64,000 nt of DNA from Candidatus Oleimmundimicrobium sp. (GTDB lineage: Bacteria > Actinomycetota > Aquicultoria > UBA3085 > Oleimmundimicrobiaceae). Below the pieces are notes generated by a model. That model saw nothing but the letters and a program-made list of their open reading frames with translations. It was not told the origin of the DNA and made no database searches. Of this stretch, positions 1-64,000 are shown one piece after another. The DNA lies in assembly GCF_030651595.1 (NCBI RefSeq), contig NZ_JAUSCH010000004.1, positions 9,380 through 73,379 of the forward strand. The letters run 5' to 3'. How positions within the stretch are numbered: position 1 is the first letter of the stretch; each line of letters starts with the position of its first letter. The position numbers were made by a program, and so were the translations under genes.

Positions 1-24
1 AAGAAATCCTTCGGATTGTAGGGG

Positions 25-648
25 ATGAGAGTTAAATTGGAGGAAAAGAAAAACTTTTTTTATACTTTTATTATCTGCTTGTTTTTTGTTGTCTTAAAAC
101 TGTTTTACAGATTAAATATTATCGGCAAGAAAAACATTCCAAAGACCGGGCCGGTTATTTTAGTGTCAAATCACAAAAGTAATATTGATCCTTTTGTAGT
201 GAGCGCGGTATTGTATCCCCGTAAAATCCATAGCATGGCAAAAGAGGAACTGTTCCGAAATCCAGTGCTAAGTTTTTTTTTCAGGAAGCTCGGTGCTTTC
301 CCAATACACAGGGGAAAATATGATAGACAAGCTTTTAAAAATTCACTTGAAGTTTTATCAAAAGGTCAGGTTTTTGCTCTTTTCCCTGAAGGGAGAAGAA
401 ATCGTTTAGAGGATGATAAATTAGGGCCTTTGCACAAAGGAGCCGCCCTCATTGCGATTAAAAGCGGCGCCCCGATTATTCCTATGGGAATCAAAGGGAC
501 CGGAAAGATATTGCCTAAGGGGAAGTTGATACCAAGGTTCCCGAAGATTAAGGTTAAGATTGGTGAACCGATACCATTGATTGACGATAAAACAAAACTT
601 ACCGAAAAAATCGGTGAAGCAATTTCATCAATTTTAGGAGAGATATAA
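25..648 (+). CDS. plsC: 1-acyl-sn-glycerol-3-phosphate acyltransferase (LPLAT family)
   Basis: HxxxxD acyltransferase motif (NHKSNIDPF) and FPEGRR motif in the translated ORF; size ~207 aa. Confidence 0.85.
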   Translation: MRVKLEEKKNFFYTFIICLFFVVLKLFYRLNIIGKKNIPKTGPVILVSNHKSNIDPFVVSAVLYPRKIHSMAKEELFRNPVLSFFFRKLGAFPIHRGKYDRQAFKNSLEVLSKGQVFALFPEGRRNRLEDDKLGPLHKGAALIAIKSGAPIIPMGIKGTGKILPKGKLIPRFPKIKVKIGEPIPLIDDKTKLTEKIGEAISSILGEI

Positions 649-651
649 ACA

Positions 652-1485
652 ATGAAGGTAAAAGTAGCTAAAGAAGCAGGATACTGTTACGGGGTGGAGA
701 GAGCACTAAAACTTGCTCAAGAGGCAGTTGGTAAACTACCTGAACCAATTTGTACTTTGGGGCCGATAATTCATAATCCCCAGGTTGTTGATTGGCTTAA
801 AGGTAAAGGGATTGTGTCAGTAGATAGTTTAAATCAAATTGATAAAGGGACGATAATTATTCGTTCTCACGGTGTTGATCCGAAGGTAAAGATTGAGGCA
901 AAAAAGAAGGGGTTAGAAATTATCGATGCTACTTGTCCTTTTGTAAAAAAAGCTCAACATTGTGCCAGAAAGCTTATAGAAGAGGGGTATAATCTTGTAA
1001 TTGTCGGAGAGCGAAATCATCCTGAGGTAATTGGGATTTTTGCTTATGCCGGGGGTAAAGCGGTTGTGGTTGAGAACGTTAAGGACATTAAGCAGCTTTC
1101 TAACTTTAAAAAAGTAGGTATTGTTGTTCAAACTACCCAGCCGATTGAAAATTTAAAAAAAGTTATAAACGCGTTGATTCCAAAAACGGAAGAAATTAAA
1201 ATATTTAACACAATTTGTGATGCTACAGTTAAAAGGCAGATAGCTGCGAGGAATTTAGCACAAGATGCTGACTTGATGTTGGTTGTTGGTGGGAAAAATA
1301 GCGCCAATACTTCAAGGTTGACTCAAATTTGTGCTGAAGTTAATCCAAAAACATATCATATTGAAACTGCTTCAGAAATTAAAAAAGAATGGTTTAAGGG
1401 TGTTAATTTTGTTGGAATTACAGCTGGAGCATCTACTCCCAATTGGATTATTGATAATGTGGCAAAGGTTGTTAAAAAGCTGTAG
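652..1485 (+). CDS. ispH: 4-hydroxy-3-methylbut-2-enyl diphosphate reductase
   Basis: N-terminus AKEAGYCYGVERAL and conserved Cys-containing LytB/IspH blocks; 277 aa. Confidence 0.9.
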   Translation: MKVKVAKEAGYCYGVERALKLAQEAVGKLPEPICTLGPIIHNPQVVDWLKGKGIVSVDSLNQIDKGTIIIRSHGVDPKVKIEAKKKGLEIIDATCPFVKKAQHCARKLIEEGYNLVIVGERNHPEVIGIFAYAGGKAVVVENVKDIKQLSNFKKVGIVVQTTQPIENLKKVINALIPKTEEIKIFNTICDATVKRQIAARNLAQDADLMLVVGGKNSANTSRLTQICAEVNPKTYHIETASEIKKEWFKGVNFVGITAGASTPNWIIDNVAKVVKKL

Positions 1486-1529
1486 TGAGAAATTGTTTGA
1501 TTATTTTAATAATACAAGGGCGTTTAAAT

Positions 1530-2834
1530 ATGATTGCAAAAATTGATAAAGTAAGAAAAGGTAGTATCGCTGACATGGCCGGAGTTCGAGTCGGCAATAT
1601 TTTAGAGAATATAAATAATATTCCTCTGAGGGATATTATTGATTTTCAAATTTACTCTGACCCTTCAAAGCTTAATCTTAACATCTTACGCAACGGGCAA
1701 AAACTCTGCATTAAAATAGAAAAGGCGGAAGGCGAGCCGCTTGGGGTTAAATTTTCGTCATCAATTTTTGATAAATTAAAATTCTGCAAGAATAGGTGCC
1801 TTTTTTGTTTTATAGACCAACTGCCGCCTCGCGTTAGAAAAAGTTTGCTTATAAAAGATGATGATTATCGACTTTCTTTTTTGTATGGAAACTTTGTTAC
1901 GTTAACAAATTTAAGTGATTCGGAATTGGAAAGAATAATTGAACAGCGCTTAAGCCCGCTTTATGTTTCACTTCATTCTACCGATTTAGCGATTCGTTCT
2001 AAACTAATTAGACCAAGGGCTGGAGATAAGGCCCTTGAATACCTTAAACGTCTCTTAGACGCGGGCATACGTATTCACATACAAATTGTTCTCTGCCCAG
2101 GCATAAATGATGGTGACAACTTAATGCACACCCTTATTGATCTTTCCACTAATTATTCAGGGATTGAATCAGTGGGAATTGTACCGGTCGGGCTTACGTC
2201 TTATAGAGAAAAACTCTATCCATTGCGCTCCTTTACCCCAAATGAAGCTGGTTCGTTAATTGAAGAAATAGAAGTTTTTCAAAAAAAATTTTTAAAGACT
2301 AGGAATTTGTCCCGAGTTTTTCTTGCGGATGAATTTTATTTAATGAGTGGCAAAACTTTGCCCGACAAGGAACATTACGGGGATTTTCCTCAAATTGAAA
2401 ATGGTATTGGTTTAGCCCGCCTTTTTTTAAGCGATTTTGAGGAGGCATTAGCGAAACGCGCCAATGCTCTTAAGCCTTTAACCGGAACCGTGCTAACCGG
2501 AGAGATGCCGGAGTCAATATTAAAAGAGGCGTTTGCCAAACTAAAAAAGTTTAATATTTATTTAAAAGTAAAAAAAGTTCCTAACAAGTTTTTTGGCGGG
2601 GAAGTGAATGTGACCGGGTTGGTTACGGGCTCTGATATTTTAAATACTGCAAAAGATGAAGATTTTGAAGCGCCTCTTTTTTTACCTGATATTATGTTGA
2701 ATGAAGGTAAGTTATTCTTAGATGATATAAATCTCAACGAACTTGAACAAAAATTAAAGGTTCCGATTTGTTTGGTTTCGACCAACGGAAAACAATTTAT
2801 CGAAGATTTAATTAAAGTAAGCAATAGGAGTTGA
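1530..2834 (+). CDS. PDZ domain / DUF512 (radical-SAM-like) protein
   Basis: N-terminal PDZ-like region followed by CxxRCxFCF cysteine cluster typical of DUF512 proteins that sit upstream of der. ORF track starts at a GTG at 1485 that overlaps the ispH stop; the ATG at 1530 is more likely. Confidence 0.6.
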   Translation: MIAKIDKVRKGSIADMAGVRVGNILENINNIPLRDIIDFQIYSDPSKLNLNILRNGQKLCIKIEKAEGEPLGVKFSSSIFDKLKFCKNRCLFCFIDQLPPRVRKSLLIKDDDYRLSFLYGNFVTLTNLSDSELERIIEQRLSPLYVSLHSTDLAIRSKLIRPRAGDKALEYLKRLLDAGIRIHIQIVLCPGINDGDNLMHTLIDLSTNYSGIESVGIVPVGLTSYREKLYPLRSFTPNEAGSLIEEIEVFQKKFLKTRNLSRVFLADEFYLMSGKTLPDKEHYGDFPQIENGIGLARLFLSDFEEALAKRANALKPLTGTVLTGEMPESILKEAFAKLKKFNIYLKVKKVPNKFFGGEVNVTGLVTGSDILNTAKDEDFEAPLFLPDIMLNEGKLFLDDINLNELEQKLKVPICLVSTNGKQFIEDLIKVSNRS

Positions 2835-2840
2835 TGCGTT

Positions 2841-4136
2841 TTGTCTTTGGTCGCAATTGTGGGTAGGCCAAATGTTGGAAAATCTACCATAGTTAACAGA
2901 ATAGCGTCTGGCCAACCTGCCATCGTTGATGAATTAAGTGGAGTGACAAGAGATAGAAATTACATAAAGACGGACTGGTCAGGAAAATCTTTCACTATAG
3001 TGGATACGGGTGGTCTTATTTTTGATGATAAGGAGAATCTCATTGAATCTATTCGACAGCAAGCTTTTCTTGCAGTAGAAGAGGCAGATGCGATAATTTT
3101 TGTTGTCGACGGCAAAACTGGCCTTCTTCATGACGATAAGGAGATTGCTAACATATTACGTCAAAAAACAAAACCAATTTTTCTTGTCGTGAATAAACTG
3201 GATGATATTAGCAAAGAGCTTGATAAATTTTCTTTTTATTCTTTAGGGCTTGGTGAACCACATGCAATTTCAGCCATGCATGGATTAGGTATAGGAGATT
3301 TACTGGATGAGTTGGTGAAAGTTCTTCCTCCGGAAAAAGTGGAGAAAGTTGAAGGGGTTATTAATGTTGCCATAATTGGGCGGCCAAATGCTGGGAAATC
3401 ATCTATATGTAATCGATTACTTGGGGAAGAAAGAGTAATTGTAAGTAATATTCCCGGAACAACCAGAGACACCATTGACACAGTAGTTGAACGAGGCGGA
3501 AAGAGTTATTTGTTTATTGACACAGCCGGCCTTCGTCGTCGGAAAAAAATAAAAGGGGTAGAGTATTACGGGATGGTGCGTGTTCTCAGGGCTATTGATA
3601 GGGCCGACATTGTTTTACTTGTTTTGGATTCTTCAGAGGGGGTAACCGGGCAAGATCAAAAAATTGCAGAAATAGCTAATGACAGAGATTGTGGTGTTAT
3701 GGTTTTATTAAATAAATGGGATTTGATAGATGCCGAGAATCTTAACAATCTCTATCACAGTTTGGAAAAAAAATTAAGATTTATAAGTTATGCTCCCGTT
3801 CTTAAGGTTTCCGCTCTTAAAAATAAGGGGATAAGCAAAATTTATCCAATGATAGATAAAGTTGCCAATGAGTATTTTAGACAAGTTTCAACACCCCAGC
3901 TTAATAATTTAGTTCAAGCGATAAAAACAAAAGGTCATACGGTATCCAAAGGGAGGAAAAAACTTAATTTATTATATGCGACGCAGATTAAAACAGGCCC
4001 ACCGACTTTTTTATTTTTTGTCAATGAGCCAAGCTTAATTAATGTGTATTTTAAAAGATATCTGACGTCAGAGGTTCGTAAATTCTTTTCTTTTAAAGGT
4101 GTTCCCGTGAAATTGCTTTTTAGAAAAAAGAGTTGA
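2841..4136 (+). CDS. der: ribosome-associated GTPase Der (EngA)
   Basis: Two tandem GTPase domains with P-loops GRPNVGKST and GRPNAGKSS plus C-terminal KH-like region; TTG start 10 nt after AGGAG. Confidence 0.95.
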
Positions 4137-4273
4137 TTGTCATTATAAAAAACCCGGTAGGATAAACTAAAAGCAGAGAGGATAAAGAAGATTAATTAGC
4201 GAATTTGCAACCGGCAAAATCAAACTTTCGATTGAAAAATTTTAATTTTAAAAAGAAGGGACTTAAGTTTAAC

Positions 4274-4945
4274 GTGAGTATTTTAATAAAAGCATTATTT
4301 GTTATTGGTGTAAGCTATTTAATTGGCTCAATTTCATTTGCATTGCTAATTGGGAAAGGTTTTTATGGAATAGACATAAGAGAGCAAGGAAGCGGAAATC
4401 TTGGAGCCACCAATACCTTTAGGGTATTGGGCATCACCCCGGGTATTTTGGTGCTTATATGTGATATCCTGAAGGGTGTTGTCTCGGTTGGTCTTGCAAG
4501 CTTATTCTTCAGGGACGCGCCCACTCTCTTTAATTCTTTTCTTCAGACTGGAACAAGTTTTGCGAGCTATTCGATGCTGGACTCAACGGTTATTGTAGCC
4601 GCCGGGTTTGCTGTTATTGCCGGTCATAATTGGTCTATATTTCTTAGGTTTTCAGGTGGCAAAGGGATGGCCACTACTACTGGTGTTTTACTGGTTATTG
4701 CTCCAAAAATAGTTTTTGCTTTGTTTTTAATTTGGCTTATTGTTTTTGCTTTAACAAGATATGTTTCGCTCAGTTCAGTCATAGTAGCTGCTACATTTCC
4801 GTTTTTTATGATATATTTTTATCGGGGCAATTATCCTTACATAGCATTTAGTTTAATTGATGCTGTGGTCACAATTTATAAACATAGGTCAAACATGAAA
4901 CAACTTTTAAAAGGTAAGGAGTCTAAAATTGGCAAAAAAAGTTAA
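4274..4945 (+). CDS. plsY: glycerol-3-phosphate acyltransferase PlsY
   Basis: Signature GSGNxGATN and the typical N-terminus YLIGSISFALLIGK. ORF track begins at 4205; an in-frame GTG at 4274 gives the canonical PlsY N-terminus. Confidence 0.9.
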   Translation: MSILIKALFVIGVSYLIGSISFALLIGKGFYGIDIREQGSGNLGATNTFRVLGITPGILVLICDILKGVVSVGLASLFFRDAPTLFNSFLQTGTSFASYSMLDSTVIVAAGFAVIAGHNWSIFLRFSGGKGMATTTGVLLVIAPKIVFALFLIWLIVFALTRYVSLSSVIVAATFPFFMIYFYRGNYPYIAFSLIDAVVTIYKHRSNMKQLLKGKESKIGKKS

Positions 4946-5975
4946 TTTATTCAGGTTAACGGAGAAAAAAATTGCTGTTATAGGGGCTGGGAGCTGGGGA
5001 ACAGCTATTTCAATTCTTTTAGCGAAAAAGGGTTTTGTCGTTTCATTGTGGGCAAGGGATGAAAAGTTTGCCTGTGAAGCACAATCCAAAAGAAGCAATC
5101 CACGCTATCTTCCAAATGTGATTTTTCCCGAAAATCTGGATGTATCTTTTAAAATGGACGATGTTGTAAAAGGGGCCGAAGTTATAGCGCTGGTTGTTCC
5201 ATCGCACGGGATGAGAGAGGTTGTTAAAAAGTTAAAGAGTTTTCTTAAAGATCAAATTATTATAAGTCTTGCTAAAGGGATAGAAGTTGATACTCTCATG
5301 CGTATGTCTGAAGTTATTGCTAGTGAATTGCCCGAGAAATTTTTTGAGAAGATTGCAGTTATTTCGGGTCCCAATCACGCAGAAGAAGTAAGTCTTGAAA
5401 TACCGAGCACAACAGTTGTTTCGGCACATAAAAAAGAAGTGGCCTTAAAAGTTCAAAATATGTTTATGACACCTTATTTTAGAGTTTATACCAATCCCGA
5501 TATTATTGGGGTTGAAGTTGGGGGAGCTACAAAAAATATAATTGCTTTAGCTACAGGAATGTCCGATGGATTAGGTTATGGTGATAACACCAGGGCTTCT
5601 TTAATGACGAGGGGGTTAGCTGAAATGACTCGGTTAGGGTTAAATATGGGGGCTCAATCTTCGACTTTTGCCGGTCTTTCCGGGATGGGCGATTTGATAG
5701 CCACATGCACGAGCCGTCATAGCAGAAACAGAAACACCGGAGAAAAGATTGCTAAAGGAATGACATTGGAAGAAGTTACCGCAGAAACAAAGATGGTGGC
5801 CGAAGGGACAAAAACTACCAAAGCGGTATACAGACTGGCCGAAAAGAGATGTATTGATATGCCTATTACCAGGGCTGTTTATCAGGTTTTGTATGAAAAC
5901 AAGCGTCCTCTCAATTGTGTTTCCGATTTAATGATGCGTGGGGCAAAAGATGAATTGAAAGCATTTGGCTACTGA
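4929..5975 (+). CDS. gpsA: NAD(P)H-dependent glycerol-3-phosphate dehydrogenase
   Basis: Rossmann motif IAVIGAGSWGTA and GpsA C-terminal blocks; TTG start 8 nt after AAGGAG; 17-nt overlap with plsY. Confidence 0.95.
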   Translation: MAKKVNLFRLTEKKIAVIGAGSWGTAISILLAKKGFVVSLWARDEKFACEAQSKRSNPRYLPNVIFPENLDVSFKMDDVVKGAEVIALVVPSHGMREVVKKLKSFLKDQIIISLAKGIEVDTLMRMSEVIASELPEKFFEKIAVISGPNHAEEVSLEIPSTTVVSAHKKEVALKVQNMFMTPYFRVYTNPDIIGVEVGGATKNIIALATGMSDGLGYGDNTRASLMTRGLAEMTRLGLNMGAQSSTFAGLSGMGDLIATCTSRHSRNRNTGEKIAKGMTLEEVTAETKMVAEGTKTTKAVYRLAEKRCIDMPITRAVYQVLYENKRPLNCVSDLMMRGAKDELKAFGY

Positions 5976-6209
5976 TCAATCTCGTTACATGTGAAAAAAT
6001 ACACTGTTTATCCTTTTTAAATTGTTTGTCTTTTTGTTTGCCCAAAGAATTAATTTTTTGTGGGTTATTCTGGGCTCTTAATTCGAGCATTTTCCCTCGC
6101 CCTTGATGGAGGGGAGGGTGATGAGGTTTTGCTCTTAACATTTTTAATTTTTCTATTTCGTTTTCATTTTTATTTCTTATTTTGAAATAGCTGATAGAAA
6201 ATTCGAATA

Positions 6210-6239
6210 TTGGCAAATTGAAAGACGATTAGATATAAT
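6210..6239 (+). promoter_or_regulatory. putative sigma70-type promoter (TTGGCA-18-TATAAT) for the HTH gene
   Basis: Hexamers read directly from sequence ~50 nt upstream of the 6290 ATG. Confidence 0.35.
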
Positions 6240-6264
6240 GATATATAATTATATATCATTATAT
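6233..6264. promoter_or_regulatory. perfect 32-bp palindrome (candidate operator)
   Basis: ATATAATGATATATAA|TTATATATCATTATAT is a perfect inverted repeat (16+16 bp). It overlaps the -10 element and lies just upstream of the HTH gene. Confidence 0.6.
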
Positions 6265-6289
6265 AAACTAAGTTATAGTGAGGTTTGAG

Positions 6290-6718
6290 ATGGAAAAGGA
6301 AAATAAGCTTTATACTCCAAAACAAGTAGCCGAAAAATTAAACCTTAAGCCCACAACCATTCGAGAATGGTGCAAAACAGGGAAAATAGGTCGCATTAAA
6401 TTTGGGAAAGAATACCGTATTTCAGAAAAAGATATAGAGGATTGGATTTCGAAAAGAAAAAAGCAGTTTAAGCCCGATAAAGACCTCTTAGATCGGAATT
6501 TGTTATGTATTATGCTCTATCTTAATTTAAAGGAAAAAGGCGAAAGTTATATCGCAGATTTATATCGCGCCTACAAGGAAGAAAGTACCGCGAAAAGCAT
6601 ATATTATTTAGACGATATACTTGACATATTAAATAAATATGACGAAAAGATGCCGGGATTAACTGATGATGTTTTCAAATTATTGAGAGAAAATGGATTT
6701 TTAAAAACAGAAGATTAG
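6290..6718 (+). CDS. excisionase/MerR-superfamily HTH DNA-binding protein with unknown C-terminal domain
   Basis: N-terminus YTPKQVAEKLNLKPTTIREWCKTGKIGRIKFGKEYRISEKDIEDWI matches the excisionase-family HTH pattern. ORF track starts at GTG 6278; the ATG at 6290 follows a GAGGT RBS. Confidence 0.6.
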   Translation: MEKENKLYTPKQVAEKLNLKPTTIREWCKTGKIGRIKFGKEYRISEKDIEDWISKRKKQFKPDKDLLDRNLLCIMLYLNLKEKGESYIADLYRAYKEESTAKSIYYLDDILDILNKYDEKMPGLTDDVFKLLRENGFLKTED

Positions 6719-6861
6719 GTGATATAAAAAGCATAACCTCAGTTAAGTAGATATGTTGATTGAGTTGAATAATTGCTCTCTTTGGATGGTAATCAGGATA
6801 AATTGTTACATTCATTGTGTAGGGAAATTAACTTCCGGGGAATACAATGCCTAAAATCATC

Positions 6862-6890
6862 TTGAACGAAAATAGCGGCTTAGATATAAT
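6862..6890 (+). promoter_or_regulatory. putative promoter TTGAAC-17-TATAAT for tRNA-Pro
   Basis: Consensus-like hexamers with 17-nt spacer about 50 nt upstream of the tRNA. Confidence 0.45.
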
Positions 6891-6941
6891 GAGTTCGCTG
6901 TTTTTTATTGGCTCAAAAAGGATAATGTAAACTATTGTTAT

Positions 6942-7018
6942 CGGGGCGTGGCGCAGTTTGGTAGCGCACCAGGCTGGGGGTCTGGTGGCCGCTGGTTCGA
7001 ATCCAGTCGCCCCGACCA
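6942..7018 (+). tRNA. tRNA-Pro (anticodon GGG)
   Basis: Manually folded cloverleaf. Acceptor CGGGGCG/CGCCCCG, D-stem GCGC/GCGC, anticodon stem CCAGG/TCTGG, loop CTGGGGG (anticodon GGG), T-loop TTCGAAT, encoded CCA. Confidence 0.9.
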
Positions 7019-7151
7019 AAAAAAACGGTTGATAGTAAAATCAAAAAAAACCATAATATCTACCATTTTTCTCATTTGATGATTGTTTGTCTGTTATTTC
7101 TATCGAATTTGTAAAATTTCTTTTCCTGTTTTGTTATTGTAGAATTGAAAC

Positions 7152-8049
7152 ATGATGATTGTAGAAATATTAAAAAATACATGGGTCTTCACTTTAATGG
7201 CTTTACCTTGGCTGGCAGTTGGGTATTTATTTGCCGGCTTGCTTAAAGTTTTAATTCCGGTCGGTTTTTTAGAAAAACATATTGGCAGTGGCTTTAAGTC
7301 ATTGATTTACGCTACTTTAATTGGCATCCCTTTGCCTTTATGTTCTTGTGGCGTGGATTCCCATGGCAATGACTTTAAGAAGGCGTGGGGCGAGCTTGGG
7401 AGCGACTATCTCCTTTTTAATTGCAACTCCTGTCACTACTGTAACCACGTTATTTTTGCTTTATGCTTTCTTTGGTTGTAAATTCGTGATTTTAATGGTG
7501 TTTACGGGGTTTTTTATAGCCATTCTTACAGGTCTTTTTGTAGATATTTTCGTAGATTCATCGAATGTGGAAGTTAAGAAGAGAATTAAATGCTCTCATT
7601 GTGATGTTGTCTGTGAACATAAGCGCTATTTTGGGTTTACCGAGAAGCTCAAAGAAGTTTTTAGGTACGGGTTTTTGGAGATAGGAAGAGATACATTAGG
7701 TTGGATTTTTCTTGGTTTGCTGGGTGCGGGGATAATTGCTACCCTTGCCCCTAAAGAAATAATCGGTCATTATTTAGGGACGGGATTTTTGCCGCTTATT
7801 TTAATGGTTATTATTGGCGGTCCCATGTATATTTGTTCTACTGGTAGCATTCCTTTTGTTGCGGCTCTTGTTTCAAAAGGTTTAACCGTAGGTAGTGCCG
7901 TTGTTTTTCTGATAGTCGGCCCCGCAACCAACTTGTCTACTTTTTTTGTTTTAGCCCGCAAGCTGGGCAGAAAAACGGCAGTTATCTATATTGTTTCAAT
8001 AATAATGTTTTCTTTAATCTTGGGGTATTTAATTCAATTAATAGTTTAA
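7152..8049 (+). pseudogene. DUF318/ArsP-like permease (COG0701) disrupted by a +1 frameshift
   Basis: ORFs 7152..7481 and 7321..8049 are two frames of one gene. Family motif reads PLCSCGV then DSHGN in frame 1, and ...VAWIPMAMTLRRRGASLGATISFLIATP in frame 2. Removing one G near 7355-7356 restores CSCGVIPMAM... Confidence 0.6.
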
Positions 8050-8161
8050 GGTTGAATGAGTAAAATTATTTTTTATGTATCAGTTTCGGTTTTGAATGTA
8101 TTTTTAACTACTAGTAGGATTTTTTGCTGTTTTATCGAATTAAAGTTCCTGGAGGGGCGCC

Positions 8162-9124
8162 ATGATTAAAACTTTAGTATATGTTCCAGGCGAGGGGATA
8201 AAAGAAGGTGTTCCTTTTGGAAACATAAAAGAGTTTGTAGATAAGGATAGTTGTTCTATCTGGGTAGATTTAGAGGAGCCCACAGAAGACAATTTCAAAA
8301 TCCTTGCTGACATATTTAACCTCCATCCGCTTGCTATCGAAGATGCTAAAACGAAGTTCAATCTTCCAAAAATTGATGAGCATGTGGGATATCTTTTCAT
8401 TGTATGGCATGACCTTTTAGGTTCCTCTGGTTTAGATAAAATGGAGACTGCTGAAGTTGATATCTTCTTAGGTAAAAATTTTTTTGTAACAGTTCATGAT
8501 AGAAAGATGAAAAATCTCGACTTGATTTTCGACCACTGCAAACAAGCCCCCGATTTTATGAGCAGGGGAGCAGAATGGGTTTTGCATCACCTGCTTGATG
8601 TGATGGTCGACGGAGACTTCCTTTTGGTCGATAGAATAAGCAACGAGGTTGACGAGCTTGAAGATAGAATATTTGAGGTTCCCACGCAGGAAAATCTCAA
8701 AGAGTTGTTTTTATATAAACGTCAGCTTATCACCATACGTAAAATAGCTGCTCCACAAAGGGAAATAATTAGTGTTTTGTTGAGACACGAAACTTTTATT
8801 GAGAGACATGCTTATATCTATTTTCAAGATGTTGCTGACCATTTGATAAGAATCGTCGATTCTGTTGATACAGCTAGAGATGTTATAAGTGGAGCCATGG
8901 ATATCTATTTAAGCAACGTTTCCAACAGAATGAATGAGGTAATGAAGAAGTTGACTATAGTTGCGACGATTTTTATACCGCTTACTCTAATAACCGGTAT
9001 ATATGGGATGAATTTTAAGAATATGCCTGAGTTATACTGGACGTATGGTTATTTTATTGTTTTGATTGTTATGGTGTCTTTTGTTTTTGGAGTATTCATT
9101 TATTTTAAATCTAAACGGTGGTGA
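8162..9124 (+). CDS. corA: magnesium/cobalt transporter CorA
   Basis: YGMNF (GMN) motif before two C-terminal TM helices; 320 aa. Confidence 0.9.
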   Translation: MIKTLVYVPGEGIKEGVPFGNIKEFVDKDSCSIWVDLEEPTEDNFKILADIFNLHPLAIEDAKTKFNLPKIDEHVGYLFIVWHDLLGSSGLDKMETAEVDIFLGKNFFVTVHDRKMKNLDLIFDHCKQAPDFMSRGAEWVLHHLLDVMVDGDFLLVDRISNEVDELEDRIFEVPTQENLKELFLYKRQLITIRKIAAPQREIISVLLRHETFIERHAYIYFQDVADHLIRIVDSVDTARDVISGAMDIYLSNVSNRMNEVMKKLTIVATIFIPLTLITGIYGMNFKNMPELYWTYGYFIVLIVMVSFVFGVFIYFKSKRW

Positions 9125-9131
9125 TGATTTC

Positions 9132-9644
9132 TTGGGAATTGCGAATATCTTGACGATTATCCGATTAATTTTAATTCCCTTCTTTATCTATTTTTTTCTT
9201 TTAGGTTATAATTATATTGCTCTATTTCTGTTTACCCTGGCTGCGCTCACCGATTGGCTAGATGGTTATTTAGCGAGGGCTTTTTCTCAAGTAACTAGTT
9301 TCGGGAAATTTATCGATCCTCTTTCGGATCGCTTATTAATTATAAGTACCTTGGTTGTGTTAGTGGTAAAGGATTTCTTACCTTTACTTGCCGTGATTAT
9401 AGTAATTTCGAGAGATTTATTTACAATGATTGGTTATCAGTATATGCAATGGCGCGACAAAGAGGTGCCTGTAACTTACCTTGGAAAAACTGCAACTGCA
9501 ATCTTGATGAGCTCGATAATTTTAATAATAGCCGGTGTAAATTTTGGGGTTTTGCTTTTTTACTTTGGAGTTTTTCTATCTGTTGCGTCATTTATAGATT
9601 ACGTTCGAAGAGCAACTTTCGTGTTGAAGTATGAGGAGAGGTGA
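9132..9644 (+). CDS. pgsA: CDP-diacylglycerol--glycerol-3-phosphate 3-phosphatidyltransferase
   Basis: CDP-alcohol phosphatidyltransferase motif DWLDGYLAR...G...D...SD. ORF track start 9066 overlaps corA; the TTG at 9132 just after the corA stop is more likely. Confidence 0.85.
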
Positions 9645-9648
9645 TTTT

Positions 9649-12147
9649 TTGAAAGCAGTAGTTATGGCAGGAGGCGAAGGTACAAGGCTTAGGCCGATTA
9701 CAAGTAATCATCCAAAGCCCATGGTGCACATAGCAAATAAACCGATCATGGAACACATCATCGAGCACCTTAAAAAACACAAGATCACAGACATTGTAGC
9801 CACTCTACAATTTCTTCCAAGTGTTATTAAAAGTTATTTTGCCGAAGGGGAAGAGCTCGGTGTAAATTTAAGTTATGCAATAGAAGATGTTCCTCTTGGA
9901 ACGGCTGGCAGCGTAAAAAATGCTGAGGATTACTTAGATGATACATTCATTGTAATAAGCGGAGACGCATTAACTGATATTGATTTAACAAAAGTTGTTA
10001 ATTTCCATAAAAAAAACAAATCGATGGCTACCATAGCTTTAAAAAAAGTGGAAAATCCCTTGGAGTTTGGAATTGTGATAACTAATAAAAAAGGGCGTGT
10101 CGAGCGGTTTTTAGAAAAACCCTCATGGGGCGAGGTTTTTAGCGATACCATTAATACCGGAATTTATGTTTTAGAACCAGAAATATTTAAGTATATTCCC
10201 GAAGGTAAACCGTTTGATTTCAGTAAAGACCTTTTCCCCTATCTTTTAAAGAATGGGTTTCCGCTATACGGTTTTGTTGTCGATGATTATTGGTGTGATA
10301 TAGGGAACATTAAACAATACATCGAGGCCCAGCGAGACGTGTTAGACGGTAAAGTAAATATAAATATGCCCGGAATTAAGATGGGGGATAATATATGGAT
10401 TGGCGAGGGAGCTTCAATCGGTCCCAATGCAAAAATTTTAGGTCCGGCGATAATAGGCCATGACTCAATGATTGAGAATGACGCGGTTATAGGCAGGTAT
10501 TCTGTTATTGGGAACAATGCCATTGTTAGAGAAAAAGCTAAAATTTATAGAGCCATTGTTGGAGAAAATTCTTATATTGGTTCAAATGCTATTCTTAACG
10601 GATGTATTGTTGGAAGAAACTGCGATGTCAAGAAATCGGTTCGGTTGGAACAAGGAGTGGTTTTGGGTGATGATTGCCGTGTTGAAGATAGCGCTGTTAT
10701 CAATCCTGATGTAAAAATTTACCCTTTTAAAGTAATAGACGGGGGAGCTACCATTAACCGAAGTATTATTTGGGAATCTAAAGGGACTCGCACCCTTTTC
10801 GGCCGCAATGGTGTTTCAGGAATAATTAACATAGATGTTACTCCGGATACGGCTGCGCGGTTAGCTATGGCTTATGGGACTTCGTTAAAAAAAGGGTCTT
10901 ATGTTGCGGTAAGTAGAGATTCAAACCGGGCTTCACGAATGATTAAAAGGGCGATAGTTGCCGGTCTTGGTTCTGCGGGAATTCATTGTCAGGATTTGAG
11001 GATGTCTCCAACTCCAATAAATAGATTTGCAATTCGCTCTATGCGATGTGCTGGAGGAATTCACGTTCATATTTCACATTTTGACCCCCAATTAATTGAA
11101 ATTATATTTTTTGATTCAAACGGAATTAATCTTTCTAAAGGTGAACAGAGAAAAATCGAACGTTATTTTTACCGAGAAGATTTTAGGCGTGCTTTTCATA
11201 ACGAAATAGGAGAAACTTCATTTCCAACACTTACTTATGAGTACTATGCCAATGCACTATTAAAAAAGATAAATAAGACCGAAATAAGAAAGAAAAAGTT
11301 TAGAATTATAATAGATTATTCATATGGGAATTCTGTTCTGGTATTGCCCCAGCTAATTGGGAAGTTAGAATGTGAGGTAATTTCTTTAAACGCATTCACA
11401 GATGAGGATAAATCAACTTTGAGCATTAGAGAGTTCGGGCAATCACTTGAACAATTAGGCAGAACCGTTAATACATTTAAGGCCGATTTAGGTGTTTTAA
11501 TTGATGCCACATGTGAAAGATTGCTTATGATAGACGAAAAGGGAAACAGGATTAGCTATGACTCGTTATTGCTTTTACTTATTGATTTAGTATCTCGATT
11601 TGGGCAAAAAGGTAAAATAGCAGTACCGATTACTGTACCAAGTGCCGCTGAGAAAATTGCCGAGAAAAATAGGCGAAAAATTTTAAGAACCAAGCTAAGC
11701 GCAACTGATTTGATGACTACCGCCTTAAGAAAAGATGTTGTTTTTGCTGGAGCGCAAGGCGGACGTTTTATTTTTCCGCGATTTCTTCCAGCGTATGATG
11801 CGATGCAATCTCTTTGTTTGTCGCTTGAATATTTAGCAAAAGCAAAGACTCCGATTTCCAAATTAATAGAAGGTTTACCGAAATATCATCTTGCACAAAA
11901 AAATACGTTTTGTGCTTGGGAAAACAAAGGTTTGGTTATGCGTAGCTTGTTAGAAAAAACTAAAGGCAAAAAAATTGACTTAACTGATGGTATCAAAATT
12001 TTTGAAGATGACTATTGGGTACTTGTGATTCCCGATCCGGAAGAACCAGTTTGCAGAGTTTATTGTGAAGCCGAGTCAGATGAGGAAGCAATGGCCCAGG
12101 TAGATAAATATTTGAGCTTAATCAGCAAAATTATTTGCACACAATAA
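9649..12147 (+). CDS. sugar-phosphate nucleotidyltransferase (GDP-mannose pyrophosphorylase-like) fused to left-handed beta-helix and phosphomannomutase-like domain
   Basis: N-terminus [15 protein letters not shown] (NTP-transferase), central hexapeptide-repeat region, C-terminal PGM/PMM-like domains. Mutase motifs are degenerate: HISHFDP where TASHNP is expected, and DATCER where DGDGDR is expected. TTG 9649 follows a GAGGAGAGGTGA RBS. Confidence 0.8.
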
Positions 12148-12156
12148 GGAGGAAAC

Positions 12157-13569
12157 ATGCGGGACACTATAAAATTTGGGACCGATGGTTGGCGAGCTAT
12201 CATGTGCGATAGCTTTATCTTTAAAAATGTAAGAATAGTGACTCAGGCGATAGCCAATTATCTCCATAATTGTGGTTTATCCGAAAAAGGGGTGGTTATC
12301 GGTTACGATAATCGTTTTTGTTCTGAAGATTTTGCCGATGTTTGTGCTTCGGTCTTAATCGGAAACAAAATTCCTGTTTTTTTAATTAAAGACTCAACAC
12401 CGACACCTGTCACTGCATGCTCTATAAATTTTTTTAAGGCCGCGGGGGCAATTATGTTAACGGCTAGTCATAATCCAGCAAAATATAATGGCCTTAAGTT
12501 TGTTCCAGAATATGCCGGTCCAGCCACTTCGGAAATAACTTCGCAGATAGAGAAAGAAATAAACTTGATTTTTAAAAATAAAAAAGTATTTTTTGATGAC
12601 ACCAAAGGTAATGATTTGCTGCATGTTATCGACCCGGTTGATAGATATTTAGAGCACTTAAAGGGTCTAATTAATTTTGAAGTAATTCGAGAAGCCAAAT
12701 TGAAAATTGCTTTTGATCCCATGTATGGTTCGGGCCAGGTTGTGATGAAAAAAGTGCTTGAAGAAGCAGGTTGTGAGGTCTATCCAATTAATGATTATCG
12801 TGATGTGCTTTTTGGCGGCAGATTACCCGAGCCGTCTTTAGAAAACTTAAGCGAACTTCAGTCTTTAGTTTTAAGCAAAAAAGCTGACCTTGGTTTGGCG
12901 TTAGACGGAGACGCGGATAGGTTTGGCACAATTGACAATAAGGGGTATTTTCTTTCATCAAATCAAGGCCTCTCGGTTTTATGTTCATACTTACTTGGGG
13001 ATCGTAAATCAGACGGTAAGGTGGTTAGAACCATATCAACCACTCATTTACTTGATAAAATTGCGGCAAAATTTGGTGTAAAGTTTGAAGAAACTCCTGT
13101 TGGTTTTAAATATATTGGTCAGATAATGCTAAAAGAACCAGTAGTTATAGGAGGGGAAGAAAGCGGTGGTTTGAGTATATTGGGGCATGTGCCTGAAAAA
13201 GATGGAATATTGGCCGGCCTGTTGTTTTGTGAGGTTACCGCTAATAAAAATGAATCCTTATCGAATTTACTCGATGAAATTTATTCAGAATATGGACATT
13301 TTTATAATTACCGCTTAGACATTCATTGTTCACAAGACAAAAAAACAAAATTGTTGCGCGATTTGAAAAACAACCCCCCTTCTTCGATAAGTGGTTTGAA
13401 AGTTAACGAGGTTCTATTGAAAGATGGTGTTAAGTTTCTACTTGAGGGGGACAGTTGGATTTTAATAAGGCCATCAGGCACGGAACCCCTCGTTAGGATT
13501 TATATGGAAAGTTGTTCTACAAAGACCCTCGAGAATCTTCGTCAATACGCGGAAACTCTTCTTAATTAA
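12157..13569 (+). CDS. phosphomannomutase/phosphoglucomutase
   Basis: Canonical motifs TASHNP, DGDADR and GGEESGG all present; 470 aa. Confidence 0.85.
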   Translation: MRDTIKFGTDGWRAIMCDSFIFKNVRIVTQAIANYLHNCGLSEKGVVIGYDNRFCSEDFADVCASVLIGNKIPVFLIKDSTPTPVTACSINFFKAAGAIMLTASHNPAKYNGLKFVPEYAGPATSEITSQIEKEINLIFKNKKVFFDDTKGNDLLHVIDPVDRYLEHLKGLINFEVIREAKLKIAFDPMYGSGQVVMKKVLEEAGCEVYPINDYRDVLFGGRLPEPSLENLSELQSLVLSKKADLGLALDGDADRFGTIDNKGYFLSSNQGLSVLCSYLLGDRKSDGKVVRTISTTHLLDKIAAKFGVKFEETPVGFKYIGQIMLKEPVVIGGEESGGLSILGHVPEKDGILAGLLFCEVTANKNESLSNLLDEIYSEYGHFYNYRLDIHCSQDKKTKLLRDLKNNPPSSISGLKVNEVLLKDGVKFLLEGDSWILIRPSGTEPLVRIYMESCSTKTLENLRQYAETLLN

Positions 13570-13683
13570 AACAGTATTCCTCAAAATCTCTTTAGTAAGG
13601 AGCTATTATATCTTTTTACAATAGGGTTTTTATTGGTTATACTTACTTATTTATTAAATTAAAATTTTATTGAAGGTAAGATT

Positions 13684-14412
13684 ATGCAATTTACAAAATG
13701 GCGCATTTCTCTAATGGTTGGATTTATAGTTTTAGGGATACTTCTTGCAACCTCTTTCTATTCACAACAAAAGTTTAAGGAAACCGGTCCATCATCTAGA
13801 AAAGAGGGGCTTATGGAATCAGTTGAAGCACTGGAAGTAGAACGCGAACGATTAAAGAATGAGTTGTCAAAAACGCGTAAAGAAGTAGAAGATTACGAGA
13901 AGCAAGCCGCTGCCAACGAGGGCATTCTTACGTCTTTTACCCAAGAAAATGAAGAATTAAAAAAAGCGGCCGGATTAACTTATTTGACGGGGACCGGGGT
14001 GGAGATAACTCTTGCGGATAGTTCACAACTTCCTGAGTTTGAAAATCCCAATAACTATATTATCCATGATTATGATTTACGTCTAGCCGTTAACGCGTTA
14101 TTAAGCGGTGAAGCGCGGGGAATTGACGTAAACGGTCAAAGACTCATTTCTACCAGTGCCATTAGGTGTGCGGGAAATACGGTTATGATTAATTCCACTC
14201 GACTCTCGTCTCCCTACAAAATTAAGGCAATTGGGGAACAAGACAGATTACTTAAAGCTCTTCAAGAAGATGAAGGTTTCGCGCAGCTTTTGCAAAGTTA
14301 CGCAAAAGCTTTTGGTTTAATTGTCAAGGTTGATAAAATTTCTGAATTAAGATTACCGTCTTACAAAGGAAGTTTGCATCTTGAATATGCTGAATCTGTG
14401 GGGGAAAAGTAA
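13684..14412 (+). CDS. DUF881 (YlxW/YlxX-like) division/cell-wall cluster protein
   Basis: N-terminal TM helix, coiled-coil and C-terminal DUF881-like region; paired with a second copy flanking an Sbp-like gene. Confidence 0.7.
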   Translation: MQFTKWRISLMVGFIVLGILLATSFYSQQKFKETGPSSRKEGLMESVEALEVERERLKNELSKTRKEVEDYEKQAAANEGILTSFTQENEELKKAAGLTYLTGTGVEITLADSSQLPEFENPNNYIIHDYDLRLAVNALLSGEARGIDVNGQRLISTSAIRCAGNTVMINSTRLSSPYKIKAIGEQDRLLKALQEDEGFAQLLQSYAKAFGLIVKVDKISELRLPSYKGSLHLEYAESVGEK

Positions 14413-14759
14413 TGTTGCCATTAATTGGTTTGTTGATAGGGGTAGCACTTGGTTTAATTTTAAAAATTCCTGTGCCGCCTTCTTATGCCAAATATTTAGG
14501 AGTAGCGACCTTAGCTGCCTTAGATAGCGCGTTTGGCGGAATTAGGGCTAGCTTGGAAAAAGAGTTCAATGACAAACTGTTTATTTCGGGCTTCTTTAGT
14601 AATACCATTCTTGCGGCTTTTATTGTGTATATGGGAGATCGTTTAGGCGTTGAACCTCTTTATTACGCCGCTATCGTAGCTTTCGGTGTTCGCTTGTTTC
14701 AAAATATTGCGGTAATCAGACGTATTATTTTTGAAAGAAAGTATTGGGGACAAGAATGA
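14412..14759 (+). CDS. sbp: small basic membrane protein Sbp (DUF1290)
   Basis: 115-aa membrane protein between two DUF881 genes, the conserved DUF881-sbp-DUF881 arrangement. Confidence 0.6.
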   Translation: MLPLIGLLIGVALGLILKIPVPPSYAKYLGVATLAALDSAFGGIRASLEKEFNDKLFISGFFSNTILAAFIVYMGDRLGVEPLYYAAIVAFGVRLFQNIAVIRRIIFERKYWGQE

Positions 14760-15451
14760 AAGATATTTTTCATGTTTATAATGTTTATGATCGTTTACAG
14801 ACGAAAAGGATGCAGGTTGCTATAGCAGTTATTTTTGCTATCATTGGCATGCTTTTGGTGACCCAGCTTCAAATTCAAAGTGGTATCTCTAAAAAATTGC
14901 AGCAAGAATCTAAACAAGACCTGGGTGAAATTATTAGAGATTTGGATATAGAAGTAAGAGCATTGCAGGAAGAGAGAAGAGATTTAGAAATAAGACTTGT
15001 TAAATATCAGAACGCAACCGAAGACCAGCAATTAATTTTAAATGAAGCAGCTCATAATCTGGAGAATTTAAAGATATTTGCCGGGCTAATAGGGGTTAAA
15101 GGTGAGGGTGTTGAGGTGGTAATCGAAGACAAACAACAATTTTTAGACTGTTATGATCTTATAGATGTTGTCAATGAACTTAAAGCGGGAGGGGCTGAAG
15201 TTCTTTCAATAAACGGAATACGTATTACGGCTAATACAAGTTTTGCTAATGAATCAGGAGGTCAAATTGTTATTGATAAAAAGAAAGTTAGCCCCTCTTT
15301 TATTATTAAAGCAATAGGAAATTCAGAAACGCTTTCTCAGGCCGTTGGTTTATTAGGTGGGATTCAGTATACTTTGACTTCCTACGAAGGGGTGACTTTT
15401 GAGGTTGCAAGGATGGAGAGTTTAGAAATACCGCCAACCGATTTTAATTAA
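14756..15451 (+). CDS. DUF881 protein (second copy)
   Basis: Same architecture as 13684..14412. ORF track starts at 14744; the ATG at 14756 (MKDIFHV) is more likely. Confidence 0.7.
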   Translation: MKDIFHVYNVYDRLQTKRMQVAIAVIFAIIGMLLVTQLQIQSGISKKLQQESKQDLGEIIRDLDIEVRALQEERRDLEIRLVKYQNATEDQQLILNEAAHNLENLKIFAGLIGVKGEGVEVVIEDKQQFLDCYDLIDVVNELKAGGAEVLSINGIRITANTSFANESGGQIVIDKKKVSPSFIIKAIGNSETLSQAVGLLGGIQYTLTSYEGVTFEVARMESLEIPPTDFN

Positions 15452-15453
15452 AT

Positions 15454-17304
15454 ATGGATATATTAAAAGCAATTAAGTTATTTAAAATTAAAAACTTTTT
15501 TAAAGCCAACAAGAAAACCATTGTAGTTTTGGCGGCTTCAATTATAATGCTTGTGGCTTTGCCAACTTTGGCAGATGCTGTTATTCATTACGGTAAAATT
15601 CACCATGGCATAAAAATAAATGGCATCAACGTCGGTTATCTAACTCCTCAAGAATCCCAAAAAAAGGTTTCTCAAGAGATGGAGCATGTCTTAAGTAAAT
15701 CCGTTATTGTTCAGCACGAAAACATGGAGTGGAAATTAACGCCCACCGACATTAAAACAAACTTAAATGTTGCAAAAAGTGTCGAAAAAGCCTACAACGT
15801 CGGAAGGAAGGGAGGTTTTATCTCTTGCTTTAAGATAAGATTTTTAACTTGGTTTTCGCCAATTGAATCCCCGCTTATTTGTTACACGGATAGTCGACTC
15901 ATAAATTCTTTTATTAATAATATCGCTAAAGAGGTTGATAAAGAGCCGAGGGACGCGGGTTTAGAGATTAATGGAACAGATATTGAAGTTATAAAAAGTC
16001 AAATTGGAATAAAAGTAAAAAAGACAGATTTATTTTCTCAAATTAAAGATAAGGTTGTTTCACTTGAGAACAGGAAAATTAATCTTCCCACAAGTATTTC
16101 CCCGGCCGTTGTTGCTGATGATGGCGTTGAGCAGGCCAAGGCGGATCTTGTTAAGATGCTTCAAGCTTCTCTAATCTTAAAATATTCGGATAAGCGCTGG
16201 GAAGTTGGGCCTGAAAAAATAGGGGAGCTTGTTGCATTCAACAAGACAGATGAATTTTTTAATGAGAGGAAAAAAGTTGTTCTTAAAGCAGCTTTAGATA
16301 AAGAGAAAGTTGAGTCATACATAAAAGAAGTTACCCAGGATATTAGCAAAAAAGCAGAAGACGCAAAATTTGAAATAATTGGTAAGAAAGTAAAGATTAT
16401 TCCGAGTGTTGATGGGAATAAAATCGATACGGCTGTTGCATATTTAGAAATTGAGAAAGTTATAAAAAGTAATCCACCCCGTGAAATAATTTTAAAGATG
16501 AAAACAGTAAAACCAGATCTTGCTACCGAAGAAGCTCAAGCGATGGGGATTAAAGAACGAGTGAGTGTTTTTAAAACTTATTATAGTGCAGGCAATGCTC
16601 CGCGAGTGAATAATATTCATTTGCTTGCTGGGACCTTAGATGAAATGCTTGTTGCTCCAGGGGAGATTTTTTCATTTAATGAATTTGTGGGGCCACGGAC
16701 AACCGAAAAAGGTTATCAAGAAGCGGGAACCATAATAAACGGTGAGGTGGTTCCTACTATAGGCGGAGGGGTTTGCCAGGTTGGGACAACTATATTTAAT
16801 ACAGCATTTTTTGGTGGATATCCAATTATAGAGAGAAGCAATCATAGCTTTTATATAAGCAAATACCCAACCGGAAGAGATGCAACTGTATCCTATGGCG
16901 GTCCGGACTTTAGATTTAAAAATGATACCTCTGCCCATATTTTAATTAAAACTTCTTATTCAAATTCCTCTGTAACTGTTTCTTTTTACAGTACGGGTTT
17001 TGGGATTAATGTATCGTATGATACTTCTCAATTTTCAAATATAGTTTCATGCCCTATTGAATATGTTGAAGATTCAACTATTAATAAAGGAGAACAGAAA
17101 ATTGAGGAACAAGGAATTAATGGTTTTGATGTGACCGTATACAGAACTGTTACGAAAAATGGTGAGACAATACGGAAAGATAAATTTTTTAGCCGTTATA
17201 AACCCAAAAAAGCAGTCATTTTAATTGGGACAAAGGACAATTTTGAGCAAGAAGAAGATGGTGCAGTTCCAAAAGATTATGAGGAAACCACTTCAACAGC
17301 TTAA
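15454..17304 (+). CDS. VanW family protein with N-terminal peptidoglycan-binding/G5-like domains
   Basis: C-terminal VanW block GGGVCQVGTTIFNTAFFGGYPIIERSNHSFYISKYPTGRDATV; signal/TM N-terminus. Confidence 0.85.
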   Translation: MDILKAIKLFKIKNFFKANKKTIVVLAASIIMLVALPTLADAVIHYGKIHHGIKINGINVGYLTPQESQKKVSQEMEHVLSKSVIVQHENMEWKLTPTDIKTNLNVAKSVEKAYNVGRKGGFISCFKIRFLTWFSPIESPLICYTDSRLINSFINNIAKEVDKEPRDAGLEINGTDIEVIKSQIGIKVKKTDLFSQIKDKVVSLENRKINLPTSISPAVVADDGVEQAKADLVKMLQASLILKYSDKRWEVGPEKIGELVAFNKTDEFFNERKKVVLKAALDKEKVESYIKEVTQDISKKAEDAKFEIIGKKVKIIPSVDGNKIDTAVAYLEIEKVIKSNPPREIILKMKTVKPDLATEEAQAMGIKERVSVFKTYYSAGNAPRVNNIHLLAGTLDEMLVAPGEIFSFNEFVGPRTTEKGYQEAGTIINGEVVPTIGGGVCQVGTTIFNTAFFGGYPIIERSNHSFYISKYPTGRDATVSYGGPDFRFKNDTSAHILIKTSYSNSSVTVSFYSTGFGINVSYDTSQFSNIVSCPIEYVEDSTINKGEQKIEEQGINGFDVTVYRTVTKNGETIRKDKFFSRYKPKKAVILIGTKDNFEQEEDGAVPKDYEETTSTA

Positions 17305-17437
17305 TTTTTAAGAGGAAATTTGTAATTTAAAACAAGGAACTTAAATGAGTTGAGCCGAAGATGATTGAAAGAGGCGCGGGCAAATCAAAAGAGTTATTAA
17401 TAAATGAAAAGTTTAATTCAATACAAGGAGCAAAAGG

Positions 17438-17869
17438 GTGAAAGCGAAACAAATTTCGGTTTTTCTTGAAAATAAGTGGGGGAGACTTGCCGAAGCAACA
17501 AAAGTTTTGGGAGATAACGATATTAATATTCGCGCTTTAAGTGTTGCCGATACTGCTGATTATGGCGTACTAAGAATGATTGTCAATAAACCAGACAAAG
17601 CTTATACAGCTCTTAAAGATAAAGGATTTATTGCAACCAAAACAAACGTGTTTGGAATAAAGATTTCCGATAAGCCAGGTAGTTTAGCAGGGATTCTTGA
17701 GGAATTAAAGAAAAAAAGTTTAAATGTAGAATATATATATAGTTTTTCAGAAAAGAGTCATGATTCTGCTATCCTTATTTTGCGGGTTGAAGATATTGAT
17801 GAAGCGATTAAAACACTACAATCAGCGGGTGTAAAAGTTATTAGAGCTAAGGAATTATACACGCTTTAA
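17438..17869 (+). CDS. ACT domain-containing protein (two ACT repeats)
   Basis: Two ~70-aa repeats with ACT-like pattern (ISVFLENKWGRL... / IKISDKPGSLAGIL...). Confidence 0.7.
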   Translation: MKAKQISVFLENKWGRLAEATKVLGDNDINIRALSVADTADYGVLRMIVNKPDKAYTALKDKGFIATKTNVFGIKISDKPGSLAGILEELKKKSLNVEYIYSFSEKSHDSAILILRVEDIDEAIKTLQSAGVKVIRAKELYTL

Positions 17870-17895
17870 ATAAAATTATTTTTAGGAGGAGAAAG

Positions 17896-18315
17896 ATGGT
17901 TGTAGGTAGAGAAATTTGTTTTTTAACTAAAGGGAATGTAGATATTGTTGATTTAACGCAACAGATAGAAACAGTCGTCAAAGAAAGTGGTATATCAAAC
18001 GGAATGGTGAATATTTTTGTTCCGGGTGCAACGGGTTCGATAACTACCATAGAATGCGAAGCTGGTTTGTTGGATGATTTTAAAAATATCATTGAAGAAT
18101 TAATTCCTCAAAATCATCACTACTATAAACACAACAATGATTTAGGCGGACAAAACGCCCACTCTCATTTAAGGGCATCACTGCTGGGTCCTTCACTCAC
18201 GGTGCCAATTGTAGATAAAGAGTTAACTTTAGGAGCATGGCAGCAAATAATTTTTATAGACTTTGATGACCAGCCAAGAAACAGGTGTCTTAAGCTTCAA
18301 CTAATAGGTGAATAG
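17896..18315 (+). CDS. YjbQ/UPF0047 family (secondary thiamine-phosphate synthase-like) protein
   Basis: Characteristic GSITTIECEAG...NAHSHLRASLLG...GAWQQIIFIDFD pattern. Confidence 0.8.
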   Translation: MVVGREICFLTKGNVDIVDLTQQIETVVKESGISNGMVNIFVPGATGSITTIECEAGLLDDFKNIIEELIPQNHHYYKHNNDLGGQNAHSHLRASLLGPSLTVPIVDKELTLGAWQQIIFIDFDDQPRNRCLKLQLIGE

Positions 18316-18349
18316 GAAGCATATAATTTTAAATAAATTAGGAGATTTG

Positions 18350-18574
18350 TTGAAAAAAATAGCTTCAATTGACCGATTTGAAAAAGATGTTGCAGTTCTT
18401 CTTTTTGAGGGAGTTGAAGGGTCCTATGAATTTCCCAGAAAAATATTGCCACCTGAGTGTAACGAAGGAGACATTATAATAGTAGAAATTGCTCTTAAAG
18501 AAAACGAGTCAAAGAAAAGGTTAAAAAAATCACTTAATTTAATTAAGAGATTAACAAATCATAATGAAGAGTAA
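18350..18574 (+). CDS. DUF3006 family small protein
   Basis: IDRFEKDVAVLLFEG...EGDIIIVEI matches the DUF3006 pattern; the TTG at 18350 after GGAG is more likely than the ORF-track ATG at 18308. Confidence 0.55.
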   Translation: MKKIASIDRFEKDVAVLLFEGVEGSYEFPRKILPPECNEGDIIIVEIALKENESKKRLKKSLNLIKRLTNHNEE

Positions 18575-19736
18575 AAAATGCAAGTTTTTAACATTTATCA
18601 AATTTACTGCAGTTATCTTCCTAGCGTTTATTGTTTCTCTTTCTCAGCCATGGCCGGTTTTAGCAAGCGTTGACCCTCTGCAAACTAGCGCTTCTTCAGG
18701 ATTATTAATGGATGCAGAAACAGGACGAGTTCTTTGGGAAAAAGAACCGAATATTAAGCGTTCCGTGGCAAGCACAACCAAGATGATGACGGGTATTGTC
18801 ACCATCGAAAACGCTTCCTTTGATGAAATTATTACAATCAGCTCTTTGGCCGCAGATGTTGGTGAGGCGGAGATTTATCTTTCTCCTGGCGAAAAGAGAT
18901 CCGTTGAAGATCTTTTGTACGGAGTGCTTTTAAAATCGGGTAACGATGCTGCGGCTGCTTTAGCTGAGCATGTTGGAGGAAGCGTCGAAGATTTTGTGAA
19001 AATGATGAACGAAAAGGCCAATAAATTAGGGACAAAAAATACTCACTTTATGAACCCGACAGGCCTAGAACAAGATGGACATTATTCATCGGCCTATGAT
19101 CTTGCGTTAATAGCAAGATATTGCCTGCAAAATGAGAAATTTGCGGAAATTGTATCAACAGAAAAGCACACCATTCCTTGGCCAGATAATCCTTATCCTC
19201 GTGTTTTAACGAATCATAATAAGCTTGTTTTAGAATATGATTACATTAAAGGTGTTAAGACTGGATACACCAAAAAAGCAGGTTATTGTCTCGTAGCTTT
19301 GGCTACGAAGGATGGTAAAAAAGTAATTTCTGTAGTTTTAAATGCACCGACAAGCGAAGACTGTTATACAGATTCCAAGAAAATTTTAGATTATGGACTC
19401 AACGAGTTTGAAATGAGAAAAATTGTGAGAAAGGGAGAATCGGTTGAGTTAATACCGCTTATTGTATGGAAAGATAGATTAAACTTAGTTGCGGATAAAG
19501 ATTTTTATTTACTGACCAAAAAAGAACATCCTGAATTAATTAAAATCATTTCAGTTAAATACCCGAAACTTCCTGTTTCTAAAGGTCAAAAGATTGGAGA
19601 AATACAAATTTTTGATGAACAGCAAGAATTAGGCAAGGTTAGCCTACTGGCTGATAAAAATATTTTCAAAAGTGGTTTTTTAGAGCAATTTCTCGACCAC
19701 ATACAGTCTTTTTTTGAAATTTTATGGAAAAAATAA
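18564..19736 (+). CDS. D-alanyl-D-alanine carboxypeptidase (PBP5-type serine peptidase)
   Basis: SxxK (ASTTKMMT), SGN (KSGNDAA) and KTG (KTGYT) motifs; signal peptide. Confidence 0.85.
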   Translation: MKSKKCKFLTFIKFTAVIFLAFIVSLSQPWPVLASVDPLQTSASSGLLMDAETGRVLWEKEPNIKRSVASTTKMMTGIVTIENASFDEIITISSLAADVGEAEIYLSPGEKRSVEDLLYGVLLKSGNDAAAALAEHVGGSVEDFVKMMNEKANKLGTKNTHFMNPTGLEQDGHYSSAYDLALIARYCLQNEKFAEIVSTEKHTIPWPDNPYPRVLTNHNKLVLEYDYIKGVKTGYTKKAGYCLVALATKDGKKVISVVLNAPTSEDCYTDSKKILDYGLNEFEMRKIVRKGESVELIPLIVWKDRLNLVADKDFYLLTKKEHPELIKIISVKYPKLPVSKGQKIGEIQIFDEQQELGKVSLLADKNIFKSGFLEQFLDHIQSFFEILWKK

Positions 19737-19797
19737 GAAGTAGTTTTTTATAATAAGAAAAATGATATATACTTAGATATAAAGAGAGGTGAGATAG

Positions 19798-20061
19798 TTG
19801 ACCGAGACAAAAGGGTTTTTAAGTCAAGATGACATTCTAATTAATTTGGATAAAAAATCTAACGAAGAATTAAAAGAAATTCTAAGAAAAATAGGCGAAG
19901 AAGAAGAAAAGCTCTCATGTCAAAGAAGGATTTTGCATGGGAAAATAGATATAATTAGAGCTGAATTAGTAGATAGGCTTAAGAAGAACAAGGGCGATGT
20001 CTCCAAGAAAGATATTGACCGTTTGAGTGAGATTCTTGCTAAAGGTGTAAAAGGATTTTAA
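19798..20061 (+). CDS. hypothetical small coiled-coil protein
   Basis: 87-aa ORF (TTG start), first gene of a tightly spaced five-gene cluster; no recognisable family. Confidence 0.4.
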   Translation: MTETKGFLSQDDILINLDKKSNEELKEILRKIGEEEEKLSCQRRILHGKIDIIRAELVDRLKKNKGDVSKKDIDRLSEILAKGVKGF

Positions 20062-20092
20062 GATAAAGAAAAAGTTGAGTGAGGAGGTTTTT

Positions 20093-20317
20093 ATGGCTGA
20101 CAAAGATACTCAAAGAAACGTTCGTTCTAGCACTAAAGAAGCTTTTCTAACTCCAACGCAAAAGCACTTTCATTCCTTGAGCGAAAAAGGAAACGTGTTT
20201 TTTGGCAAACACCAAAACCAGGAGAAGATTGTAAAGAAAGATATCTTAAAAAAATTTAAAGAACGAGAAAAAGGTGTTAAAAAAAGCGAAAAACATGAAG
20301 GGAAAGAGGAAACTTAA
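20093..20317 (+). CDS. hypothetical small lysine-rich protein
   Basis: ATG at 20093 preceded by GAGGAGG RBS (ORF track starts 20075); 74 aa, highly basic C-terminus. Confidence 0.4.
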   Translation: MADKDTQRNVRSSTKEAFLTPTQKHFHSLSEKGNVFFGKHQNQEKIVKKDILKKFKEREKGVKKSEKHEGKEET

Positions 20318-20339
20318 GTAAAAAAGATGAATATTAAGC

Positions 20340-20639
20340 ATGATTGCAAATATATCAGAGGAGGTAGCAAAGTTGCCGGAAAGTAAGTTTTTTGAAGCAG
20401 TAAAAAAAGCGTTTGAAGAGATGAGTTTAAACATTATGGAGGAGAGGGTAATAAATTATGTAGTGAAAGAGCTCCACGCGGGAAGAAATCTCTCCTCAAT
20501 CTTGCAAGATGCTTATGTGAAAAATAGGGTTGATGAAGAAAGGTTAACTCACATTTTGGGAGACCCGGAAATTTTAAGAGCGATTGACGATGAGCTTAAA
20601 AAAGCATTCTTAGAGCAAGATTTCAAATTTAAGGAGTAA
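20340..20639 (+). CDS. hypothetical protein
   Basis: 99-aa ORF; an internal TTG at 20373 follows GAGGAGG and may be the true start; no recognisable family. Confidence 0.4.
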   Translation: MIANISEEVAKLPESKFFEAVKKAFEEMSLNIMEERVINYVVKELHAGRNLSSILQDAYVKNRVDEERLTHILGDPEILRAIDDELKKAFLEQDFKFKE

Positions 20640-20643
20640 AAAA

Positions 20644-21105
20644 GTGTTTTGCAAAAAGTGTGGATATAAAAACAAAGATTTGGATGAATTTTGCCAAAAA
20701 TGTGGCTCTCAATTAAAAGAAAACACAAACCCAGAAAAGACAATATCTTTTAAACCCATTACAGATAAACAAAAAGAAGTTGAGGTGGGGATTAATGAAG
20801 TGCCTGAAGAAGGGGCACTTTTGATAGTTAAAAAAGGTTCAACTGCCGGACAAAAATTTTTGTTGAATAAAGACAAAATCACGATTGGGAGGCATCTTGG
20901 AAGCGATATTTTCTTAGATGATATAACAGTTTCGAGAAAACATGCTGAGATAAATTTTGATTCCGAGGGGGCAATATTAAGAGATATGGGGAGCTTGAAT
21001 GGCACCTATATTAATAATGAGTTGGTAGAAGAAGTCAGATTAAAGAACACCAATGAAATTCAAATTGGAAGATTTAAGCTGGTTTTTTTAACTAAACCAA
21101 GATAG
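20644..21105 (+). CDS. FHA domain protein with N-terminal zinc ribbon
   Basis: CKKCGY...CQKCG zinc-ribbon followed by FHA core (ITIGRHLGSDIFLDDITVSRKHAEI...GSLNGTYINN); GTG start 8 nt after AAGGAG. Confidence 0.8.
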   Translation: MFCKKCGYKNKDLDEFCQKCGSQLKENTNPEKTISFKPITDKQKEVEVGINEVPEEGALLIVKKGSTAGQKFLLNKDKITIGRHLGSDIFLDDITVSRKHAEINFDSEGAILRDMGSLNGTYINNELVEEVRLKNTNEIQIGRFKLVFLTKPR

Positions 21106-21123
21106 TTGGAAGGTGATGATGAA

Positions 21124-21837
21124 GTGTTTAGGTCTTCCGAGAGAGATTATGCAACAATTAGCGAAGTTGTTAAGGAGCTTCGTAAAGATTACCCTGATCT
21201 TTCAATAAGTAAAGTTAGATATTTAGAGGAAGAAGGGTTGATTAAGCCGGAGAGAACCTCGGGCGGTTATAGAAAATTTAAACCAGTGGATGTAGATAAA
21301 CTTCGAACAATATTGCGACTGCAAAAAGACAATTTTCTTCCTTTAAATATAATAAAATCCAAACTTAAGTCGCTTTCGTTTGGCAAAGAAGTTTATTCGG
21401 ATACAGCAGAAAATTTAGCATCATCTTTAGATGAAGAGACTATTTATCAGGAACAAAAAGGGGTAAAAATAGACGATGTTCCCAATATATCTAATTTGTC
21501 TTTTGAGGAAATTAAAAGACTTGAGACATACAATATACTTCAACCCGAAGAAACCGAAGAAGGGAAAGTATATAGCTCCGTTGATGTAAAAATAATGAAA
21601 ATTGTAAAACAATTAGCAGATTTTGGCATAGAACCTCGTCACATACGTTTTTACGAAAATTTTGCCGAGCGAGAAGCTTCTTTTTACCAACAAATTCTCT
21701 TACCCAGTTTTAAGCAAAAAAGTGAGGAAGGTAAAATTAAAGCCATGGAGGAACTTTCTGCTCTTATAAAACTAACACAAGAACTTAAAAATTTACTTTT
21801 ACAAAAGTCCATAAAAAATTATTTTCAAACCTCTTAG
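21124..21837 (+). CDS. MerR family transcriptional regulator (FtsR-like architecture)
   Basis: N-terminal MerR HTH (YATISEVVKEL...SISKVRYLEEEGLIKPERTSGGYRKF) plus ~150-aa C-terminal domain. GTG 21124 preferred over the ORF-track TTG at 21106. Confidence 0.75.
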   Translation: MFRSSERDYATISEVVKELRKDYPDLSISKVRYLEEEGLIKPERTSGGYRKFKPVDVDKLRTILRLQKDNFLPLNIIKSKLKSLSFGKEVYSDTAENLASSLDEETIYQEQKGVKIDDVPNISNLSFEEIKRLETYNILQPEETEEGKVYSSVDVKIMKIVKQLADFGIEPRHIRFYENFAEREASFYQQILLPSFKQKSEEGKIKAMEELSALIKLTQELKNLLLQKSIKNYFQTS

Positions 21838-21857
21838 GTTAAAATTTCTCTAAAAAC

Positions 21858-22337
21858 ATGTTGAAAAATGTGGAAAGACCAAAATTTATCGTTAATCAGA
21901 TGTGCGGCCGTCTTGCTAAATGGTTGCGTTTAATAGGTTATGATGCAGTTTATTTTAGTGATATCGCGGGTCGAGAATTGATAAATATTGCCAAAAAGGA
22001 AAGTCGGATTATCTTAACTCGAGATACGGAATTAATAAAAAGAAGCATCATTGCAAAAGGTATCGTGAAAGCATTAATGGTAAATTCCGACAATTTGGAT
22101 GTTCAGCTTGCTGAATTGATTAAAAGTCTTAAATTAAACTGTTCCCAGAGTCTGAAAAGGTGTATTGAGTGTAATGTTGAGCTTAAACCAATTCCTAAGT
22201 CTGAAGTAAAAAGCGAAGTTCCTCTTCATGTTTATAAAACACAAAATAATTTCAGTGTTTGTCCATTGTGCGGGAGGTATTACTGGAAAGGGACACATTG
22301 GAAACATATTCAGAACAAACTTAAAAATATTTGTTAA
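21858..22337 (+). CDS. Mut7-C/DUF82 PIN-like RNase domain protein with C-terminal zinc ribbon
   Basis: N-terminus FIVNQMCGRLAKWLRLIGYD typical of Mut7-C (COG1656); C-terminal CxxC...CxxC. Confidence 0.7.
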   Translation: MLKNVERPKFIVNQMCGRLAKWLRLIGYDAVYFSDIAGRELINIAKKESRIILTRDTELIKRSIIAKGIVKALMVNSDNLDVQLAELIKSLKLNCSQSLKRCIECNVELKPIPKSEVKSEVPLHVYKTQNNFSVCPLCGRYYWKGTHWKHIQNKLKNIC

Positions 22338-22786
22338 AGAAAATGATGTAATTTAGAGAATATATTCAATACAAAAATATTAACACTCATGATGACAATC
22401 CCGCTTATCATCAGCCAAGAAGAGATGCTGGTCGTATTTTTCTTTTCAAAAAACGATAACCAGCCGATTGTCAGCAAGGTAACAAAATAATAAAACCACA
22501 AGATGACAGAACCTATTTGCTTAACATCCCAACTCCAATAAGCTCCCCACAAATTTTTAGCTTGTATTAGCCCTATGATAAAAGAGGTTGTAAAAAAAAG
22601 AAAGCCAATAATTAAACAGACAAGATTAAGTTTGTACTGTTTTTTTAAAAAAAAATCCTTTGAAGTGGAGTCTGGACTTGTCTTTTTTAAAATTAAATAC
22701 AAACCGCTTCCAAGGCCAGCTATTAATAGACTAATTTGACTCAGTGTCGCAAGGATGTAATGTGCAATGCATTTGTCTAGTGTCAT
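22334..22786 (-). CDS. half-size CcsA/ResC-like cytochrome c assembly (WWD-domain heme-handling) membrane protein
   Basis: Contains the WGAYWSWD tryptophan-rich WWD motif between TM helices, with His near both termini (IAHYIL, LHHFL); only 150 aa vs ~300 for CcsA. Confidence 0.55.
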   Translation of the reverse strand: MTLDKCIAHYILATLSQISLLIAGLGSGLYLILKKTSPDSTSKDFFLKKQYKLNLVCLIIGFLFFTTSFIIGLIQAKNLWGAYWSWDVKQIGSVILWFYYFVTLLTIGWLSFFEKKNTTSISSWLMISGIVIMSVNIFVLNIFSKLHHFL

Positions 22787-22866
22787 AAAGCACCATTTCT
22801 TTTTAACTTAATAAAATATTTTATAAGAAAAAATTATTAAGTTATTATAAGATATTGTTAAGGAGG

Positions 22867-23277
22867 ATGGAAGAATTGTCTGATAATTTAAAAGCTTTTG
22901 AGAAAAAAGAAGAGGTTGTTTTAAGGTTTATAAAGGCAGATGAAGTTAAGTTTGCTCATCCCAGCGAACGTGTTTGCGCAAGTATTCTTGATTTTTATCA
23001 CATTCGGTGGCTTTATGAGCCAAAAACATTCCCAATAGAATGGGACAAGAAGGGCAATGTTGTTCAGAGTTTTACTCCGGATTTTTATCTTTCTGATCTT
23101 AACTTATATATTGAACTTACAACGATGAATCAAAAATTAGTAACTAAAAAAAACCGAAAAGTAAGAAGATTAAAAGAGTTATATCCCGATGTTAATATAA
23201 AGATTTTTTATCAGAAAGATTTCAAAAATCTGTTGATAAAATATGGGTTTCATGGCAGCGAGAAAAACAAAAATTAA
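22867..23277 (+). CDS. DUF559/Vsr-like endonuclease-fold (PD-(D/E)xK) small protein
   Basis: FTPDFYLSDLNLYIELT resembles the DUF559 core (YIxDFYC..L.IELDG), followed by a basic KNRKVRRLKELYPDVNIKIFYQKD tail. ATG 22867 directly after AAGGAGG (ORF track TTG 22855). Confidence 0.45.
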   Translation: MEELSDNLKAFEKKEEVVLRFIKADEVKFAHPSERVCASILDFYHIRWLYEPKTFPIEWDKKGNVVQSFTPDFYLSDLNLYIELTTMNQKLVTKKNRKVRRLKELYPDVNIKIFYQKDFKNLLIKYGFHGSEKNKN

Positions 23278-23355
23278 TTTACTTCTTTGTTCCTAAACAC
23301 CTTCTATAGTAATATGTATTAAATTTATTAATTTTTTTTGTAAGGAGAAGCTAAA

Positions 23356-23943
23356 TTGGTTGAAAGTTTGCAAGGCAATAATTTAAGCGATGACATTGAG
23401 AGAGTTTTTTTTACGAAACAAGAAATTCAAGAGAAAGTTGATTTTTTGGGTAAGAAAATTAGCTGTGACTATAAAGGTAAAGACTTGCTTTTAATAAACA
23501 TATTGAAGGGTGGGGTAGTTTTTCTTTCTAATCTCATAATGAGTATTGATATAGGTATATCAATAGATTTTATGGCGATTTCAAGTTATGGCCCATCTTC
23601 AGAGACCACAGGTGCGGTAAAGTTAATCAAAGATTTAGAAGAAAGCATTGAGGGCAGGAATATTTTGGTTGTAGAAGATATAATTGATACCGGTTTGACG
23701 CTAAATTATCTGACTAATAATTTAAAAGCCCGACAGCCCGCAAGTTTAAAAATTTGTACTTTATTAGACAAATCAGTTCGTCGGATTGTCGATATGCCCA
23801 TCGATTACAAGGGATTTGATGTCCCTGATGTTTTTTTGGTTGGATATGGGCTGGATTATAAACAAAAATATCGAAATTTACCCTATATTGGAATTCTTAA
23901 AAAAGAAGTATATTTGGACAAAGATCCGATGTTAAATTATTAA
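23356..23943 (+). CDS. hpt: hypoxanthine-guanine phosphoribosyltransferase
   Basis: PRPP-binding motif ILVVEDIIDTGLT; TTG start 8 nt after AAGGAG. Confidence 0.9.
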   Translation: MVESLQGNNLSDDIERVFFTKQEIQEKVDFLGKKISCDYKGKDLLLINILKGGVVFLSNLIMSIDIGISIDFMAISSYGPSSETTGAVKLIKDLEESIEGRNILVVEDIIDTGLTLNYLTNNLKARQPASLKICTLLDKSVRRIVDMPIDYKGFDVPDVFLVGYGLDYKQKYRNLPYIGILKKEVYLDKDPMLNY

Positions 23944-25553
23944 AGTTTTGTTATTTCTCCTCGAGTTGCGTAACCAAGATTATTTGCAAGGTCTCCAATT
24001 CTTTCGTAATGATTTATTATATCTAAAAACATGATTCCGGCCTGAGTGAAGCAGACACCATCTTTTAATCTTTTTATGTGTTCAAGGTGAGCATTACGAG
24101 CTATCTTGTCAATTTTATTTTCAAGTCTTTGATATTTCTTGGCTTTTTCGGCATCATCTTCCTCGAAAGCGACTACCATATTGCTGTACATTGTTTTAAC
24201 GTGGGAGTGTATCTTTTGTATTTCATCCTCAGCATTTTTGGAAAATGGGATTTTTTCAATGTTTTTTTCGTCAACAATTTTCATGATATTCTCAGCATGG
24301 TCACCGATTCTTTCAACGTCATTCACAACATGCATAAGAATAGTAAATCTTCTTGATTGCTCGGGGCTCATTGAGCTTTGAGAAACCTTAGTAAGGTATT
24401 TTGTTATTTCGGCTGCTAAATTATCAACAGCTTCTTCTCTTTGCTCAACGTGTTTTCTTGAATTCTTCTTTGGATTAAACATAATCTCTAAATCATAATC
24501 GATCATTTCAAGAGTTAAGCGAGCCATTCGGGCAATCTCTTTAGTTGTTTGTCCTAGCGCGAACGATGGAGCGTTTAAAATATGAGGGTCTAAATAAATG
24601 GTTTTCCGCTCAACAATTACTTCTTCCCCGGGTACCAGAATGGTAACCACTTTTGAAAATAGGCCAACCAGAGGTAACCCTATCAAGGTACACATTATAT
24701 TTAATGATGTTTGAGCATTGGCTATTTGTCTGGCGATATTAGTGGAGGTAAAAGTTGCCATTTTAATAAAGAACGGTAAGATAGTTAAGAATATTACAGT
24801 TCCAAGAACATTAAACATTAAATGAGCTACGGCGGACCGCCGGGCAGCAAGTGATGTGCCAATGCTTGCCAGCATGGCTGTTATACAAGTACCGATTTCT
24901 GCTCCCAAGACAATGGGAATTGCGGAATTAATGGTAAGCAAGCCGGATGTTGCGGCAGCGATAACGAGGCCCATTGTGGCGCTGCTGCTTTGAATTACAG
25001 CTGTAATAAGCATTCCGGCAAGTACTCCTAAAAGTGGTTTTTGGCCAAAATTAGTTAGAAAGGCAATCAATTCGGTGCTTTGTTTTAATGGAACCACAGC
25101 ATCCTTCATAAGGTTAAGACCGAAGAAAAGTAAACCAAATCCTAAAATTGTTTCTCCGATAAATTTAAAAAGTTTTCGTTTGCTAAAAAAAGTTAAGGCA
25201 AAACCAATTGCGATAGCAGGAAGCGCAAATCGGTCAATTTTAAATGCAATCATCTGAGCGGTAATAGTGGTTCCTACGTTTGCTCCCATAATTACGCCAA
25301 TTGCTTGCTGAAGGTTCATTAACCCCGCATTTACAAAGCCGACCAACATAACCGTGGTAGCGCTACTGCTTTGAATGAGAGCTGTTACGCCAGCCCCAAC
25401 CATAGCCCCTCGCCATGGTTTGGTGGTTAAAACTTCCAATACTTTACGCATTCTATCGCCGGCTATTTTTTGGAGTCCGTCTCCCATTTTTTGAATTCCG
25501 TAGATAAAAAGGGCTAATCCTCCAACTAAACTCATAACTATTTGAGCGTTCAC
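23940..25553 (-). CDS. Na/Pi cotransporter family protein with C-terminal PhoU-like domains
   Basis: Duplicated Na/Pi-cotransporter repeats (QSSSAT... twice) and C-terminal PhoU-like helical repeats. Confidence 0.85.
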   Translation of the reverse strand: MNAQIVMSLVGGLALFIYGIQKMGDGLQKIAGDRMRKVLEVLTTKPWRGAMVGAGVTALIQSSSATTVMLVGFVNAGLMNLQQAIGVIMGANVGTTITAQMIAFKIDRFALPAIAIGFALTFFSKRKLFKFIGETILGFGLLFFGLNLMKDAVVPLKQSTELIAFLTNFGQKPLLGVLAGMLITAVIQSSSATMGLVIAAATSGLLTINSAIPIVLGAEIGTCITAMLASIGTSLAARRSAVAHLMFNVLGTVIFLTILPFFIKMATFTSTNIARQIANAQTSLNIMCTLIGLPLVGLFSKVVTILVPGEEVIVERKTIYLDPHILNAPSFALGQTTKEIARMARLTLEMIDYDLEIMFNPKKNSRKHVEQREEAVDNLAAEITKYLTKVSQSSMSPEQSRRFTILMHVVNDVERIGDHAENIMKIVDEKNIEKIPFSKNAEDEIQKIHSHVKTMYSNMVVAFEEDDAEKAKKYQRLENKIDKIARNAHLEHIKRLKDGVCFTQAGIMFLDIINHYERIGDLANNLGYATRGEITKL

Positions 25554-25641
25554 TTTGCCTCCAACTTGTTTTATTTTTTAAATCGAAAAAAGTATAACAT
25601 AAACAATTTTAAGGCAAAAATATTTTGTAGGTTAACTTAAA

Positions 25642-26712
25642 TTGCTTGCAGTTTCGTCTTGTAATATGATTATAATAATTTGCGAATCTTTGGAGGAGAT
25701 AAGAATTCGACAATCAAAAGTTTTTTTTGTTACGGTTATTTCTTTATTATTTATTTTATTAATTCCTTCTGTTGGGGCGTGTGTCACTTTAAGCAAACAA
25801 AAGCAAGCTGAAAAGTTTAAAGAGGAAGTTAATGGTTTGCAGACGCAACTTAACAGAATAACGAGGGAATATAATTCGGCTTATAACGAATATATCGAAA
25901 CAATTAACGGTGAAGAAGAGACAATGGTGAAACTTGAGTTGATTGAAAAAGAGCTCAAAACAAAAGAAGCATTATTAGATTTGCGATTAAAAGCTATTTA
26001 TACTCAGGAAAATCTGAGTTTCTTGAAAGTCCTATTGAATTCAACTGATTTTAACGATTTTTTAACTTGTTTTTATTTATGTGAGAGGGTTGGCGCGTGG
26101 GAAGCAAGGGTAATTAGAGAAGCAAGAGAGCTGAAGATTGAATTAAAAAAGCAGAAAGCAGAACTAGAAGAGAAACGAACTCAACAAAAGGCATTATTGA
26201 AGAAATTGGACAAAAAAAAGGAAGAATTGGATGAGAAATTTAAAAAATCAAAAAGCTTATTCTCTGTAATTGAAAAAGAGTTAAAGAGTGCTCCACGTGT
26301 TACTCCGCGCACCATTAAGGGAGTTAAGATAAGTTGTTTCCCTGTTTCCAGGCCTTACGCATACAGCGATACATGGTTGGCTCCTCGAAGAGGTCATCTT
26401 CACCAAGGATGCGACGTTTTTGCCGCAAAAGGGACACCTTGCTACGTTTGCGTTAGCGGGAGAGTAAAAATGAGTTCTAGTCGGAATGGGGGAAAAACCA
26501 TATATCTATCCGGCGATAGCGGGGATCTTTTTTATTACATGCACTTGGATAAGTGCGCTGTAGCAGGAGGACACGTGGAGGCCGGACAGGTTATTGGCTA
26601 TATTGGTGATAGTGGTAATGCGAGAGGCGGGGTATGTCATCTCCATTTTGAGGTTCATCCCGGCGGAGGAAGAGCAGTAAACCCGTATCTGATTTTAAGA
26701 AGCATTGAATAG
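25642..26712 (+). CDS. M23 family metallopeptidase (murein DD-endopeptidase) with N-terminal coiled-coil
   Basis: LytM-type motifs HxGxD (HQGCD) and HLHFE(V)H in the C-terminus; long coiled-coil; N-terminal TM/signal. Start codon uncertain (see findings). Confidence 0.8.
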   Translation: MLAVSSCNMIIIICESLEEIRIRQSKVFFVTVISLLFILLIPSVGACVTLSKQKQAEKFKEEVNGLQTQLNRITREYNSAYNEYIETINGEEETMVKLELIEKELKTKEALLDLRLKAIYTQENLSFLKVLLNSTDFNDFLTCFYLCERVGAWEARVIREARELKIELKKQKAELEEKRTQQKALLKKLDKKKEELDEKFKKSKSLFSVIEKELKSAPRVTPRTIKGVKISCFPVSRPYAYSDTWLAPRRGHLHQGCDVFAAKGTPCYVCVSGRVKMSSSRNGGKTIYLSGDSGDLFYYMHLDKCAVAGGHVEAGQVIGYIGDSGNARGGVCHLHFEVHPGGGRAVNPYLILRSIE

Positions 26713-26734
26713 GTTAGGTAACCGTTAGCCAGGT

Positions 26735-26763
26735 TTGACGGATACACGAAGTCGCGATAGTAT
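26735..26763 (+). promoter_or_regulatory. putative promoter TTGACG-17-TAGTAT upstream of the TPP riboswitch
   Basis: Hexamers read from sequence; places the transcription start just 5' of the aptamer. Confidence 0.3.
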
Positions 26764-26779
26764 TTAGTTATAATTTAAT

Positions 26780-26880
26780 AAGGATTGCAAGGGGAGCGTT
26801 TGCTGAGAGTTTTTCGTTGTAGTTTGGCGAAAAAGACCCTTTAAACCTGTTTGGATAATACCAGCGAAGGGATGCAGATA
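26780..26880 (+). promoter_or_regulatory. TPP (THI-box) riboswitch aptamer
   Basis: Conserved elements GGGGAGCG...GCTGAGAG...ACCTGTTTGGATAATACCAGCGAAGGGA match the thiamine-pyrophosphate riboswitch consensus; located upstream of thiE. Confidence 0.85.
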
Positions 26881-26895
26881 TTTAATAATGTGTAG

Positions 26896-26924
26896 TCCGC
26901 TGGTTAGCGGATTTTTTATTTTTG
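26896..26924 (+). terminator. riboswitch expression-platform intrinsic terminator
   Basis: TCCGCT-ggtt-AGCGGA hairpin followed by TTTTTTATTTTT, 10 nt before the thiE ATG. Confidence 0.7.
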
Positions 26925-26934
26925 TGAGGTTGAT

Positions 26935-27579
26935 ATGGATTTATCATTTTATGTAATTACCTGTGAAGTGCCCAATTTAAAAAGAAGTCAATTTGAGGTT
27001 GCCAAAGCGGCAACTGAAGGTGGCGCGACGGTTATTCAATATAGAGAAAAAAATAAATCTTCTAGAGAGTTGTTAGAGATGGCTTGTAAGATTCATAAAA
27101 TTACACAAAGAGCAAACATCCCCTTAATAATTAACGATAGGCTCGATATTGCCCAGGCAGTTAAGGCCGAAGGGGTTCATCTTGGACAAGGAGATATTTC
27201 TGTTAAGACTGCTCGTATGATACTTGGGCCAGAGAGCATAATTGGTGTGTCCTGTGGAAATATTGAGGAAGCAATTGAAGCTGAGCGTGATGGAGCATCT
27301 TATATTGGAGTTGGCCCGATTTTCCCGACTTCAACTAAGGATAATGCGCGTAAACCCATAGGGATTAAAGGGCTGATTGAAATCAAAAGAAGCGTTAACG
27401 TTCCGGTGGTAGGTATTGGTGGAATTTCAGTTGATAATGTGGGATCGGTATTAAAGTCAGGAGTGGATGGTGTTGCGGTTATTTCGGCGGTGGCTTTTGC
27501 TTCTAATATGAAAGGAGCCAGTTGTAATTTGTCTAAAAAAATAAAAAAGGTTAGGGAGGCTAATCATGAGTTTAAATGA
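26935..27579 (+). CDS. thiE: thiamine-phosphate synthase
   Basis: ThiE/TMP-TENI family pattern; first gene after the TPP riboswitch. Confidence 0.9.
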
Positions 27580-28339
27580 GGTTACAATCACTAAAGCGAT
27601 AGTTGAAGAATTTTTAAGTGTTTTTATAGAGTATTCTGAGGTCGATGTTGCCCTAGTTGGGGGAGGTCCGGCAAATTTAGTTGCAGCTACTTGTTTGGCC
27701 AAAGAAGGGGTCAAGACAGTTTTGTTTGAGAAAAAGTTATCTGTAGGAGGAGGAATGTGGGGAGGCGGTATGATGTTTCCTCGTATTGTAGTGCAGTCGG
27801 AAGCTTGCAGAATTTTAGATGATTTTGGAATACATTACACCGAATATAAGCCGGGTTATTACATTGCCAGCTCGGTGGAGTCGGTTGGAAAGCTTATAAG
27901 CCGGGCTTGCGATTTTGGAGTTCAAATTTTTAATTTAATGAGTGTTGAGGATGTAGTAATAAGAGAAAATGATGCTATTACCGGCTTGGTGATAAACTGG
28001 ACAGCAGTTGATATGGCCGGTTTGCATGTCGATCCTTTATCGATTTCCGCTAAAGTTGTTATAGATGGGACGGGACACGATGCCGAAGTTTGTCGGGTGA
28101 TTGAAAGAAAAATACCCGGGGTGAAGTTGAACGTTAAGGGCGAAAAACCGATGTGGGCTGATGTGGGTGAAAAAATTCTTTTGGATACAACCAAAGAAGT
28201 TTACCCCGGTCTTATTGTTGCGGGGATGGCAGCCAATGCAGTAGCCGGTGGCCATAGAATGGGGCCAATCTTTGGCGGAATGATGTTGTCCGGAGAAAAA
28301 GCGGCACAAATTGCTTTATCAAAACTGGGAGAGGATTAA
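27566..28339 (+). CDS. thi4: Thi4-family thiazole synthase (archaeal-type, His-containing active site)
   Basis: FAD-binding [22 protein letters not shown] block, and GTGHDAEV at the position of the yeast THI4 suicide Cys. Confidence 0.85.
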
Positions 28340-28340
28340 A

Positions 28341-29636
28341 GTGACCTTAATTAAGAGAATTCAAGCAGGCGAAGTCCCTGAAGTTGTAAAAAACATTGCT
28401 AAAAATGAATTAATCGAGCTCGAAATTTTATTGGAAAGAATTGCCGATGGGAGAGTAGTGATACCCAACAATATCAATCATTCTATTAGCAAGTTTGTTG
28501 GTATTGGCAAAGGTCTTACGACAAAAGTTAATGCCAATATTGGAACATCGGAAGATTATCCTTTTCTTGAAGAAGAGTTAAAAAAATTAGAAGTATCGGT
28601 TGAGGTAGGAACCGATACAGTTATGGACCTCAGCACGGGAGGAAATTTAGATTCAATTCGCAGGGAAATACTGAAAAAGTCAACCGTTCCAATTGGAACG
28701 GTTCCAATTTATCAAGCAGCCGTTGATGCTAAATTTAAACTTGGAAGCATTGTTGAGATGACTAAAGAGCATATTTTTGAAGTTATCAGAAAACAGGCAA
28801 AAGACGGTGTTGATTTTATGACTATCCATTGTGGGGTAACACGCAAAGCCTTAGATGCTTTAAATAAAGATGGTCGAATAATGGATGTGGTGAGTCGTGG
28901 CGGGGCATTTACAATAGGCTGGATTTTGCATAACAACAGGGAAAATCCACTTTATGAAGAATTTGATGAGCTGTTAAATATTGCGAAAGAATACGATATT
29001 ACCTTAAGTCTCGGAGATGGGATGAGGCCCGGTTGTTTAGCTGATGCTACTGACCGTGCGCAAATTCAAGAACTCTTAACGCTTGGGGAATTAGTGGATA
29101 GAGCTCGGGAAGCAGGAGTACAAACGATGGTTGAAGGGCCGGGCCATGTGCCTTTTGACCAAATTGAAATGAATATTAAACTGGAGAAAGAGATATGCAA
29201 AGGTGCTCCATTTTATGTTTTAGGACCCATAGTAACTGATGTTGCGCCGGGATATGATCATATTACTTCGGCAATTGGAGGAACTCTGGCGGCCTCGGCA
29301 GGTGCGGATTTTTTATGTTATGTCACTTCACGTGAGCATCTTGGCCTACCGACAGTTGGAGATGTAAGAGAAGGGGTGGTTGTTTCAAGAATAGCTGCTC
29401 ACGCAGCTGATATTGCAAAAAAGATTCCTGGAGCAAAAGATTGGGATTTGGAAATGGCTAAAGCCAGGCGGCGCTTGGATTGGGAAGAAGAAATAAAGCT
29501 GGCAATTGACCCCGAAAAAGCAAGAGAAGGATATGAGGAAAGAAAAAAGAAAGGTGAAGATGTTTGCACGATGTGCGGAGATTTTTGCGCTTTAAAGGTT
29601 ATTGATGAATATTTAGGAAAAACAAGACAAGGGTAA
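28341..29636 (+). CDS. thiC: phosphomethylpyrimidine synthase
   Basis: Short-form ThiC with C-terminal CTMCGDFCA cluster; GTG 28341 after GGGAGAGG (ORF track TTG 28311). Confidence 0.9.
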   Translation: MTLIKRIQAGEVPEVVKNIAKNELIELEILLERIADGRVVIPNNINHSISKFVGIGKGLTTKVNANIGTSEDYPFLEEELKKLEVSVEVGTDTVMDLSTGGNLDSIRREILKKSTVPIGTVPIYQAAVDAKFKLGSIVEMTKEHIFEVIRKQAKDGVDFMTIHCGVTRKALDALNKDGRIMDVVSRGGAFTIGWILHNNRENPLYEEFDELLNIAKEYDITLSLGDGMRPGCLADATDRAQIQELLTLGELVDRAREAGVQTMVEGPGHVPFDQIEMNIKLEKEICKGAPFYVLGPIVTDVAPGYDHITSAIGGTLAASAGADFLCYVTSREHLGLPTVGDVREGVVVSRIAAHAADIAKKIPGAKDWDLEMAKARRRLDWEEEIKLAIDPEKAREGYEERKKKGEDVCTMCGDFCALKVIDEYLGKTRQG

Positions 29637-29886
29637 AGGGTAATGGATAATGGGTAAAGCTGGAGATGAAGAATGAAAAATGAAGAACGAAAAACGATAA
29701 TGAAAAAATAAAAATGGTTTCCAAGCACAGCTTGCCTAACAACAGATGCTGGTCTAGTGATAAATATTATCTTTAAGGGTTTTCCGTTTAAATTATTCTA
29801 TACCGTGCTTATCGACAAGCAGGTAGTTTTAAATTTTTCACTTCTAATTTTTAATTTAAATAACTGAGAGTTGGGTGTAAAAGCAT

Positions 29887-30888
29887 ATGTATATTGAAGA
29901 TATTGGGGAAACAGGAATAATTGAGAAAATTGCCAATTTAGTTGGTGTTGAAGATGAAGATATAATTGTTTCCATTGGTGACGACGCAGCCGTTGTTCGC
30001 TCCCCTTCAAATTACTATACCGTTTTGACCACCGATTTTATGATAGAAAAAGTTCATTTTGACTTGTCCACCATATCCGCTTACCAATTAGGTCGCAAAT
30101 CGATGCTGGTTAACATCAGCGATATTGCAGCAATGTCGGCTATACCCACCTACGCTCTGATTTCTTTAGGTATCAAGCCCAAAACGAAGGTTAATTTTAT
30201 AGAAGAGTTATATGAAGGAATGGTTGATGTATCTAAAGAATACGATTTTAAAATAGTAGGCGGCGATACGGTTGCTTCTCCATGTTCCTTGTCAATTAAT
30301 ATAGCGATGGTTGGAAAAGTAGAGCCCCATCTTTTAAGAAAACGGGCTGACGCGAAGGTTGGTGACAAGGTCTTGGTAACCGGCAAGTTGGGTGCATCTT
30401 CAGCCGGCCTTTTTCTGTTGAATTCAAAAATTAAAGGTGACGAATATTTGATAAAATCTCACCTTGAACCAGTTCCTAGATTAAAAGAAGCAAGGCTTTC
30501 AGCAATTTGCGGAGCACACGCAATGGAGGATATAAGCGATGGCCTGGCTAGCGAAATCTATCATATTTGCAATGCTAGCAGAGTAGGGGCCGTTATCCAT
30601 GAAGAGAGTTTGCCTATTGCGAATGGAGTAAAAGGTGTCGCCGAAATTGCCAAAAAGCCATCTGAATATTTTGTTCTTTATGGTGGAGAAGATTATGAGA
30701 TTGTTTTAACGGTGGGCTTAGAAAAAATGGAGAAACTTATTCATCGGGTTTATTCTGAAACAGGAACAACATTAACTTTGGTCGGTGAAATTATTGATGA
30801 GCAAAAAGGTGTTTATGTCTTGAAAAAAGATGGCTCAAAAAGACCGCTAACCAAAGGATATGATCATTTTAGAAAAGAGGAGCTCTAA
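29887..30888 (+). CDS. thiL: thiamine-monophosphate kinase
   Basis: AIR-synthase-related fold, GDDAAV and TTDFMIEKVHF motifs. Confidence 0.85.
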   Translation: MYIEDIGETGIIEKIANLVGVEDEDIIVSIGDDAAVVRSPSNYYTVLTTDFMIEKVHFDLSTISAYQLGRKSMLVNISDIAAMSAIPTYALISLGIKPKTKVNFIEELYEGMVDVSKEYDFKIVGGDTVASPCSLSINIAMVGKVEPHLLRKRADAKVGDKVLVTGKLGASSAGLFLLNSKIKGDEYLIKSHLEPVPRLKEARLSAICGAHAMEDISDGLASEIYHICNASRVGAVIHEESLPIANGVKGVAEIAKKPSEYFVLYGGEDYEIVLTVGLEKMEKLIHRVYSETGTTLTLVGEIIDEQKGVYVLKKDGSKRPLTKGYDHFRKEEL

Positions 30889-31692
30889 TTGAAAGGAAAG
30901 AAGATATTGGTTATTGGGGGCTCGGACCCGAGCGGGGGAGCCGGAATTCAGGTAGATAGATTAACCTGTGCCGATTTAGGAGTATACCCTTACAGTATTT
31001 TAACTGCAGTTATTGCTCAAAATAGTTCTAAGGTGTTGAGCATAGAGAGATTGTCTTCTGATATAATTTCCAAACAGTTGGAAGCAGTCTTTCTTGATAC
31101 GCGAATTGACACTGTTAAAATTGGAGCTCTTACTTCTATAGAAGCAGTTGAAGTTGTTTCAAGTTTTTTTGAAGAGCTTAAAGTGAAAAATATTGTGATT
31201 GACCCCGTGATTCAATCTTCCAGTGGGACATCTTTTCTTTCACCATCGGCAGTATCTTTAATGAAGATTCGTCTGTTTAGAATCGCTCGGGTTGTTACAC
31301 CAAACATCCCTGAAGCTGAAAGACTTACTGGATTTTCGATAAAGAATTTTGATGACATGAAAAAAGCAGCTGAAGCGATAAAAACACTTGGCCCGGAATG
31401 GGTGCTAATCAAAGGAGGGCATCTTCAGGGCGATGAGTGCACGGATTTTTTATTCAACGGAAATATTGAGCGGAAATATTCAAGCAAACGAATAAATAAA
31501 AATGTCAAAGGGACCGGTTGTATCTTCTCTTCCGCATTGGCTTCTCAGCTTGCTTTAAATAAAGATGTACCTGAAGCGGTAGAGTTGGCTAAACTATATG
31601 TTACTGAGAGAATTTCAAAAGCTATTTCTCTTGGAAAGGGTAACTTTCAATCCATTCCGTCTTTTTTTGAAAATTTTGAAGTTAATTGGTGA
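30889..31692 (+). CDS. thiD: hydroxymethylpyrimidine/phosphomethylpyrimidine kinase
   Basis: N-terminal IGGSDPSGGAGIQVD (ThiD/PdxK family); TTG start after AGAGGAG. Confidence 0.85.
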   Translation: MKGKKILVIGGSDPSGGAGIQVDRLTCADLGVYPYSILTAVIAQNSSKVLSIERLSSDIISKQLEAVFLDTRIDTVKIGALTSIEAVEVVSSFFEELKVKNIVIDPVIQSSSGTSFLSPSAVSLMKIRLFRIARVVTPNIPEAERLTGFSIKNFDDMKKAAEAIKTLGPEWVLIKGGHLQGDECTDFLFNGNIERKYSSKRINKNVKGTGCIFSSALASQLALNKDVPEAVELAKLYVTERISKAISLGKGNFQSIPSFFENFEVNW

Positions 31693-31697
31693 GGTTT

Positions 31698-31895
31698 TTA
31701 AGCTTTTGTTACTTTGTTGGACTTGATACATCTTGTGCAAACATTTGTTTTTTTAGTTTCCCCGTCTTCAACTATCCGTATTTTTTGTATGTTGGCTTTC
31801 CACTTTTTTAACGTTTTTTTATGTGAATGGCTCACGTTTTTTCCAAATAACGGGCCTTTCCCACAAATTTCACATTTCTTTGACAATTTAAACAC
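31698..31895 (-). CDS. rpmB: 50S ribosomal protein L28
   Basis: MFKLSKKCEICGKGPLFGKNVSHSHKKT... matches the L28 pattern; 65 aa. Confidence 0.85.
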   Translation of the reverse strand: MFKLSKKCEICGKGPLFGKNVSHSHKKTLKKWKANIQKIRIVEDGETKKTNVCTRCIKSNKVTKA

Positions 31896-32035
31896 TCCTG
31901 TTTTAATATCTTTTATGCTCGAGAAATATTAGCATTGTAAAAAGTTTTTTGCAAGAAGGTTTTGGTTTTTATGTTTTTTTATTATATTATAATCATCAAA
32001 TATTATATATGATTTAGTTCAAGGTGGTGACTGCA

Positions 32036-32389
32036 ATGAACAAAAAAGAAGAGCATCTTGGGCAAATAAATGTTGCCAACGATGTAATAGCAGATCTAGC
32101 CGGTCATGTGGCGCTTGAAAGTTATGGCATTGCGGGGATGGCTAGTCCAAGCGCCAAAGTTGAAGTTGCTCAAATATTGACACGTGATAAATTAAAAAAA
32201 GGTGTCAATGTTAAAGTTTTAAACGATAAAGTTGAGATTGATTTATATATAATAATTGAACATGGAACAAACTTAAGCGAGGTTGCCCGGAATCTTGTTG
32301 AACGTGTTAAGTACGAGGTTGAGAAATATGTCGAACTTGAAGTAGATAATGTAGAAATTCATATCCAAAGAGTTAAAACAAGAAAGTAA
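32036..32389 (+). CDS. Asp23/Gls24 family stress protein (YloU-like)
   Basis: Asp23 pattern (IADLAGHVALESYGIAGM...); ATG 32036 after AAGGTGGTG; divergent from rpmB as in the Bacillus yloU locus. Confidence 0.8.
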   Translation: MNKKEEHLGQINVANDVIADLAGHVALESYGIAGMASPSAKVEVAQILTRDKLKKGVNVKVLNDKVEIDLYIIIEHGTNLSEVARNLVERVKYEVEKYVELEVDNVEIHIQRVKTRK

Positions 32390-32416
32390 CTTCACGAAAA
32401 GGCTCACATTGTGTTA

Positions 32417-33997
32417 ATGCTGACTACAAAAGACCTACCAAATCTAATAAGAGCTTCTTTAAGTGCTCTTAAACGACACCAAGAAGAGATAAACAAGCTC
32501 AATGTTTATCCTGTTCCTGATGGTGACACCGGAACAAATATGGTTCTTACAATGGAAGCTGTTTGCAACGAACTTTCAAAGACTAAACCTGACACGATGG
32601 AAAAAATCTGTAAAACGATTACATATGGTTCACTCATGGGTGGACGGGGAAATTCAGGCGTAATACTTTCTCAAATAATTAAAGGCTTTTGTGAAATTTT
32701 ATCTTCGAAAGAATTCGTTAATTCAGTTTTTCTGGCAGAGGCATTAAAGAATAGCGTGCAGGTTGCATACAGAGCTATTAGAAAACCCGTAGAAGGAACA
32801 ATGCTAACCGTAATTAAAGATACAGCCGCTGCTTCAAAAAAATTTGATAAGGAAGTTGAATTGGATGTGTTTTTAGAATATATCCTTAATGAGGCAAAGA
32901 AATCTGTTATGAGAACACCCGAGCTTCTGCCCGTTCTTAAAGAAGCGGGAGTTGTTGATGCAGGCGGTTGGGGATTAGCGATTATGGGAAGCGGCATTTT
33001 ATCTGCGATAAAAGGTGAGGCGGAACATGAGGAGCTGACAGAATTTAATGTGCCAGTTTTACAGCCCACAGAAGAGATTTTTTTAGAGTACCAATATTGC
33101 ACCGAGTTTATTTTAAAAAGCAGCGGAATTGAGCTTTCTAAATTTGAGGAACAACTTGCCCCTTTAGGGGATTCGCTCTTAGTTGTTGGTTCTGAAACAT
33201 TAACCCATGTTCACATACATACCAATGAGCCGGGCACGGTTTTAAGCTTGGCAACAAATAAAGGTTCTGTATCGGAAATTAAAATAAATAACATGCAAGA
33301 GGAGGCTGCGATAAGAACCGAAAAAATTATGGCAGATACAGGTAAAGTTGGACTGGTTGCGGTGGCAAGCGGTGAAGGTATTAAGAAAATACTCTCAAGT
33401 TTAGGCGTGCAAAGGATTGTAAACGGGGGGCAAACTATGAATCCAAGTACTGCCGATATTTTGAAGGCAGTTGAAGATGTTAACGCATCAAAGGTTATTA
33501 TTCTCCCAAATAATAAAAATATAATTATGGCTGCTCAAAGAGTTTCAGAACTTACAAAAAAAGAGATTGGTGTTGTTCCAACGAAATCTATTCCTCAAGC
33601 TTTATCGGCTCTTTTGGCTTTTGAAGAAGAAAAGCCCTTTGCTTTAAATGTTAAAAACATGATGAGTTCTTTGTCTAATGTAAAGACCGGTGAAATAACA
33701 AAAGCGATTCGGAATTCAAAAAATTCAATTGGTAAAATTAAAAAGGGTGACTTCATTGGTCTTATTGATCACGAAGTGAACGTTTCTGGAAAATCTTTTG
33801 TAAAAATAGCTACTAAGCTAATAAACAACATGCTTGATGACGAAAGTGAAGTGGTCACGCTTTTGTTTGGAGAAGGAGTAAAAGAAAAAGATTTAGAAGA
33901 GCTATCTAAAATTATTTCAAAAGAGTATCCCGACATAGAAATAGAAATTCATGAAGGAGGACAAGCTCTTTATCCTTTAATTATCGGAGTGGAATAA
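32417..33997 (+). CDS. DAK2 domain fusion protein (YloV-like)
   Basis: N-terminal DAK2 motif LNVYPVPDGDTGTNM; ~525 aa; follows an Asp23 gene as in yloU-yloV. Confidence 0.8.
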   Translation: MLTTKDLPNLIRASLSALKRHQEEINKLNVYPVPDGDTGTNMVLTMEAVCNELSKTKPDTMEKICKTITYGSLMGGRGNSGVILSQIIKGFCEILSSKEFVNSVFLAEALKNSVQVAYRAIRKPVEGTMLTVIKDTAAASKKFDKEVELDVFLEYILNEAKKSVMRTPELLPVLKEAGVVDAGGWGLAIMGSGILSAIKGEAEHEELTEFNVPVLQPTEEIFLEYQYCTEFILKSSGIELSKFEEQLAPLGDSLLVVGSETLTHVHIHTNEPGTVLSLATNKGSVSEIKINNMQEEAAIRTEKIMADTGKVGLVAVASGEGIKKILSSLGVQRIVNGGQTMNPSTADILKAVEDVNASKVIILPNNKNIIMAAQRVSELTKKEIGVVPTKSIPQALSALLAFEEEKPFALNVKNMMSSLSNVKTGEITKAIRNSKNSIGKIKKGDFIGLIDHEVNVSGKSFVKIATKLINNMLDDESEVVTLLFGEGVKEKDLEELSKIISKEYPDIEIEIHEGGQALYPLIIGVE

Positions 33998-34051
33998 ACA
34001 AGCAGAATGGATAATATTTGAAATTTAACGTAAAAAAAGGGGTTGATTGAG

Positions 34052-34903
34052 ATGGAGACAGAGAATGTTTCAATTGTAACAGACAGTACTGCTGATTTTG
34101 AACTTTCTTACTATAAAGAACATGATGTTTACATGGTGCCTTTAATGGTTCGCTTCAAGGAAGAGTCGTTTAAAGATTGGGTCGACATCAAACCAAAAGA
34201 ATTTTATAGGAAATTAAAGGCCTCAGATGTTCTTTCAAAGACATCTCAACCAACTGTTGCTCAATTTGAGGAAGTTTATAAAAAACTATCTCGTGACCAC
34301 ACACATATTATTTCAATTCATATTTCTTTAAAACTGAGCGGCACAGTTCAATCTGCTCAGATAGCCAGTGAAAATATAAATATACCGGTTACTGTAATTG
34401 ACGGAAAATCAGCGTCTTTATTAACCGGCATTTTAGTTGATTTGGCCGTTAAAGCGCGAGATGAAGGAAAAACTGCCGAGGAAATTGTTCAAATTGTTAA
34501 TAAAGCACGGGATAGAGCAAAGATTTTATTTGTTGTTGACACTTTAAAATATCTTCATTTGGGCGGACGCATTGGAAAAGCGCAAGCGTTAGTTGGTAGT
34601 TTGTTAAAAATTAAGCCGATTCTTACGCTGGAAGATGGCCTGGTGGCGCCTTATAAGAAAGCGAAAGGAACCAGAAAAGCCATACAAGAAATTGTTTCTA
34701 TTGCGAGAGAAAACATAGATCAAGACAAACCATATCGTTTAGTCGTTGCGCATGCCGATGCTCCTGACAATCTAGCGTATTTAAAGGAACTTCTCTTGAA
34801 AGAAGGATTTAAATCAAACCAAATAATCGAGGGCGAGGTTGGCGCTGTTATCGGAACATATACCGGTCCCGGTGCTGTCGCATTAGTTTATTACCAGGAA
34901 TAA
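34052..34903 (+). CDS. DegV family fatty-acid-binding protein
   Basis: DegV pattern (IVTDSTADF... SQPTVAQFEEVY...); ATG 34052 (ORF track TTG 34043). Confidence 0.85.
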   Translation: METENVSIVTDSTADFELSYYKEHDVYMVPLMVRFKEESFKDWVDIKPKEFYRKLKASDVLSKTSQPTVAQFEEVYKKLSRDHTHIISIHISLKLSGTVQSAQIASENINIPVTVIDGKSASLLTGILVDLAVKARDEGKTAEEIVQIVNKARDRAKILFVVDTLKYLHLGGRIGKAQALVGSLLKIKPILTLEDGLVAPYKKAKGTRKAIQEIVSIARENIDQDKPYRLVVAHADAPDNLAYLKELLLKEGFKSNQIIEGEVGAVIGTYTGPGAVALVYYQE

Positions 34904-34907
34904 TTTT

Positions 34908-37208
34908 ATGGCTGAAAAGTTTTTAAATAAGTTAGTAGAGCTTGAGGAAAAATTTGGTATAAATAATACCTCAGTAATTGGGGGACTCGCTAAGTACCTT
35001 CAAGGCATCGATTGCGCATTGCCCAATGTTAAATTTAATCCAGTTCCCAAGCAAACAAATAATTTAAAGGAGCTTAAGAATGTGGTTCCATCCTTTAAGA
35101 GTTCTTCAAAATTTGACTCAATTGAAAAAATTTTATTGCTTGATAAACCGATAGAAACGGTCAAGTATGTGGGAACCACAACCGGTAAACGGTTTAGGCG
35201 GTTGGGTGTCGAGACTTTGGGGGATCTTTTATTCCATTTTCCGCACAGATACCTTGATTTTACTAAGATAAAAAAAGTATCGAACGTTAAGGTTGAAGAA
35301 GAAGTTACCGTAGTCGGTATCGTTAAGAACATAAGAAAACATATTGGCCGAAACGGAACCCGGATTTTAAGCATTGGAATTTTTGACGGTACCGGTTACG
35401 TTTACGGTACGTGGTTTAACCAAAACTACATTGCCAATAAATTAAAAGAAGGCATGCAGGTTGCTTATAGTGGTAAGATTGTTTATAGGTTTGGGTTGAT
35501 GCAAATTCAAAATCCACTTTTCGATGTAATTGATGAGAGACAGGCTGAATCGGTTCATACCGGCCGCATTATCCCAATTTATCCAGCCACTCAAGACCTT
35601 TCACCGGTACTAATAAGAAGAATTATTAAAAATTTATTAACTGAGTTTCTCGATATTCCTGATTACATGCCCGTTGAATTAAGAAAAAAATTAGAGCTCT
35701 CAAATATCTCGTTTAGTTTACAAGAAATTCACTTTCCTTCGTCTAAATCCAACTTAGAAAAAGCAAAAAAGAGAATGCTTTTTGATGAGCTTTTTTTGAT
35801 GCAATTAGGGCTGGCAATTAAGAAAAAGAGATTTGAAAAAAATGTGGCTGGAATTAAGCATGTTATTAACGAAGAAAAACTTAACCAATTTTTTAAATTG
35901 TTGCCCTTTGAGTTAACTGCTGACCAAAAAAGAACCACTAATGATATTGTCAATGACATGGCAAGTTCGCGTCCGATGAGTCGCTTATTGCAAGGGGAAG
36001 TTGGCTCTGGCAAAACAGTGGTAGCTTTAGCTGTTTTACTCACGACGGTTTTTTGCGGTTATCAGGGAGCTATTATGGCTCCAACAGAAGTGCTTGCTAA
36101 TCAACATTTTCTTAAAACGAAGGAAATTTTAGATAAATTGAATATCGTCTCTGCAAATTTAACAGGAAGTATGCCTGCCAAAAAGAAGGAGGAGCTTCAA
36201 GAGGAGATACGTAAAGGAAATATTGATATTGTCATTGGCACTCACACCTTAATCCAAGAAAAAATTGAATTTAAAAATTTAGGAGCAGTTGTTGTAGACG
36301 AACAACACCGCTTTGGTGTTGAGCAAAGAATGAAATTAAAAGAAAAAGGAGCTTGTCCTGATGTTTTAATAATGACAGCAACTCCTATTCCGAGAACTCT
36401 ATCACTTACATTATATGGTGACTTAGATGTATCTATTATAAAAGAACGGCCCGGTGGAAGAGATTTTTCCGAACACGTTGAGACTTATATATGTAATAAC
36501 CGGCACAGAAAAAAAGCGTACGAAAAAGTGAGAAGCGAAGTAAAACAAGGCAGACAAACGTATATAGTTTGCCCTTTAATTGAAGAGTCCGATAAACTTG
36601 AAGTAAAAGCGGTCATGGACGAAGTTGTATATCTAAGAGAAAAGGTATTTCCGGATCTTAGGGTTGACGTAATTCATGGAAAACTTAAATCAGAAGAAAA
36701 AAATAGAGTGATGGAGAGGTTCCGCGAAGGTAAGGTTGATATACTTATTTCAACTACAGTTATTGAAGTTGGTATTGATGTACCAAATGCTTCTGTTATG
36801 TTAATTGAAAACGCGGACAGATTTGGCCTTTCACAGCTTCATCAATTAAGAGGAAGGATAGGTCGAGGTGAGCATAAGTCTTGCTGTATATTATTTGCCA
36901 ATCTTTCTACTGAAGAATCGAAAGCCAGAATGAAAGCTATAAAAGAAATAAAAGATGGCTTTAAACTGGCGGAGGTGGATTTAGAGATTAGAGGGGAAGG
37001 TCAACTTTTTGGCACACGTCAATCCGGTCTTCCTGATCTTAAATTAGCTAAATTAACACGGGACATTGATGTTCTTCTCAGGGCCAGGAAAGAAGCTTTT
37101 GCTATAGTGGAAGAGGACCCAGATTTAAGTTTACCCATCAATAAACCGTTAATGAGAACAGTTAAACAAAGATTTTCAAAAAACCTGGATTGGTTGTTTC
37201 AAAACTGA
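34908..37208 (+). CDS. recG: ATP-dependent DNA helicase RecG
   Basis: Wedge domain, helicase motifs GEVGSGKT, DEQHRFGV, and C-terminal helicase domain; 766 aa. Confidence 0.95.
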   Translation: MAEKFLNKLVELEEKFGINNTSVIGGLAKYLQGIDCALPNVKFNPVPKQTNNLKELKNVVPSFKSSSKFDSIEKILLLDKPIETVKYVGTTTGKRFRRLGVETLGDLLFHFPHRYLDFTKIKKVSNVKVEEEVTVVGIVKNIRKHIGRNGTRILSIGIFDGTGYVYGTWFNQNYIANKLKEGMQVAYSGKIVYRFGLMQIQNPLFDVIDERQAESVHTGRIIPIYPATQDLSPVLIRRIIKNLLTEFLDIPDYMPVELRKKLELSNISFSLQEIHFPSSKSNLEKAKKRMLFDELFLMQLGLAIKKKRFEKNVAGIKHVINEEKLNQFFKLLPFELTADQKRTTNDIVNDMASSRPMSRLLQGEVGSGKTVVALAVLLTTVFCGYQGAIMAPTEVLANQHFLKTKEILDKLNIVSANLTGSMPAKKKEELQEEIRKGNIDIVIGTHTLIQEKIEFKNLGAVVVDEQHRFGVEQRMKLKEKGACPDVLIMTATPIPRTLSLTLYGDLDVSIIKERPGGRDFSEHVETYICNNRHRKKAYEKVRSEVKQGRQTYIVCPLIEESDKLEVKAVMDEVVYLREKVFPDLRVDVIHGKLKSEEKNRVMERFREGKVDILISTTVIEVGIDVPNASVMLIENADRFGLSQLHQLRGRIGRGEHKSCCILFANLSTEESKARMKAIKEIKDGFKLAEVDLEIRGEGQLFGTRQSGLPDLKLAKLTRDIDVLLRARKEAFAIVEEDPDLSLPINKPLMRTVKQRFSKNLDWLFQN

Positions 37209-37248
37209 GGATTGTTTAATTAAATTTTTTGGAGACTGAATTTAAAAA

Positions 37249-37806
37249 ATGCGTGTAATTTCAGGTAGCACTAAAGGACACAAGTTAATAACACCGAAAG
37301 GATTAGGCACAAGGCCCACATCTGATAGGGTAAAAGAGGCGCTTTTTAACATAATTTCAGACAAAGTTGTGGGAGCGCGGGTTCTTGATTTGTATGCTGG
37401 TTCGGGAGCATTAGGTATTGAGGCCTTGAGCAGAGGGGCTCAAAAAGCTGTATTTGTTGATAGTAGCGCCAAAGCAGTTGAAGCAATTTGCGAAAATCTT
37501 AACAAAACCTTCTTATCAAAAAAAGCGGTAGCATTGAAGATGACTACACAAAGTTTCCTAAAGAATTTTTCTTCTGAAAAAGAACAATTTGAATTAATTT
37601 TTTTAGATCCGCCTTATAAAATTGAATCCGGTATGCTAAACTCCATATTTAAAGAACTTGTCTTGAAAGATGTTTTGAGCGAAAATGGTTTAATTATTTT
37701 GGAACATTCTTCGAAAAGAATTCCGGAGCAAACAGAAGAAAAATTAGGCCTTAAATTTACACGTAAATATGGAGACGCAAGCTTAAGTTTTTATGGATTA
37801 ACTTGA
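37249..37806 (+). CDS. rsmD: 16S rRNA (guanine966-N2)-methyltransferase
   Basis: LDLYAGSGALGIEALSRGA SAM motif and DPPY motif. Confidence 0.9.
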   Translation: MRVISGSTKGHKLITPKGLGTRPTSDRVKEALFNIISDKVVGARVLDLYAGSGALGIEALSRGAQKAVFVDSSAKAVEAICENLNKTFLSKKAVALKMTTQSFLKNFSSEKEQFELIFLDPPYKIESGMLNSIFKELVLKDVLSENGLIILEHSSKRIPEQTEEKLGLKFTRKYGDASLSFYGLT

Positions 37807-37816
37807 GAGGAGAAAT

Positions 37817-38305
37817 ATGAAAGTTGCTGTTTGTCCGGGTAGTTTTGATCCAATAACGAGCGGACACCTTGATGTTATTGAAAGAGGGGCCTATCTTTTT
37901 GAAAAAGTTGTGGTAGGTGTTTTCGAAAAAACCGAAAAAAATCCATTATTTTCTTTAGATGAGAGGATTGGTTTTATCGAATCGGCCATAAAAGAAAATT
38001 CGAAATTAAGCAATGTTGAAGTTGAGTCATTTAACTCACTTTTAATTGATTTTGCGCATAGACACAAAGCTTGTGCGATAATTAAAGGATTAAGGGCAGT
38101 TTCTGATTTTGAACACGAGTTTCAAATGGCTCAATTTAACCGTAAATTGGATAAGAGTATTGAAACAATATTTGTTATGGCAAGTCCAAAATATGCCTAT
38201 TTAAGCTCAAGTGCCGTTAAGGAAATTGCAAAATTTGGTGGTTGCATAGAAGGACTTGTTACCAAAGAAGTCGAAAAAGGATTTAGAAAAGTTTTCAAAC
38301 TTTAA
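37817..38305 (+). CDS. coaD: phosphopantetheine adenylyltransferase
   Basis: N-terminal VCPGSFDPITSGHLDVIERG (HxGH nucleotidyltransferase motif). Confidence 0.95.
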   Translation: MKVAVCPGSFDPITSGHLDVIERGAYLFEKVVVGVFEKTEKNPLFSLDERIGFIESAIKENSKLSNVEVESFNSLLIDFAHRHKACAIIKGLRAVSDFEHEFQMAQFNRKLDKSIETIFVMASPKYAYLSSSAVKEIAKFGGCIEGLVTKEVEKGFRKVFKL

Positions 38306-38327
38306 AATTTAGAATGGAGGATTTTGA

Positions 38328-38786
38328 ATGGATATAATGACTTTAATTGATAAAATTGAAGATATTATTACCACAGCACGAAGGCTTCCTTTAGGTAACT
38401 CAATAATGATAAATGAGCAGAAGCTATTTGATATCATAGACGAGATGCGTGCGTCTATACCCGATGAGCTTAAACAAGCAAGGTGGATTGTCAAAGAGAG
38501 ACAAGAGATGTTAGCTGAAGCTGATAAAGAAGCAAACGCAATCATTGAAGAAGCTCGTAAAAATGCTGAACAGGTTGCATCAGAGCAAGAAATAGTAAAG
38601 ATGGCCGAAGCCAAGGCCAATGAAATTATTTCAGATGCAAAAGAAAAGGAAAGAGAAATTCGTTTAGGTGCAGAAGATTATGCTGACGAGATGCTTGCAA
38701 ATCTTGAAGTTAACTTGGGAAAACTTCTTGCGGCAGTTCAAAGAGGTAGAGATAGGTTGCAAGGAAAGATACAGCCTAAATCTTAA
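38328..38786 (+). CDS. hypothetical coiled-coil protein (ATP-synthase-b/FliH-like helical repeats)
   Basis: 152-aa highly charged alpha-helical ORF with GGAGG RBS; conserved position between coaD and yceD; family not recognised. Confidence 0.45.
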   Translation: MDIMTLIDKIEDIITTARRLPLGNSIMINEQKLFDIIDEMRASIPDELKQARWIVKERQEMLAEADKEANAIIEEARKNAEQVASEQEIVKMAEAKANEIISDAKEKEREIRLGAEDYADEMLANLEVNLGKLLAAVQRGRDRLQGKIQPKS

Positions 38787-38813
38787 AGTTTGCTATGTAG
38801 TTTATAATTCAAA

Positions 38814-38848
38814 AGTTCTTGTAAAAAGACCTGCAAGAACTTTTTTAT
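38814..38848 (+). terminator. intrinsic terminator
   Basis: AGTTCTTG-(12 nt loop)-CAAGAACT followed by TTTTTT, 28 nt after the 38786 stop. Confidence 0.6.
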
Positions 38849-38896
38849 GTATTAGCTCAATTATGTTAAAATAACTAAGTTTAATTTAATAAAAAT

Positions 38897-39421
38897 ATGA
38901 ACACATTAATTATTGATGTATCTGATATTTTAACAACAGTAGGGACCAAAAAAGAGTTTAAGTTCGAGAATGAATTTAAGCCATTATATGCTGGAAAAAA
39001 ATTAAACTTTACCGGTCCGCTAAATTTCAATTTTTTTATAGAAAATGTTGGTTTAGAGCTGCTGGTTAAGGGAGATGTTCAAGGGAAACTGAGGTTTACA
39101 TGCAATCGGTGTTTAATAGAGTTTAAAGCTAAAGTGAAAGTAAACCTTGATGAAGTTTTTACACTCGAAAAAAATGAATTTGATACCAAAGAGACCTTTA
39201 AGGTTGTTGATAACAAAATTGATTTACGGGGTGCTGTTGAACAGGCCTTTTTGCTTGAATTGCCAATAAGGCCAATTTGCAAAGAAAATTGTAAGGGACT
39301 CTGCTTTAAATGTGGGCAAAATTTAAATTTAAGTAAATGTAATTGTTTAGATGAAAAGATTGATGTAAGGTTGTTAAAGTTGAAAAAACTCAAAGAAGAA
39401 TTGGAAAAAAACAGGGATTAA
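38897..39421 (+). CDS. yceD: YceD/DUF177 family protein (23S rRNA accumulation protein)
   Basis: Cysteine pairs CNRC and CKENCKGLCFKCGQNLN...CNC typical of DUF177; immediately upstream of rpmF. Confidence 0.8.
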   Translation: MNTLIIDVSDILTTVGTKKEFKFENEFKPLYAGKKLNFTGPLNFNFFIENVGLELLVKGDVQGKLRFTCNRCLIEFKAKVKVNLDEVFTLEKNEFDTKETFKVVDNKIDLRGAVEQAFLLELPIRPICKENCKGLCFKCGQNLNLSKCNCLDEKIDVRLLKLKKLKEELEKNRD

Positions 39422-39437
39422 GAAGGAGGTTTTTTAA

Positions 39438-39617
39438 TTGGCAGTTCCTAAGAGAAGAAAGTCTAGGGCGAAGCGTGATTCAAGGAGATCCCAGAATAAA
39501 AAAATTAAAATAGTTGTAACATCTGAGTGTCCTCAATGTCATCAACAAAAATTGCCGCATCATGTTTGTCCGGAATGTGGATATTATGACGGTGAACAAG
39601 TTTTGGAGGTTAAGTAA
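39438..39617 (+). CDS. rpmF: 50S ribosomal protein L32
   Basis: Not in the ORF track (59 aa). TTG after AGGAGG; translation MAVPKRRKSRAKRDSRRSQNKK...CPQCHQQKLPHHVCPECGYYDGEQVLEVK is classic L32 with a CxxC...CxxC zinc ribbon. Confidence 0.85.
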   Translation: MAVPKRRKSRAKRDSRRSQNKKIKIVVTSECPQCHQQKLPHHVCPECGYYDGEQVLEVK

Positions 39618-39620
39618 TAG

Positions 39621-40610
39621 GTGCATTGCTCTTCAGTTACTATCGCGGTTGATGCCATGGGAGGTGATTTTGCTCCCAGAGAGATAGTTAAAGGTTCCTA
39701 TCTTGCAGCTCAAGAGCCGGGAATTAATATAATATTGGTTGGCTTAGAAAGTCAAATAAAGAGCGAATTAAATAAACTTGGTTCAGCTAAAAATATTCGT
39801 ATTGAAAATGCCCCAGACATAATTAAAATGGAAGAACATGCAGCCAGAGCTGTTAAATCTAAACCCCATTCATCAATTTCAATTGCCGCTCAACTTGTAA
39901 AAGAAAACAAGGCTAATGCTATGGTGTCAGCTGGTAATACAGGTGCGGCCATGAGCGCTGCTTTGTTAAAAATTGGACGGATTAAAGGTGTTTCCAGGCC
40001 GGCAATTGCTGTTGTTGTTCCAACCTTAAATAAACTCGTTGTTCTTTTGGATGCTGGAGCAAATGTCGAGTGTAAGCCGCATAATATATTTCAATTTGCG
40101 GTAATGGGGAAATCATATGCATCAAAAGTTTTAGGAGTTAATAAACCGACAATTGGCTTGTTAAATATTGGGAAGGAACACGAAAAAGGGAGCGAATTTC
40201 TTCAGAAATCACATAAATTATTAGAATCTATTGAGGGTTTTGTGGGCAACATTGAAGGAAATGATATTCCTGAAGGAAAAACCGATGTAGTTGTATGTGA
40301 TGGCTTTATCGGAAATGTGGTACTAAAATTAATGGAAGGTATATCTTCGGTGTTTTTTTCTGAAGTAAAAAGAGTGGTTAACGCTTCTGTTTCTGGAAAA
40401 ATTGGCGGATTTTTAATTACTCCTTCTTTTAAAATGATTAAAAACAAGTTGGATTCCGAGGAATATGGTGGAGCTCATCTTTTAGGAATCAACGGAGTTT
40501 GTATTATTGGTCATGGAAATTCAAACGCAAAAGCTTTTAAAAATGCAATCATGGTTGCCAAGCGAGCTGTTTTGGAAAATATCGTTTCTGAAATCAAAAA
40601 AGATATTTAG
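39621..40610 (+). CDS. plsX: phosphate acyltransferase PlsX
   Basis: N-terminal IAVDAMGGDFAP motif. Confidence 0.9.
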   Translation: MHCSSVTIAVDAMGGDFAPREIVKGSYLAAQEPGINIILVGLESQIKSELNKLGSAKNIRIENAPDIIKMEEHAARAVKSKPHSSISIAAQLVKENKANAMVSAGNTGAAMSAALLKIGRIKGVSRPAIAVVVPTLNKLVVLLDAGANVECKPHNIFQFAVMGKSYASKVLGVNKPTIGLLNIGKEHEKGSEFLQKSHKLLESIEGFVGNIEGNDIPEGKTDVVVCDGFIGNVVLKLMEGISSVFFSEVKRVVNASVSGKIGGFLITPSFKMIKNKLDSEEYGGAHLLGINGVCIIGHGNSNAKAFKNAIMVAKRAVLENIVSEIKKDI

Positions 40611-40633
40611 GGGGAAACATTTTAAACAAAGAA

Positions 40634-41632
40634 ATGTCTGTCGGGATTATTGGAACAGGTTCTTATTTGCCAAGCAAGGTTCTTACCAATTTTGATTTGG
40701 AAAAAATTGTAGATACAAGCGATGAGTGGATTAAGACTCGTACCGGTATTTCAGAACGAAGAATTATTGATGATAATGCTAATATTTCTGATATGGCTGT
40801 TGAGGCGAGCAAGAAGGCTCTTTTGGATGCCGATCTTGAAGTTTCCGACATTGATTTAATAATCCTGGCAACCTGTTCACCTGAGACATTAATGCCCTCG
40901 ACATCTTGTCTTGTTCAACAAAAATTGGGAGCGAAAACTATTCCGGCTTTTGATGTATCCGCGGGCTGTACGGGATTAATCTATGCAATTACTATTGGAA
41001 CTCAATTTATAGAAACAGGCATGTACGAAAAAGTTCTGGTTATTGGAGCCGATGCTCTTTCGAGGCATCTTGATTGGACTGATCGTACAACGTGTGTATT
41101 ATTTGGTGATGGTGCGGGAGCCGTTATCCTTGGTAAAGTTCAAAAGGGTTATGGGATTATCTCAAATTATTTAGCAGCAGACGGAAAGGGAGCCGACCTT
41201 TTAAAAATTCCGGCTGGTGGATCAGGCTTGCCTGCGACTGAAGACTCATTTGAAAAAAAACTTCATTGTGTCCAAATGAGCGGAAGCGAAGTTTTTAAAT
41301 TTGCAACCAGAGCATTACCTCGGGCTACAAAAGCAGCACTTAAAAGAGCAAATCTAACAATAGATGACGTAAAATATATAATTCCTCATCAGGCAAATAT
41401 AAGAATACTTGAAAATGTTGCTAAGAAATTTGGGGTTGGTTTTGATAAACTCATCAAAAATATTGATAAGTACGGAAACACATCGACAGCTTCTATAGCA
41501 ATTGCTCTTGATGAACTTCAGAGGGCAAATAAGATACACGAGGGAGATATTTTGCTCCTTGTTGGTTTTGGTGCGGGCTTAACCTGGGGAGCTAACGTGA
41601 TTAAATGGGTTAAGTATAAAAAAAGTAAATGA
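40634..41632 (+). CDS. fabH: 3-oxoacyl-ACP synthase III
   Basis: Active-site Cys context AFDVSAGCTGLIYA, His/Asn blocks; 332 aa. Confidence 0.95.
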   Translation: MSVGIIGTGSYLPSKVLTNFDLEKIVDTSDEWIKTRTGISERRIIDDNANISDMAVEASKKALLDADLEVSDIDLIILATCSPETLMPSTSCLVQQKLGAKTIPAFDVSAGCTGLIYAITIGTQFIETGMYEKVLVIGADALSRHLDWTDRTTCVLFGDGAGAVILGKVQKGYGIISNYLAADGKGADLLKIPAGGSGLPATEDSFEKKLHCVQMSGSEVFKFATRALPRATKAALKRANLTIDDVKYIIPHQANIRILENVAKKFGVGFDKLIKNIDKYGNTSTASIAIALDELQRANKIHEGDILLLVGFGAGLTWGANVIKWVKYKKSK

Positions 41633-41650
41633 TGGTAAAGGGGTGCCGGT

Positions 41651-42808
41651 GTGGATTATTTTCTAACAGAAGAACAACAAATGATAAAGGAACTAGCAAA
41701 AAAAATAGCTGACGAAAAAGTGATTCCGGTAAGAGCCAAATTAGATGAAGAAGAGGAATTTCCTTGGGCTATTATGAAAGATTTAGCTCAGGCAGACCTA
41801 TTTGGTCTTTATATGCCGGAAGAATACGGAGGAATTGGTTTCGGTTGCTTTGAAACGGTTCTCGCGGTTGAAGAGTTGAGTAAAGCATGTTGTGGAGTGG
41901 CAGTAAGTTATGCGGCAAGTGTTCTCGGAGCGTATCCTATCCTTTTATTTGGCTCAGAAGACCAGAAGAAAAAGTATCTACCGGATTTAGCATCTGGTAA
42001 GAAGCTTGGAGCTTTTGGTTTAACGGAAGCCAATGCGGGAAGCGATGCTTCGGCAATTCAAACAAAAGCCGATAAAGATGGAGATTTTTACGTCCTCAAT
42101 GGAACTAAACAATGGATAACCAATGGTGGCGAAGCGGAAACTTACACGATAATCGCCATGACAAATAAAAACAAAGGAAGCCGAGGAGCCACTGCTTTTA
42201 TTGTTGAAAAAGGAACGCCTGGCTTTTCGTTTGGGAAAAAAGAGAAAAAACTTGGAATACGATGCTCGGCAACAAGAGAGCTGGTTTTTGAAAATTGTCG
42301 AATACCCAAGGAAAATATTTTAGGAAAAGAAGGAATGGGTTTTATAGTTGCCATGAGAACCTTAGATATGACCCGTCCGGGGATTGGAGCTCAAGGCGTT
42401 GGTGTTGCTCAAGGAGCCTTCGATGCCGCTCTTGATTATTCGCGTCAAAGGATGCAGTTTGGTAAGCCGATATCTTCATTTCAAGTAATCCAGCATATGT
42501 TTGCAGATATGGCTATTCAAATTGAAGCTGCGCGCGCGCTGGTTTACGCGACTGCAAAAATGATTGATGGTGGAGCTAAGAATTTTTCGAAAGAATCCGC
42601 CATGGCTAAAACCTTTGCTTCTGATATGGCGATGGAAGTTACCATTAACGCTGTTCAAATAATGGGTGGTTATGGTTATATGCGTGAGTACCCGGTTGAA
42701 AAAATGATGAGGGACGCAAAAATTATTCAAATTTACGAGGGGACAAATCAAGTTCAGAGGAATGTAATTGCCCGGCAATTAATTAAAGAAAATATGGGTA
42801 AAAAATAG
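41651..42808 (+). CDS. acyl-CoA dehydrogenase (butyryl-CoA dehydrogenase-like)
   Basis: ACAD N-, middle- and C-domain pattern (…GLTEANAGSDA…, …YEGTNQVQ…); 385 aa. Confidence 0.85.
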   Translation: MDYFLTEEQQMIKELAKKIADEKVIPVRAKLDEEEEFPWAIMKDLAQADLFGLYMPEEYGGIGFGCFETVLAVEELSKACCGVAVSYAASVLGAYPILLFGSEDQKKKYLPDLASGKKLGAFGLTEANAGSDASAIQTKADKDGDFYVLNGTKQWITNGGEAETYTIIAMTNKNKGSRGATAFIVEKGTPGFSFGKKEKKLGIRCSATRELVFENCRIPKENILGKEGMGFIVAMRTLDMTRPGIGAQGVGVAQGAFDAALDYSRQRMQFGKPISSFQVIQHMFADMAIQIEAARALVYATAKMIDGGAKNFSKESAMAKTFASDMAMEVTINAVQIMGGYGYMREYPVEKMMRDAKIIQIYEGTNQVQRNVIARQLIKENMGKK

Positions 42809-42825
42809 ATATTTGGAGGACGGTT

Positions 42826-43611
42826 TTGAACATTATCGTTTGTATAAAACAGGTTCCTGATACAACCAAAGTAAAGATAGACCCAGAAACCAATACCTTA
42901 GTAAGAGAAGGGGTAAAGAGCATAATTAACCCGTTTGATATGTATGCGTTGGAAGAAGCAATTAGAACAAAGGAGAAAGTTGGCGGAAATATTAGCGTGT
43001 TAACCATGGGTCCTCCCCAGGCCGCAGAGGCATTAAGGGAGGCAATTGCAATGGGTGTAGACGATGTTTATTTGTTATCGGATAGAGCATTTGCCGGGGC
43101 CGATACCCTCGCAACTTCTTATACTTTATCAAAAGGCATAGAAAAGATAGAGCAGTTTGACCTCATAATTTGCGGAAAACAGACAATAGATGGAGACACG
43201 GGACAGGTGGGCCCCGAGGTTGCTCAGAAATTAGGAATACCGGTTGTCACATATGTGAGCAAAATTGAAAATATAAAAAATGGTCAAATCAAACTTAAGC
43301 GAATGGTAGAAGACGGTTACGAAGTAATTGAGGCAGAAACACCTTTGTTGATAACGGTTGTAAAAGAGATAAATGAACCCAGGATGCCATCTCTTCGGGG
43401 GACAATGAAGGCAAAGAAAGCTGAGATACCAACATGGAACGCAAATGATATTGGGGCAGAAAGTGAGAGAGCGGGTCTTTCCGGCTCTCCAACCCAAGTC
43501 GTTCGAATTTTTGCTCCAGAGATTTCCAAAAAGTGCGAGATTTTAGAGGGAGAACCAACGGAAATTGCTGAAAAGCTTATTAAAAAGTTAAAAAAGGGAA
43601 AGGTTATCTAA
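42826..43611 (+). CDS. etfB: electron transfer flavoprotein beta subunit
   Basis: N-terminus MNIIVCIKQVPDT typical of EtfB/FixA. Confidence 0.85.
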   Translation: MNIIVCIKQVPDTTKVKIDPETNTLVREGVKSIINPFDMYALEEAIRTKEKVGGNISVLTMGPPQAAEALREAIAMGVDDVYLLSDRAFAGADTLATSYTLSKGIEKIEQFDLIICGKQTIDGDTGQVGPEVAQKLGIPVVTYVSKIENIKNGQIKLKRMVEDGYEVIEAETPLLITVVKEINEPRMPSLRGTMKAKKAEIPTWNANDIGAESERAGLSGSPTQVVRIFAPEISKKCEILEGEPTEIAEKLIKKLKKGKVI

Positions 43612-43618
43612 GTAGTTT

Positions 43619-44842
43619 TTGGGCCAAAACCTTATTTACCGGGAGGAATTTTTGAGTATTAAAGTTGATTTGAGCAAATGCAAGGGTTGTAAACTCTGCG
43701 CAAAAGCTTGTATGTATGGGGCAATTGATATTGTTGAGAAGAAAGCATATATAAACAACAACTGCACCCTGTGTGGCGCGTGTGTCTCGGCTTGTAAATA
43801 TGGAGCCATTTCTATCTCAAAGAAAAAGAAAACAGCTTTCAATGAAGGCGATTATGAGGGAGTTTGGGTTTTTGCTGAGCAGAAGCAAGGCAAATTAGCC
43901 GGAGTAGCTTTTGAGCTTCTTGGTGAAGGGAGAAAGTTGGCCGATGAGTTGGGAGTTAAGCTTTCTGCCGTCTTATTGGGAGAAAAAATTAGCGATTTAG
44001 CCAATGAACTTATATTTTATGGAGCAGATAGGATTTATATTGTTGATAACCCAATCTTGAAAGATCGTCTCGATGAACCTTATGCAAATACTCTTGTTCA
44101 ACTAATTCACGAGCATAAACCGGAAATTTTTTTAGCCGGGGCAACTTCTTTTGGGCGTTCATTAATTCCCAGAGTTGCGGCAACTTTGGAAACAGGGCTT
44201 ACTGCCGACTGCACAAGTCTTGCTATTGATAAAAAAAATAAATTTTTATTACAGACTCGCCCGGCATTTGGCGGAAATATCATGGCTACCATAATTTGCC
44301 CGAACAAGAGACCGCAAATGGCTACGGTTAGACCCAAAGTGATGAAGTGTGCTCAAAGAGACGACACGAGAAGTGGTGAAATAATTGAGGAGACAATATT
44401 GAAACCCACTTCTTTAAGGGTAAAGTTGTTGGACTTTATGGAGGAGCTAAATAATAAGGTAAACTTAGAAGAAGCAGAGATTGTTGTCGCGGGTGGAAGG
44501 GGTCTGGGTAAAGCCGAGAATTTTAAGCTTATTCACGAGATGGCCTCGATTTTAGGGGCAGCTGTGGGTGCTTCAAGAGCGGCAGTTGATGCTGAATGGA
44601 TACCCTATTCTCATCAGGTTGGACAAACCGGCAAGACTGTTTCTCCAAAACTATATATTGCTTGTGGAATTTCCGGAGCTATTCAACATCTTACCGGTAT
44701 GCAAACTGCCGATAATATTGTCGCCATAAATAAAGACCCGGATGCTCCAATTTTTAATGTTGCCAACTATGGTATAGTTGGTGACTTATTTGAAATAATT
44801 CCGGCCATCACAGCTAAACTAAAAGAGGTTAGCGGGGGTTAA
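43619..44842 (+). CDS. etfA: electron transfer flavoprotein alpha subunit with N-terminal 2x[4Fe-4S] ferredoxin domain
   Basis: Two CxxCxxCxxxC ferredoxin motifs followed by an EtfA/FixB fold; a TTG at 43652 after GGGAGG may be the real start. Confidence 0.85.
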   Translation: MGQNLIYREEFLSIKVDLSKCKGCKLCAKACMYGAIDIVEKKAYINNNCTLCGACVSACKYGAISISKKKKTAFNEGDYEGVWVFAEQKQGKLAGVAFELLGEGRKLADELGVKLSAVLLGEKISDLANELIFYGADRIYIVDNPILKDRLDEPYANTLVQLIHEHKPEIFLAGATSFGRSLIPRVAATLETGLTADCTSLAIDKKNKFLLQTRPAFGGNIMATIICPNKRPQMATVRPKVMKCAQRDDTRSGEIIEETILKPTSLRVKLLDFMEELNNKVNLEEAEIVVAGGRGLGKAENFKLIHEMASILGAAVGASRAAVDAEWIPYSHQVGQTGKTVSPKLYIACGISGAIQHLTGMQTADNIVAINKDPDAPIFNVANYGIVGDLFEIIPAITAKLKEVSGG

Positions 44843-44845
44843 TGA

Positions 44846-45799
44846 TTGAGTAAAAAAATTGCTTTCATCTTTCCAGGACAAGGTTCTCAATATATAGGAA
44901 TGGGAAAAGATTTAAAGGAGTCCATTAAAGAGTTAGCCGATATTTTTAGGCAAGCTGATGAAGTCTTAAAAAGGAAGATATCAAGTATTTGTTTTGAGGG
45001 TCCCGAAAGTGAGCTCGGCAAAACCATTAATACTCAGCCTGCGATTTTTGCAGTTAATCATGTTTGTTACGTTGCATTAAAATTAAATGGAATAGAGCCA
45101 GATATAGTGGCCGGACATAGCCTAGGAGAGTATAATGCTCTTGTTGCAGCTGATGTTATTGATTTTAAAACCGGTTTGCGGCTAGTTGAAAAAAGAGCGC
45201 AATTTATGGAGAAAGCGGCCTCAAAAAGACCAGGCAAAATGGCTGCAGTTATTGGATTAGATTCAAAAATTGTTGAAAAAATAATTGAACCACTAAAAAA
45301 GAGAGGAATAATTAATATAGCGAATTATAATTGTCCAGGGCAACTTGTGGTATCGGGAGAGAACTTGCTTATTAAAGAGGCTAGTTATCTCTTAAAGCAA
45401 AGTGGAGCAAAAAGGGTTATTGAACTTTCGGTAAGCGGTGGATTTCACTCTAAATTAATGGACGAAGCAGAAATTGAATTCTCTGAAGTTTTAAATGGAG
45501 TATCTTTTTCTAAACCCGGACGTGGCATAGTTTCAAATTATACAGCGGAAAGTTCAACCAATCCATTGGAGTTAAAAGAGGCCTTAAAATGCCAAATTAC
45601 AGGATCGGTTCGTTGGGAGCAATTAATTAAAAAAATTCAAACTTTTGGTGTCAATAAATTTATCGAAGTTGGTCCGAAAAAAGTTTTAACGGGTCTGGTT
45701 AGAAGGATTGCACCTGAAGCAATTTTATTTAATATAGAAGATGTTGATAGTTTAAAAGCCACCGTTTCCAAGATAAGGGAGGTGAAGAGTGACGTTTAA
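44846..45799 (+). CDS. fabD: malonyl CoA-ACP transacylase
   Basis: FIFPGQGSQ and GHSLGEY motifs. Confidence 0.9.
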   Translation: MSKKIAFIFPGQGSQYIGMGKDLKESIKELADIFRQADEVLKRKISSICFEGPESELGKTINTQPAIFAVNHVCYVALKLNGIEPDIVAGHSLGEYNALVAADVIDFKTGLRLVEKRAQFMEKAASKRPGKMAAVIGLDSKIVEKIIEPLKKRGIINIANYNCPGQLVVSGENLLIKEASYLLKQSGAKRVIELSVSGGFHSKLMDEAEIEFSEVLNGVSFSKPGRGIVSNYTAESSTNPLELKEALKCQITGSVRWEQLIKKIQTFGVNKFIEVGPKKVLTGLVRRIAPEAILFNIEDVDSLKATVSKIREVKSDV

Positions 45800-46532
45800 A
45801 AATAAAGTTGCTCTTGTTACGGGCAGCACAAAAGGAATAGGCAAGGAGATTTGCCTAAAATTTGCTGAATTAGGAGCGGATATCGTCGTAAATGCTCGCA
45901 GTAGCGAGGTTGAAGCGGAACCACTTATTAATAAGATAAAAAATTTGGGCAGGAAGGCAATTTTCATTCAAGCCGATGTTAGTGTTTTTGATGAAGCATC
46001 GTCCTTAATTGAACAAGCCATTCAAAAAATGGGCAAGGTAGATATTTTAATCAATAATGCAGGAATAACTCGTGATAACCTTATAATTAGAATGAAAGAG
46101 GATGAGTGGGACTCTGTATTGAATGTAAACTTAAAAGGGACATTCAATTGTATAAAAGCAGTATCGCGACATATGATAAAAAGGCGTGAGGGAGTAATAA
46201 TTAATCTCTCGTCTGTTGTGGGGCTTATCGGCAACGCGGGGCAGGCAAATTATTCTGCTTCAAAAGCCGGTGTAATAGCTTTAACAAAAACAGTGGCAAA
46301 AGAGTTTGCCTCTCGTGGAATTAGGGCCAATGCCGTTGCTCCGGGATTTATTCAAACAAAGATGACGGAGAGGTTATCGGATGAGGTAAAAAATAAAGTG
46401 TTGGAGAATATTCCGCTTGCTAAATTTGGTTCTCCTAGAGACGTGGCCAATGTAGTGGCCTTTCTTGCATCAGATGATGCAAGATATATAACCGGACAAG
46501 TTATAAGTGTTGATGGTGGAATGATAATGTAA
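45789..46532 (+). CDS. fabG: 3-oxoacyl-ACP reductase
   Basis: SDR motifs TGSTKGIG, NNAG, YSASK. Confidence 0.9.
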   Translation: MTFKNKVALVTGSTKGIGKEICLKFAELGADIVVNARSSEVEAEPLINKIKNLGRKAIFIQADVSVFDEASSLIEQAIQKMGKVDILINNAGITRDNLIIRMKEDEWDSVLNVNLKGTFNCIKAVSRHMIKRREGVIINLSSVVGLIGNAGQANYSASKAGVIALTKTVAKEFASRGIRANAVAPGFIQTKMTERLSDEVKNKVLENIPLAKFGSPRDVANVVAFLASDDARYITGQVISVDGGMIM

Positions 46533-46565
46533 CTTATATTTATTAATTCAAAGGAGGAGATTTAA

Positions 46566-46802
46566 GTGTCACAAGAAAATTTTGAGAAGGTTAAGGGAAT
46601 TATAGCGGAGCAATTAGGAGTCGATAAAGATATCATTAAAATTGAGACATCTTTTGTTGACGATCTCGGAGCAGATTCATTAGATATTGTTGAGTTGGTT
46701 ATGGCTTTAGAGGAAGAATTTGGTTTAGAAATATCTGATGAAGACGCGGAGAAGATAACAACTGTCGGCCAGGTAATTAAATATATAGAAAACAAGTCAT
46801 AA
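46566..46802 (+). CDS. acpP: acyl carrier protein
   Basis: [21 protein letters not shown] phosphopantetheine-attachment motif; 78 aa. Confidence 0.9.
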
Positions 46803-46813
46803 AGGAGAGAAGC

Positions 46814-47800
46814 ATGAAATTACCGGTATTGGAAATAGGTAAACTTCGAGCGCCTGTTCCCATTGTTCAAGGAGGGATGGCTGTCAGAATTTCTCTTGCA
46901 CCTCTTGCAGCGGCTGTAGCCAATGAAGGGGGAATTGGTTTGATTGCGGCTTCAGGAATTCACCCCCCGGAGGTTTCAGAGCAAATTAAAAAAGCGAAAA
47001 GATTGACCGATGGAATAGTAGGCATAAACGTAATGGTCGCGGTTAAAGAATTTAAAGATATTGTTACAACAGCCATACATGAAAAAGTTGATTTAATAGT
47101 TGCCGGTGCCGGTTTTTCTAGAGATATTTTTATTCTTGGAAAGGAAAACAATGTTCCAATTGTTCCGATTGTTTCGTCGGAAAGAGTAGCTCGTCTTGCA
47201 GAAAAATTTGGCGCGTCGGCTATTGTGGTTGAAGGGAAAGAAGCAGGCGGTCATCTTGGCACAGATAAACCTCTTTTATCGATACTGCCTGGAATTATTA
47301 ATAGTGTGAAGATACCGGTAATAGCGGCGGGAGGAATTCTTAAGGGTTCAGATATAGCCCGGGTGCTTTCTATGGGGGCGAAGGGTGTTCAAATGGGGAC
47401 TCGTTTCGCAGCTAGCGATGAGAGCAGCGCGGCTTCGGCCTGGAAAGAAGCATACGTGAACGCAAAAGCTGAAGACGTTGTCATTATTGAAAGTCCGGTT
47501 GGGATGCCCGGAAGAGCTTTAAGAACAAAATTTGTTAAAGATCTTTTTGCGAACAAAGTTCCTACCTTTAAAGATATAAAAAAATGTGTAACTTGCTTAA
47601 AACACTGCAAGAGAAATTATTGCATTATGCAGGCGCTTGAAAGTGCTCGAATGGGTGACCTGGAAAAAGGCCTTATTTTTTGCGGTGAGCGTGTAGGGGA
47701 AATAAATGATATTCTTCCGGTTAAAAAAATAATTGCTAATCTTATTAAAGAATTTAATGAAAGTGTTGGAGGTGCAAAGGAATGCCCCGAAGAGTTGTAA
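46814..47800 (+). CDS. fabK: enoyl-ACP reductase II (FabK-type, nitronate monooxygenase fold)
   Basis: [11 protein letters not shown]-binding N-terminus and NPD/TIM-barrel pattern; positioned in the fab operon. Confidence 0.85.
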
Positions 47801-49020
47801 TTACCGGCCTTGGGCCTGTTACTTCTATTGGTATAGGCAAAACTGCTTTTTGGGAATCGCTGATTAAGGGAAAATCAGGGATAGGAGAGATAACTTTTTT
47901 TGATTCAAACGATTTCAGCTCTCGAATAGCGGGCGAGATTAAAAATTTTGAACCGAAAGATTATCTCGAGGCAAAAGAAGCGCGAAGAATGGATAGATTC
48001 TGTCAATTTGCTTTGGCGGCTGCAACACTAGCTCTTAAAGATGCAAATTTAAAGATAACAGACTCAATTGCTGATAAAGTTGGAGTTATTATAGGGTCAG
48101 GCATAGGCGGGATAAAAACGTTAGAAGAACAACATAAAATTTTATTGCAAAAGGGGCCTAAAAGAGTTAGCCCATTTCTTGTGCCAATGATGATTTCCGA
48201 TATTGCGGCTGGCAATGTCTCAATTGCTCTGGGGGCAAAAGGTCCAAATTTTTGTACCGTATCTGCTTGTGCCTCCGCAACACATGCTATTGGGGAAGCA
48301 TTTGAGACTATTAGACGAGGTGCGGCTGAGGTTTGTATAACGGGTGGGGCAGAAGCCCCAATAACACCACTGTCTGTTGCAGGTTTTTGTGCGGCTCGGG
48401 CTCTTTCAACAAGAAACGATGAGCCAACCAAAGCAAGCAGGCCATTTGATGCAAAACGAGACGGATTTGTTATTGCAGAAGGTGCGGGAATAGTGGTTTT
48501 AGAAAGCTTTGAAAGCGCTGTAAACAGAGGAGCTCAAATTTATGCTGAGATAGTGGGTTATGGTGCTACAGGGGATGCCTATCACATGACGGCACCAGCT
48601 CCGTTTGGCGAAGGGGCAGCTCGTGCCATGCAAAAGGCAATTGATGGGTCGGGTTTGGACTTTAAAGAAGTGGATTATATAAATGCGCACGGAACATCAA
48701 CTCTCTATAACGATGAATTTGAAACTTCGGCTATTAAAAAGGTTTTTGGGGAGCATGCCTACAATCTCTTAGTTAGTTCAACAAAATCTATGACCGGTCA
48801 TACTTTGGGGGCAGCCGGGGGTATTGAGATGATTGCGTGTGCGCTTTCAATTGAAAAAAAAGTTATTCCTCCAACAATCAATTATGAATACGCCGATCCA
48901 AAATGTGACTTAAATTACGTTCCAAACAAAGCTATTAAAAAATCGGTTTCGGTTGTCATGTCGAATTCTTTAGGTTTCGGTGGCCATAACGCTAGTATAA
49001 TAATGAAAGCAATTGAGTAA
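47782..49020 (+). CDS. fabF: 3-oxoacyl-ACP synthase II
   Basis: Active-site Cys context TVSACASA, His-His blocks; 412 aa. Confidence 0.95.
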
Positions 49021-49189
49021 CAGATTTAATGAATTTAGAAGATGATTTGCCGGGGATTGTACAGTATGTCTAAGAGCAGATTATTTAATTATAAAATTAA
49101 AATTCGGCACAGTGATTGATGAATTAAAAATTGAAAACTTAATCTTAAACAAGTTAAAATGAGATTTTTTTAATAATGGTGGTGGCAGA

Positions 49190-49891
49190 TTGAATAACAA
49201 CGAGGCAAGTAGGGCTGAGCAGTGCTTAGGCCTTGTTTTTTTTAATAAAAATTTACTCAAAGTTGCTTTAACCCACAAATCATTTACTGCAGAGACAAAT
49301 GATGAAGTTGAAGTGAATGAACGATTAGAGTTTTTAGGCGACGCTGTTCTTGAACTTGTGATAACTGATTTTTTATACAATCACTATCCCAATCTTGAAG
49401 AAGGAAATTTGGCAATGCTTCGAGCTAATATTGTAAATGCAGAGGTATTAGCTAAATTAGCCAAAAACATAGGTCTCGGAAAATATATTTTTATGAGTAA
49501 AGGGACTGAACTTACAGGCGGTAGAAGACAGGTTTCAATTTTAGGTGATTGTCTGGAAGCAGTTTTGGGAGCTGTTTATTTAGACCAGGGGATAGAGAAA
49601 ACTAAGGAGTTTATTTTAACGATTTTTCAAGAAGAAATAAAGAGGCAGGCTTCTAAGGAAAAATATTTAGATTTAAAAACAAATCTTCAGGAATATACAA
49701 TGAAAAAATTTCAAATATTGCCTTTATATAAGATAACTCGAGAAGAAGGGTCTGTTCACGATAGAACTTTTTTTGCTGAAGTTGGTGTTGGAGATCATGT
49801 TTGGGGTAAAGGTAAAGGTAAAAGTAAAAAAAAGGCCGAACAAGAGGCGGCAAAAGAAGCCCTTCAAAAACTTCAGAAGCTACATGGTTAA
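49190..49891 (+). CDS. rnc: ribonuclease III
   Basis: RNase III signature ERLEFLGDAVLEL and C-terminal dsRBD. Confidence 0.9.
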   Translation: MNNNEASRAEQCLGLVFFNKNLLKVALTHKSFTAETNDEVEVNERLEFLGDAVLELVITDFLYNHYPNLEEGNLAMLRANIVNAEVLAKLAKNIGLGKYIFMSKGTELTGGRRQVSILGDCLEAVLGAVYLDQGIEKTKEFILTIFQEEIKRQASKEKYLDLKTNLQEYTMKKFQILPLYKITREEGSVHDRTFFAEVGVGDHVWGKGKGKSKKKAEQEAAKEALQKLQKLHG

Positions 49892-50099
49892 AAACAAAAG
49901 AATGAAATTTGTTTTTAAGATATTGATTAGAGGATAGCGGACAATGTAAAGCAGAACAATGTTCTTGGTTTTTAATATTAATAACGATTGTTTTTTATAC
50001 TGTTTGAGCAGGAATTTCGATGATTAAATCTCGTTATTATTTAATTTTTGCAGAAGTGTCATTATGTAAAAATAGTTTGAGATTAAAGGAGGAAGATAT

Positions 50100-53000
50100 T
50101 TGTATCTTAAATCTCTTTCCATCAGGGGTTTTAAATCATTTGCCGATAAAACAACATTAAAATTTGAACCAGGAATTACAGTTATTGTTGGGCCAAATGG
50201 TAGCGGAAAAAGTAATATAAGTGATGCTATTTTATGGGTTTTAGGTGAGCAAAGCCCAAGGTCTTTACGTGGCGCTGCAATGGAAGATGTAATATTTACC
50301 GGGAGCTCGACACGTCCGCTACTTGGTATTGCAGAAGTTTCATTAACTCTTGATAACACAGATAAGCAGCTTCCAATTGAGTTTTCCGAGGTAACAATAA
50401 CACGCAGAATGTCACGTTCAGGAGAGAGTGATTATTTTATTAATGGTTCTATCTGCAGACTTCTCGATGTTCAAGATTTATTGTCCGATTCAGGTTTGGG
50501 AAGACAAACTTACTGTATTGTAAGCCAGGGGAAGATTGAAGAAATATTAAACAGTAAACCTGAGGAAAAAAGACTTTTGATAGAAGAGGTTGCAGGTGTT
50601 TTAAAACATAGAAAAAGAAAAGAAAGAGCTATACGAAAGCTTCAGGCGATGGACCAAAATCTTTTAAGAATTCGCGACGTGCTTCGAGAAGTTGAGCGGC
50701 AACTTCGGCCCCTTCAAAAACAAGCCTCTGAAGCAGAAAAGTTCTTAAAATTATCACACCAGCTAAAAGACCTGAATATTGCTTTAGCTGCTACAGAGCT
50801 TAAAAAATTTCAAGACGATTGGAAAAGCGTAGCCAATGAAGATAATTGTTTAAACAACGAACTGACTGCTTTACGGAAAAGATTAAAGGATAAAAAAGAA
50901 GAAATTAATAAAATTCAGTTAGATCTTGAAGAAAAAGGCGACTACGTAGGCGATATTGGCGAATACCGACACAGGCTAAAAGGGATTATTGAAAGACTTA
51001 ATACGGGGCTCTTGCTTTTGGAAGAGAAGGGTAAGCATCTTATTGAAAAAATGAGTGATATTAGAGGGCAAATTTACCAGGACGAGAGGCACAAAAACAA
51101 CAAGTCTAAAGAGTTGGATGAAGTTATCTCTAGAATAAGCGAGATTAAGAAAGATATTGATGACGTTAGTGGTAAAATTATTCAAATAAAAAAAAGCAAT
51201 GAGATATGGCAAAAAAATACAGAACAAACAGATAAAAAATTAATTGATTTTAAAAAGAAAAACGGTGAGAAAAATAAGCAGTTAGAAAGCAATGAGAAAG
51301 AAATCAAGGTTTTATCGGATTCACTTAACGCAAGTAAAATGGAAGACAAGTTTGTCATAGAAAAAGTAGCGGTTTTAGAAAACGAAAAGAACACTTTATT
51401 TAAGAGTTTGGAAAAAAAGGAAAAAGAAAAAGTTTCAATTGAATCTAAACTAACCGAATTAAATAATTTTCTTCATGAAACCGAAAACAGGGCTTCAAAT
51501 TGTTTAGTTAATTTAAATGACCTTGAATCTCAGCTTAAAGAAAGAGAAGGGGATATTTACAAGATAAAAACAAAAATTTCCGCCTTAGAGGAAGTTGAAA
51601 AAAAATTAATTGGCTACCCGGAAAGTGTAACCTGGCTAATTCTTGAAAAAGAGACTTCAGGTTTAAACGGAATAGTGGGGGACCTGCTTGATATCGATAA
51701 AAGATACGAAAAAGCAATTGAGTCAGCGTTAAGTGAAAACATGTATGGTGTAATTGCAAATGATATTAGCGTAGCCAAGGATGTTATTAATGTTTTAAAT
51801 CAGTCCGAGCAAGATATCGTTTCCATAATCCCTTTAAAAGGTTTTAAACGAGCCCCTGTGTCGCTGACTGGAGATTTTAAAGCAATTTCAGCGATGGATG
51901 TTGTTAAGTACCCAAAAAAGATAGAATCTGCGGTTCAAGCAATTTTAGGAAATGTGTTTATAGTTGACAATTTGGATATTGCAATAGATGCAGTCGAAAA
52001 ATACTCTAACAACTCTCTGTTTGTTACTTTGTCTGGTGAAGTTGTTTCCCCTAAAGGAATAATAAAAGGTGGGAATCCACCTCGCACAACCCCACTTTAC
52101 CGCAAAAGGATTTTAGCAGAATTAAAAAAAGACGAAAAAACTTTAGCAAACAGCTTAACGAAGATGAAGAAGAAAATACAACAGTCTCAATTAGACCTTG
52201 AATTGGCTGTTAATGAGAAAGGCAATCTCATAGAAGAGGTGCGGCTAGTAAAAGACAAAAGGCAAAATATGGTTAGCGATTTGTTGTATTTAAAAGAACT
52301 AATTACGAAGAAGACAAAAGAGATGGAAGATCTTTTATTTCAAAATGAGCAAGCGAAAAAGAAGATTTCTTTTGATATGAAAAAAATTGAGGTTTTGAAG
52401 GACAAAAATAAGTTGCTAAAGAAAGAAATTGCTGTTATTGAGTCCTCTATTAAAAAAGCAGAGGCCGATAAACAAAAGTACTTTGTTGAGAAAAATAAGC
52501 TTAGCAATGAACATGCAAGATTTAGAACTGAGAAAGAATCATTTTTAGAGCAGTTAACTTTTATTGAAAAACAATGCAAGGTTATTGTAGACGATATCAA
52601 TGAATTTAATCAAACTCTTGAATCAAAGAATAAAACCGTTAAAATTATGGAGAATCTAAGGGAGCGGATTCAACCTCTTCACGAACTGTTTGTAACTTTA
52701 TTTAACGAGGCTAAAAAATGGGATAAAAAACTTGAATCTCTTGTGCTTGACGAAAAAATGGATACTAAAAAATTACGTGAAAAATACAAGTTATTACAAA
52801 CTGAAGTTATTCCATTAAGCAATGAAATTGATATTACTCAAAACAGAATTAAAGAAATTGAGGTTGAATGTGCTGAACTTAAACTCAAAATTACCGGATC
52901 AACCGATAAGATTGTTAATGAATATAATATCTCGCTGAAAAAAGCCTTAAAAGCTTGCCGGGAGAATTTAAATAAAAAAGAATGTAAAGAAAAAATAGAA

Positions 53001-53645
53001 AAAATTGAAGCAAAACTGGCAAGTTTGGGACCGACAAACCAAATTGCCGTTAGAGAATACTCAGCGCTTGAGGATAGGCATAAGTTCTTAAAAGACCAAA
53101 TTTCTGACTTAAAAAAAAGTGGAAAAGCACTTGAAAGAGTAGTTAAAATAATTGAACAAAAAATGAAAGACAGATTTTTAGAAACCTTTAATGAGGTGAA
53201 TGACAGCTTTCAAAATATTTTTTCATATCTTTTTTCGGGAGGAAGAGCCAGGCTTTTATTGACTGATGAAGAAAATCATCTAACAACGGGTGTCGAAATT
53301 GAAGTGCATCCTATGGGCAAACATCTTCAAAGGATGACTCTTTTATCCGGAGGGGAAAAATCGCTAGTTGCATTAACGCTTCTATTCGCGATTTATCACA
53401 CGAAACCAAGTCCATTTTATCTGCTTGATGAAGTGGAGCCTGCTTTGGATGATGTCAATTTACAGCGTTTTATCGCTCTTCTTGATAAAGAGAAGAGCGA
53501 TACGCAATTTTTAATAATTACTCATCAAAGAAGAACCATGGAGGTAGCGGATTGTCTTTATGGTGTTACCATGCAGGCAGATGGTGTTTCAAAACTTGTT
53601 TCTCAAAAAATGAATGATTTTGAAAGAGAAAACAAAGTTAGTTAA
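50100..53645 (+). CDS. smc: chromosome segregation protein SMC
   Basis: N-terminal Walker A GPNGSGKSN, long coiled coils with hinge, C-terminal LSGGEKSL signature and Walker B; 1181 aa. Confidence 0.95.
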   Translation: MYLKSLSIRGFKSFADKTTLKFEPGITVIVGPNGSGKSNISDAILWVLGEQSPRSLRGAAMEDVIFTGSSTRPLLGIAEVSLTLDNTDKQLPIEFSEVTITRRMSRSGESDYFINGSICRLLDVQDLLSDSGLGRQTYCIVSQGKIEEILNSKPEEKRLLIEEVAGVLKHRKRKERAIRKLQAMDQNLLRIRDVLREVERQLRPLQKQASEAEKFLKLSHQLKDLNIALAATELKKFQDDWKSVANEDNCLNNELTALRKRLKDKKEEINKIQLDLEEKGDYVGDIGEYRHRLKGIIERLNTGLLLLEEKGKHLIEKMSDIRGQIYQDERHKNNKSKELDEVISRISEIKKDIDDVSGKIIQIKKSNEIWQKNTEQTDKKLIDFKKKNGEKNKQLESNEKEIKVLSDSLNASKMEDKFVIEKVAVLENEKNTLFKSLEKKEKEKVSIESKLTELNNFLHETENRASNCLVNLNDLESQLKEREGDIYKIKTKISALEEVEKKLIGYPESVTWLILEKETSGLNGIVGDLLDIDKRYEKAIESALSENMYGVIANDISVAKDVINVLNQSEQDIVSIIPLKGFKRAPVSLTGDFKAISAMDVVKYPKKIESAVQAILGNVFIVDNLDIAIDAVEKYSNNSLFVTLSGEVVSPKGIIKGGNPPRTTPLYRKRILAELKKDEKTLANSLTKMKKKIQQSQLDLELAVNEKGNLIEEVRLVKDKRQNMVSDLLYLKELITKKTKEMEDLLFQNEQAKKKISFDMKKIEVLKDKNKLLKKEIAVIESSIKKAEADKQKYFVEKNKLSNEHARFRTEKESFLEQLTFIEKQCKVIVDDINEFNQTLESKNKTVKIMENLRERIQPLHELFVTLFNEAKKWDKKLESLVLDEKMDTKKLREKYKLLQTEVIPLSNEIDITQNRIKEIEVECAELKLKITGSTDKIVNEYNISLKKALKACRENLNKKECKEKIEKIEAKLASLGPTNQIAVREYSALEDRHKFLKDQISDLKKSGKALERVVKIIEQKMKDRFLETFNEVNDSFQNIFSYLFSGGRARLLLTDEENHLTTGVEIEVHPMGKHLQRMTLLSGGEKSLVALTLLFAIYHTKPSPFYLLDEVEPALDDVNLQRFIALLDKEKSDTQFLIITHQRRTMEVADCLYGVTMQADGVSKLVSQKMNDFERENKVS

Positions 53646-53661
53646 AGGATGGGAGAATTAA

Positions 53662-54561
53662 GTGTTCAACAAATTAAAAAACGGCTTAAAAAAGAGCAGA
53701 GAGGGCTTGCTGGGACAATTTACCGGCCTGTTTAGCCGGGCTTCAATTGATGAGAATTTTTGGGAAAATATAGAGGAAGCACTAATCCGAGCCGATATAG
53801 GAATCGGAGCAACTACAAAAATTCTAAATGAACTAAAAAATCAGGCTAAAAAACTAAATATAAAAAACCCGGAAGAATTGAAGGACTTATTTAAAAGAGA
53901 AATAGTAAAAATTTTAACTGTAAAGAATGATGGTGTTATAAATAAAGGCTCTTTAAATATTTTGCTCCTTGTTGGGGTAAATGGGGTTGGAAAAACCACC
54001 ACCTTGGCTAAGATGGCAAACAAATTTATTAATTCCGGAGATAAAGTAATTTTTGCCGCAGCTGATACTTTTAGAGCAGCTGCAATTGAGCAGCTGCAAG
54101 AATGGGGAACACGATTGGGCGTAGACGTTATTAAGCACCAAAGAGGCGGCGATCCGGCGGCAGTTGTGTTCGATGCAATAAGTGCGGCGCGGGCCAGGGA
54201 AGCCGATATTGTTTTAGTTGATACAGCTGGAAGATTACATACTAACATTAACTTAATGGAAGAGTTAAAAAAGATAAAAAAAGTTACCTTGAGAGAGGCT
54301 TCTGATGGCACAGTTAAGACAGTTTTAGTTATGGATGCTACAACTGGCCAGAATGGAATCTCGCAAGCTAAACTTTTTAATGATGCTCTTGACCTTGATG
54401 CCATAATATTGACAAAGTTGGATGGTACCGCTAAAGGTGGTATAGTTGTAGCTATAGAAGAGGAACTTAATATTCCAATTTGGTTTATAGGGGTGGGAGA
54501 AAAACCTGAAGATTTGCAAGATTTTAATCCTCAAGAGTTTGTAGATGCCTTCTTTGAATAA
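53662..54561 (+). CDS. ftsY: signal recognition particle receptor FtsY
   Basis: SRP GTPase NG domain motifs GVNGVGKTT, DTAGR, TKLDG. Confidence 0.95.
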   Translation: MFNKLKNGLKKSREGLLGQFTGLFSRASIDENFWENIEEALIRADIGIGATTKILNELKNQAKKLNIKNPEELKDLFKREIVKILTVKNDGVINKGSLNILLLVGVNGVGKTTTLAKMANKFINSGDKVIFAAADTFRAAAIEQLQEWGTRLGVDVIKHQRGGDPAAVVFDAISAARAREADIVLVDTAGRLHTNINLMEELKKIKKVTLREASDGTVKTVLVMDATTGQNGISQAKLFNDALDLDAIILTKLDGTAKGGIVVAIEEELNIPIWFIGVGEKPEDLQDFNPQEFVDAFFE

Positions 54562-54643
54562 ATAATTTTGTTTGACAGACACCTTATCCTTTTGTAATAT
54601 TTCAAGTTTGATAGCCAGGTAATTTTAATTTTTAGGAGAGTTA

Positions 54644-55987
54644 ATGTTTGAAAGTTTATCCGCGAAATTGCAGAACATATTTTATAAATTAAAAACACAT
54701 GGACGGCTTAATGAAAAACAAGTTGAAGAAGCTTTAAGAGAGATTAAGCTTGCTCTTTTGGAAGCAGATGTAAACTTTAAAGTCGTTAAAGACCTAATTG
54801 CAAAAATTAAAGAACGAGCTGTTGGGACTGAGGTTATGAAGAGTTTAGCTCCCGGCCAACAAGTTATTAAAATTGTTAATGAGGAGTTAACGGAGTTAAT
54901 GGGTGGAGTACCTAGCAAAATTACTTTTGCCTCAAAATCGCCCACGATATATATGCTGGTTGGGCTTCAGGGTTCTGGAAAAACTACTTCGGCTGCAAAA
55001 TTAGCCAGTTATTTAAAGAATATGGGTAAAATCCCCTTTCTTGTGGCTGCCGACATTTATCGTCCTGCGGCCATTGACCAATTAGAGAGTTTAAGCAAAG
55101 AACTGGGTGTTTTGGTTTATTCTGATAAAAAAAGTCGTAAATGTGAGGAAATTGCTCGTTCCGGTATAAAACAGGGAATTGCTCAGGGCAGTGATGTAAT
55201 CATAATTGATACGGCCGGAAGACTTCACATTGATGATGGAATGATGGAAGAATTAAAAACCGTAAAAAAGACAGTGCGTCCACATCAAATATTGCTTGTT
55301 GTTGATGCTATGACAGGCCAAGATGCTGTAAATATTGCCGTATCTTTTCAAGAAAAGATAGATTTTGACGGATTAATTTTAACAAAACTTGACGGCGATG
55401 CCCGAGGTGGAGCAGCCCTTTCCATAAGAGCGGTAACGGGCAAGCCTATAAAATTTGTAAGTTTAGGAGAAAAACTTGATAGTCTTCAAACTTTTTATCC
55501 TGATAGAATGGCAAGCAGGATTTTAGGCATGGGCGACGTTCTTACTTTAATTGAAAAGGCGGAGACGACTTTTAATGAGGAAGAGGCCGCATCCCTAGCT
55601 GAAAAAATTCGAAAACAGGAATTTACCTTGGACGATTTTTTATCTCAAATACAGCAAATTAAAAACATGGGCTCTTTTGACCAAGTTTTGAGTATGTTGC
55701 CAAAATCTCCGGGATTGCCCAAGAATGCACTTAGTGGGCTTAATGAGAAGCAAATTAAGAAAGTAGAAGCAATAATAAAATCAATGACTTTAGATGAGCG
55801 AAGAAATCCAAAAATAATGAGTGGAAGCAGGCGGTTGAGAGTTGCCAATGGAAGCGGGACAAACACTAGAGAAGTGAATCGATTATTAAAACAGTTCAAC
55901 GAAACAAAAAAAATGATGAAACAATTTAGTAATTTTGGTTCTCGTGCTAAAATTGGTAAAAAAATATTGCCCTTTTTCAATGTTTAA
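54644..55987 (+). CDS. ffh: signal recognition particle protein Ffh
   Basis: NG domain (GLQGSGKTT, DTAGR, TKLDGD) plus methionine-rich M domain. Confidence 0.95.
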   Translation: MFESLSAKLQNIFYKLKTHGRLNEKQVEEALREIKLALLEADVNFKVVKDLIAKIKERAVGTEVMKSLAPGQQVIKIVNEELTELMGGVPSKITFASKSPTIYMLVGLQGSGKTTSAAKLASYLKNMGKIPFLVAADIYRPAAIDQLESLSKELGVLVYSDKKSRKCEEIARSGIKQGIAQGSDVIIIDTAGRLHIDDGMMEELKTVKKTVRPHQILLVVDAMTGQDAVNIAVSFQEKIDFDGLILTKLDGDARGGAALSIRAVTGKPIKFVSLGEKLDSLQTFYPDRMASRILGMGDVLTLIEKAETTFNEEEAASLAEKIRKQEFTLDDFLSQIQQIKNMGSFDQVLSMLPKSPGLPKNALSGLNEKQIKKVEAIIKSMTLDERRNPKIMSGSRRLRVANGSGTNTREVNRLLKQFNETKKMMKQFSNFGSRAKIGKKILPFFNV

Positions 55988-56001
55988 AAGGAGGTGAAGA
56001 T

Positions 56002-56271
56002 TTGTCAGTTAAACTAAGACTAACTAGAGCAGGAAGCAAAAAAAAGCCCTTTTATAGAATTGTAGCAGCTGATTCCAGAATGCCACGAGATGGCAGATTT
56101 ATTGAAATCGTTGGTCGTTATAATCCTAGAAACGAGCCATCTTTAATAGAGTTAAATAAAGATAAGGCGTTGAAATGGCTTTCTCAAGGCGCGCAACCTA
56201 CCAATACAGTCGAAAAACTTTTGAATATTACGGGGATTCGCGAGGAATTCGAAAACAGTAAGTCCAAGTAG
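56002..56271 (+). CDS. rpsP: 30S ribosomal protein S16
   Basis: MSVKLRLTRAGSKKKPFYRIV pattern; TTG after AGGAGGTG. Confidence 0.9.
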   Translation: MSVKLRLTRAGSKKKPFYRIVAADSRMPRDGRFIEIVGRYNPRNEPSLIELNKDKALKWLSQGAQPTNTVEKLLNITGIREEFENSKSK

Positions 56272-56279
56272 GGGGTATT

Positions 56280-56513
56280 GTGATGAAAGAATTGTTAGAG
56301 ATTCTTGCTAAAGCTCTTGTTGATAAACCGGAAGAAGTAAAAGTAAGCCAAATAGAAGGTGAAAAATCTGTGATATTACAGTTACGGGTTGCTCCTGATG
56401 ATATAGGCAAGGTTATCGGAAAAGAAGGGCGAATTGCTAAAGCGTTGAGAACGGTAATTAAGGCGTCTGCAACAAAAGAAGGCAAGAAAGCAATGGTTGA
56501 GATATTAGATTAG
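56280..56513 (+). CDS. KH domain RNA-binding protein (YlqC/UPF0109)
   Basis: GKVIGKEGRIAKALRTV KH motif; conserved position between rpsP and rimM. Confidence 0.75.
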   Translation: MMKELLEILAKALVDKPEEVKVSQIEGEKSVILQLRVAPDDIGKVIGKEGRIAKALRTVIKASATKEGKKAMVEILD

Positions 56514-56542
56514 GAAAACGAATTTTTGGTTAAGGGGAGCCA

Positions 56543-57055
56543 TTGAAACCAACCTTTTTAACAATTGGCAAAATTGTTGGGGCGCATGGGTTAAGAGGCG
56601 AAGTAAAAATTTTAAGTCTTACAGATTTTCCTGCTCGTTTTAAAGCAGGTTTATCAGTTTATATTTATCCACCGTCACCTGAAATCGACAAGTTAAAAAT
56701 CGAATGGACCAAAGGGACCTCTAAAAATATTATCCTTAAATTTAATGGGGTAGATAATCGTAAAGACGCGGAGAAGCTTAAAGGGTTATTGCTCCAAGTT
56801 TTAGAGGAAAATGCGTGCTCTCTTCCAAAAGGGACATATTGGCAACATGAAATAATCGGACTAAAGGTTATAACTTTAAATAAGAAATTTATTGGTTATA
56901 TAACCGAAATAATAAAAACCGGCAGCAATGATGTTTATGTTGTCAAATTTAAAGGCAAAGAAAAATTTATTCCTGCCATTAAAGATGTTGTCAAGGAGAT
57001 CGATTTAAAGAATAAGCGAATGGTGATAGAGCCGTTAGAAGGCTTATTGGAGTGA
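56543..57055 (+). CDS. rimM: ribosome maturation factor RimM
   Basis: N-terminus LTIGKIVGAHGLRGEVKI and C-terminal PRC barrel. Confidence 0.9.
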   Translation: MKPTFLTIGKIVGAHGLRGEVKILSLTDFPARFKAGLSVYIYPPSPEIDKLKIEWTKGTSKNIILKFNGVDNRKDAEKLKGLLLQVLEENACSLPKGTYWQHEIIGLKVITLNKKFIGYITEIIKTGSNDVYVVKFKGKEKFIPAIKDVVKEIDLKNKRMVIEPLEGLLE

Positions 57056-57061
57056 CTGAAA

Positions 57062-57811
57062 TTGCAAATTGATATAATCACCATCTTTCCTGAAATTTTT
57101 AACTGTGCATTGAGTGCCGGAATTATCCCAATAGCTCTTAAAAAAAATATTTTAAAAGTTAACGTTCATAATCTCCGCGATTTTACACATGACAAACACA
57201 AACAGGTTGATGATGTGCCATACGGCGGTGGTCCTGGGATGGTTATGAAACCAGAGGCCTTTTTCGAGGCCGTTCAAGCAATTGCAGGGTGCAATTTAAA
57301 CGATTTAAAGAGATTTTGCAGAGTTATTTTATTTACCCCACAGGGCGTAACCTTAAAACAAAAGAAAATTGTGGAATTTTCCAAAGAGAAAAGGTTGATT
57401 TTGCTTTGTCCTCGTTATGAGGGGATAGATGAGCGTGTGCGGGAGAATTTAGTAACCGATGAAGTTTCAATAGGCGATTTTATAGTTTCCGGTGGTGAAT
57501 TACCTGCAATGATTTTTATGGACGCGGTGACTCGTTTGTTGCCGGGTGTTTTGGGAAGCGAGATGTCACTTAAAGAAGAGTCTTTTACCGATGGACTATT
57601 GGAATATCCCCAGTACACTCGCCCAAATAACTTTATGGGACTTAATGTCCCACAAATTTTATTGAGCGGCAATCATGCAGAGATTGCTAAATGGCGAAGG
57701 AAAAAATCATTGGAAAGAACACTAAAGAAACGTTCAGATCTTTTGGAAAAAGTGGTTTTAACTGAAGATGATAAAAAATTGTTAAGTGAGATAAAGAAAG
57801 AAAACTTATAA
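57062..57811 (+). CDS. trmD: tRNA (guanine37-N1)-methyltransferase
   Basis: TrmD SPOUT pattern (IDIITIFPE..., ...YEGIDERV...). Confidence 0.95.
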
Positions 57812-57815
57812 AATG

Positions 57816-57846
57816 TTGACATGAAAACCAACGGTTGTGTTATAAT
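57816..57846 (+). promoter_or_regulatory. putative promoter TTGACA-(19)-TGtTATAAT (extended -10) for rplS
   Basis: Hexamers read from sequence ~30 nt upstream of the GAGGAGG RBS of rplS; spacer slightly long. Confidence 0.4.
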
Positions 57847-57874
57847 TTTTTTTTATGATTTTGAGGAGGTAGAA

Positions 57875-58222
57875 ATGGCGAACATAATTGAATCTTTAGA
57901 GAATGAACAAATGCGTACTGATTTGCCAAATGTTCGAGTTGGTGACACAGTTAATGTTCACGTTAAAATAGCTGAGGGCGGGAAAGAAAGAATCCAGGTT
58001 TTTAAAGGGATAGTAATTCGTAAGCAAAAAGGCAAATCTAGAGAAACCTTTACAGTGAGAAAAATTTCTTTTGGCGTAGGGGTGGAAAAAACATTTCCTG
58101 TTCACTCTCCAAAAATTGTAAAAATTGAATCGTTAAGCAAAGGGCACGTTCGTCGCTCCAAATTGTATTATTTGCGAAACAGGATAGGTAAGCGTGCTAG
58201 ATTAAAAGAAAAAAGAATGTAA
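57875..58222 (+). CDS. rplS: 50S ribosomal protein L19
   Basis: ATG 57875 after GAGGAGG (ORF track begins at 57821); the [28 protein letters not shown]19 signature. Confidence 0.9.
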
Positions 58223-58264
58223 TTTGTAAGTCAGAATAGACGTTTAAAAACGAATAGATGTTTA

Positions 58265-58312
58265 AAAAGAACTCGAAATTAGCCAAATTAGGTAGAGTTC
58301 TTTTTTATTTTT
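58265..58312 (+). terminator. intrinsic terminator after rplS
   Basis: AAAAGAACTC-(20 nt loop)-GAGTTCTTTT followed by a T-run, 43 nt after the stop. Confidence 0.55.
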
Positions 58313-58575
58313 AGTTAAAGTTTTTTCATAAGTTATAATGTTGAATTTTTATAGACAATGAGCCAATTAGAAAAACTTATGATTTAAAGAAGAGAACATG
58401 AGTAATTATAGTTTCGTTAAAAATGAGAGTATTTTGGGAAGCGCGTTTGTTATTTATTGACCATTTTATACGGTAAATTTGATATATTAATATTGCATCG
58501 ATTTTCAGAAGGACGTTTTTGATATATATCGAATTATCATAATTAATAAGGGAACAAAAGTAATAACCAAAAGAG

Positions 58576-59250
58576 ATGGACAATTCTCAATTTAGCAACT
58601 ACGAAACGGACAGAGGAATGCCTGAAAACTTTAACGAACTTTTCAAATTCGAAAAACAATTACAGAAAGAAGAATTTTCACTAATAGCTGGTGCGGACGA
58701 AGTAGGCCGGGGTTGTATGGCCGGGCCATTGGTGGCCGCAGCAGTTATCCTACCCAAGGACGTTTATATTCCAAATCTTAAAGAGAGCAAACAACTTTCT
58801 CATAAGAAAAGAGTGCTCTTTTTTAATGAGATTAAAAAAATTGCAATTGCTACAAGTATAATCATTGTTCAACCAGAAGAAATAGATAGATTCGGTGTTC
58901 ATAAAGCGAACTTAAAAGCTCTCGGACAAGCTATTTTAAGTTTAAATCCGGAGCCCGAGTATTCGTTAATTGACGGTTTTTCACCTCTTGGTTTAAACGG
59001 TTCTTTTCTTGTACTTAAAAAAGGGGATGAAAGAAGTATTTCAATTGCGGCTGCTTCAATTATTGCAAAAGTTACAAGAGACGAGCTCATGTGTGAGTAT
59101 CATGAAAAGTATCCAAACTACGGATTTGATCGGCATAAAGGTTATTGCACCAAAGAACACTTAAACGCCATAATGAATTATGGGCTTTGCGATATACATC
59201 GAAAATCTTTTGCTCCTGTTCGGAGAGTTATCCTTCAACGCAGAGCATAA
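58576..59250 (+). CDS. rnhB: ribonuclease HII
   Basis: AGADEVGRGCMAGPLVAAAVIL catalytic motif. Confidence 0.9.
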   Translation: MDNSQFSNYETDRGMPENFNELFKFEKQLQKEEFSLIAGADEVGRGCMAGPLVAAAVILPKDVYIPNLKESKQLSHKKRVLFFNEIKKIAIATSIIIVQPEEIDRFGVHKANLKALGQAILSLNPEPEYSLIDGFSPLGLNGSFLVLKKGDERSISIAAASIIAKVTRDELMCEYHEKYPNYGFDRHKGYCTKEHLNAIMNYGLCDIHRKSFAPVRRVILQRRA

Positions 59251-59305
59251 GGGTATTACGGGTTTGCCTGTGGGACTCCATAAACAAATTTCAAAAGGAG
59301 GATTT

Positions 59306-59650
59306 TTGAGCTTTCTGGGCAATAAAGGGGAAAAATTGGCTTGCCGGTATCTTAAGCGTAAAGGATATAATATCTTACAATGCAACTATCGCTGCAAAAT
59401 TGGCGAGATAGATATAATTGCTCAAAAGAACGAGTATTTAATCTTTATCGAAGTTAAGACGCGTTCAAGCCGAGAATTTGGTGAACCTTTTGAGGCGGTA
59501 ACAATTTACAAGCAAGAACGTTTGCGGCGTCTTGCTGAAAGCTATATAGTCAATAATCAAGATGATAAATTAAACTATCGTTTTGATGTAATTTCTATCC
59601 TTTTTGAAGACAAGAAACCTGCAATTGAACATATTGAAAATGCATTTTAA
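59306..59650 (+). CDS. yraN: YraN family (UPF0102) endonuclease-like protein
   Basis: GEKLACRYLKRKGYNIL...IGEIDIIAQ...LIFIEVKTR pattern; TTG 59306 after AAGGAGG (ORF track 59180 overlaps rnhB). Confidence 0.75.
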   Translation: MSFLGNKGEKLACRYLKRKGYNILQCNYRCKIGEIDIIAQKNEYLIFIEVKTRSSREFGEPFEAVTIYKQERLRRLAESYIVNNQDDKLNYRFDVISILFEDKKPAIEHIENAF

Positions 59651-59664
59651 GGAGAGGGGCAACA

Positions 59665-61203
59665 TTGTTAGCAAAAATTGAGAGTTGTTCGGTTCTAGGA
59701 ATGGAAGCTATGTCAATCAATGTCGAAGTAGATATTTCAAAGGGATTGCCTGCCTTCAGTATTGTTGGATTGCCTGACACAGCTATACAAGAATCGCGTG
59801 AGAGAGTAAGGGCCGGAATTGCAAATTCCGAATTCGAATTTCCATTAAAAAGAATAACCGTAAATTTAGCCCCAGCTGACATTCGAAAAGAAGGTCCTTC
59901 TTTTGATTTACCTATTGCCTTAGGGATTTTATCAGCAACAAAGCAACTTTCAAGTGAGAAATTATCGGATTATTTATTTGTCGGAGAACTTTCTTTGACT
60001 GGCAAAATAAGGCCCGTAAATGGTGTTTTATCGATGGCTCTTTGTGCAAGAGAGGAAAAAAAGAAAGGGCTTATCGTACCAAAAGAAAACGCGAAAGAAG
60101 CAGCCTTAATTAAAGAGCTTGAGGTAATTCCCGTTTCATCATTGCGTGAAGTTGTTGATTATTTTTCCGGCAAAAAAGAAATTGTACCCATGAATGAAGA
60201 TTTTGATGAATTTTTCAAAAGTTCTTTACAGTACGAATTAGATTTTTCTGATATTAAAGGACAAGAGCAAGCTAAACGGGCTCTCGAAATTGCAGCCGCA
60301 GGTGGCCATAACGTTTTAATGATTGGGCCGCCTGGTTCGGGCAAAACTATGCTGGCCAAAAGAATGCCCAGCATAATGCCGAACATGACTTTTGAAGAAG
60401 CAATTGATGTAACTAAAATTTATAGTGTTGCCGGAGCGCTCTTGTCAAAACAGGCATTAGTGGCCACGCGGCCGTTTAGGTCGCCTCATCATACAATTTC
60501 TACGGCAGGATTAGTAGGAGGGGGACAATATCCCCGCCCGGGGGAGATAAGCTTAAGCCATAACGGAGTCTTGTTTCTTGATGAATTTCCAGAGTTTAGT
60601 AGAAATGCTCTCGAAGTTTTACGTCAACCCTTAGAAGATGGCCTGGTAACTATTTCACGTGCGTCATCTACTCTGACTTTTCCGGCAAGTTTTATGTTAG
60701 TGGCGGCCATGAACCCTTGCAGGTGCGGATATTTAGGCGATAAGGTGAGAGAATGTAAGTGTTTACCTTCTCATATTAGACAGTATGTCGGAAAAATATC
60801 AGGGCCATTATTAGACAGAATTGACATTCAAATTGAAGTTCCTCGTCTTACAAAAAAAGAGCTTGTCCAAACTTTGGCTGGCGAATCATCAGAAAAAATT
60901 AGAAGGCGAGTTCAAAAGGCACGTGAGCGTCAACAAGTGCGTGCTGGAAAGACAAACATCACATGTAACGCTCAAATGAACCCTCGTATTATAAAAAACC
61001 ATTGTAAGCCCTCAGACGCAGCGCAGGATTTTTTAGAAAATGCAATTGATAAATTAGGTTTAAGCGGTCGGGCTTACGATAAAGTTTTAAAAGTAAGTAA
61101 GACTATTGCTGATTTAGCGGGGGAAGAAATGATTGAAATTGAGCACCTGGCAGAAGCATTGCAGTACAGAAGTTTTGATAATATAACCAACTATTATAGT
61201 TAA
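59665..61203 (+). CDS. comM: YifB/ComM family Mg-chelatase-like AAA+ ATPase
   Basis: N-terminal Lon-protease-like domain, Walker A GPPGSGKT, AAA+ core; 512 aa. Confidence 0.9.
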   Translation: MLAKIESCSVLGMEAMSINVEVDISKGLPAFSIVGLPDTAIQESRERVRAGIANSEFEFPLKRITVNLAPADIRKEGPSFDLPIALGILSATKQLSSEKLSDYLFVGELSLTGKIRPVNGVLSMALCAREEKKKGLIVPKENAKEAALIKELEVIPVSSLREVVDYFSGKKEIVPMNEDFDEFFKSSLQYELDFSDIKGQEQAKRALEIAAAGGHNVLMIGPPGSGKTMLAKRMPSIMPNMTFEEAIDVTKIYSVAGALLSKQALVATRPFRSPHHTISTAGLVGGGQYPRPGEISLSHNGVLFLDEFPEFSRNALEVLRQPLEDGLVTISRASSTLTFPASFMLVAAMNPCRCGYLGDKVRECKCLPSHIRQYVGKISGPLLDRIDIQIEVPRLTKKELVQTLAGESSEKIRRRVQKARERQQVRAGKTNITCNAQMNPRIIKNHCKPSDAAQDFLENAIDKLGLSGRAYDKVLKVSKTIADLAGEEMIEIEHLAEALQYRSFDNITNYYS

Positions 61204-61220
61204 TTTTAGAGGACAATGAG

Positions 61221-62297
61221 ATGGAAAAAAAATATTGGCTTGGATTAAAACTTATGCCTGTGTTGGATTCGAGGGTTTCAAAAGTAATAGATTATTTTGG
61301 AACAGCAGAAGAAGTTTGGTCGGCCAAAAGTAGTGATTTTCTTAAGATAGAGGGGATAAATCTTAAAGTAGCAGAGGCAATAATAAAAGAGAGAGCAGAA
61401 GTTGATTTGGATTTTTGGTGGCAAAAATATAAAAATTTGGGAATTGATATTTTAACAATTTTTGATAAAGACTATCCCGCGCTACTTAAAGAAATACACA
61501 GTCCGCCACCTGTTCTTTTTTTTAAGGGTAATTTAATAAAAAGTTATTCGCAAGCTGTGGCTGTAGTTGGTTCAAGACGTGCTTCTGCTTATGGGAGAGC
61601 GTTTGCCGAAGAGCTGGCTTCAAATCTTTCAGAAATGGGCATAACTGTAGTGAGCGGGGTTGCGAGAGGGATCGATAGTGCGGCGCACAGAGGAGCCCTA
61701 AGGGGCAAAGGGAGCACGATTGGGGTTTTAGGGTGCGGGCTCGATGTTGTTTATCCATCTGAAAACAAATTAATTTATGAAGCCATCTCTAAACAAGGTA
61801 GTTTAATTTCGGAATATCGAATTAAAACTAAACCTTTAAAATGGAATTTTCCAGCAAGAAATCGAATAATTAGCGGACTAACGCGCGGGATAGTTGTGGT
61901 CGAGGCGTCTGAAAAAAGCGGCGCCTTAATAACTGCTGATTTTGCTTTAGAACAAGGTAGAGAAGTTTTTGCTGTTCCGGGAAATCCGAAAAATAATTTA
62001 GCTCGGGGTCCGCATAAGCTATTAAAAAGTGGGGCTTGCCTAATTGAAAGCGCAGAGGATATTGTTGAAGCATTAGGTTTAAATTATGTTTTAACTCCAA
62101 AAACAAAATCTGTTAAAGAACTTAGTGAAAAAGAAGAGAAGGTTCTGGGCTATATAGGTTGGGATCTAAAGCATATTGATGAGATAACAAGAGAGTTGGG
62201 TTTAAGTTCTTCTGAGGCAGCAATTGCGCTTACAACGTTGGAAATAAAGGGTTTCGTTAAACACGATATTGGGAAGAACTATCTTAGAATTTCGTGA
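61221..62297 (+). CDS. dprA: DNA-processing protein DprA
   Basis: Rossmann-like core VAVVGSRRASAYG...VSGVARGIDSAAH plus C-terminal winged-helix region. Confidence 0.9.
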   Translation: MEKKYWLGLKLMPVLDSRVSKVIDYFGTAEEVWSAKSSDFLKIEGINLKVAEAIIKERAEVDLDFWWQKYKNLGIDILTIFDKDYPALLKEIHSPPPVLFFKGNLIKSYSQAVAVVGSRRASAYGRAFAEELASNLSEMGITVVSGVARGIDSAAHRGALRGKGSTIGVLGCGLDVVYPSENKLIYEAISKQGSLISEYRIKTKPLKWNFPARNRIISGLTRGIVVVEASEKSGALITADFALEQGREVFAVPGNPKNNLARGPHKLLKSGACLIESAEDIVEALGLNYVLTPKTKSVKELSEKEEKVLGYIGWDLKHIDEITRELGLSSSEAAIALTTLEIKGFVKHDIGKNYLRIS

Positions 62298-62325
62298 GAT
62301 CAGTTGTTAGACCGATACATGACAG

Positions 62326-63240
62326 TTGACATCAATTCCAAAAAATTGGGAGCTTATGAACAAATTAATTGATACTTTTTTACAATATCTTTCCGCAGAA
62401 AGAAATATGTCGAGGCACACGATAAGTGCTTACGAGGCCGATTTAAAACAATTTTTGAGCTATCTACAAAGAGGAGGGCTTTCAATAAAGCAGGTTAATT
62501 ATCTTTCTTTAAGAAAATATTTAGCCTATTTACAAACCTTAGGTTACGCTAGAACAAGTATTGCTCGCAAGCTTACTGCGGTTCGTTCACTTTTTGGGTT
62601 TCTTCAACGAGAGGGTTTGGTACAATCTAATCCGGCACCTTTAATTTCTTATCCAAAACTAAATAAAAAACTTCCTAAGTCACTACGCATGGAAGTAATA
62701 GAGATTCTTTTAAATGCACCTAATAGAAATAAATCTTTTGGGCAAAGGGACAAAGCCTTGTTAGAGATTCTCTATGGAACAGGAGTAAGGGTAAGTGAAC
62801 TGGTTGGGTTAGATGTTGATGATGTTAATTTTAGTCAGCAAGAAATTAGGGTATTTGGTAAAGGAAGAAAAGAAAGAGTGGTTCCCATTAATCAAACAGC
62901 GCTAAACTCTGTCAAATATTATTTATCAAATGGAAGAAAGGAACTTTTAAAAAACAAGGAGAAGAAGGCACTTCTTTTAAATCGGTTAGGAGAGAGATTA
63001 TCGGATGGAGCAGTAAGGCGAATTTTAAAAAAATATGTTAAACAAACTGGGGTTGAAATTGGGATAACTCCTCATGTTTTGCGGCACACGTTTGCAACGC
63101 ATCTTTTAGAATCTGGAGCTGACTTGCGTTCAATTCAAGAGCTTTTGGGTCATGTTGATTTATCATCTACTCAAATTTATACTCAATTAAGCAAAGCTAA
63201 GTTAAAAGAGATTTATTTACAAACTCACCCAAGAGCTTAA
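62326..63240 (+). CDS. xerC: tyrosine recombinase XerC/XerD family
   Basis: Catalytic C-terminus HVLRHTFATHLLESGADLRSIQELLGHVDLSSTQIYTQL (R..H..R...Y). The ATG at 62356 (MNKLIDTFLQYL) is an alternative start. Confidence 0.85.
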   Translation: MTSIPKNWELMNKLIDTFLQYLSAERNMSRHTISAYEADLKQFLSYLQRGGLSIKQVNYLSLRKYLAYLQTLGYARTSIARKLTAVRSLFGFLQREGLVQSNPAPLISYPKLNKKLPKSLRMEVIEILLNAPNRNKSFGQRDKALLEILYGTGVRVSELVGLDVDDVNFSQQEIRVFGKGRKERVVPINQTALNSVKYYLSNGRKELLKNKEKKALLLNRLGERLSDGAVRRILKKYVKQTGVEIGITPHVLRHTFATHLLESGADLRSIQELLGHVDLSSTQIYTQLSKAKLKEIYLQTHPRA

Positions 63241-63260
63241 ATTTTAAATGGAGGGGTACG

Positions 63261-64000
63261 GTGGAAAAAAAAGAAAATTCTGCCATAGATGAAATTTGGT
63301 TTAAATATAAAGAAGAAAAGTCTCGAGACATTAAAGATAAATTAGTCTTAAATTATGCACCATTAGTTAAATATGTTGCTGGACGTGTTTCTATGGGTCT
63401 ACCTCGAAATATTGAGAAAGCTGATCTTATAAGTTATGGAATGTTTGGGCTTATAGATGCCATTGAAAAATTTGACCCCACAAAAAATATTAAATTTGAA
63501 ACATATGCTATCTCGCGAATTAGAGGAGCAATGATTGATGAGCTGCGTTCAATTGACTGGGTTCCCCGCTCAGTTAGACGTAAAGAAAAACAACTTGAAA
63601 AAATATACATTGACCTCGAAAACAAATTTAAACGTATGCCAACGGATGAAGAAGTTGCCGAAGAGATGGGGTTTTCGGTAAAAGATTTGCATGATACTTA
63701 CACCCAGCTAAGCTATACTTCACAGATTGCTTTAGAAGAATTCTGGCATATTGATGGAACGAAAGATGACCAAGTAAATTTAATTAACACATTAAAAGAT
63801 ACTAAAAGCAACGACCCCCTAAAGGTGCTTGAATTAGAAGAACTCAAACAAGTTTTAACCAAAGTTATTGAGGGTTTACCTAAAAGAGAAAAAACAATTA
63901 TTGCTCTTTATTATTATGAAGGATTGACCTTAAAAGAGATTGGTGAAGTTATGAGGGTTACTGAATCTAGAATATCTCAAATTCACACAAAAACCATAAT
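63261..64000 (+). CDS. fliA: RNA polymerase sigma factor FliA/SigD (sigma-28), 3'-truncated by window end
   Basis: Not in the ORF track (runs off the end). GTG 63261; region 2 pattern FETYAISRIRGAMIDELRSIDWVPRSVR and region 4 LTLKEIGEVMRVTESRISQIH are FliA-type. Confidence 0.8.
   Translation, partial: MEKKENSAIDEIWFKYKEEKSRDIKDKLVLNYAPLVKYVAGRVSMGLPRNIEKADLISYGMFGLIDAIEKFDPTKNIKFETYAISRIRGAMIDELRSIDWVPRSVRRKEKQLEKIYIDLENKFKRMPTDEEVAEEMGFSVKDLHDTYTQLSYTSQIALEEFWHIDGTKDDQVNLINTLKDTKSNDPLKVLELEELKQVLTKVIEGLPKREKTIIALYYYEGLTLKEIGEVMRVTESRISQIHTKTI

Follow-up and report, generated by a model that had tools for sequence, protein, structure and literature searches.

The stretch of DNA analysed here (the window) comprises 64,000 nucleotides from Candidatus Oleimmundimicrobium sp. 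(GCF_030651595.1, NZ_JAUSCH010000004.1:9380-73379), and three closely packed genes on its plus strand are the subject of what follows. The central one (9649..12147) encodes, as judged from the ORF listing, Pfam and homologs, a sugar-1-phosphate nucleotidylyltransferase fused to a left-handed beta-helix (LbH) and a pseudo-phosphohexomutase. Upstream is the gene for a CDP-alcohol phosphatidyltransferase (9066..9644), a PgsA/ClsA-like membrane enzyme, and downstream that for a canonical 470-aa PGM/PMM-type phosphohexomutase (12157..13569). The fusion ORF has 838 aa if read from ATG 9631 and 832 aa if read from TTG 9649, in frame and six codons later. The initial annotation had combined the longer protein with the later start, a trivial slip. 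TTG 9649 appears the likelier true start since the closest homologs have 832 aa, the family consensus opens MKAV.MAGG and GAGGAGAGGTGA is found 4-15 nt upstream.

Pfam bears out the three-part composition that had been read from the sequence at the outset. In the numbering of the 838-aa reading, an NTP_transferase domain occupies residues 8-238 (9652..10344; E 9e-58) and hexapeptide repeats residues 254-370 (10390..10740; Hexapep, LbH_EIF2B and GMPPB_C, hence a beta-helix of GMPPB_C/eIF2B-epsilon type). The remainder, residues 388-838 (10792..12144), matches PGM_PMM_I (388-519, E 2e-28), PGM_PMM_II (538-638) and PGM_PMM_III (644-751) in succession, with no Pfam match to PGM_PMM_IV anywhere in the protein. 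The AlphaFold model has a pLDDT of 85 overall, with low confidence in the LbH region (47-60) and values mostly above 90 in the C-terminal half. These stay above 90 where domain IV would be expected, and on the model's showing the structure does include a fourth mutase domain, which Pfam fails to detect. Domains I-II-III-IV thus follow one another in the order of the alpha-D-phosphohexomutase superfamily, and Foldseek superposes the predicted fold, domain IV included, on the Thermococcus kodakarensis PGM 9du5_A with TM 0.90 and rmsd 2.7 Å over 451 columns; 6y8z and 7olh/7ojs/9g69 are also among the fold matches. The closest active relatives of this half are archaeal-type PGM/PMMs, 9du5 and the Pyrococcus horikoshii enzyme 1wqa (32-33% identity; phmmer E 1e-69 and 1e-64), with which it shares non-catalytic motifs such as FF.EDF.R. 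In CDD this half is named a PGM-like domain of 'MPG1 transferase'.

What the two archaeal enzymes carry and the fused half does not are the four active-site motifs TASHNPP, DGDADR, GEENGG and RASGTEP. Residue-by-residue alignment to these solved, active mutases sets HISHFDP (residues 480-486; 11068..11088) on the phosphoserine loop TASHNPP, with Ser482 and His483 retained, the flanking Thr-Ala altered and Asn replaced by Phe, and it sets DATCER (residues 625-630; 11503..11520) on the metal loop DGDADR, with Asp625, Glu629 and Arg630 present, the middle Asp lost and the third Asp turned to Glu. Both had been named as degenerate in the initial annotation, which had also failed to see a GEESGG sugar-binding loop, and rightly so: AGAQGGR sits on GGEENGG, both glutamates of GEENGG/GEESGG being gone from GAQGGR (residues 707-712; 11749..11766). 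A fourth degenerate site, beyond those listed earlier, is the phosphate-binding loop, where IPDPEEP (residues 800-806; 12028..12048) takes the place of RASGTEP/RPSGTEP, so that Arg, Ser and Thr have become Ile, Asp and Glu. Outside the loops, the catalytic lysine of NGxK downstream of the serine loop is Ile492, and the arginine of GxRG is Ser396. None of the four signatures of an active mutase (serine loop with NGxK lysine, DxDxDR, GE[E/M][S/N]G, RxS[G/N]TxP) can be read in the protein. Nor do the true serine and aspartate triad lie intact elsewhere, the outcome that would have spoken against degeneracy: a regex search over 108 fusion sequences, those of the survey below, turned up no second intact serine loop or Asp triad. 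With phosphoryl-transfer and phosphosugar-binding residues gone, the C-terminal half would not interconvert hexose 6-phosphate and hexose 1-phosphate, and the earlier surmise of a pseudo-enzyme is the best reading of it.

Is this a local accident? A survey of fusions, which had been proposed at the outset, confirms the degeneracy and indicates that it is not peculiar to the window gene but a trait of a whole widespread family. Among 81 diverse full-length representatives, among them Actinomycetota, Armatimonadota and several archaeal lineages, and 27 partial ones, no fusion has more than one canonical mutase motif. The same search also recovered four stand-alone proteins of 456-460 aa, each with the full set of four motifs; in the fusions the GxRG arginine and NGxK lysine are likewise degenerate throughout the diverse sample. 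At the four loops, 120 near homologs show R-V-S-P-F-D-P-Q, D-S-A-G-E-K, GAQGGG and LPDP[E/D]EP, the last being the phosphate-loop signature of the family, whose metal-loop consensus is D-x-x-G-E-[KR]. The sugar loop is variable and in distant members often deleted. A few archaeal fusions (P0125, P0175, P0217) retain DxDxDR or GEExGG, so loss of the motifs would have been stepwise and may be incomplete in places.

Degeneracy of the catalytic loops is not decay of the domain. Full-length fusions persist in Actinomycetota, Bathyarchaeota, Thermoprotei, Helarchaeota and Armatimonadota, and no complete fusion protein was found with the mutase-like domain deleted along its full length. Conserved residues absent from real mutases have been acquired (R465 in 89%, R771 and G767 in 94% each, E629 in 79%, D802 in 75%), and further family-specific arginines are R436, R440, R515 and R520. 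Glu at position 629 is found in 117 of the 120 near homologs, 64 of the 81 diverse fusions and 77 of 80 actinobacterial species whose loci were also sampled. As far as such conservation goes, the mutase-like half is being maintained, under weaker constraint than the transferase half: mean pairwise identity is 30-41% for the mutase-like domains against 54% for the N-domain.

In the N-terminal half nothing of the kind has been lost. The elements of PF00483, i.e. the GxGxRLxP loop, the aspartate of (I/V)SGD, the lysine of (F/V)EKP and the aspartate of W.D.G, are all readable, the first within the signature quoted in the initial annotation (residues 8-22) and the last two as FLEKPS and WCDIG. They are invariant in the 120 near homologs, and G14, G15, G17, R19, P22, K29, D112, E162, K163, P164 and D223 do not vary across 40 diverse fusions. 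Which sugar is handled is a subtler matter. The best solved-structure match is 8x7s (tlr0611, a UTP-glucose-1-P uridylyltransferase; E 2e-71, 245 bits), GMPPB scores 173 bits, and NF052502, the model for GDP-mannose pyrophosphorylases of Rv3264c type, gives 267 bits, well short of its 440-bit cut-off. The 'GDP-mannose/glucose-1-P' domain of the initial annotation therefore keeps its transferase motifs, but its GDP-mannose label is not secured. For the family too that name is doubtful, since outside Actinomycetota the fusion resides in glycogen gene clusters, beside genes for glycogen synthase, GH57, phosphorylase and debranching enzymes. The sugar may be glucose or mannose, and it and the nucleotide are assigned provisionally.

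The stand-alone mutase begins 9 nt past the fusion stop codon, its ATG preceded at 6 nt by an AGGAGG Shine-Dalgarno sequence. It is as canonical as first described: Pfam domains I-IV are matched and the translation shows LTASHNPAKYNGLK, LDGDADR, GGEESGG and RPSGTEP, with the four loops TASHNP, DGDADR, GEESGG and RPSGTEP intact. It falls below every NCBIfam equivalog cut-off, coming nearest with Arch_GlmM (311 of 439 bits), and at 25% identity (89 bits) to the fused domain it belongs to a different mutase subgroup. That this neighbour supplies the activity which the fused half lacks, as had been proposed, is plausible here, where the pair is conserved among deep-branching relatives (L001, L085-L088): Ca. 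Aquicultor and four further deep-branching lineages have it, at identities as low as 54%. It does not extend further: of the 80 actinobacterial species loci 79 lack the adjacency, the exception being the nearest relative (L001), and so do all other phyla examined. An adjacent real mutase is thus conserved only in deep-branching Actinomycetota and cannot account for retention of the dead domain.

The general conserved partner of the fusion is instead the upstream CDP-alcohol phosphatidyltransferase, which had gone unmentioned in the initial annotation. In 78 of the 80 actinobacterial loci the gene just ahead of the fusion, on the same strand, encodes a homolog of it; the median gap is 0 nt, and its stop and the fusion start overlap or abut in most. 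In the window its TGA (9642-9644) precedes the TTG by 4 nt; with the ATG as start of the fusion ORF, it falls 14 nt within that ORF. The listed TTG start of 9066..9644 overlaps CorA, and homologs of 167-186 aa make a start further downstream the probable one. The translated sequence contains the motif D-x2-DG-x2-AR-x8-G-x3-D-x3-D, and PF01066 (CDP-OH_P_transf) matches with E 3e-34. With NCBIfam models the window protein narrowly passes pgsA (118.9 bits; cut-off 109.1) and reaches 102 bits for ClsA (cut-off 240), the ClsA equivalog cut-off being passed by the Streptomyces partner with 301 bits. The two genes are occasionally joined in frame (L024, L074, P0395), at L024 and L074 as single ORFs, and a database protein of 1054 aa unites PF01066 with the fusion domains. 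Such in-frame fusions are rare, and for the Aquihabitans gene the close relatives (73-93% identity) are annotated as separate proteins of 828 aa, so some of the joins may be assembly errors of single genomes. ClsA, the cardiolipin synthase to which the Streptomyces partner is assigned, reportedly uses CDP-diacylglycerol and needs no NDP-sugar.

Several known systems are relevant to what such a protein might be. Streptomyces coelicolor SCO1388 was described by Howlett et al. (PMC5982138) as a nucleotidyltransferase domain followed by a ManB-like phosphomannomutase domain, with no GDP-mannose phenotype on disruption, and it and its family were called bifunctional on domains alone (PMC5982138). 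By that description it has the layout of the window fusion. Fusions from other Streptomyces species (L072, L078, L080), assumed to be SCO1388 orthologs, share 43-44% identity with the window protein, and their loci have the same gene order, with a ClsA-type phosphatidyltransferase upstream and DUF881-DUF1290-DUF881 downstream; unlike the window lineage, the Streptomyces loci sampled have no real mutase directly downstream. For the N-terminal half, CugP-type UDP-glucose pyrophosphorylase (tlr0611, 8x7s) and the GDP-mannose pyrophosphorylases (Mtb Rv3264c, GMPPB, VTC1) have the same motifs and likewise combine an NTP-transferase with a non-catalytic LbH, but none has a mutase-like C-terminal extension. 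For the addition of a dead partner there is GMPPA, a paralog of GMPPB that has no catalytic activity and acts as its regulator (PDB 7d72-7d74), and so also a pseudo-enzyme attached to an NDP-hexose pyrophosphorylase of this family. GMPPA, however, is itself an inactive pyrophosphorylase copy and a separate subunit, whereas the fusion carries, covalently joined, a dead copy of the preceding enzyme of the pathway. Reuse of the phosphohexomutase fold without catalysis, or for protein-protein regulation, also has precedents, in PGM5 (aciculin), a vertebrate phosphoglucomutase paralog that is inactive and serves a structural role, and in GlmM, a still active enzyme that binds and regulates the cyclase CdaA; unlike the fusion, these are stand-alone proteins from unrelated pathways and lineages. 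IPCT/DIPPS unites an enzyme of NTP-transferase fold, inositol-1-phosphate cytidylyltransferase, with a CDP-alcohol phosphotransferase, parts that at the fusion locus are adjacent (in frame only in the occasional cases above) and in the reverse order, and the window phosphatidyltransferase reaches no more than 18 bits with the NCBIfam model for IPCT/DIPPS.

Taken as a whole, these observations are in our view rather well explained by a pseudo-mutase module retained on an active sugar-1-phosphate nucleotidylyltransferase. The protein would be an NDP-hexose pyrophosphorylase with its sole catalytic centre in the N-terminal domain. Its other half would derive from an archaeal-type PGM/PMM whose fold stayed whole as the catalytic and phosphosugar-binding residues were lost, and would be kept most likely as an assembly or regulatory domain organising an enzyme complex. 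That role is suggested by analogy with GMPPA, PGM5 and GlmM-CdaA together with the gene order, and the candidate complex may be a homo-oligomer or one in which the fusion contacts the membrane phosphatidyltransferase encoded upstream. In this organism hexose 1-phosphate would come from the separate canonical mutase, and the remodelled cleft may additionally bind a ligand. A specific version of the same explanation, and no true rival, is that the dead cleft was re-tooled to sense a putative metabolite, a hexose phosphate or nucleotide sugar, and so tunes the pyrophosphorylase. The action of GMPPA on GMPPB and the regulatory sites of GlgC are precedents, structure comparison of the N-terminal half brings up GMPPA/GMPPB complexes among its matches, six family-specific arginines (R436, R440, R465, R515, R520, R771) stand where real mutases differ, and outside Actinomycetota the fusion holds the glycogen-cluster place usual for allosterically controlled GlgC. 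The acidic LPDPEEP in place of the phosphate-binding loop argues against phosphosugar binding in the ancestral mode, and we regard allosteric sensing as a tentative possibility.

Might the pseudo-mutase instead dock the adjacent PGM/PMM by way of the surface at which archaeal-type mutases oligomerise, channelling hexose 1-phosphate into the transferase? The conserved adjacency in deep-branching lineages, with its 9-nt spacer and own Shine-Dalgarno, would fit, as would the four chains with which 9du5 and 1wqa were each deposited, but every one of the sampled loci and phyla that lack the adjacency has retained the dead domain, and with the low identity and different subgroups of the two proteins docking seems rather unlikely. 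Far less probable is a truly bifunctional enzyme in which Ser482 continues to carry the phosphate and the metal is held by Asp625 and Glu629. The wholly preserved fold and the presence of Ser482-His483, Asp625, Glu629 and Arg630 would allow a weak or altered phosphoryl chemistry on sequence grounds, and the serine is retained by 103 of the 120 near homologs. Across the family it is dispensable, being found in 48 of the 81 diverse fusions and only 34 of the 80 actinobacterial species (Ala in 23), with the His and Asn of its loop almost never kept. Also against such an enzyme are the other losses (the middle Asp, both sugar-loop glutamates, phosphate-loop Arg/Ser/Thr, GxRG Arg and NGxK Lys), the complete mutase encoded by the adjoining gene and the SCO1388 knock-out without phenotype (PMC5982138). 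Least credible of all is that the C-terminal half is a tolerated, unneeded leftover of a once bifunctional enzyme. The faster evolution of the mutase-like domains and the frequent deletion of the sugar loop in distant members would be in keeping with a relic. Some 450 residues maintained untruncated by thousands of proteins from bacterial and archaeal phyla would not, nor would a fold predicted with very high confidence, new residues conserved at 75-94% and the absence of full-length-domain deletions among complete proteins.

The preferred reading, a dead mutase module on a live pyrophosphorylase, has a bearing on nomenclature. The database name 'mannose-1-phosphate guanylyltransferase/phosphomannomutase' is carried by thousands of proteins, the SCO1388 type of Streptomyces included, and we found no published description of the dead mutase domain in the literature. 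A bifunctional ManC/ManB would have two competent halves; here the transferase is competent by its motifs and the mutase half fails on all four of its own. Since the mutase catalytic residues have been lost across the whole fusion family, the descriptor 'bifunctional' is probably half wrong.

The open reading frame of the fusion (forward strand) runs from an ATG at 9631 to 12147, giving 838 aa, the numbering used here. The initial annotation had paired that length with a start at 9649, which is an in-frame TTG six codons past the ATG and the likelier start, given that the three closest homologs are 832 aa, that the family consensus N-terminus is MKAV.MAGG and that a purine-rich GAGGAGAGGTGA lies directly upstream; the 838 aa belong to the ATG, the TTG giving 832. 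The three-part layout, the motifs quoted for it and the canonical character of the neighbor are all borne out by ORF listing, Pfam and motif reading. An NTP_transferase domain (residues 8–238, Pfam E 9e-58) is followed by hexapeptide (LbH) repeats of the GMPPB_C/eIF2B-epsilon type (254–370) and then by PGM_PMM domains I (388–519), II (538–638) and III (644–751). Pfam gives no match to PGM_PMM domain IV in the protein, yet this fourth domain is present, judging from an AlphaFold model made with 40 diverse homologs as input (mean pLDDT 85, mostly >90 over residues 390–838) and its Foldseek superposition on 9du5_A over 451 columns (TM 0.90, rmsd 2.7 Å).

What has become of the catalytic loops? 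The C-terminal half (residues 388–838) was aligned end to end by phmmer against all PDB chains, with no gaps near the motifs, and matches two active enzymes, T. kodakarensis PGM (9du5, E 1.6e-69) and P. horikoshii PMM/PGM (1wqa, E 1.5e-64). The serine loop, canonically TASHNPP, reads HISHFDP, the metal loop DATCER in place of DGDADR, the sugar loop AGAQGGR in place of GGEENGG and the phosphate loop IPDPEEP in place of RASGTEP, with the GVRG arginine being Ser396 and the NGIK lysine Ile492. Ser482-His483, Asp625, Glu629 and Arg630 are retained; all other metal-, sugar- and distal-phosphate-binding residues are gone. The initial annotation's claim of a degenerate mutase would fall if an intact catalytic serine and Asp triad lay elsewhere in this half. 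However, phmmer, MAFFT and Foldseek all place the degenerate strings on the canonical catalytic loops, a regex search for a second intact site in 108 fusion sequences found none, and the claim survives. The sequence strongly indicates that mutase chemistry has been lost.

The degeneracy is family-wide and not peculiar to the gene in the window. Among 120 near homologs (51–86% identical) the loops have a conserved signature of their own, [HD]-[VI]-R-x-S-P-F-D-P-Q, D-[SN]-A-G-E-[KR], GAQGGG and LPDP[E/D]EP, and GGxGTRLRP, VISGD and FLEKP are invariant. A full HMMER scan with the C-terminal half over 1.8 billion cluster representatives returned 750 proteins at E ≤ 1e-30, the best 150 of which include 81 full-length and 27 partial fusions, none with more than one canonical motif; the same match list holds four stand-alone proteins of 456–460 aa, each with all four. 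Of 80 species-level actinobacterial genomes, 34 have Ser and 23 have Ala at the ‘catalytic’ serine position and 77 retain Glu629; LPDP[E/D]EP predominates. Beyond Actinomycetota the fusion occurs in Bathyarchaeota, Thermoprotei, Helarchaeota and Armatimonadota. A few archaeal or unclassified database proteins (P0125/P0270, P0175 from Thermoprotei and P0202/P0217 from Helarchaeota) have one canonical loop each, DGDADR, DEDGDR or GEDSGG/GEETGG, and lack the serine loop; such fusions with DxDxDR or GEExGG but no serine loop suggest stepwise loss from an ancestral active fusion, and these proteins may be evolutionary intermediates of the inactivation. A further variant, P0122 (935 aa, locus L092), has an additional C-terminal DUF5752 domain, a faint match to which is seen on a GH57 protein in locus L091.

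Is the dead half then a relic or a retained module? The mutase-like domains are the faster-evolving part (mean pairwise identity 30–41% versus 54% for the transferase domain), and they are full-length across the domains of life. Several positions are conserved in fusions and occupied by other residues in real mutases: R465 (89%; Gln in mutases), R771 (94%) and G767 (94%), along with E629, D802, R436, R440, R515 and R520. As far as sequence can tell, the pattern is that of purifying selection for a new, non-catalytic role; a 450-residue pseudo-enzyme maintained from archaea to actinomycetes must have some job.

The stand-alone mutase (12157..13569, forward strand), which starts 9 nt past the fusion's stop codon with its own AGGAGG, has Pfam PGM_PMM domains I–IV and TASHNP, DGDADR, GEESGG and RPSGTEP all present. 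Could the fused domain be a recent duplicate of it? The two are only 25% identical (89 bits), which rules this out, the fused domain being closer to Thermococcus PGM (32–33%, 238 bits). Nor is the adjacent mutase a universal partner, a real mutase lying downstream in just one of the 80 actinobacterial species loci, though the window's deep-branching relatives, Ca. Aquicultor among them, keep the adjacency down to 54% identity. Gene order in those relatives is CorA, phosphatidyltransferase, fusion, PGM/PMM, DUF881, DUF1290, DUF881 and VanW.

The conserved partner lies on the other side. In 78 of the 80 actinobacterial loci the gene immediately before the fusion, on the same strand, encodes a CDP-alcohol phosphatidyltransferase; its stop codon and the fusion start are a median 0 nt apart, and some 20 loci have the 4-nt overlap typical of translational coupling. 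In two loci, L024 (Aquihabitans daechungensis DSM 27986, 6311–9487, 1058 aa) and L074, both genes form a single in-frame ORF, and the database protein P0395 (1054 aa) likewise combines PF01066 with the fusion domains, the order over ~1055 aa being membrane enzyme, transferase, LbH and pseudo-mutase. Such joined genes may be genuine but rare ‘Rosetta stone’ fusions, or they may come from faulty sequencing or assembly; error is possible since close relatives of the Aquihabitans gene are called as separate 828-aa proteins. The Streptomyces upstream gene exceeds the NCBI ClsA (cardiolipin synthase) equivalog cut-off (301 bits versus 240), and the one in the window narrowly passes the pgsA cut-off but not that for ClsA. 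As listed, the window's phosphatidyltransferase ORF (9066..9644) starts at a TTG and overlaps the end of the CorA gene (8162..9124) by 59 nt; since its homologs are 167–186 aa long, translation probably begins further downstream. CorA also precedes the pair in several relatives (loci L061, L066, L086 and L087). A promoter and terminator scan gave counts at chance level, uninformative on operon limits.

Which sugar nucleotide does the transferase half make? It scores 267 bits against the Rv3264c model of GDP-mannose pyrophosphorylase (cut-off 440) and 245 bits against tlr0611 (8x7s), deposited as a UTP-glucose-1-phosphate uridylyltransferase. The latter looks like the non-GalU CugP type, also with an LbH domain; CugP is described in PMC13506006, where tlr0611 is not mentioned. 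In four of seven non-actinobacterial lineages looked up (loci L083/L084 with P0170 from Armatimonadota, L089 with P0141, L091 with P0270 and L093 with P0237) the fusion is beside glycogen genes, the neighbors including a GlgA-type GT5/GT1 synthase, GH57, glycogen phosphorylase, a CBM48-amylase, a debranching enzyme and a GalT-like DUF4921 protein. These point to glucose-1-phosphate as substrate there; the fusion seems to take the place of GlgC, which hints at an NDP-glucose pyrophosphorylase whose PGM domain is dead, outside Actinomycetota. A glycogen context for the window itself is ruled out, GlgA, GH57, GlgP and amylase homologs being absent from its 64 kb and, in the 80 actinobacterial loci, from the 7 kb to either side of the gene. 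Disrupting SCO1388 of S. coelicolor, which has the same layout and which the authors of that study had called bifunctional on domains alone, gave no GDP-mannose-related phenotype (Howlett 2018, PMC5982138). Our literature search turned up only this paper, on SCO1388, and no description of the dead mutase domain; the fusion also goes unmentioned in a 2024 review of prokaryotic alpha-glucan enzymes.

Nearly all genes in the window (1..64000) are on the forward strand, with uniformly positive GC skew (0.13–0.3) and 31–41% GC; the genomes nearest to it belong to deep-branching, uncultured Actinomycetota (Ca. Subteraquimicrobium, Ca. Solincola and Ca. Aquicultor). After the mutase comes a DUF881 – DUF1290 – DUF881 – VanW/PG_binding_4/G5 string (13684..17304), probably related to cell envelope or division, which also comes after the fusion in the deep-branching relatives; the part of it made up of DUF881, a small membrane protein (DUF1290 homolog) and DUF881 is found behind the fusion in Streptomyces and several other Actinomycetota as well. 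A zinc-ribbon/FHA protein and then a MerR-family regulator lie at 20644..21837. Many actinobacterial loci likewise have MerR and FHA genes on the downstream side of the fusion, which gives the region as a whole the look of a core cluster conserved in actinobacteria; in high-GC loci downstream genes were called by longest ORF, which spurious antisense ORFs make noisy, and the calls were used only for MerR, FHA and VanW neighbors. Phospholipid and fatty-acid genes are scattered across the window: an acyltransferase (25..648), PlsY (4205..4945), GpsA (4929..5975), FakA-like (32411..33997), PlsX (39621..40610) and FabF (47782..49020). A tRNA-Pro(GGG) is at 6942..7018, and an ArsP_1-type permease ORF (7321..8049) covers only profile positions 68–293 of 294 and may thus be N-terminally truncated or start further upstream.

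The best-supported reading is that the window protein is a predicted active sugar-1-phosphate nucleotidylyltransferase with a covalently attached pseudo-mutase, whose role we would favor as being assembly or regulation. The logic has analogues in GMPPA acting on GMPPB, in inactive PGM5 and in GlmM binding CdaA, and GMPPA/GMPPB, PGM5 and GlmM-type structures are among the Foldseek matches of the model. The pseudo-mutase might tether the fusion to the upstream membrane enzyme and, in the window's lineage, the fusion might cooperate with the downstream real mutase. That the dead domain is a purpose-built coupling device, tethering and/or gating an NDP-hexose pyrophosphorylase at the membrane CDP-alcohol phosphatidyltransferase, is a long shot. 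If true, the two enzymes would be an unrecognised system in Actinomycetota, perhaps making a lipid head group that contains hexose phosphate, after the manner of IPCT/DIPPS, or else coordinating cardiolipin synthesis with envelope sugar-nucleotide supply, and in other phyla the same module would act as regulatory domain in a glycogen pyrophosphorylase other than GlgC.

The window gene is in itself nothing unusual, belonging as it does to a catalogued family; the interest is in a dead domain with a conserved, unexplained partnership, which in one phylum is translationally coupled to an enzyme of the cardiolipin synthase type and in others sits within glycogen clusters. Thousands of genes, among them one in Streptomyces and one in the majority of the Actinomycetota sampled, carry the annotation bifunctional GDP-mannose pyrophosphorylase/phosphomannomutase. 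‘Bifunctional’ is probably a mistaken label, and the substrate it goes with for the transferase half is doubtful as well. Metabolic reconstructions that count the fusion as a PMM/PGM are in error if its mutase half is dead; the dead domain opens concrete, cheap experiments on regulation or localisation of sugar-nucleotide supply, and joins, as an example from bacteria and archaea, the few pseudo-enzymes that descend from the enzyme one step earlier in their pathway.

Follow-up and report, generated by a model that had tools for sequence, protein, structure and literature searches.

Metabolism and cell division of actinobacteria depend centrally on GarA/OdhI and FtsR; in the organisms studied so far these proteins are essential or near-essential. 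The position of odhI/garA directly upstream of ftsR is described as invariant, while the region upstream of odhI was called merely variable in the published comparison; the control of FtsR and the reason for the constant place of ftsR after garA are open questions in the literature (PMC6683498). Few c-di-GMP effectors of Actinomycetota are understood at the structural level; RsiG is one of these and is so far known as an anti-sigma factor only, its sole documented partner being the sigma factor WhiG (PMC7005675, PMC8325347). Single-motif RsiGs are defined by the signature E(X)3S(X)2R(X)3[Q/H](X)3D (PMC8325347, PMC7005675). The H variant is competent in experiments: the RsiG of Conexibacter woesei binds c-di-GMP with a Kd of 25 uM by itself and of 1.7 uM when its partner is present (PMC8325347). 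The RsiG survey of 673 genomes did not include Aquicultoria (PMC8325347).

We analysed a 64-kb stretch of DNA (hereafter the window) from the deep-branching actinobacterium Candidatus Oleimmundimicrobium (Actinomycetota, class Aquicultoria). Judged from its sequence, the locus described here is the garA-ftsR operon of this Aquicultoria actinobacterium, extended upstream by a putative c-di-GMP-sensing module. Our literature search found no report that connects RsiG with GarA or FtsR, and the linkage of an RsiG-type gene to garA-ftsR is what is new here.

Gene content of the operon

The features of the locus are as follows.

19725..19754, + strand: promoter-like site TGGAAA-18-TATAAT, 10/12 matches in a consensus scan, within the 61 nt that separate dacB from ORF1
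19798..20061, + strand: ORF1, predicted single-motif RsiG-family protein, 87 aa; TTG start, preceded by AGAGGTGA
20093..20317, + strand: ORF2, lysine-rich protein, 74 aa; ATG start, with GAGGAGG 3 nt before the ATG
20373..20639, + strand: ORF3, acidic, predicted helical protein, 88 aa; TTG start, with GAGGAGG 7 nt before it
20644..21105, + strand: ORF4, predicted GarA/OdhI-type FHA protein, 153 aa; GTG start, preceded by AAGGAG
21124..21837, + strand: ORF5, predicted FtsR (Rv1828-type MerR regulator), 237 aa; likely GTG start after GGAAGGTGA
21858..22337, + strand: Mut7-C protein (PIN-like RNase plus zinc ribbon), 159 aa; Pfam Mut7-C, 3.6e-46

A sequence-only reading of this DNA had described five co-directional genes with strong ribosome-binding sites. 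All five were present as described, except that two start codons had to be corrected. The mechanical frame of ORF3 opens at ATG 20340 and gives a 99-aa version; we placed the start at TTG 20373 because of the GAGGAGG before it, because the close homologues are all 88 aa long, and because ATG 20340 lacks a ribosome-binding site. The ORF5 frame is open from TTG 21106, and a start at GTG 21124 agrees with that of its orthologue in the related locus L002. The mechanical ORF2 frame opens at 20075. The gaps between the five ORFs measure 31, 55 (22 with the ATG start of ORF3), 4 and 18 nt, where 32, 23, 5 and about 18 nt had been given. The order of all five is kept in the related loci L002 and L003, and substitutions relative to related genomes are of the coding type for every one of them, concentrated at codon position 3. 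Promoter-like sites are no more numerous in the region than in shuffled sequence, which makes the site before ORF1 weak evidence only. The region 19500-22400 gave no Rfam match, even at E up to 1, which leaves a leader RNA, such as a riboswitch for c-di-GMP, before or within the operon unsupported.

The three small ORFs had been assigned to no recognisable family. For ORF1 this was wrong, since it matches the RsiG-like Pfam family PF22802 with 62.2 bits, where the cutoff is 27 (E 3.8e-17); ORF2 and ORF3 gave no match to Pfam or NCBIfam. A phmmer search of ORF1 against PDB returned the RsiG structures of Streptomyces venezuelae (6pfj, 3.7e-8) and Rubrobacter radiotolerans (7lq2, 1.6e-7; also 7lq3 and 7lq4), and the UniRef name of an identical protein is "RsiG family protein". 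The c-di-GMP signature E36-x3-S40-x2-R43-x3-H47-x3-D51, encoded at 19903-19950, occurs once in the 87 aa; its five residues are invariant across 18 homologues, and an RLSEILA motif lies on its C-terminal side. Its sequence features place ORF1 in the single-motif class of the RsiG family, with the predicted c-di-GMP signature intact.

ORF4 had been read as an FHA protein with an N-terminal zinc ribbon, and both parts were borne out: the CxxC-x10-CxxC ribbon (20650-20703) scores 27.9 bits against the Pfam Zn_Ribbon_1 cutoff of 25, and the FHA domain (about 20878-21069) matches Pfam FHA with E 4.4e-20. Its best structural relatives are GarA (6i2q, 5.4e-30) and OdhI (2kb3, 5.7e-27), the next FHA family following at 1.3e-10. 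The GarA/OdhI constructs in PDB match ORF4 through the FHA domain only, where the phosphothreonine-pocket residues (GR, SR+H, SLNGT) align with those of GarA. Between ribbon and FHA domain lies the threonine motif E31-K-T33-I-S-F36 (20734-20751); in GarA/OdhI the phospho-acceptor motif is ETTS, which can dock into the FHA domain of the same protein. The best NCBIfam match is OdhI (NF041660), at 131.2 bits under an equivalog cutoff of 200, for which reason ORF4 is named here a GarA-type orthologue or variant rather than an equivalog. The zinc ribbon is shared by all but one of the FHA genes linked to RsiG (the exception being L063, in which two ORFs share the FHA match), and nearly all the zinc-ribbon genes carry a T-x-x-[F/Y/L] motif after the ribbon. 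No pairing of a zinc ribbon with GarA/OdhI appeared among the 12 best-ranked literature matches. These features point to a GarA-type orthologue to which a zinc ribbon has been added at the N terminus.

ORF5, already recognised as a MerR-type regulator (Pfam MerR_1, E 3.1e-17), scores 197.6 bits against the NCBIfam equivalog TF_FtsR_Actino (NF050798, cutoff 150), over profile positions 2-222 of 223. Pfam PF28507 (Rv1828_C) is recorded for an identical protein, and the C-terminal domain of Rv1828 (5ydc) matches at 4.8e-5. Profile and structure matches thus identify ORF5 as an orthologue of FtsR (Rv1828/Cg1631), and the earlier remark that the FHA-MerR pair recalls garA(odhI)-ftsR turns out to be literally correct. 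This identity of ORF4-ORF5 is in itself ordinary. No ftsZ was identified among the annotated ORFs of the window. The Mut7-C gene begins 20 nt after ftsR in the same direction, with no terminator-like site between them, and it keeps this place in L002-L005, L016, L030, L048 and L073; it is probably the sixth gene of the unit. In Corynebacterium this position is held by a DUF151 nuclease (PMC6683498).

Conservation of the rsiG-garA-ftsR unit

A metagenome scan seeded on the RsiG motif alone, with the single peptide pattern RR[IV]LHGKI, yielded 583 confirmed RsiG relatives, from which 80 loci were retrieved; the sample is uninformative on Q-type or twin-motif RsiGs. These 80 independent loci comprise 79 distinct sequences of RsiG, with GC from 0.38 to 0.76. 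A GarA-like FHA gene came next on the same strand wherever at least 700 nt of downstream sequence were available (54/54), and an FtsR-like gene then followed wherever there were at least 1500 nt (38/38). The named MAGs L002, L003, L005, L007 (Ca. Aquicultor), L011, L013 and L097 have the same gene order, and RsiG identity across the linked loci is about 45-60%. In all loci judged, then, across very divergent genomes, rsiG, zinc-ribbon garA and ftsR are adjacent and co-oriented. The genes upstream of rsiG are variable (gcvH or lplA, dacB, proS, genes of membrane proteins). The chromosomal order in the region (pgsA, DUF881, sbp, DUF881 ... garA, ftsR) is ancient and very stable, so that the adjacency alone could be inherited synteny.

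Of the small proteins, which had been proposed as candidate partners of the module, ORF3 is tightly tied to it by synteny in a subset of loci and by fusions, but ORF2 is confined to the closest relatives. ORF3 is acidic and ORF2 lysine-rich, as had been noted: ORF3 has a pI of 5.1 and is predicted to be all-helical, and ORF2 contains 22% Lys (pI 9.8), with a low-complexity Lys-rich C terminus. The core motif of ORF3, EERVxxYVIRExxxGRxLxEILxDPYVRNR, is encoded at about 20439-20528. Homologues form 450 clusters with near-invariant motifs, and no Pfam or NCBIfam model, solved relative or informative fold match was found for this family of helical proteins of about 85 aa. ORF3 substitutions at codon positions 1/2/3 number 14/3/43. 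Its identity to L002, L003, L005 and L007 is 80, 80, 52 and 35%, that of RsiG over the same loci 77, 70, 60 and 51%, which suggests that ORF3 is conserved to the same degree as its neighbours. An RsiG::ORF3 fusion (P0227, 211 aa) was found on 20 contigs, all of one lineage and drawn from NCBI, Logan and JGI, and an ORF3::zinc-ribbon-FHA fusion (P0203) on a single 4-kb contig. Where present in the RsiG-garA-ftsR loci, ORF3 lies between the RsiG and FHA genes; it is missing from 45 of the 54, and a distant branch (L009, L012) sits in an unrelated gene neighbourhood, so ORF3 is not obligatory for the RsiG role.

Three possible relatives of ORF3 were considered and set aside. On WhiG, c-di-GMP is contacted by K57, G61 and R62 of the sigma-2 helix; mimicry of this helix by ORF3 was rejected, as the conserved Y...GR spacing, judged by eye, does not match, and neither sequence nor profile comparison of ORF3 revealed a likeness to sigma factors. 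MAFFT aligned the ORF3 and RsiG families, and a diverged RsiG paralogue was rejected at an hhalign probability of 1.8%. Over 21 residues the ORF3 core resembles homoserine dehydrogenase (3ing, E 0.013), and this was taken as chance. On sequence criteria, ORF3 represents a new, previously undescribed small-protein family.

The first ~55 aa of ORF2 are 77-80% identical to those in L002 and L003/L004, and this N-terminal half contains the conserved Ser/Thr-rich segment RNVRSSTKEAFxTPTQKHF. Substitutions relative to L002 at codon positions 1/2/3 number 17/17/33. A tblastn search found no ORF2 in L005-L008, which are more distant, and in L011, L013 and L015 the RsiG and ORF3 parts lie too close together in the gene tables to accommodate it. 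With this restriction to the closest relatives ORF2 is not a core partner, and we infer that it is a lineage-specific accessory.

Candidate inputs to the module

The linkage suggests that c-di-GMP signalling feeds into the garA-ftsR module. In the explanation that we tentatively prefer, and to which we give slightly less than an even chance as a whole, c-di-GMP acting via RsiG and Ser/Thr-kinase activity acting via GarA would converge on this module. By analogy with R. radiotolerans RsiG, two ORF1 chains would pair as an antiparallel coiled coil, clamp a dimer of c-di-GMP and in this way take hold of a partner protein. The RsiG dimer may engage zinc-ribbon GarA, FtsR or both, with ORF3, where present, as an adaptor or co-subunit. 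The c-di-GMP level would thus be read via RsiG, and Ser/Thr-kinase activity via the phospho-Thr/FHA autoinhibition switch of GarA. The outputs would be those of studied actinobacteria, namely the 2-oxoglutarate/glutamate node for GarA and ftsZ transcription for FtsR. RsiG could additionally sequester a WhiG-type sigma factor encoded elsewhere, which is compatible with the proposal.

That sequestration could also be the sole job of ORF1, as a c-di-GMP-dependent anti-sigma factor of a WhiG-type sigma-28. The adjacency to garA-ftsR would then reflect inherited order or shared expression with no physical or regulatory link, the ancient gene order around the locus being in keeping with this, and ORF3 would be unrelated. 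We regard this account as a serious possibility, if on balance a doubtful one. The contacts of the sigma partner may be partly in place: four polar RsiG-WhiG contacts could be mapped from R. radiotolerans RsiG, and ORF1 retains three of them or has a conservative replacement (D39 to N/D, R72 to K and R77 to R, with K60 charge-reversed to E37), so a sigma partner is still plausible. The RLSEILA segment is also common to ORF1 and S. venezuelae RsiG. Sigma-28 factors are usual in flagellated bacteria. Flagellar gene clusters are reported for 41-91% of species in basal classes including Aquicultoria (PMC10746217), and WhiG is bound by every RsiG characterised to date, those of Rubrobacter and Thermoleophilia with a single motif among them (PMC8325347). 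A 2026 preprint, however, reports that RsiG pairs with WhiG2 and not with the flagellar WhiG1 (PMC12871210), and we found no sigma factor gene among the scanned ORFs of the window, nor among the called genes of the annotated related loci. An exclusive anti-sigma role also sits poorly with an adjacency that, held over GC contents of 38-76%, is tighter than the variable flanking synteny, with the fusions that tie the three products together, and with the co-occurrence of the GarA zinc ribbon with RsiG.

The sequence-only reading had proposed the small proteins as candidate partners of an FHA-MerR module that depends on Ser/Thr phosphorylation. Taken strictly, they would be, for example, FHA substrates or decoys, and the module would depend purely on phosphorylation and involve no second messenger. 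ORF4 does keep the GarA-aligned pocket and the N-terminal Thr-x-x-Phe motif, and the conserved half of ORF2 is Ser/Thr-rich. This reading, however, misses the probable second-messenger input: the family of ORF1 is defined by c-di-GMP binding, all signature residues are intact, and the characterised RsiGs bind c-di-GMP and are not phosphorylation sensors. Moreover, ORF2 is missing from most related loci, and a search for STPK and PP2C genes found no kinase or phosphatase gene among the scanned ORFs of the window. We consider this reading improbable. That ORF2 or ORF3, both short and without a database family, and ORF2 with its low-complexity end, are no genes but fortuitous frames in the garA operon's long leader or spacer stretches is hardly credible given the strong ribosome-binding site and the third-position substitution excess relative to two relatives that each shows, and for ORF3 it is already refuted by the homologous clusters, near-invariant motifs and fusion forms.

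Returning to convergence of c-di-GMP and kinase signals, it is tempting to speculate further that single-motif RsiG has a partner besides WhiG, and that WhiG may not have been its ancestral one. A c-di-GMP-loaded RsiG dimer would then bind zinc-ribbon GarA and/or FtsR in deep-branching Actinomycetota, with the help of ORF3 where present, and c-di-GMP would directly gate both the 2-oxoglutarate/glutamate node and ftsZ transcription. In this specific form we hold the idea to be rather unlikely. If RsiG does act on GarA or FtsR, it would supply the long-sought input signal of FtsR, and would explain the later c-di-GMP control of Streptomyces sporulation septation via a derived RsiG-WhiG pair. If there is only inherited synteny, the finding amounts to the correct annotation of a conserved operon and one new small-protein family. 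The unit of rsiG, zinc-ribbon garA and ftsR is invariant in many uncultured lineages, including some with a base composition typical of soil metagenomes; together with ORF3 wedged into it and the fusions, it offers a concrete hypothesis in which c-di-GMP is connected with signalling by Ser/Thr kinases, with central metabolism and with division.

Comparison with described systems

With pgsA and DUF881-DUF1290-DUF881 genes in its upstream neighbourhood, the window resembles the mycobacterial garA region; in M. tuberculosis, pgsA and the DUF881-DUF1290-DUF881 genes lie upstream of gcvH-garA-Rv1828. As in the odhI/garA-ftsR clusters of Corynebacterium and Mycobacterium, the FHA orthologue is directly upstream of FtsR, co-directional and with short spacers, and its threonine motif lies N-terminal to the FHA domain (PMC6683498). 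A nuclease-type gene follows ftsR as in Corynebacterium, whereas the four-gene cluster of that genus (odhI, ftsR, DUF151 nuclease, second MerR) is not matched, with Mut7-C here and no second MerR (PMC6683498). ORF4 further differs from the GarA/OdhI of known clusters in its CxxC..CxxC zinc ribbon and its sub-cutoff OdhI equivalog score.

Similarly to the single-motif RsiGs of R. radiotolerans and C. woesei, encoded by RradSPS_1442 and Cwoe_3492, ORF1 is small (these proteins have about 85-105 aa), carries one signature copy on a predicted long helix and comes from a deep-branching actinobacterial class, and it shares the H variant with the C. woesei protein (PMC8325347). It is homologous to the twin-motif RsiG (AmfC) of S. 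venezuelae over the first motif helix and the subsequent RLSEILA segment; that protein, a 176-aa monomer in the crystallised construct, has two motifs and a c-di-GMP-wrapping loop, whereas ORF1 has one motif and no loop (PMC7005675; 6pfj). The published single-motif RsiGs have WhiG as partner, and their genomic context is absent from the main text; unlike the R. radiotolerans protein, ORF1 has one WhiG-contacting residue reversed in charge (PMC8325347). In contrast to the published single-motif RsiGs, ORF1 heads a garA-ftsR operon, with ORF3 downstream and natural ORF3 fusions in its relatives, and in contrast to the published odhI-ftsR clusters the window has RsiG, ORF2 and ORF3 before garA.

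Gene content and identities of the operon

The sequence-only reading of this region had proposed a five-gene operon, and five co-directional genes on the forward strand were found in the ORF listing and by direct reading of positions 19680-22400. A sixth gene continues the series:

19798-20061, + strand: ORF1 (RsiG), 87 aa, TTG start, RBS AGAGGTGA
20093-20317, + strand: ORF2, 74 aa, ATG start after GAGGAGG
20373-20639, + strand: ORF3, 88 aa, TTG start, GAGGAGG 7 nt before
20644-21105, + strand: ORF4 (zinc-ribbon GarA-like FHA protein), 153 aa, GTG start after AAGGAG
Open from 21106, probable start GTG 21124, + strand: ORF5 (FtsR), 237 aa, GTG preceded by GGAAGGTGA
21858-22337, + strand: Mut7-C gene, 20 nt after ftsR

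A 99-aa ORF3 from ATG 20340, as read earlier, has to be given up: no RBS is present at this ATG, and all close homologues are 88 aa long. Since the start is moved to TTG 20373, the gap between ORF2 and ORF3 is 55 nt, not 23. No terminator-like site was found between ftsR and the Mut7-C gene, and no Rfam element matched inside or ahead of the operon. TGGAAA-18-TATAAT at 19725-19754, the sole promoter-like site in the 61-nt gap before ORF1, gives a weak hint of a promoter. The order of all five ORFs is kept in two related contigs, and comparison with these contigs places substitutions mostly at codon position 3 in every ORF. Against the related locus L002, the counts at codon positions 1/2/3 are 18/10/42 for ORF1, 17/17/33 for ORF2 and 14/3/43 for ORF3. 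The five ORFs are real genes rather than chance frames.

The likeness of the last two ORFs to actinobacterial garA(odhI)-ftsR was confirmed. ORF5 scores 197.6 bits on the NCBIfam FtsR equivalog (cutoff 150) over the full profile, and contains the Rv1828 C-terminal domain. When compared with known structures, the FHA domain of ORF4 is closest to GarA (5e-30) and OdhI (6e-27), with the next FHA family at 1e-10, and its pocket residues GR, SR+H and SLNGT align with those of GarA. On the OdhI equivalog model ORF4 reaches 131 bits, below the 200-bit cutoff, because its N terminus consists of a CxxC-x10-CxxC zinc ribbon (Pfam 27.9 bits, cutoff 25) with E-K-T33-I-S-F behind it. Essentially all related FHA genes collected share this arrangement of a zinc ribbon and then T-x-x-[F/Y/L] (TISF, TASF, TTATY, TTMTY, TTVGL). 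We take this motif to resemble the ETTSVF phospho-acceptor segment of GarA, and therefore a GarA-type autoinhibition switch is probably retained in ORF4. No zinc-ribbon GarA appeared among the top-ranked results from the searchable literature, which includes few subscription journals. The published FtsR study places odhI/garA before ftsR in every case, describes variable gene content upstream of odhI, and reports the signal to which FtsR responds as unknown (PMC6683498).

The three small ORFs had been considered to lack a recognisable family. For ORF1 this was mistaken: it matches Pfam PF22802 at 62.2 bits (cutoff 27), and its only significant PDB matches are RsiG of S. venezuelae and of R. 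radiotolerans. The c-di-GMP signature of RsiG, E-x3-S-x2-R-x3-[Q/H]-x3-D, is present intact and in one copy (E36-x3-S40-x2-R43-x3-H47-x3-D51). All five residues are invariant across 18 homologues, as is the C-terminal RLSEILA segment, which is common to Streptomyces RsiG. This identity is not new, since UniRef already names the protein 'RsiG family protein'. The His variant of the signature is shared with C. woesei RsiG, which binds c-di-GMP with a Kd of 25 uM alone and 1.7 uM with WhiG; single-motif RsiGs form homodimers, as antiparallel coiled coils, in which a c-di-GMP dimer is clamped and by which the sigma factor WhiG is sequestered (PMC8325347). The characterised rsiG genes, with products that bind c-di-GMP and WhiG, are Cwoe_3492 (C. 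woesei), RradSPS_1442 (R. radiotolerans), PA111_41790 (P. medicamentivorans) and the rsiG of T. album.

Linkage of rsiG, garA and ftsR, and fusions with ORF3

Gene orders at related loci were established by exact-protein look-ups for RsiG and ORF3 homologues.

Gene orders at related loci (ZnR-FHA, zinc-ribbon GarA-like FHA gene)
L003, ENA assembly ERZ27245514: RsiG, ORF2, ORF3, ZnR-FHA, FtsR, Mut7-C
L005, GCA_012974965.1: RsiG, ORF3, ZnR-FHA, FtsR, Mut7-C
L007, Ca. Aquicultor, GCA_003522005.1: gcvH, RsiG, ORF3, ZnR-FHA, FtsR
L011 and L097, GCA_900174595.1 and GCA_964354215.1: gcvT, gcvH, gcvP (two genes), lplA, RsiG, ORF3, ZnR-FHA, FtsR
L096, ENA assembly ERZ25039515: frameshifted RsiG, inserted deacetylase fragment, ORF3, ZnR-FHA, FtsR

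On the long-read-style contig L096 the RsiG homologue is split over two frames (8866-9164) and a polysaccharide-deacetylase fragment lies before ORF3; either assembly indels or a decaying rsiG would account for the split. About 7 kb upstream of the gcv-RsiG-ORF3-garA-ftsR series in L097, a gene on the opposite strand (1870-2682, - strand) has a faint GGDEF match. It could be a local source of c-di-GMP, the match being too weak to rely on.

JGI metagenomes were scanned with a seed taken from the RsiG motif alone, [RQK]RR[IV]LHGKI, which covers the H-type (His variant) subfamily of that one pattern. More than 600 stretches matched and 583 were confirmed as relatives; 80 loci were taken (79 distinct RsiG sequences; GC 0.38-0.76, median 0.69) and searched with RsiG and ORF3 profiles and with the ORF4 and ORF5 sequences. 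Of the loci that extend at least 700 nt downstream, 54/54 have a GarA-like FHA gene as the next gene after RsiG on the same strand, and all 38 that extend at least 1500 nt have an FtsR-like gene after that. ORF3 lay between RsiG and the FHA gene in nine of the 54. The linkage of small ORFs to an FHA-MerR pair, which the sequence-only reading had named as a check, holds without exception in these loci for rsiG and in part for ORF3; ORF2 was found only in L002-L004. The adjacency of rsiG, zinc-ribbon garA and ftsR is invariant, and the zinc ribbon on GarA co-occurs with RsiG. The genes before RsiG vary by lineage (gcvH or lplA, dacB, or proS with a membrane protein), which shows the trio to be more tightly linked than the genes around it. 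A link of RsiG to GarA, OdhI, FtsR or Rv1828 was not found in the searchable biology literature (few subscription journals), and the RsiG papers do not discuss the genomic context of rsiG.

Two ORF3-family representatives are composite proteins. P0227 (211 aa) joins an RsiG with an intact H-type motif, through a Gly/Pro/Ser-rich linker, to an ORF3 domain; its gene lies between gcvH and the ZnR-FHA-FtsR pair. Because 20 contigs of NCBI, Logan and JGI origin carry it, an assembly artefact can be dismissed. P0203 (264 aa), from a single 4-kb contig, consists of ORF3, a zinc ribbon and an FHA domain, and is encoded between RsiG and FtsR. ORF3 is thus fused to either neighbour in different lineages, the textbook sign of joint action by the three products.

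Just downstream of the RsiG::ORF3 fusion in locus L013, on the opposite strand, are PilC-, PilT- and PilB-like genes (T2SSF, T2SSE; 7748-10636). Type IV pili are under the control of the RsiG-WhiG switch in Rubrobacter (PMC8325347); the presence of pil-like genes near the fusion may be coincidence.

The ORF3 family and ORF2

Starting from ORF3 and its L005 and L007 relatives, a profile search collected 82 proteins. When 1.84 billion representatives were searched exhaustively by HMM, 450 clusters passed E<=1e-3 and 197 passed E<=1e-10, nearly all of 80-100 aa. The core EERVxxYVIRExxxGRxLxEILxDPYVRNR, encoded at about 20439-20528, is near-invariant. No member matched any Pfam family consistently, NCBIfam gave nothing, and the family was not found in the searchable literature (few subscription journals). 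ORF3 represents a new conserved family. A profile search of the PDB gave only a 21-residue local match (E 0.013) to residues 175-195 of homoserine dehydrogenase 3ing_A (INYVIRNMANGRSLRDVVDDA), which overlaps the most conserved ORF3 motif and is probably due to chance. A relationship between ORF3 and RsiG was ruled out by profile-profile comparison.

A distant high-GC branch (L009, 5001-5258; L012, 5001-5261) has no RsiG or FHA neighbours; on one side are a conserved unannotated gene of 114-118 aa and an MqnD-like (VitK2_biosynth) gene, and on the other an ornithine cyclodeaminase/mu-crystallin gene. Occurrence of the ORF3 fold is therefore not confined to the garA operon. ORF2 is lineage-specific: its first ~55 residues are 77-80% identical in L002-L004, tblastn gave no match in L005-L008, and in L011, L013 and L015 the annotated genes lie too close together to accommodate it.

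A possible c-di-GMP input to GarA and FtsR

By analogy with R. radiotolerans RsiG, ORF1 would dimerise and bind c-di-GMP, and in this loaded form would capture a partner, the set of partners taking in zinc-ribbon GarA and/or FtsR. ORF3 might serve as an adaptor or co-subunit in the loci that have it. The c-di-GMP level and Ser/Thr-kinase activity (via T33 of GarA) would in this way converge on the metabolic targets of GarA and on FtsR-dependent ftsZ transcription. We put this proposal forward tentatively, as one that falls just short of probable.

The main rival reading, possible if on the doubtful side, restricts ORF1 to a WhiG-type sigma factor encoded elsewhere, the adjacency being inherited or serving co-expression. 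Several points speak for it. WhiG is the sole documented RsiG partner. Of the four polar contacts between RsiG and WhiG that could be mapped from R. radiotolerans, three are kept or similar in ORF1 (D39 to N/D, R72 to K, R77 to R) and the fourth is reversed (K60 to E). Flagellated bacteria usually have a sigma-28 factor. Flagellar gene clusters are reported for 41-91% of species of the basal classes including Aquicultoria (PMC10746217), although the partner reported for RsiG is WhiG2 rather than the flagellar WhiG1 (PMC12871210). Action on WhiG and action of c-di-GMP-bound RsiG on GarA and/or FtsR are not mutually exclusive.

The garA-ftsR pair and the RsiG family were already known, and the tests support placing ORF4, ORF5 and ORF1 there. 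New relative to the searchable literature are the RsiG-GarA/FtsR link, the zinc-ribbon GarA and the ORF3 family.

The operon lies in a housekeeping chromosomal stretch of about 36% GC. Proteins identical to ORF1 and ORF3 are on record from a MAG of Candidatus Oleimmundimicrobium, a genus of the actinomycetotal class Aquicultoria.

Genes of the window, in order
First block: plsC, ispH, der, plsY, gpsA, pgsA-type gene (9066-9644)
Second block, 13684-15451: DUF881, DUF1290 (small basic protein), DUF881
Third block: VanW, ACT, YjbQ, DUF3006, DacB-type carboxypeptidase; the operon is next
After the operon: TPP riboswitch (Rfam RF00059, 64.7 bits; 26780-26889), then thiamine genes (thiE-, thi4-, thiC-like; 26935-29636)
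Last block: fakA, degV, recG, plsX, fab genes, rnc, smc, ftsY, ffh, rimM, trmD, dprA

A tRNA-Pro(GGG) at 6942-7018 adjoins a small HTH_17 (excisionase-type) gene at 6278-6718, and at the other end of the window dprA is succeeded by a XerC/D-type integrase gene (62326-63240). Around the operon itself nothing pointed to a mobile element. The scanned ORFs of the 64-kb window include no sigma factor, GGDEF/EAL protein, Ser/Thr kinase or PP2C phosphatase.

The DUF881-DUF1290-DUF881 triplet downstream of the pgsA-type gene belongs to what we take to be the same run as M. tuberculosis Rv1822-Rv1828, in the order pgsA, DUF881, DUF1290, DUF881 ... garA, ftsR. In M. tuberculosis gcvH precedes garA, whereas the window has the VanW, ACT, YjbQ, DUF3006 and DacB genes there instead. 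The Mut7-C gene (PIN-like RNase with a zinc ribbon) also follows ftsR in L002-L005, L016, L030, L048 and L073. In Corynebacterium the place after ftsR is occupied by a DUF151 nuclease, of a family other than Mut7-C, and a second MerR; a nuclease-type gene behind ftsR may be a recurring theme.

Follow-up and report, generated by a model that had tools for sequence, protein, structure and literature searches.

A solitary minus-strand gene in a housekeeping region

The stretch of DNA analysed here, which we refer to as the window, spans 64 kb and derives from Candidatus Oleimmundimicrobium sp., a member of the Actinomycetota, class Ca. Aquicultoria. The organisms concerned are uncultured strict anaerobes. 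On the minus strand of the window lies an ORF (22334..22786) that begins with ATG and encodes a protein of 150 aa, designated below as the WWD protein. The nearest upstream stop codon in the same frame lies just seven codons before this ATG. An NCBI protein of Candidatus Oleimmundimicrobium sp. named 'cytochrome c biogenesis protein CcsA' has the identical sequence (100%). The coding sequence and the adjoining intergenic region are as follows.

22334..22786, minus strand: coding sequence of the WWD protein, stop codon included (ORF list, PF01578 match and dN/dS)
22787..22854, unstranded: divergent intergenic region of 68 bp between the WWD gene and a conserved 130-aa gene, presumed promoter

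The WWD gene is the sole minus-strand gene at the locus. A convergent Mut7-C gene overlaps it by 4 bp, and on its 5′ side it is followed by a divergent gene encoding a protein of 130-140 aa, to which no function is assigned, and then by hpt. When the WWD locus was scanned for promoters and terminators, promoter-like matches did not exceed shuffle expectation. The window otherwise carries housekeeping genes, including those for lipid/fatty-acid synthesis, thiamine synthesis, Etf with a ferredoxin domain, RecG and FtsY/Ffh, among others. This gene content was established by Pfam scans of most of the large ORFs together with synteny-based Pfam labels for most of the others; an ORF of 1181 aa at 50100-53645 was left out of the scans.

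The preliminary description of the window had stated that it holds no ResB, CcdA or c-type cytochrome gene. With the exception of the 1181-aa ORF, this was borne out: neither genes for ResB, DsbD/CcdA or cytochrome c nor heme-synthesis genes were present among the ORFs scanned or labelled by synteny, and a phmmer search of the window with ResB and with CcsA N-terminal halves returned zero matches. Genes for CcmD, CcmE and CcmAB were not found in the window by the Pfam scans, and the window has no hemA. Its only notable CxxCH motif, a CNSCH at 7149-7478, was considered as a possible c-type cytochrome and proved to be the out-of-frame tail of a frameshifted ArsP permease. A linkage to ffh, as is the case for E. 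coli ypjD, was also dismissed, as the ffh of the window is 32 kb away from the WWD gene.

We examined whether the gene is a truncated or disrupted ccsA. The gap of 68 bp to the divergent gene leaves no space for an N-terminal half on the 5′ side, the window contains no ORF resembling the N-terminal part of CcsA or ResB, and the length of 150 aa is kept across lineages. We therefore rejected this explanation, and the gene does stand alone, as had been proposed, with no other half of ccsA nearby.

Core helices and candidate heme ligands of the WWD protein

Against PF01578, the WWD protein scored 52.9 bits (E=5e-14), where the gathering cutoff is 29.9. The placement in the CcsA/CcmC/CcmF WWD superfamily, made earlier from the motif, is thus not based on a spurious match. 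On the other profiles the protein stayed below threshold. It failed the equivalog test of TIGR03144, which represents the System II CcsA/ResC (the NCBIfam name is CcsB), with 48.5 bits against 187.6 and with only profile positions 96-246 of 252 covered, and it failed that of the CcmC family TIGR01191 with 34.7 bits against a cutoff of 186. Taking these scores together, the WWD match is genuine, yet the protein is neither a CcsA nor a CcmC equivalog, which also follows from the absence of the CcsA N-terminal half, of the transmembrane histidine and of a ResB neighbour. In a profile search, bona fide CcsA was retrieved with a probability of 99.35% (score 130), and E. coli YpjD with 65.6% (score 35.6). 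Judged from its sequence, the protein is a member of the WWD (heme-handling) superfamily and stems from the System II CcsA/ResC branch.

The residues and predicted transmembrane (TM) helices that are relevant to the following are listed here in the order of the protein.

22769..22771, minus strand: Cys6, three residues before P-His1 (28/28 family members covering the position)
22760..22762, minus strand: His9, equivalent of P-His1, at the outer end of helix 1 (alignments described below)
22691..22759, minus strand: predicted TM helix 1, approximately residues 10-32 (hydropathy; AlphaFold helix 2-36)
22559..22627, minus strand: predicted TM helix 2, approximately residues 54-76 (hydropathy; AlphaFold helix 41-80)
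22526..22549, minus strand: WWD motif WGAYWSWD, residues 80-87, loop between helices 2 and 3 (read from the sequence)
22520..22522, minus strand: Lys89, a basic residue just past the WWD motif (32/33 family members)
22451..22513, minus strand: predicted TM helix 3, approximately residues 92-112 (hydropathy; AlphaFold helix 88-112)
22469..22471, minus strand: Thr106, not His, at the position of CcsA TM-His2 (CcsA/family alignment)
22358..22429, minus strand: predicted TM helix 4, approximately residues 120-143 (hydropathy; AlphaFold helix 118-149)
22346..22348, minus strand: His147, equivalent of P-His2, at the extreme C-terminus past helix 4 (31/31 members covering the position)

CcsA, CcmC and CcmF have a nearly identical four-TM core in common, along with the WWD domain and P-His1/2 (PMC10663686). 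The match to PF01578 covers profile positions 73-209 of 212, which answers the question of which CcsA helices remain: it is the part from P-His1 to P-His2. The N-terminal ~125 residues of CcsA, comprising about four helices, have no counterpart, and the nearest full-length relatives are about 270 aa long, in agreement with the description of the protein as half-size. The 150-aa protein has the four-helix core fold shared in the superfamily; it spans precisely P-His1 to P-His2, and so represents the shared core as a free-standing gene.

The individual residues were then aligned with those of characterized proteins. The preliminary description had noted His residues near both termini, and these are His9, His147 and, directly beside the latter, His148. 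His9 coincides with the His that is invariant in the W-L-x-I-H motif of full-length CcsA, aligns with a His of the CcsBA chain 25vk_A, and is kept in 30/30 family members covering the position. His147 aligns with residue 184 (His) of E. coli CcmC in a PDB profile search and with the His of LHSY in CcsA, part of its terminal G-L-H-S-Y motif. The WGAYWSWD motif, perfect as had been claimed, aligns within the stretch WGAYWSWD-V-K with WGxYWSWDPKE of CcsA and WGTWWVWDAR of CcmC. Lys89 corresponds to the Lys of WDPK in CcsA and to the CcmC Arg two residues past the WWD Asp, which we take to be R128. R128 is among the CcmC residues listed as cross-linking to heme (PMC10663686).

Two positions set the protein apart from CcsA. 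One is TM-His2, which belongs to the pair of transmembrane histidines by which CcsBA ligates the TM heme along its heme route (PMC10663686). In this column (L-H-x-R), His is found in 5/5 aligned full-length CcsA; the 33 short-family members carry I/V/L/A/T/S, never His. The other is Cys6, where all five aligned full-length CcsA have Leu, so that the Cys is specific to the family. Cys6 falls within helix 1 of the AlphaFold model, roughly one helical turn from P-His1. A role for this residue is putative.

The hydropathy profile displayed four hydrophobic segments at about 7-33, 51-77, 91-113 and 120-146. The mean number of K+R was 5.3 in the loop 33-53 and 3.3 in the loop 113-121, as compared to 0.5 in the N-terminus, 2.0 in the WWD loop and 0.7 in the C-terminus. 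Following the positive-inside rule, the two K/R-rich loops are assigned to the cytoplasm, and the low K+R of the WWD loop is consistent with an extracytoplasmic position. The topology is thus predicted to be N-out/C-out. His9, His147 and the WWD loop would then all lie on the outer side, an arrangement that the known families also have. An AlphaFold2 model based on a 10-sequence alignment contained four long helices (mean pLDDT 85.6, pTM 0.78), with lower confidence at the WWD loop and the C-terminal histidine. A Foldseek search with this model led to 7s9z with a TM score of 0.77. The ORF, the four hydrophobic segments and the four AlphaFold helices agree with the earlier account of a 150-aa protein with ~4 TM segments.

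Conservation and distribution of the short family

We searched 1.84 billion representatives with HMMER without filters. As a result, about 20 clusters (at 50% identity) of proteins of 138-158 aa were obtained, matching end to end with E values from 1e-26 to 1e-11. These were followed, below a score gap, by ~270-aa proteins that matched by their C-terminal half only. The best of the full-length relatives pass the TIGR03144 cutoff, and one of them directly follows a ResB gene. In a neighbour-joining tree calculated from the core region of 113 sequences, without bootstrap, the 26 short proteins formed an exclusive clade.

Three further clusters of 150 aa are 61-72% identical to the window protein with all motif residues intact, and the WWD motif is perfect in four clusters. 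Comparison of the window gene with orthologues of 61-64% identity gave a dN of about 0.2 with dS saturated, and a dN/dS of about 0.11. The gene is therefore under purifying selection in the clade of the window. Clusters with only 24-36% identity to the window protein still keep the length, the four-helix topology, both His, Cys6 and Lys89, and Gly61, Gly72, Trp97, Tyr100 and Gly129 are likewise nearly invariant in the short family. The WWD motif itself is less constant: Trp80 is found in 30/33 members, Trp84 in 18/33 and Trp86 in 10/33, and the column of Asp87 contains 22 D, 5 E and 5 N. Outside the Oleimmundimicrobium clade the motif is degenerate, with both His, Lys89 and Cys6 persisting, indicating that the canonical packing of WWD against heme is not needed family-wide. 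Some distant members have decayed further; L016 is without any WWD, and L018 has neither WWD nor the two His.

The position of the gene is identical in every family member for which we obtained the genomic context, even at 25-33% identity. At every locus seen, it is the only gene on the opposite strand, surrounded by housekeeping genes of an uncultured anaerobic actinomycetote. None of the Pfam-annotated family loci has a linked gene for an acceptor, thiol reduction, cytochrome c, ResB or CcdA. As the alignment of the WWD family contains no stretch conserved enough to serve as a handle for scanning genomes, we used the divergent neighbour, which is more conserved (65-78% identity, versus about 26% for the WWD protein at the more distant of these loci). 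In a scan of the GTDB species genomes the neighbour was found in 258 genomes, and all that were listed are metagenome-assembled genomes of Actinomycetota-like anaerobes. Among the best 80 loci of the 258, the WWD gene is present in 10 and absent in 70. The carriers include Ca. Oleimmundimicrobium americanum (UBA3085), Ca. Subteraquimicrobium (UBA2594) and Ca. Geothermocultor (QZM4_1.bin.14). The gene is also present in the metagenome-assembled genome GCA_030614255.1, and Aquicultor is one of the sister lineages lacking it. At the loci lacking the gene that we read, a MerR or Mut7-C gene directly abuts the neighbour. The absence from the same locus in 70/80 related genomes means that the WWD gene is dispensable, and it is an old but dispensable resident of a single locus. 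The same figures led us to discard a functional coupling to the divergent neighbour, which occurs in 258 genomes and has no WWD gene beside it at 70/80 examined loci.

That these proteins belong to the WWD superfamily is already known, as they are automatically annotated as 'CcsA'. What is new is the minimal, stand-alone architecture without TM-His, present as a conserved clade. A 2007 survey of the superfamily by Lee et al. reportedly gave helix counts of 6 to 15. Among the papers searched there was no description of a four-helix WWD protein, and there were no results for Oleimmundimicrobium or for Geothermincolia combined with cytochrome.

Proposed function and comparison with known systems

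The reading that we favour, tentatively and as one that is possible if not quite probable, is that the gene encodes a functional minimal WWD protein, predicted to hold heme on the outside of the membrane in the manner of CcmC. Heme would enter a pocket on the outer face, having either passed through the four-helix core or come in from the outer leaflet. His9 and His147 would serve there as its ligands, with the WWD loop and Lys89 packed against it. The protein would then hold the heme or present it to an acceptor encoded elsewhere than nearby. We infer the heme binding, the route of the heme and its hand-off alike from the properties described above. The relay of CcsBA, with its two sites, would not be usable here, as the protein has no transmembrane histidine and no CcsB/ResB partner. 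CcmC, on the other hand, does without TM histidines, and CcmCD suffices for the delivery of heme to it (PMC10663686); how heme reaches the external CcmC site without TM histidines was left open in that review. A CcmC-like mechanism is most likely, ahead of a CcsBA-like one. The preliminary description had considered a minimal heme exporter or handler. The handler is the better supported of the two, as an inference, and an exporter of the CcsBA type is unlikely, the TM-His site being absent in 33/33 members and no ResB lying near any locus.

Several observations count against a heme holder. The WWD motif decays in the family, no genes for acceptors or cytochromes are linked, and the gene is dispensable. 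In addition, PF01578 proteins with roles unrelated to cytochromes exist, such as HemX of S. aureus (PMC5801465).

These points bring up a PF01578 paralogue of the HemX/YpjD kind, which would no longer handle heme for cytochromes and would act as a sensor, a regulator or in some other membrane role, with the perfect WWD motif of the window's clade as an ancestral leftover. HemX, which belongs to PF01578, controls the abundance of glutamyl-tRNA reductase in an organism that has no cytochromes c (PMC5801465). In most members of the short family the WWD motif is degenerate, resembling the state of YpjD, and the gene neighbours are of the housekeeping and cell-envelope type, not respiratory. However, the eight helices of HemX and YpjD and the linkage of HemX to gtrR/hemA do not apply to the protein described here, and the profile fits CcsA far better than YpjD. 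Moreover, HemX homologues conserve only four residues, all in TM domains (PMC5801465), whereas the short family keeps the external His pair and Lys89. We consider this explanation unlikely, while giving it some weight.

A lower probability, and a distinctly small one, is assigned to a System II cytochrome c synthase that is split or dispersed, with the protein as its catalytic core. In the membrane it would join a ResB/CcsB-like partner, perhaps together with a CcsA N-terminal half, both encoded elsewhere in the genome, and the complex would attach heme to CxxCH proteins. The nearest relatives are true CcsA with ResB adjacent, and the clade of the window has kept its WWD and P-His active-site residues. 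The Dsr pathway includes a cytochrome c. As some Aquicultoria possess a full Dsr pathway (PMC10591310), cytochromes c are possible in this class. On the contrary, TM-His2, on the CcsA side, is missing in 33/33 members, and neither the 64-kb window nor the Pfam-annotated neighbourhoods of the other members contain a ResB, a CcsA N-terminal half, a CcdA or a credible CxxCH protein. An active synthase should also not tolerate the decay of WWD that is seen in much of the family.

We further considered a self-contained, covalently hemylated four-helix 'mini-cytochrome'. Here heme would reside permanently in the WWD/P-His pocket with a thioether between Cys6 and the heme vinyl, and the protein would mature itself without Ccm/Ccs. 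When cysteines are placed by engineering in the WWD domain of CcsBA or of CcmC, they bind the heme held there covalently (PMC10663686), which provides a precedent. If true, such a protein could serve in electron transfer on the outer face, in heme storage or in heme sensing in strict anaerobes. We regard this as a long shot.

That the gene is what remains of an ancestral actinobacterial ccsA, now decaying and without a function, is highly improbable as well: it is missing at the same locus in 70/80 related genomes, it evolves much faster than the neighbour gene (about 26% versus 65-71% identity over the same loci) and motif residues have been lost in L016 and L018, but in the clade of the window the low dN/dS is accompanied by an intact frame, length and set of motif residues, and the length, the four helices, both His, Cys6 and Lys89 are kept across about 20 clusters. 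The suggestion made earlier that the gene may be a relic was thus abandoned for the clade of the window, given this dN/dS, the motif that is perfect in four clusters and the conserved length.

Returning to the heme holder, the short WWD family consists of the four-helix core alone, kept by selection as a free-standing gene, and may be a natural minimal model of how the WWD core holds heme. Should the protein bind heme, it would offer the smallest system found in nature for studying how the pocket acquires, orients and releases heme. It would also allow one to ask whether the four-helix core alone forms a path for heme, and would open a window on the role of such proteins in anaerobes without linked cytochrome c machinery. 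The automatic annotations 'CcsA' and 'ABC-type transport system involved in cytochrome c biogenesis permease subunit' are over-specific, and imply more than the sequence supports.

With respect to known systems, the protein corresponds to only the C-terminal four of the about eight helices of CcsA/ResC (TIGR03144; the CcsA part of H. hepaticus CcsBA, PDB 7s9z). It differs from CcsA/ResC in lacking TM-His2 and an adjacent ResB/CcsB, and in the conserved Cys that replaces the Leu of the aligned CcsA. CcmC (TIGR01191; PDB 7f02 chain C) has six helices as compared to four, and acts together with CcmD, CcmE and CcmAB, for which the window has no genes. The sequence match to CcmC is weak, and the short family branches with CcsA, not with CcmC. 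HemX from Firmicutes and YpjD from E. coli resemble the protein as PF01578 members located away from cytochrome c genes, and are a precedent for the fold in another role. YpjD also keeps the His aligned to His9 and has lost WWD, as have some short-family members. HemX and YpjD are larger, however, with about 263-276 aa and eight helices. They are found in other contexts, HemX by gtrR/hemA (PMC5801465) and YpjD beside ffh. No conserved external His pair is reported for HemX/YpjD, and the profile similarity is weak (65.6% for YpjD).

The closest in architecture are three other short PF01578 proteins, P0032 (156 aa), P0114 (159 aa) and P0123 (169 aa), which span about positions 65-210 of the profile and have P-His1, WWD and P-His2 with no TM-His. 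Two of them are in contexts without ResB. They differ from the family described here in that they fall outside the actinobacterial clade, with full-length CcsA as nearest neighbours, lack the conserved Cys and have different genomic surroundings; some of them may be incomplete or wrongly called genes. As unrelated short PF01578 proteins exist, the minimal architecture may have arisen more than once.

Immediate surroundings of the WWD gene

The gene for the 150-residue WWD protein lies between a convergent and a divergent neighbour.

21858-22337, + strand: Mut7-C gene, convergent with the WWD gene
22334-22786, - strand: WWD gene
22855-23277, + strand: divergent neighbour, encoding a soluble protein about 130 aa long

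At their 3' ends the Mut7-C and WWD genes share 4 bp (22334-22337), and no terminator-like site was found in window positions 22200-23000. The divergent neighbour had no sequence match in Pfam, NCBIfam or PDB. Confirmed relatives of this neighbour occur in 258 genome stretches; the 80 of these that were listed are all metagenome-derived (80/80), with labels that are mostly Actinomycetota or Coriobacteriia. In every annotated locus seen, hpt is directly downstream of this gene. The protein is 65-78% identical between loci whose WWD proteins share only about 26% identity, and is thus highly conserved.

Other genes of the window

7149-8049, + strand: predicted ArsP_1 permease (PF03773), divided over two reading frames
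38328-38786, + strand: 152-aa protein, flanked by a cytidylyltransferase-like gene and yceD
41651-44842, + strand: acyl-CoA dehydrogenase with an EtfB/EtfA pair

In the permease, the frame of 7149-7478 covers positions 7-68 of the PF03773 profile, and 7321-8046 covers positions 68-293. The split is a frameshift, and marks either a pseudogene or a mistake in the assembly. The sole notable CxxCH motif of the window, CNSCH, sits in the out-of-frame tail of this split gene. The 152-aa protein belongs to no Pfam family, and its matches were weak, sub-threshold and of the coiled-coil type (DivIVA/Wag31, ATP synthase b). The acyl-CoA dehydrogenase and EtfB/EtfA genes lie inside a fatty-acid synthesis cluster, where they are preceded by a gene for a 3-oxoacyl-ACP synthase III (FabH-type) and followed by acyltransferase, ketoreductase, NMO-family and beta-ketoacyl synthase genes. 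This EtfA bears an N-terminal 4Fe-4S ferredoxin domain.

Decayed copies and other short PF01578 proteins

Two other MAGs carry copies of the WWD gene at the same locus.

L016:5381-5824, - strand: WWD-gene copy
L018:5381-6097, - strand: WWD-gene copy

The L016 copy lacks the tryptophan-rich motif and retains both histidines and the family-specific Cys, while in the L018 copy the motif and both histidines are gone. Some copies at this locus in other MAGs, these two among them, have thus decayed.

Stand-alone PF01578 proteins also occur outside the actinobacterial clade of short WWD proteins, namely P0032, P0114 and P0123 (156-169 aa).

L098:915-1385: P0032
L099:788-1267: P0114

All three contain the external histidines P-His1 and P-His2 and the WWD motif, and the transmembrane histidine of CcsA is absent. 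Their genomic contexts are unrelated, one following a phosphoribosyltransferase-domain gene and another lying next to RmuC. The closest relatives of P0032, P0114 and P0123 are full-length CcsA proteins, which suggests that the three are truncations of independent origin or miscalled genes.
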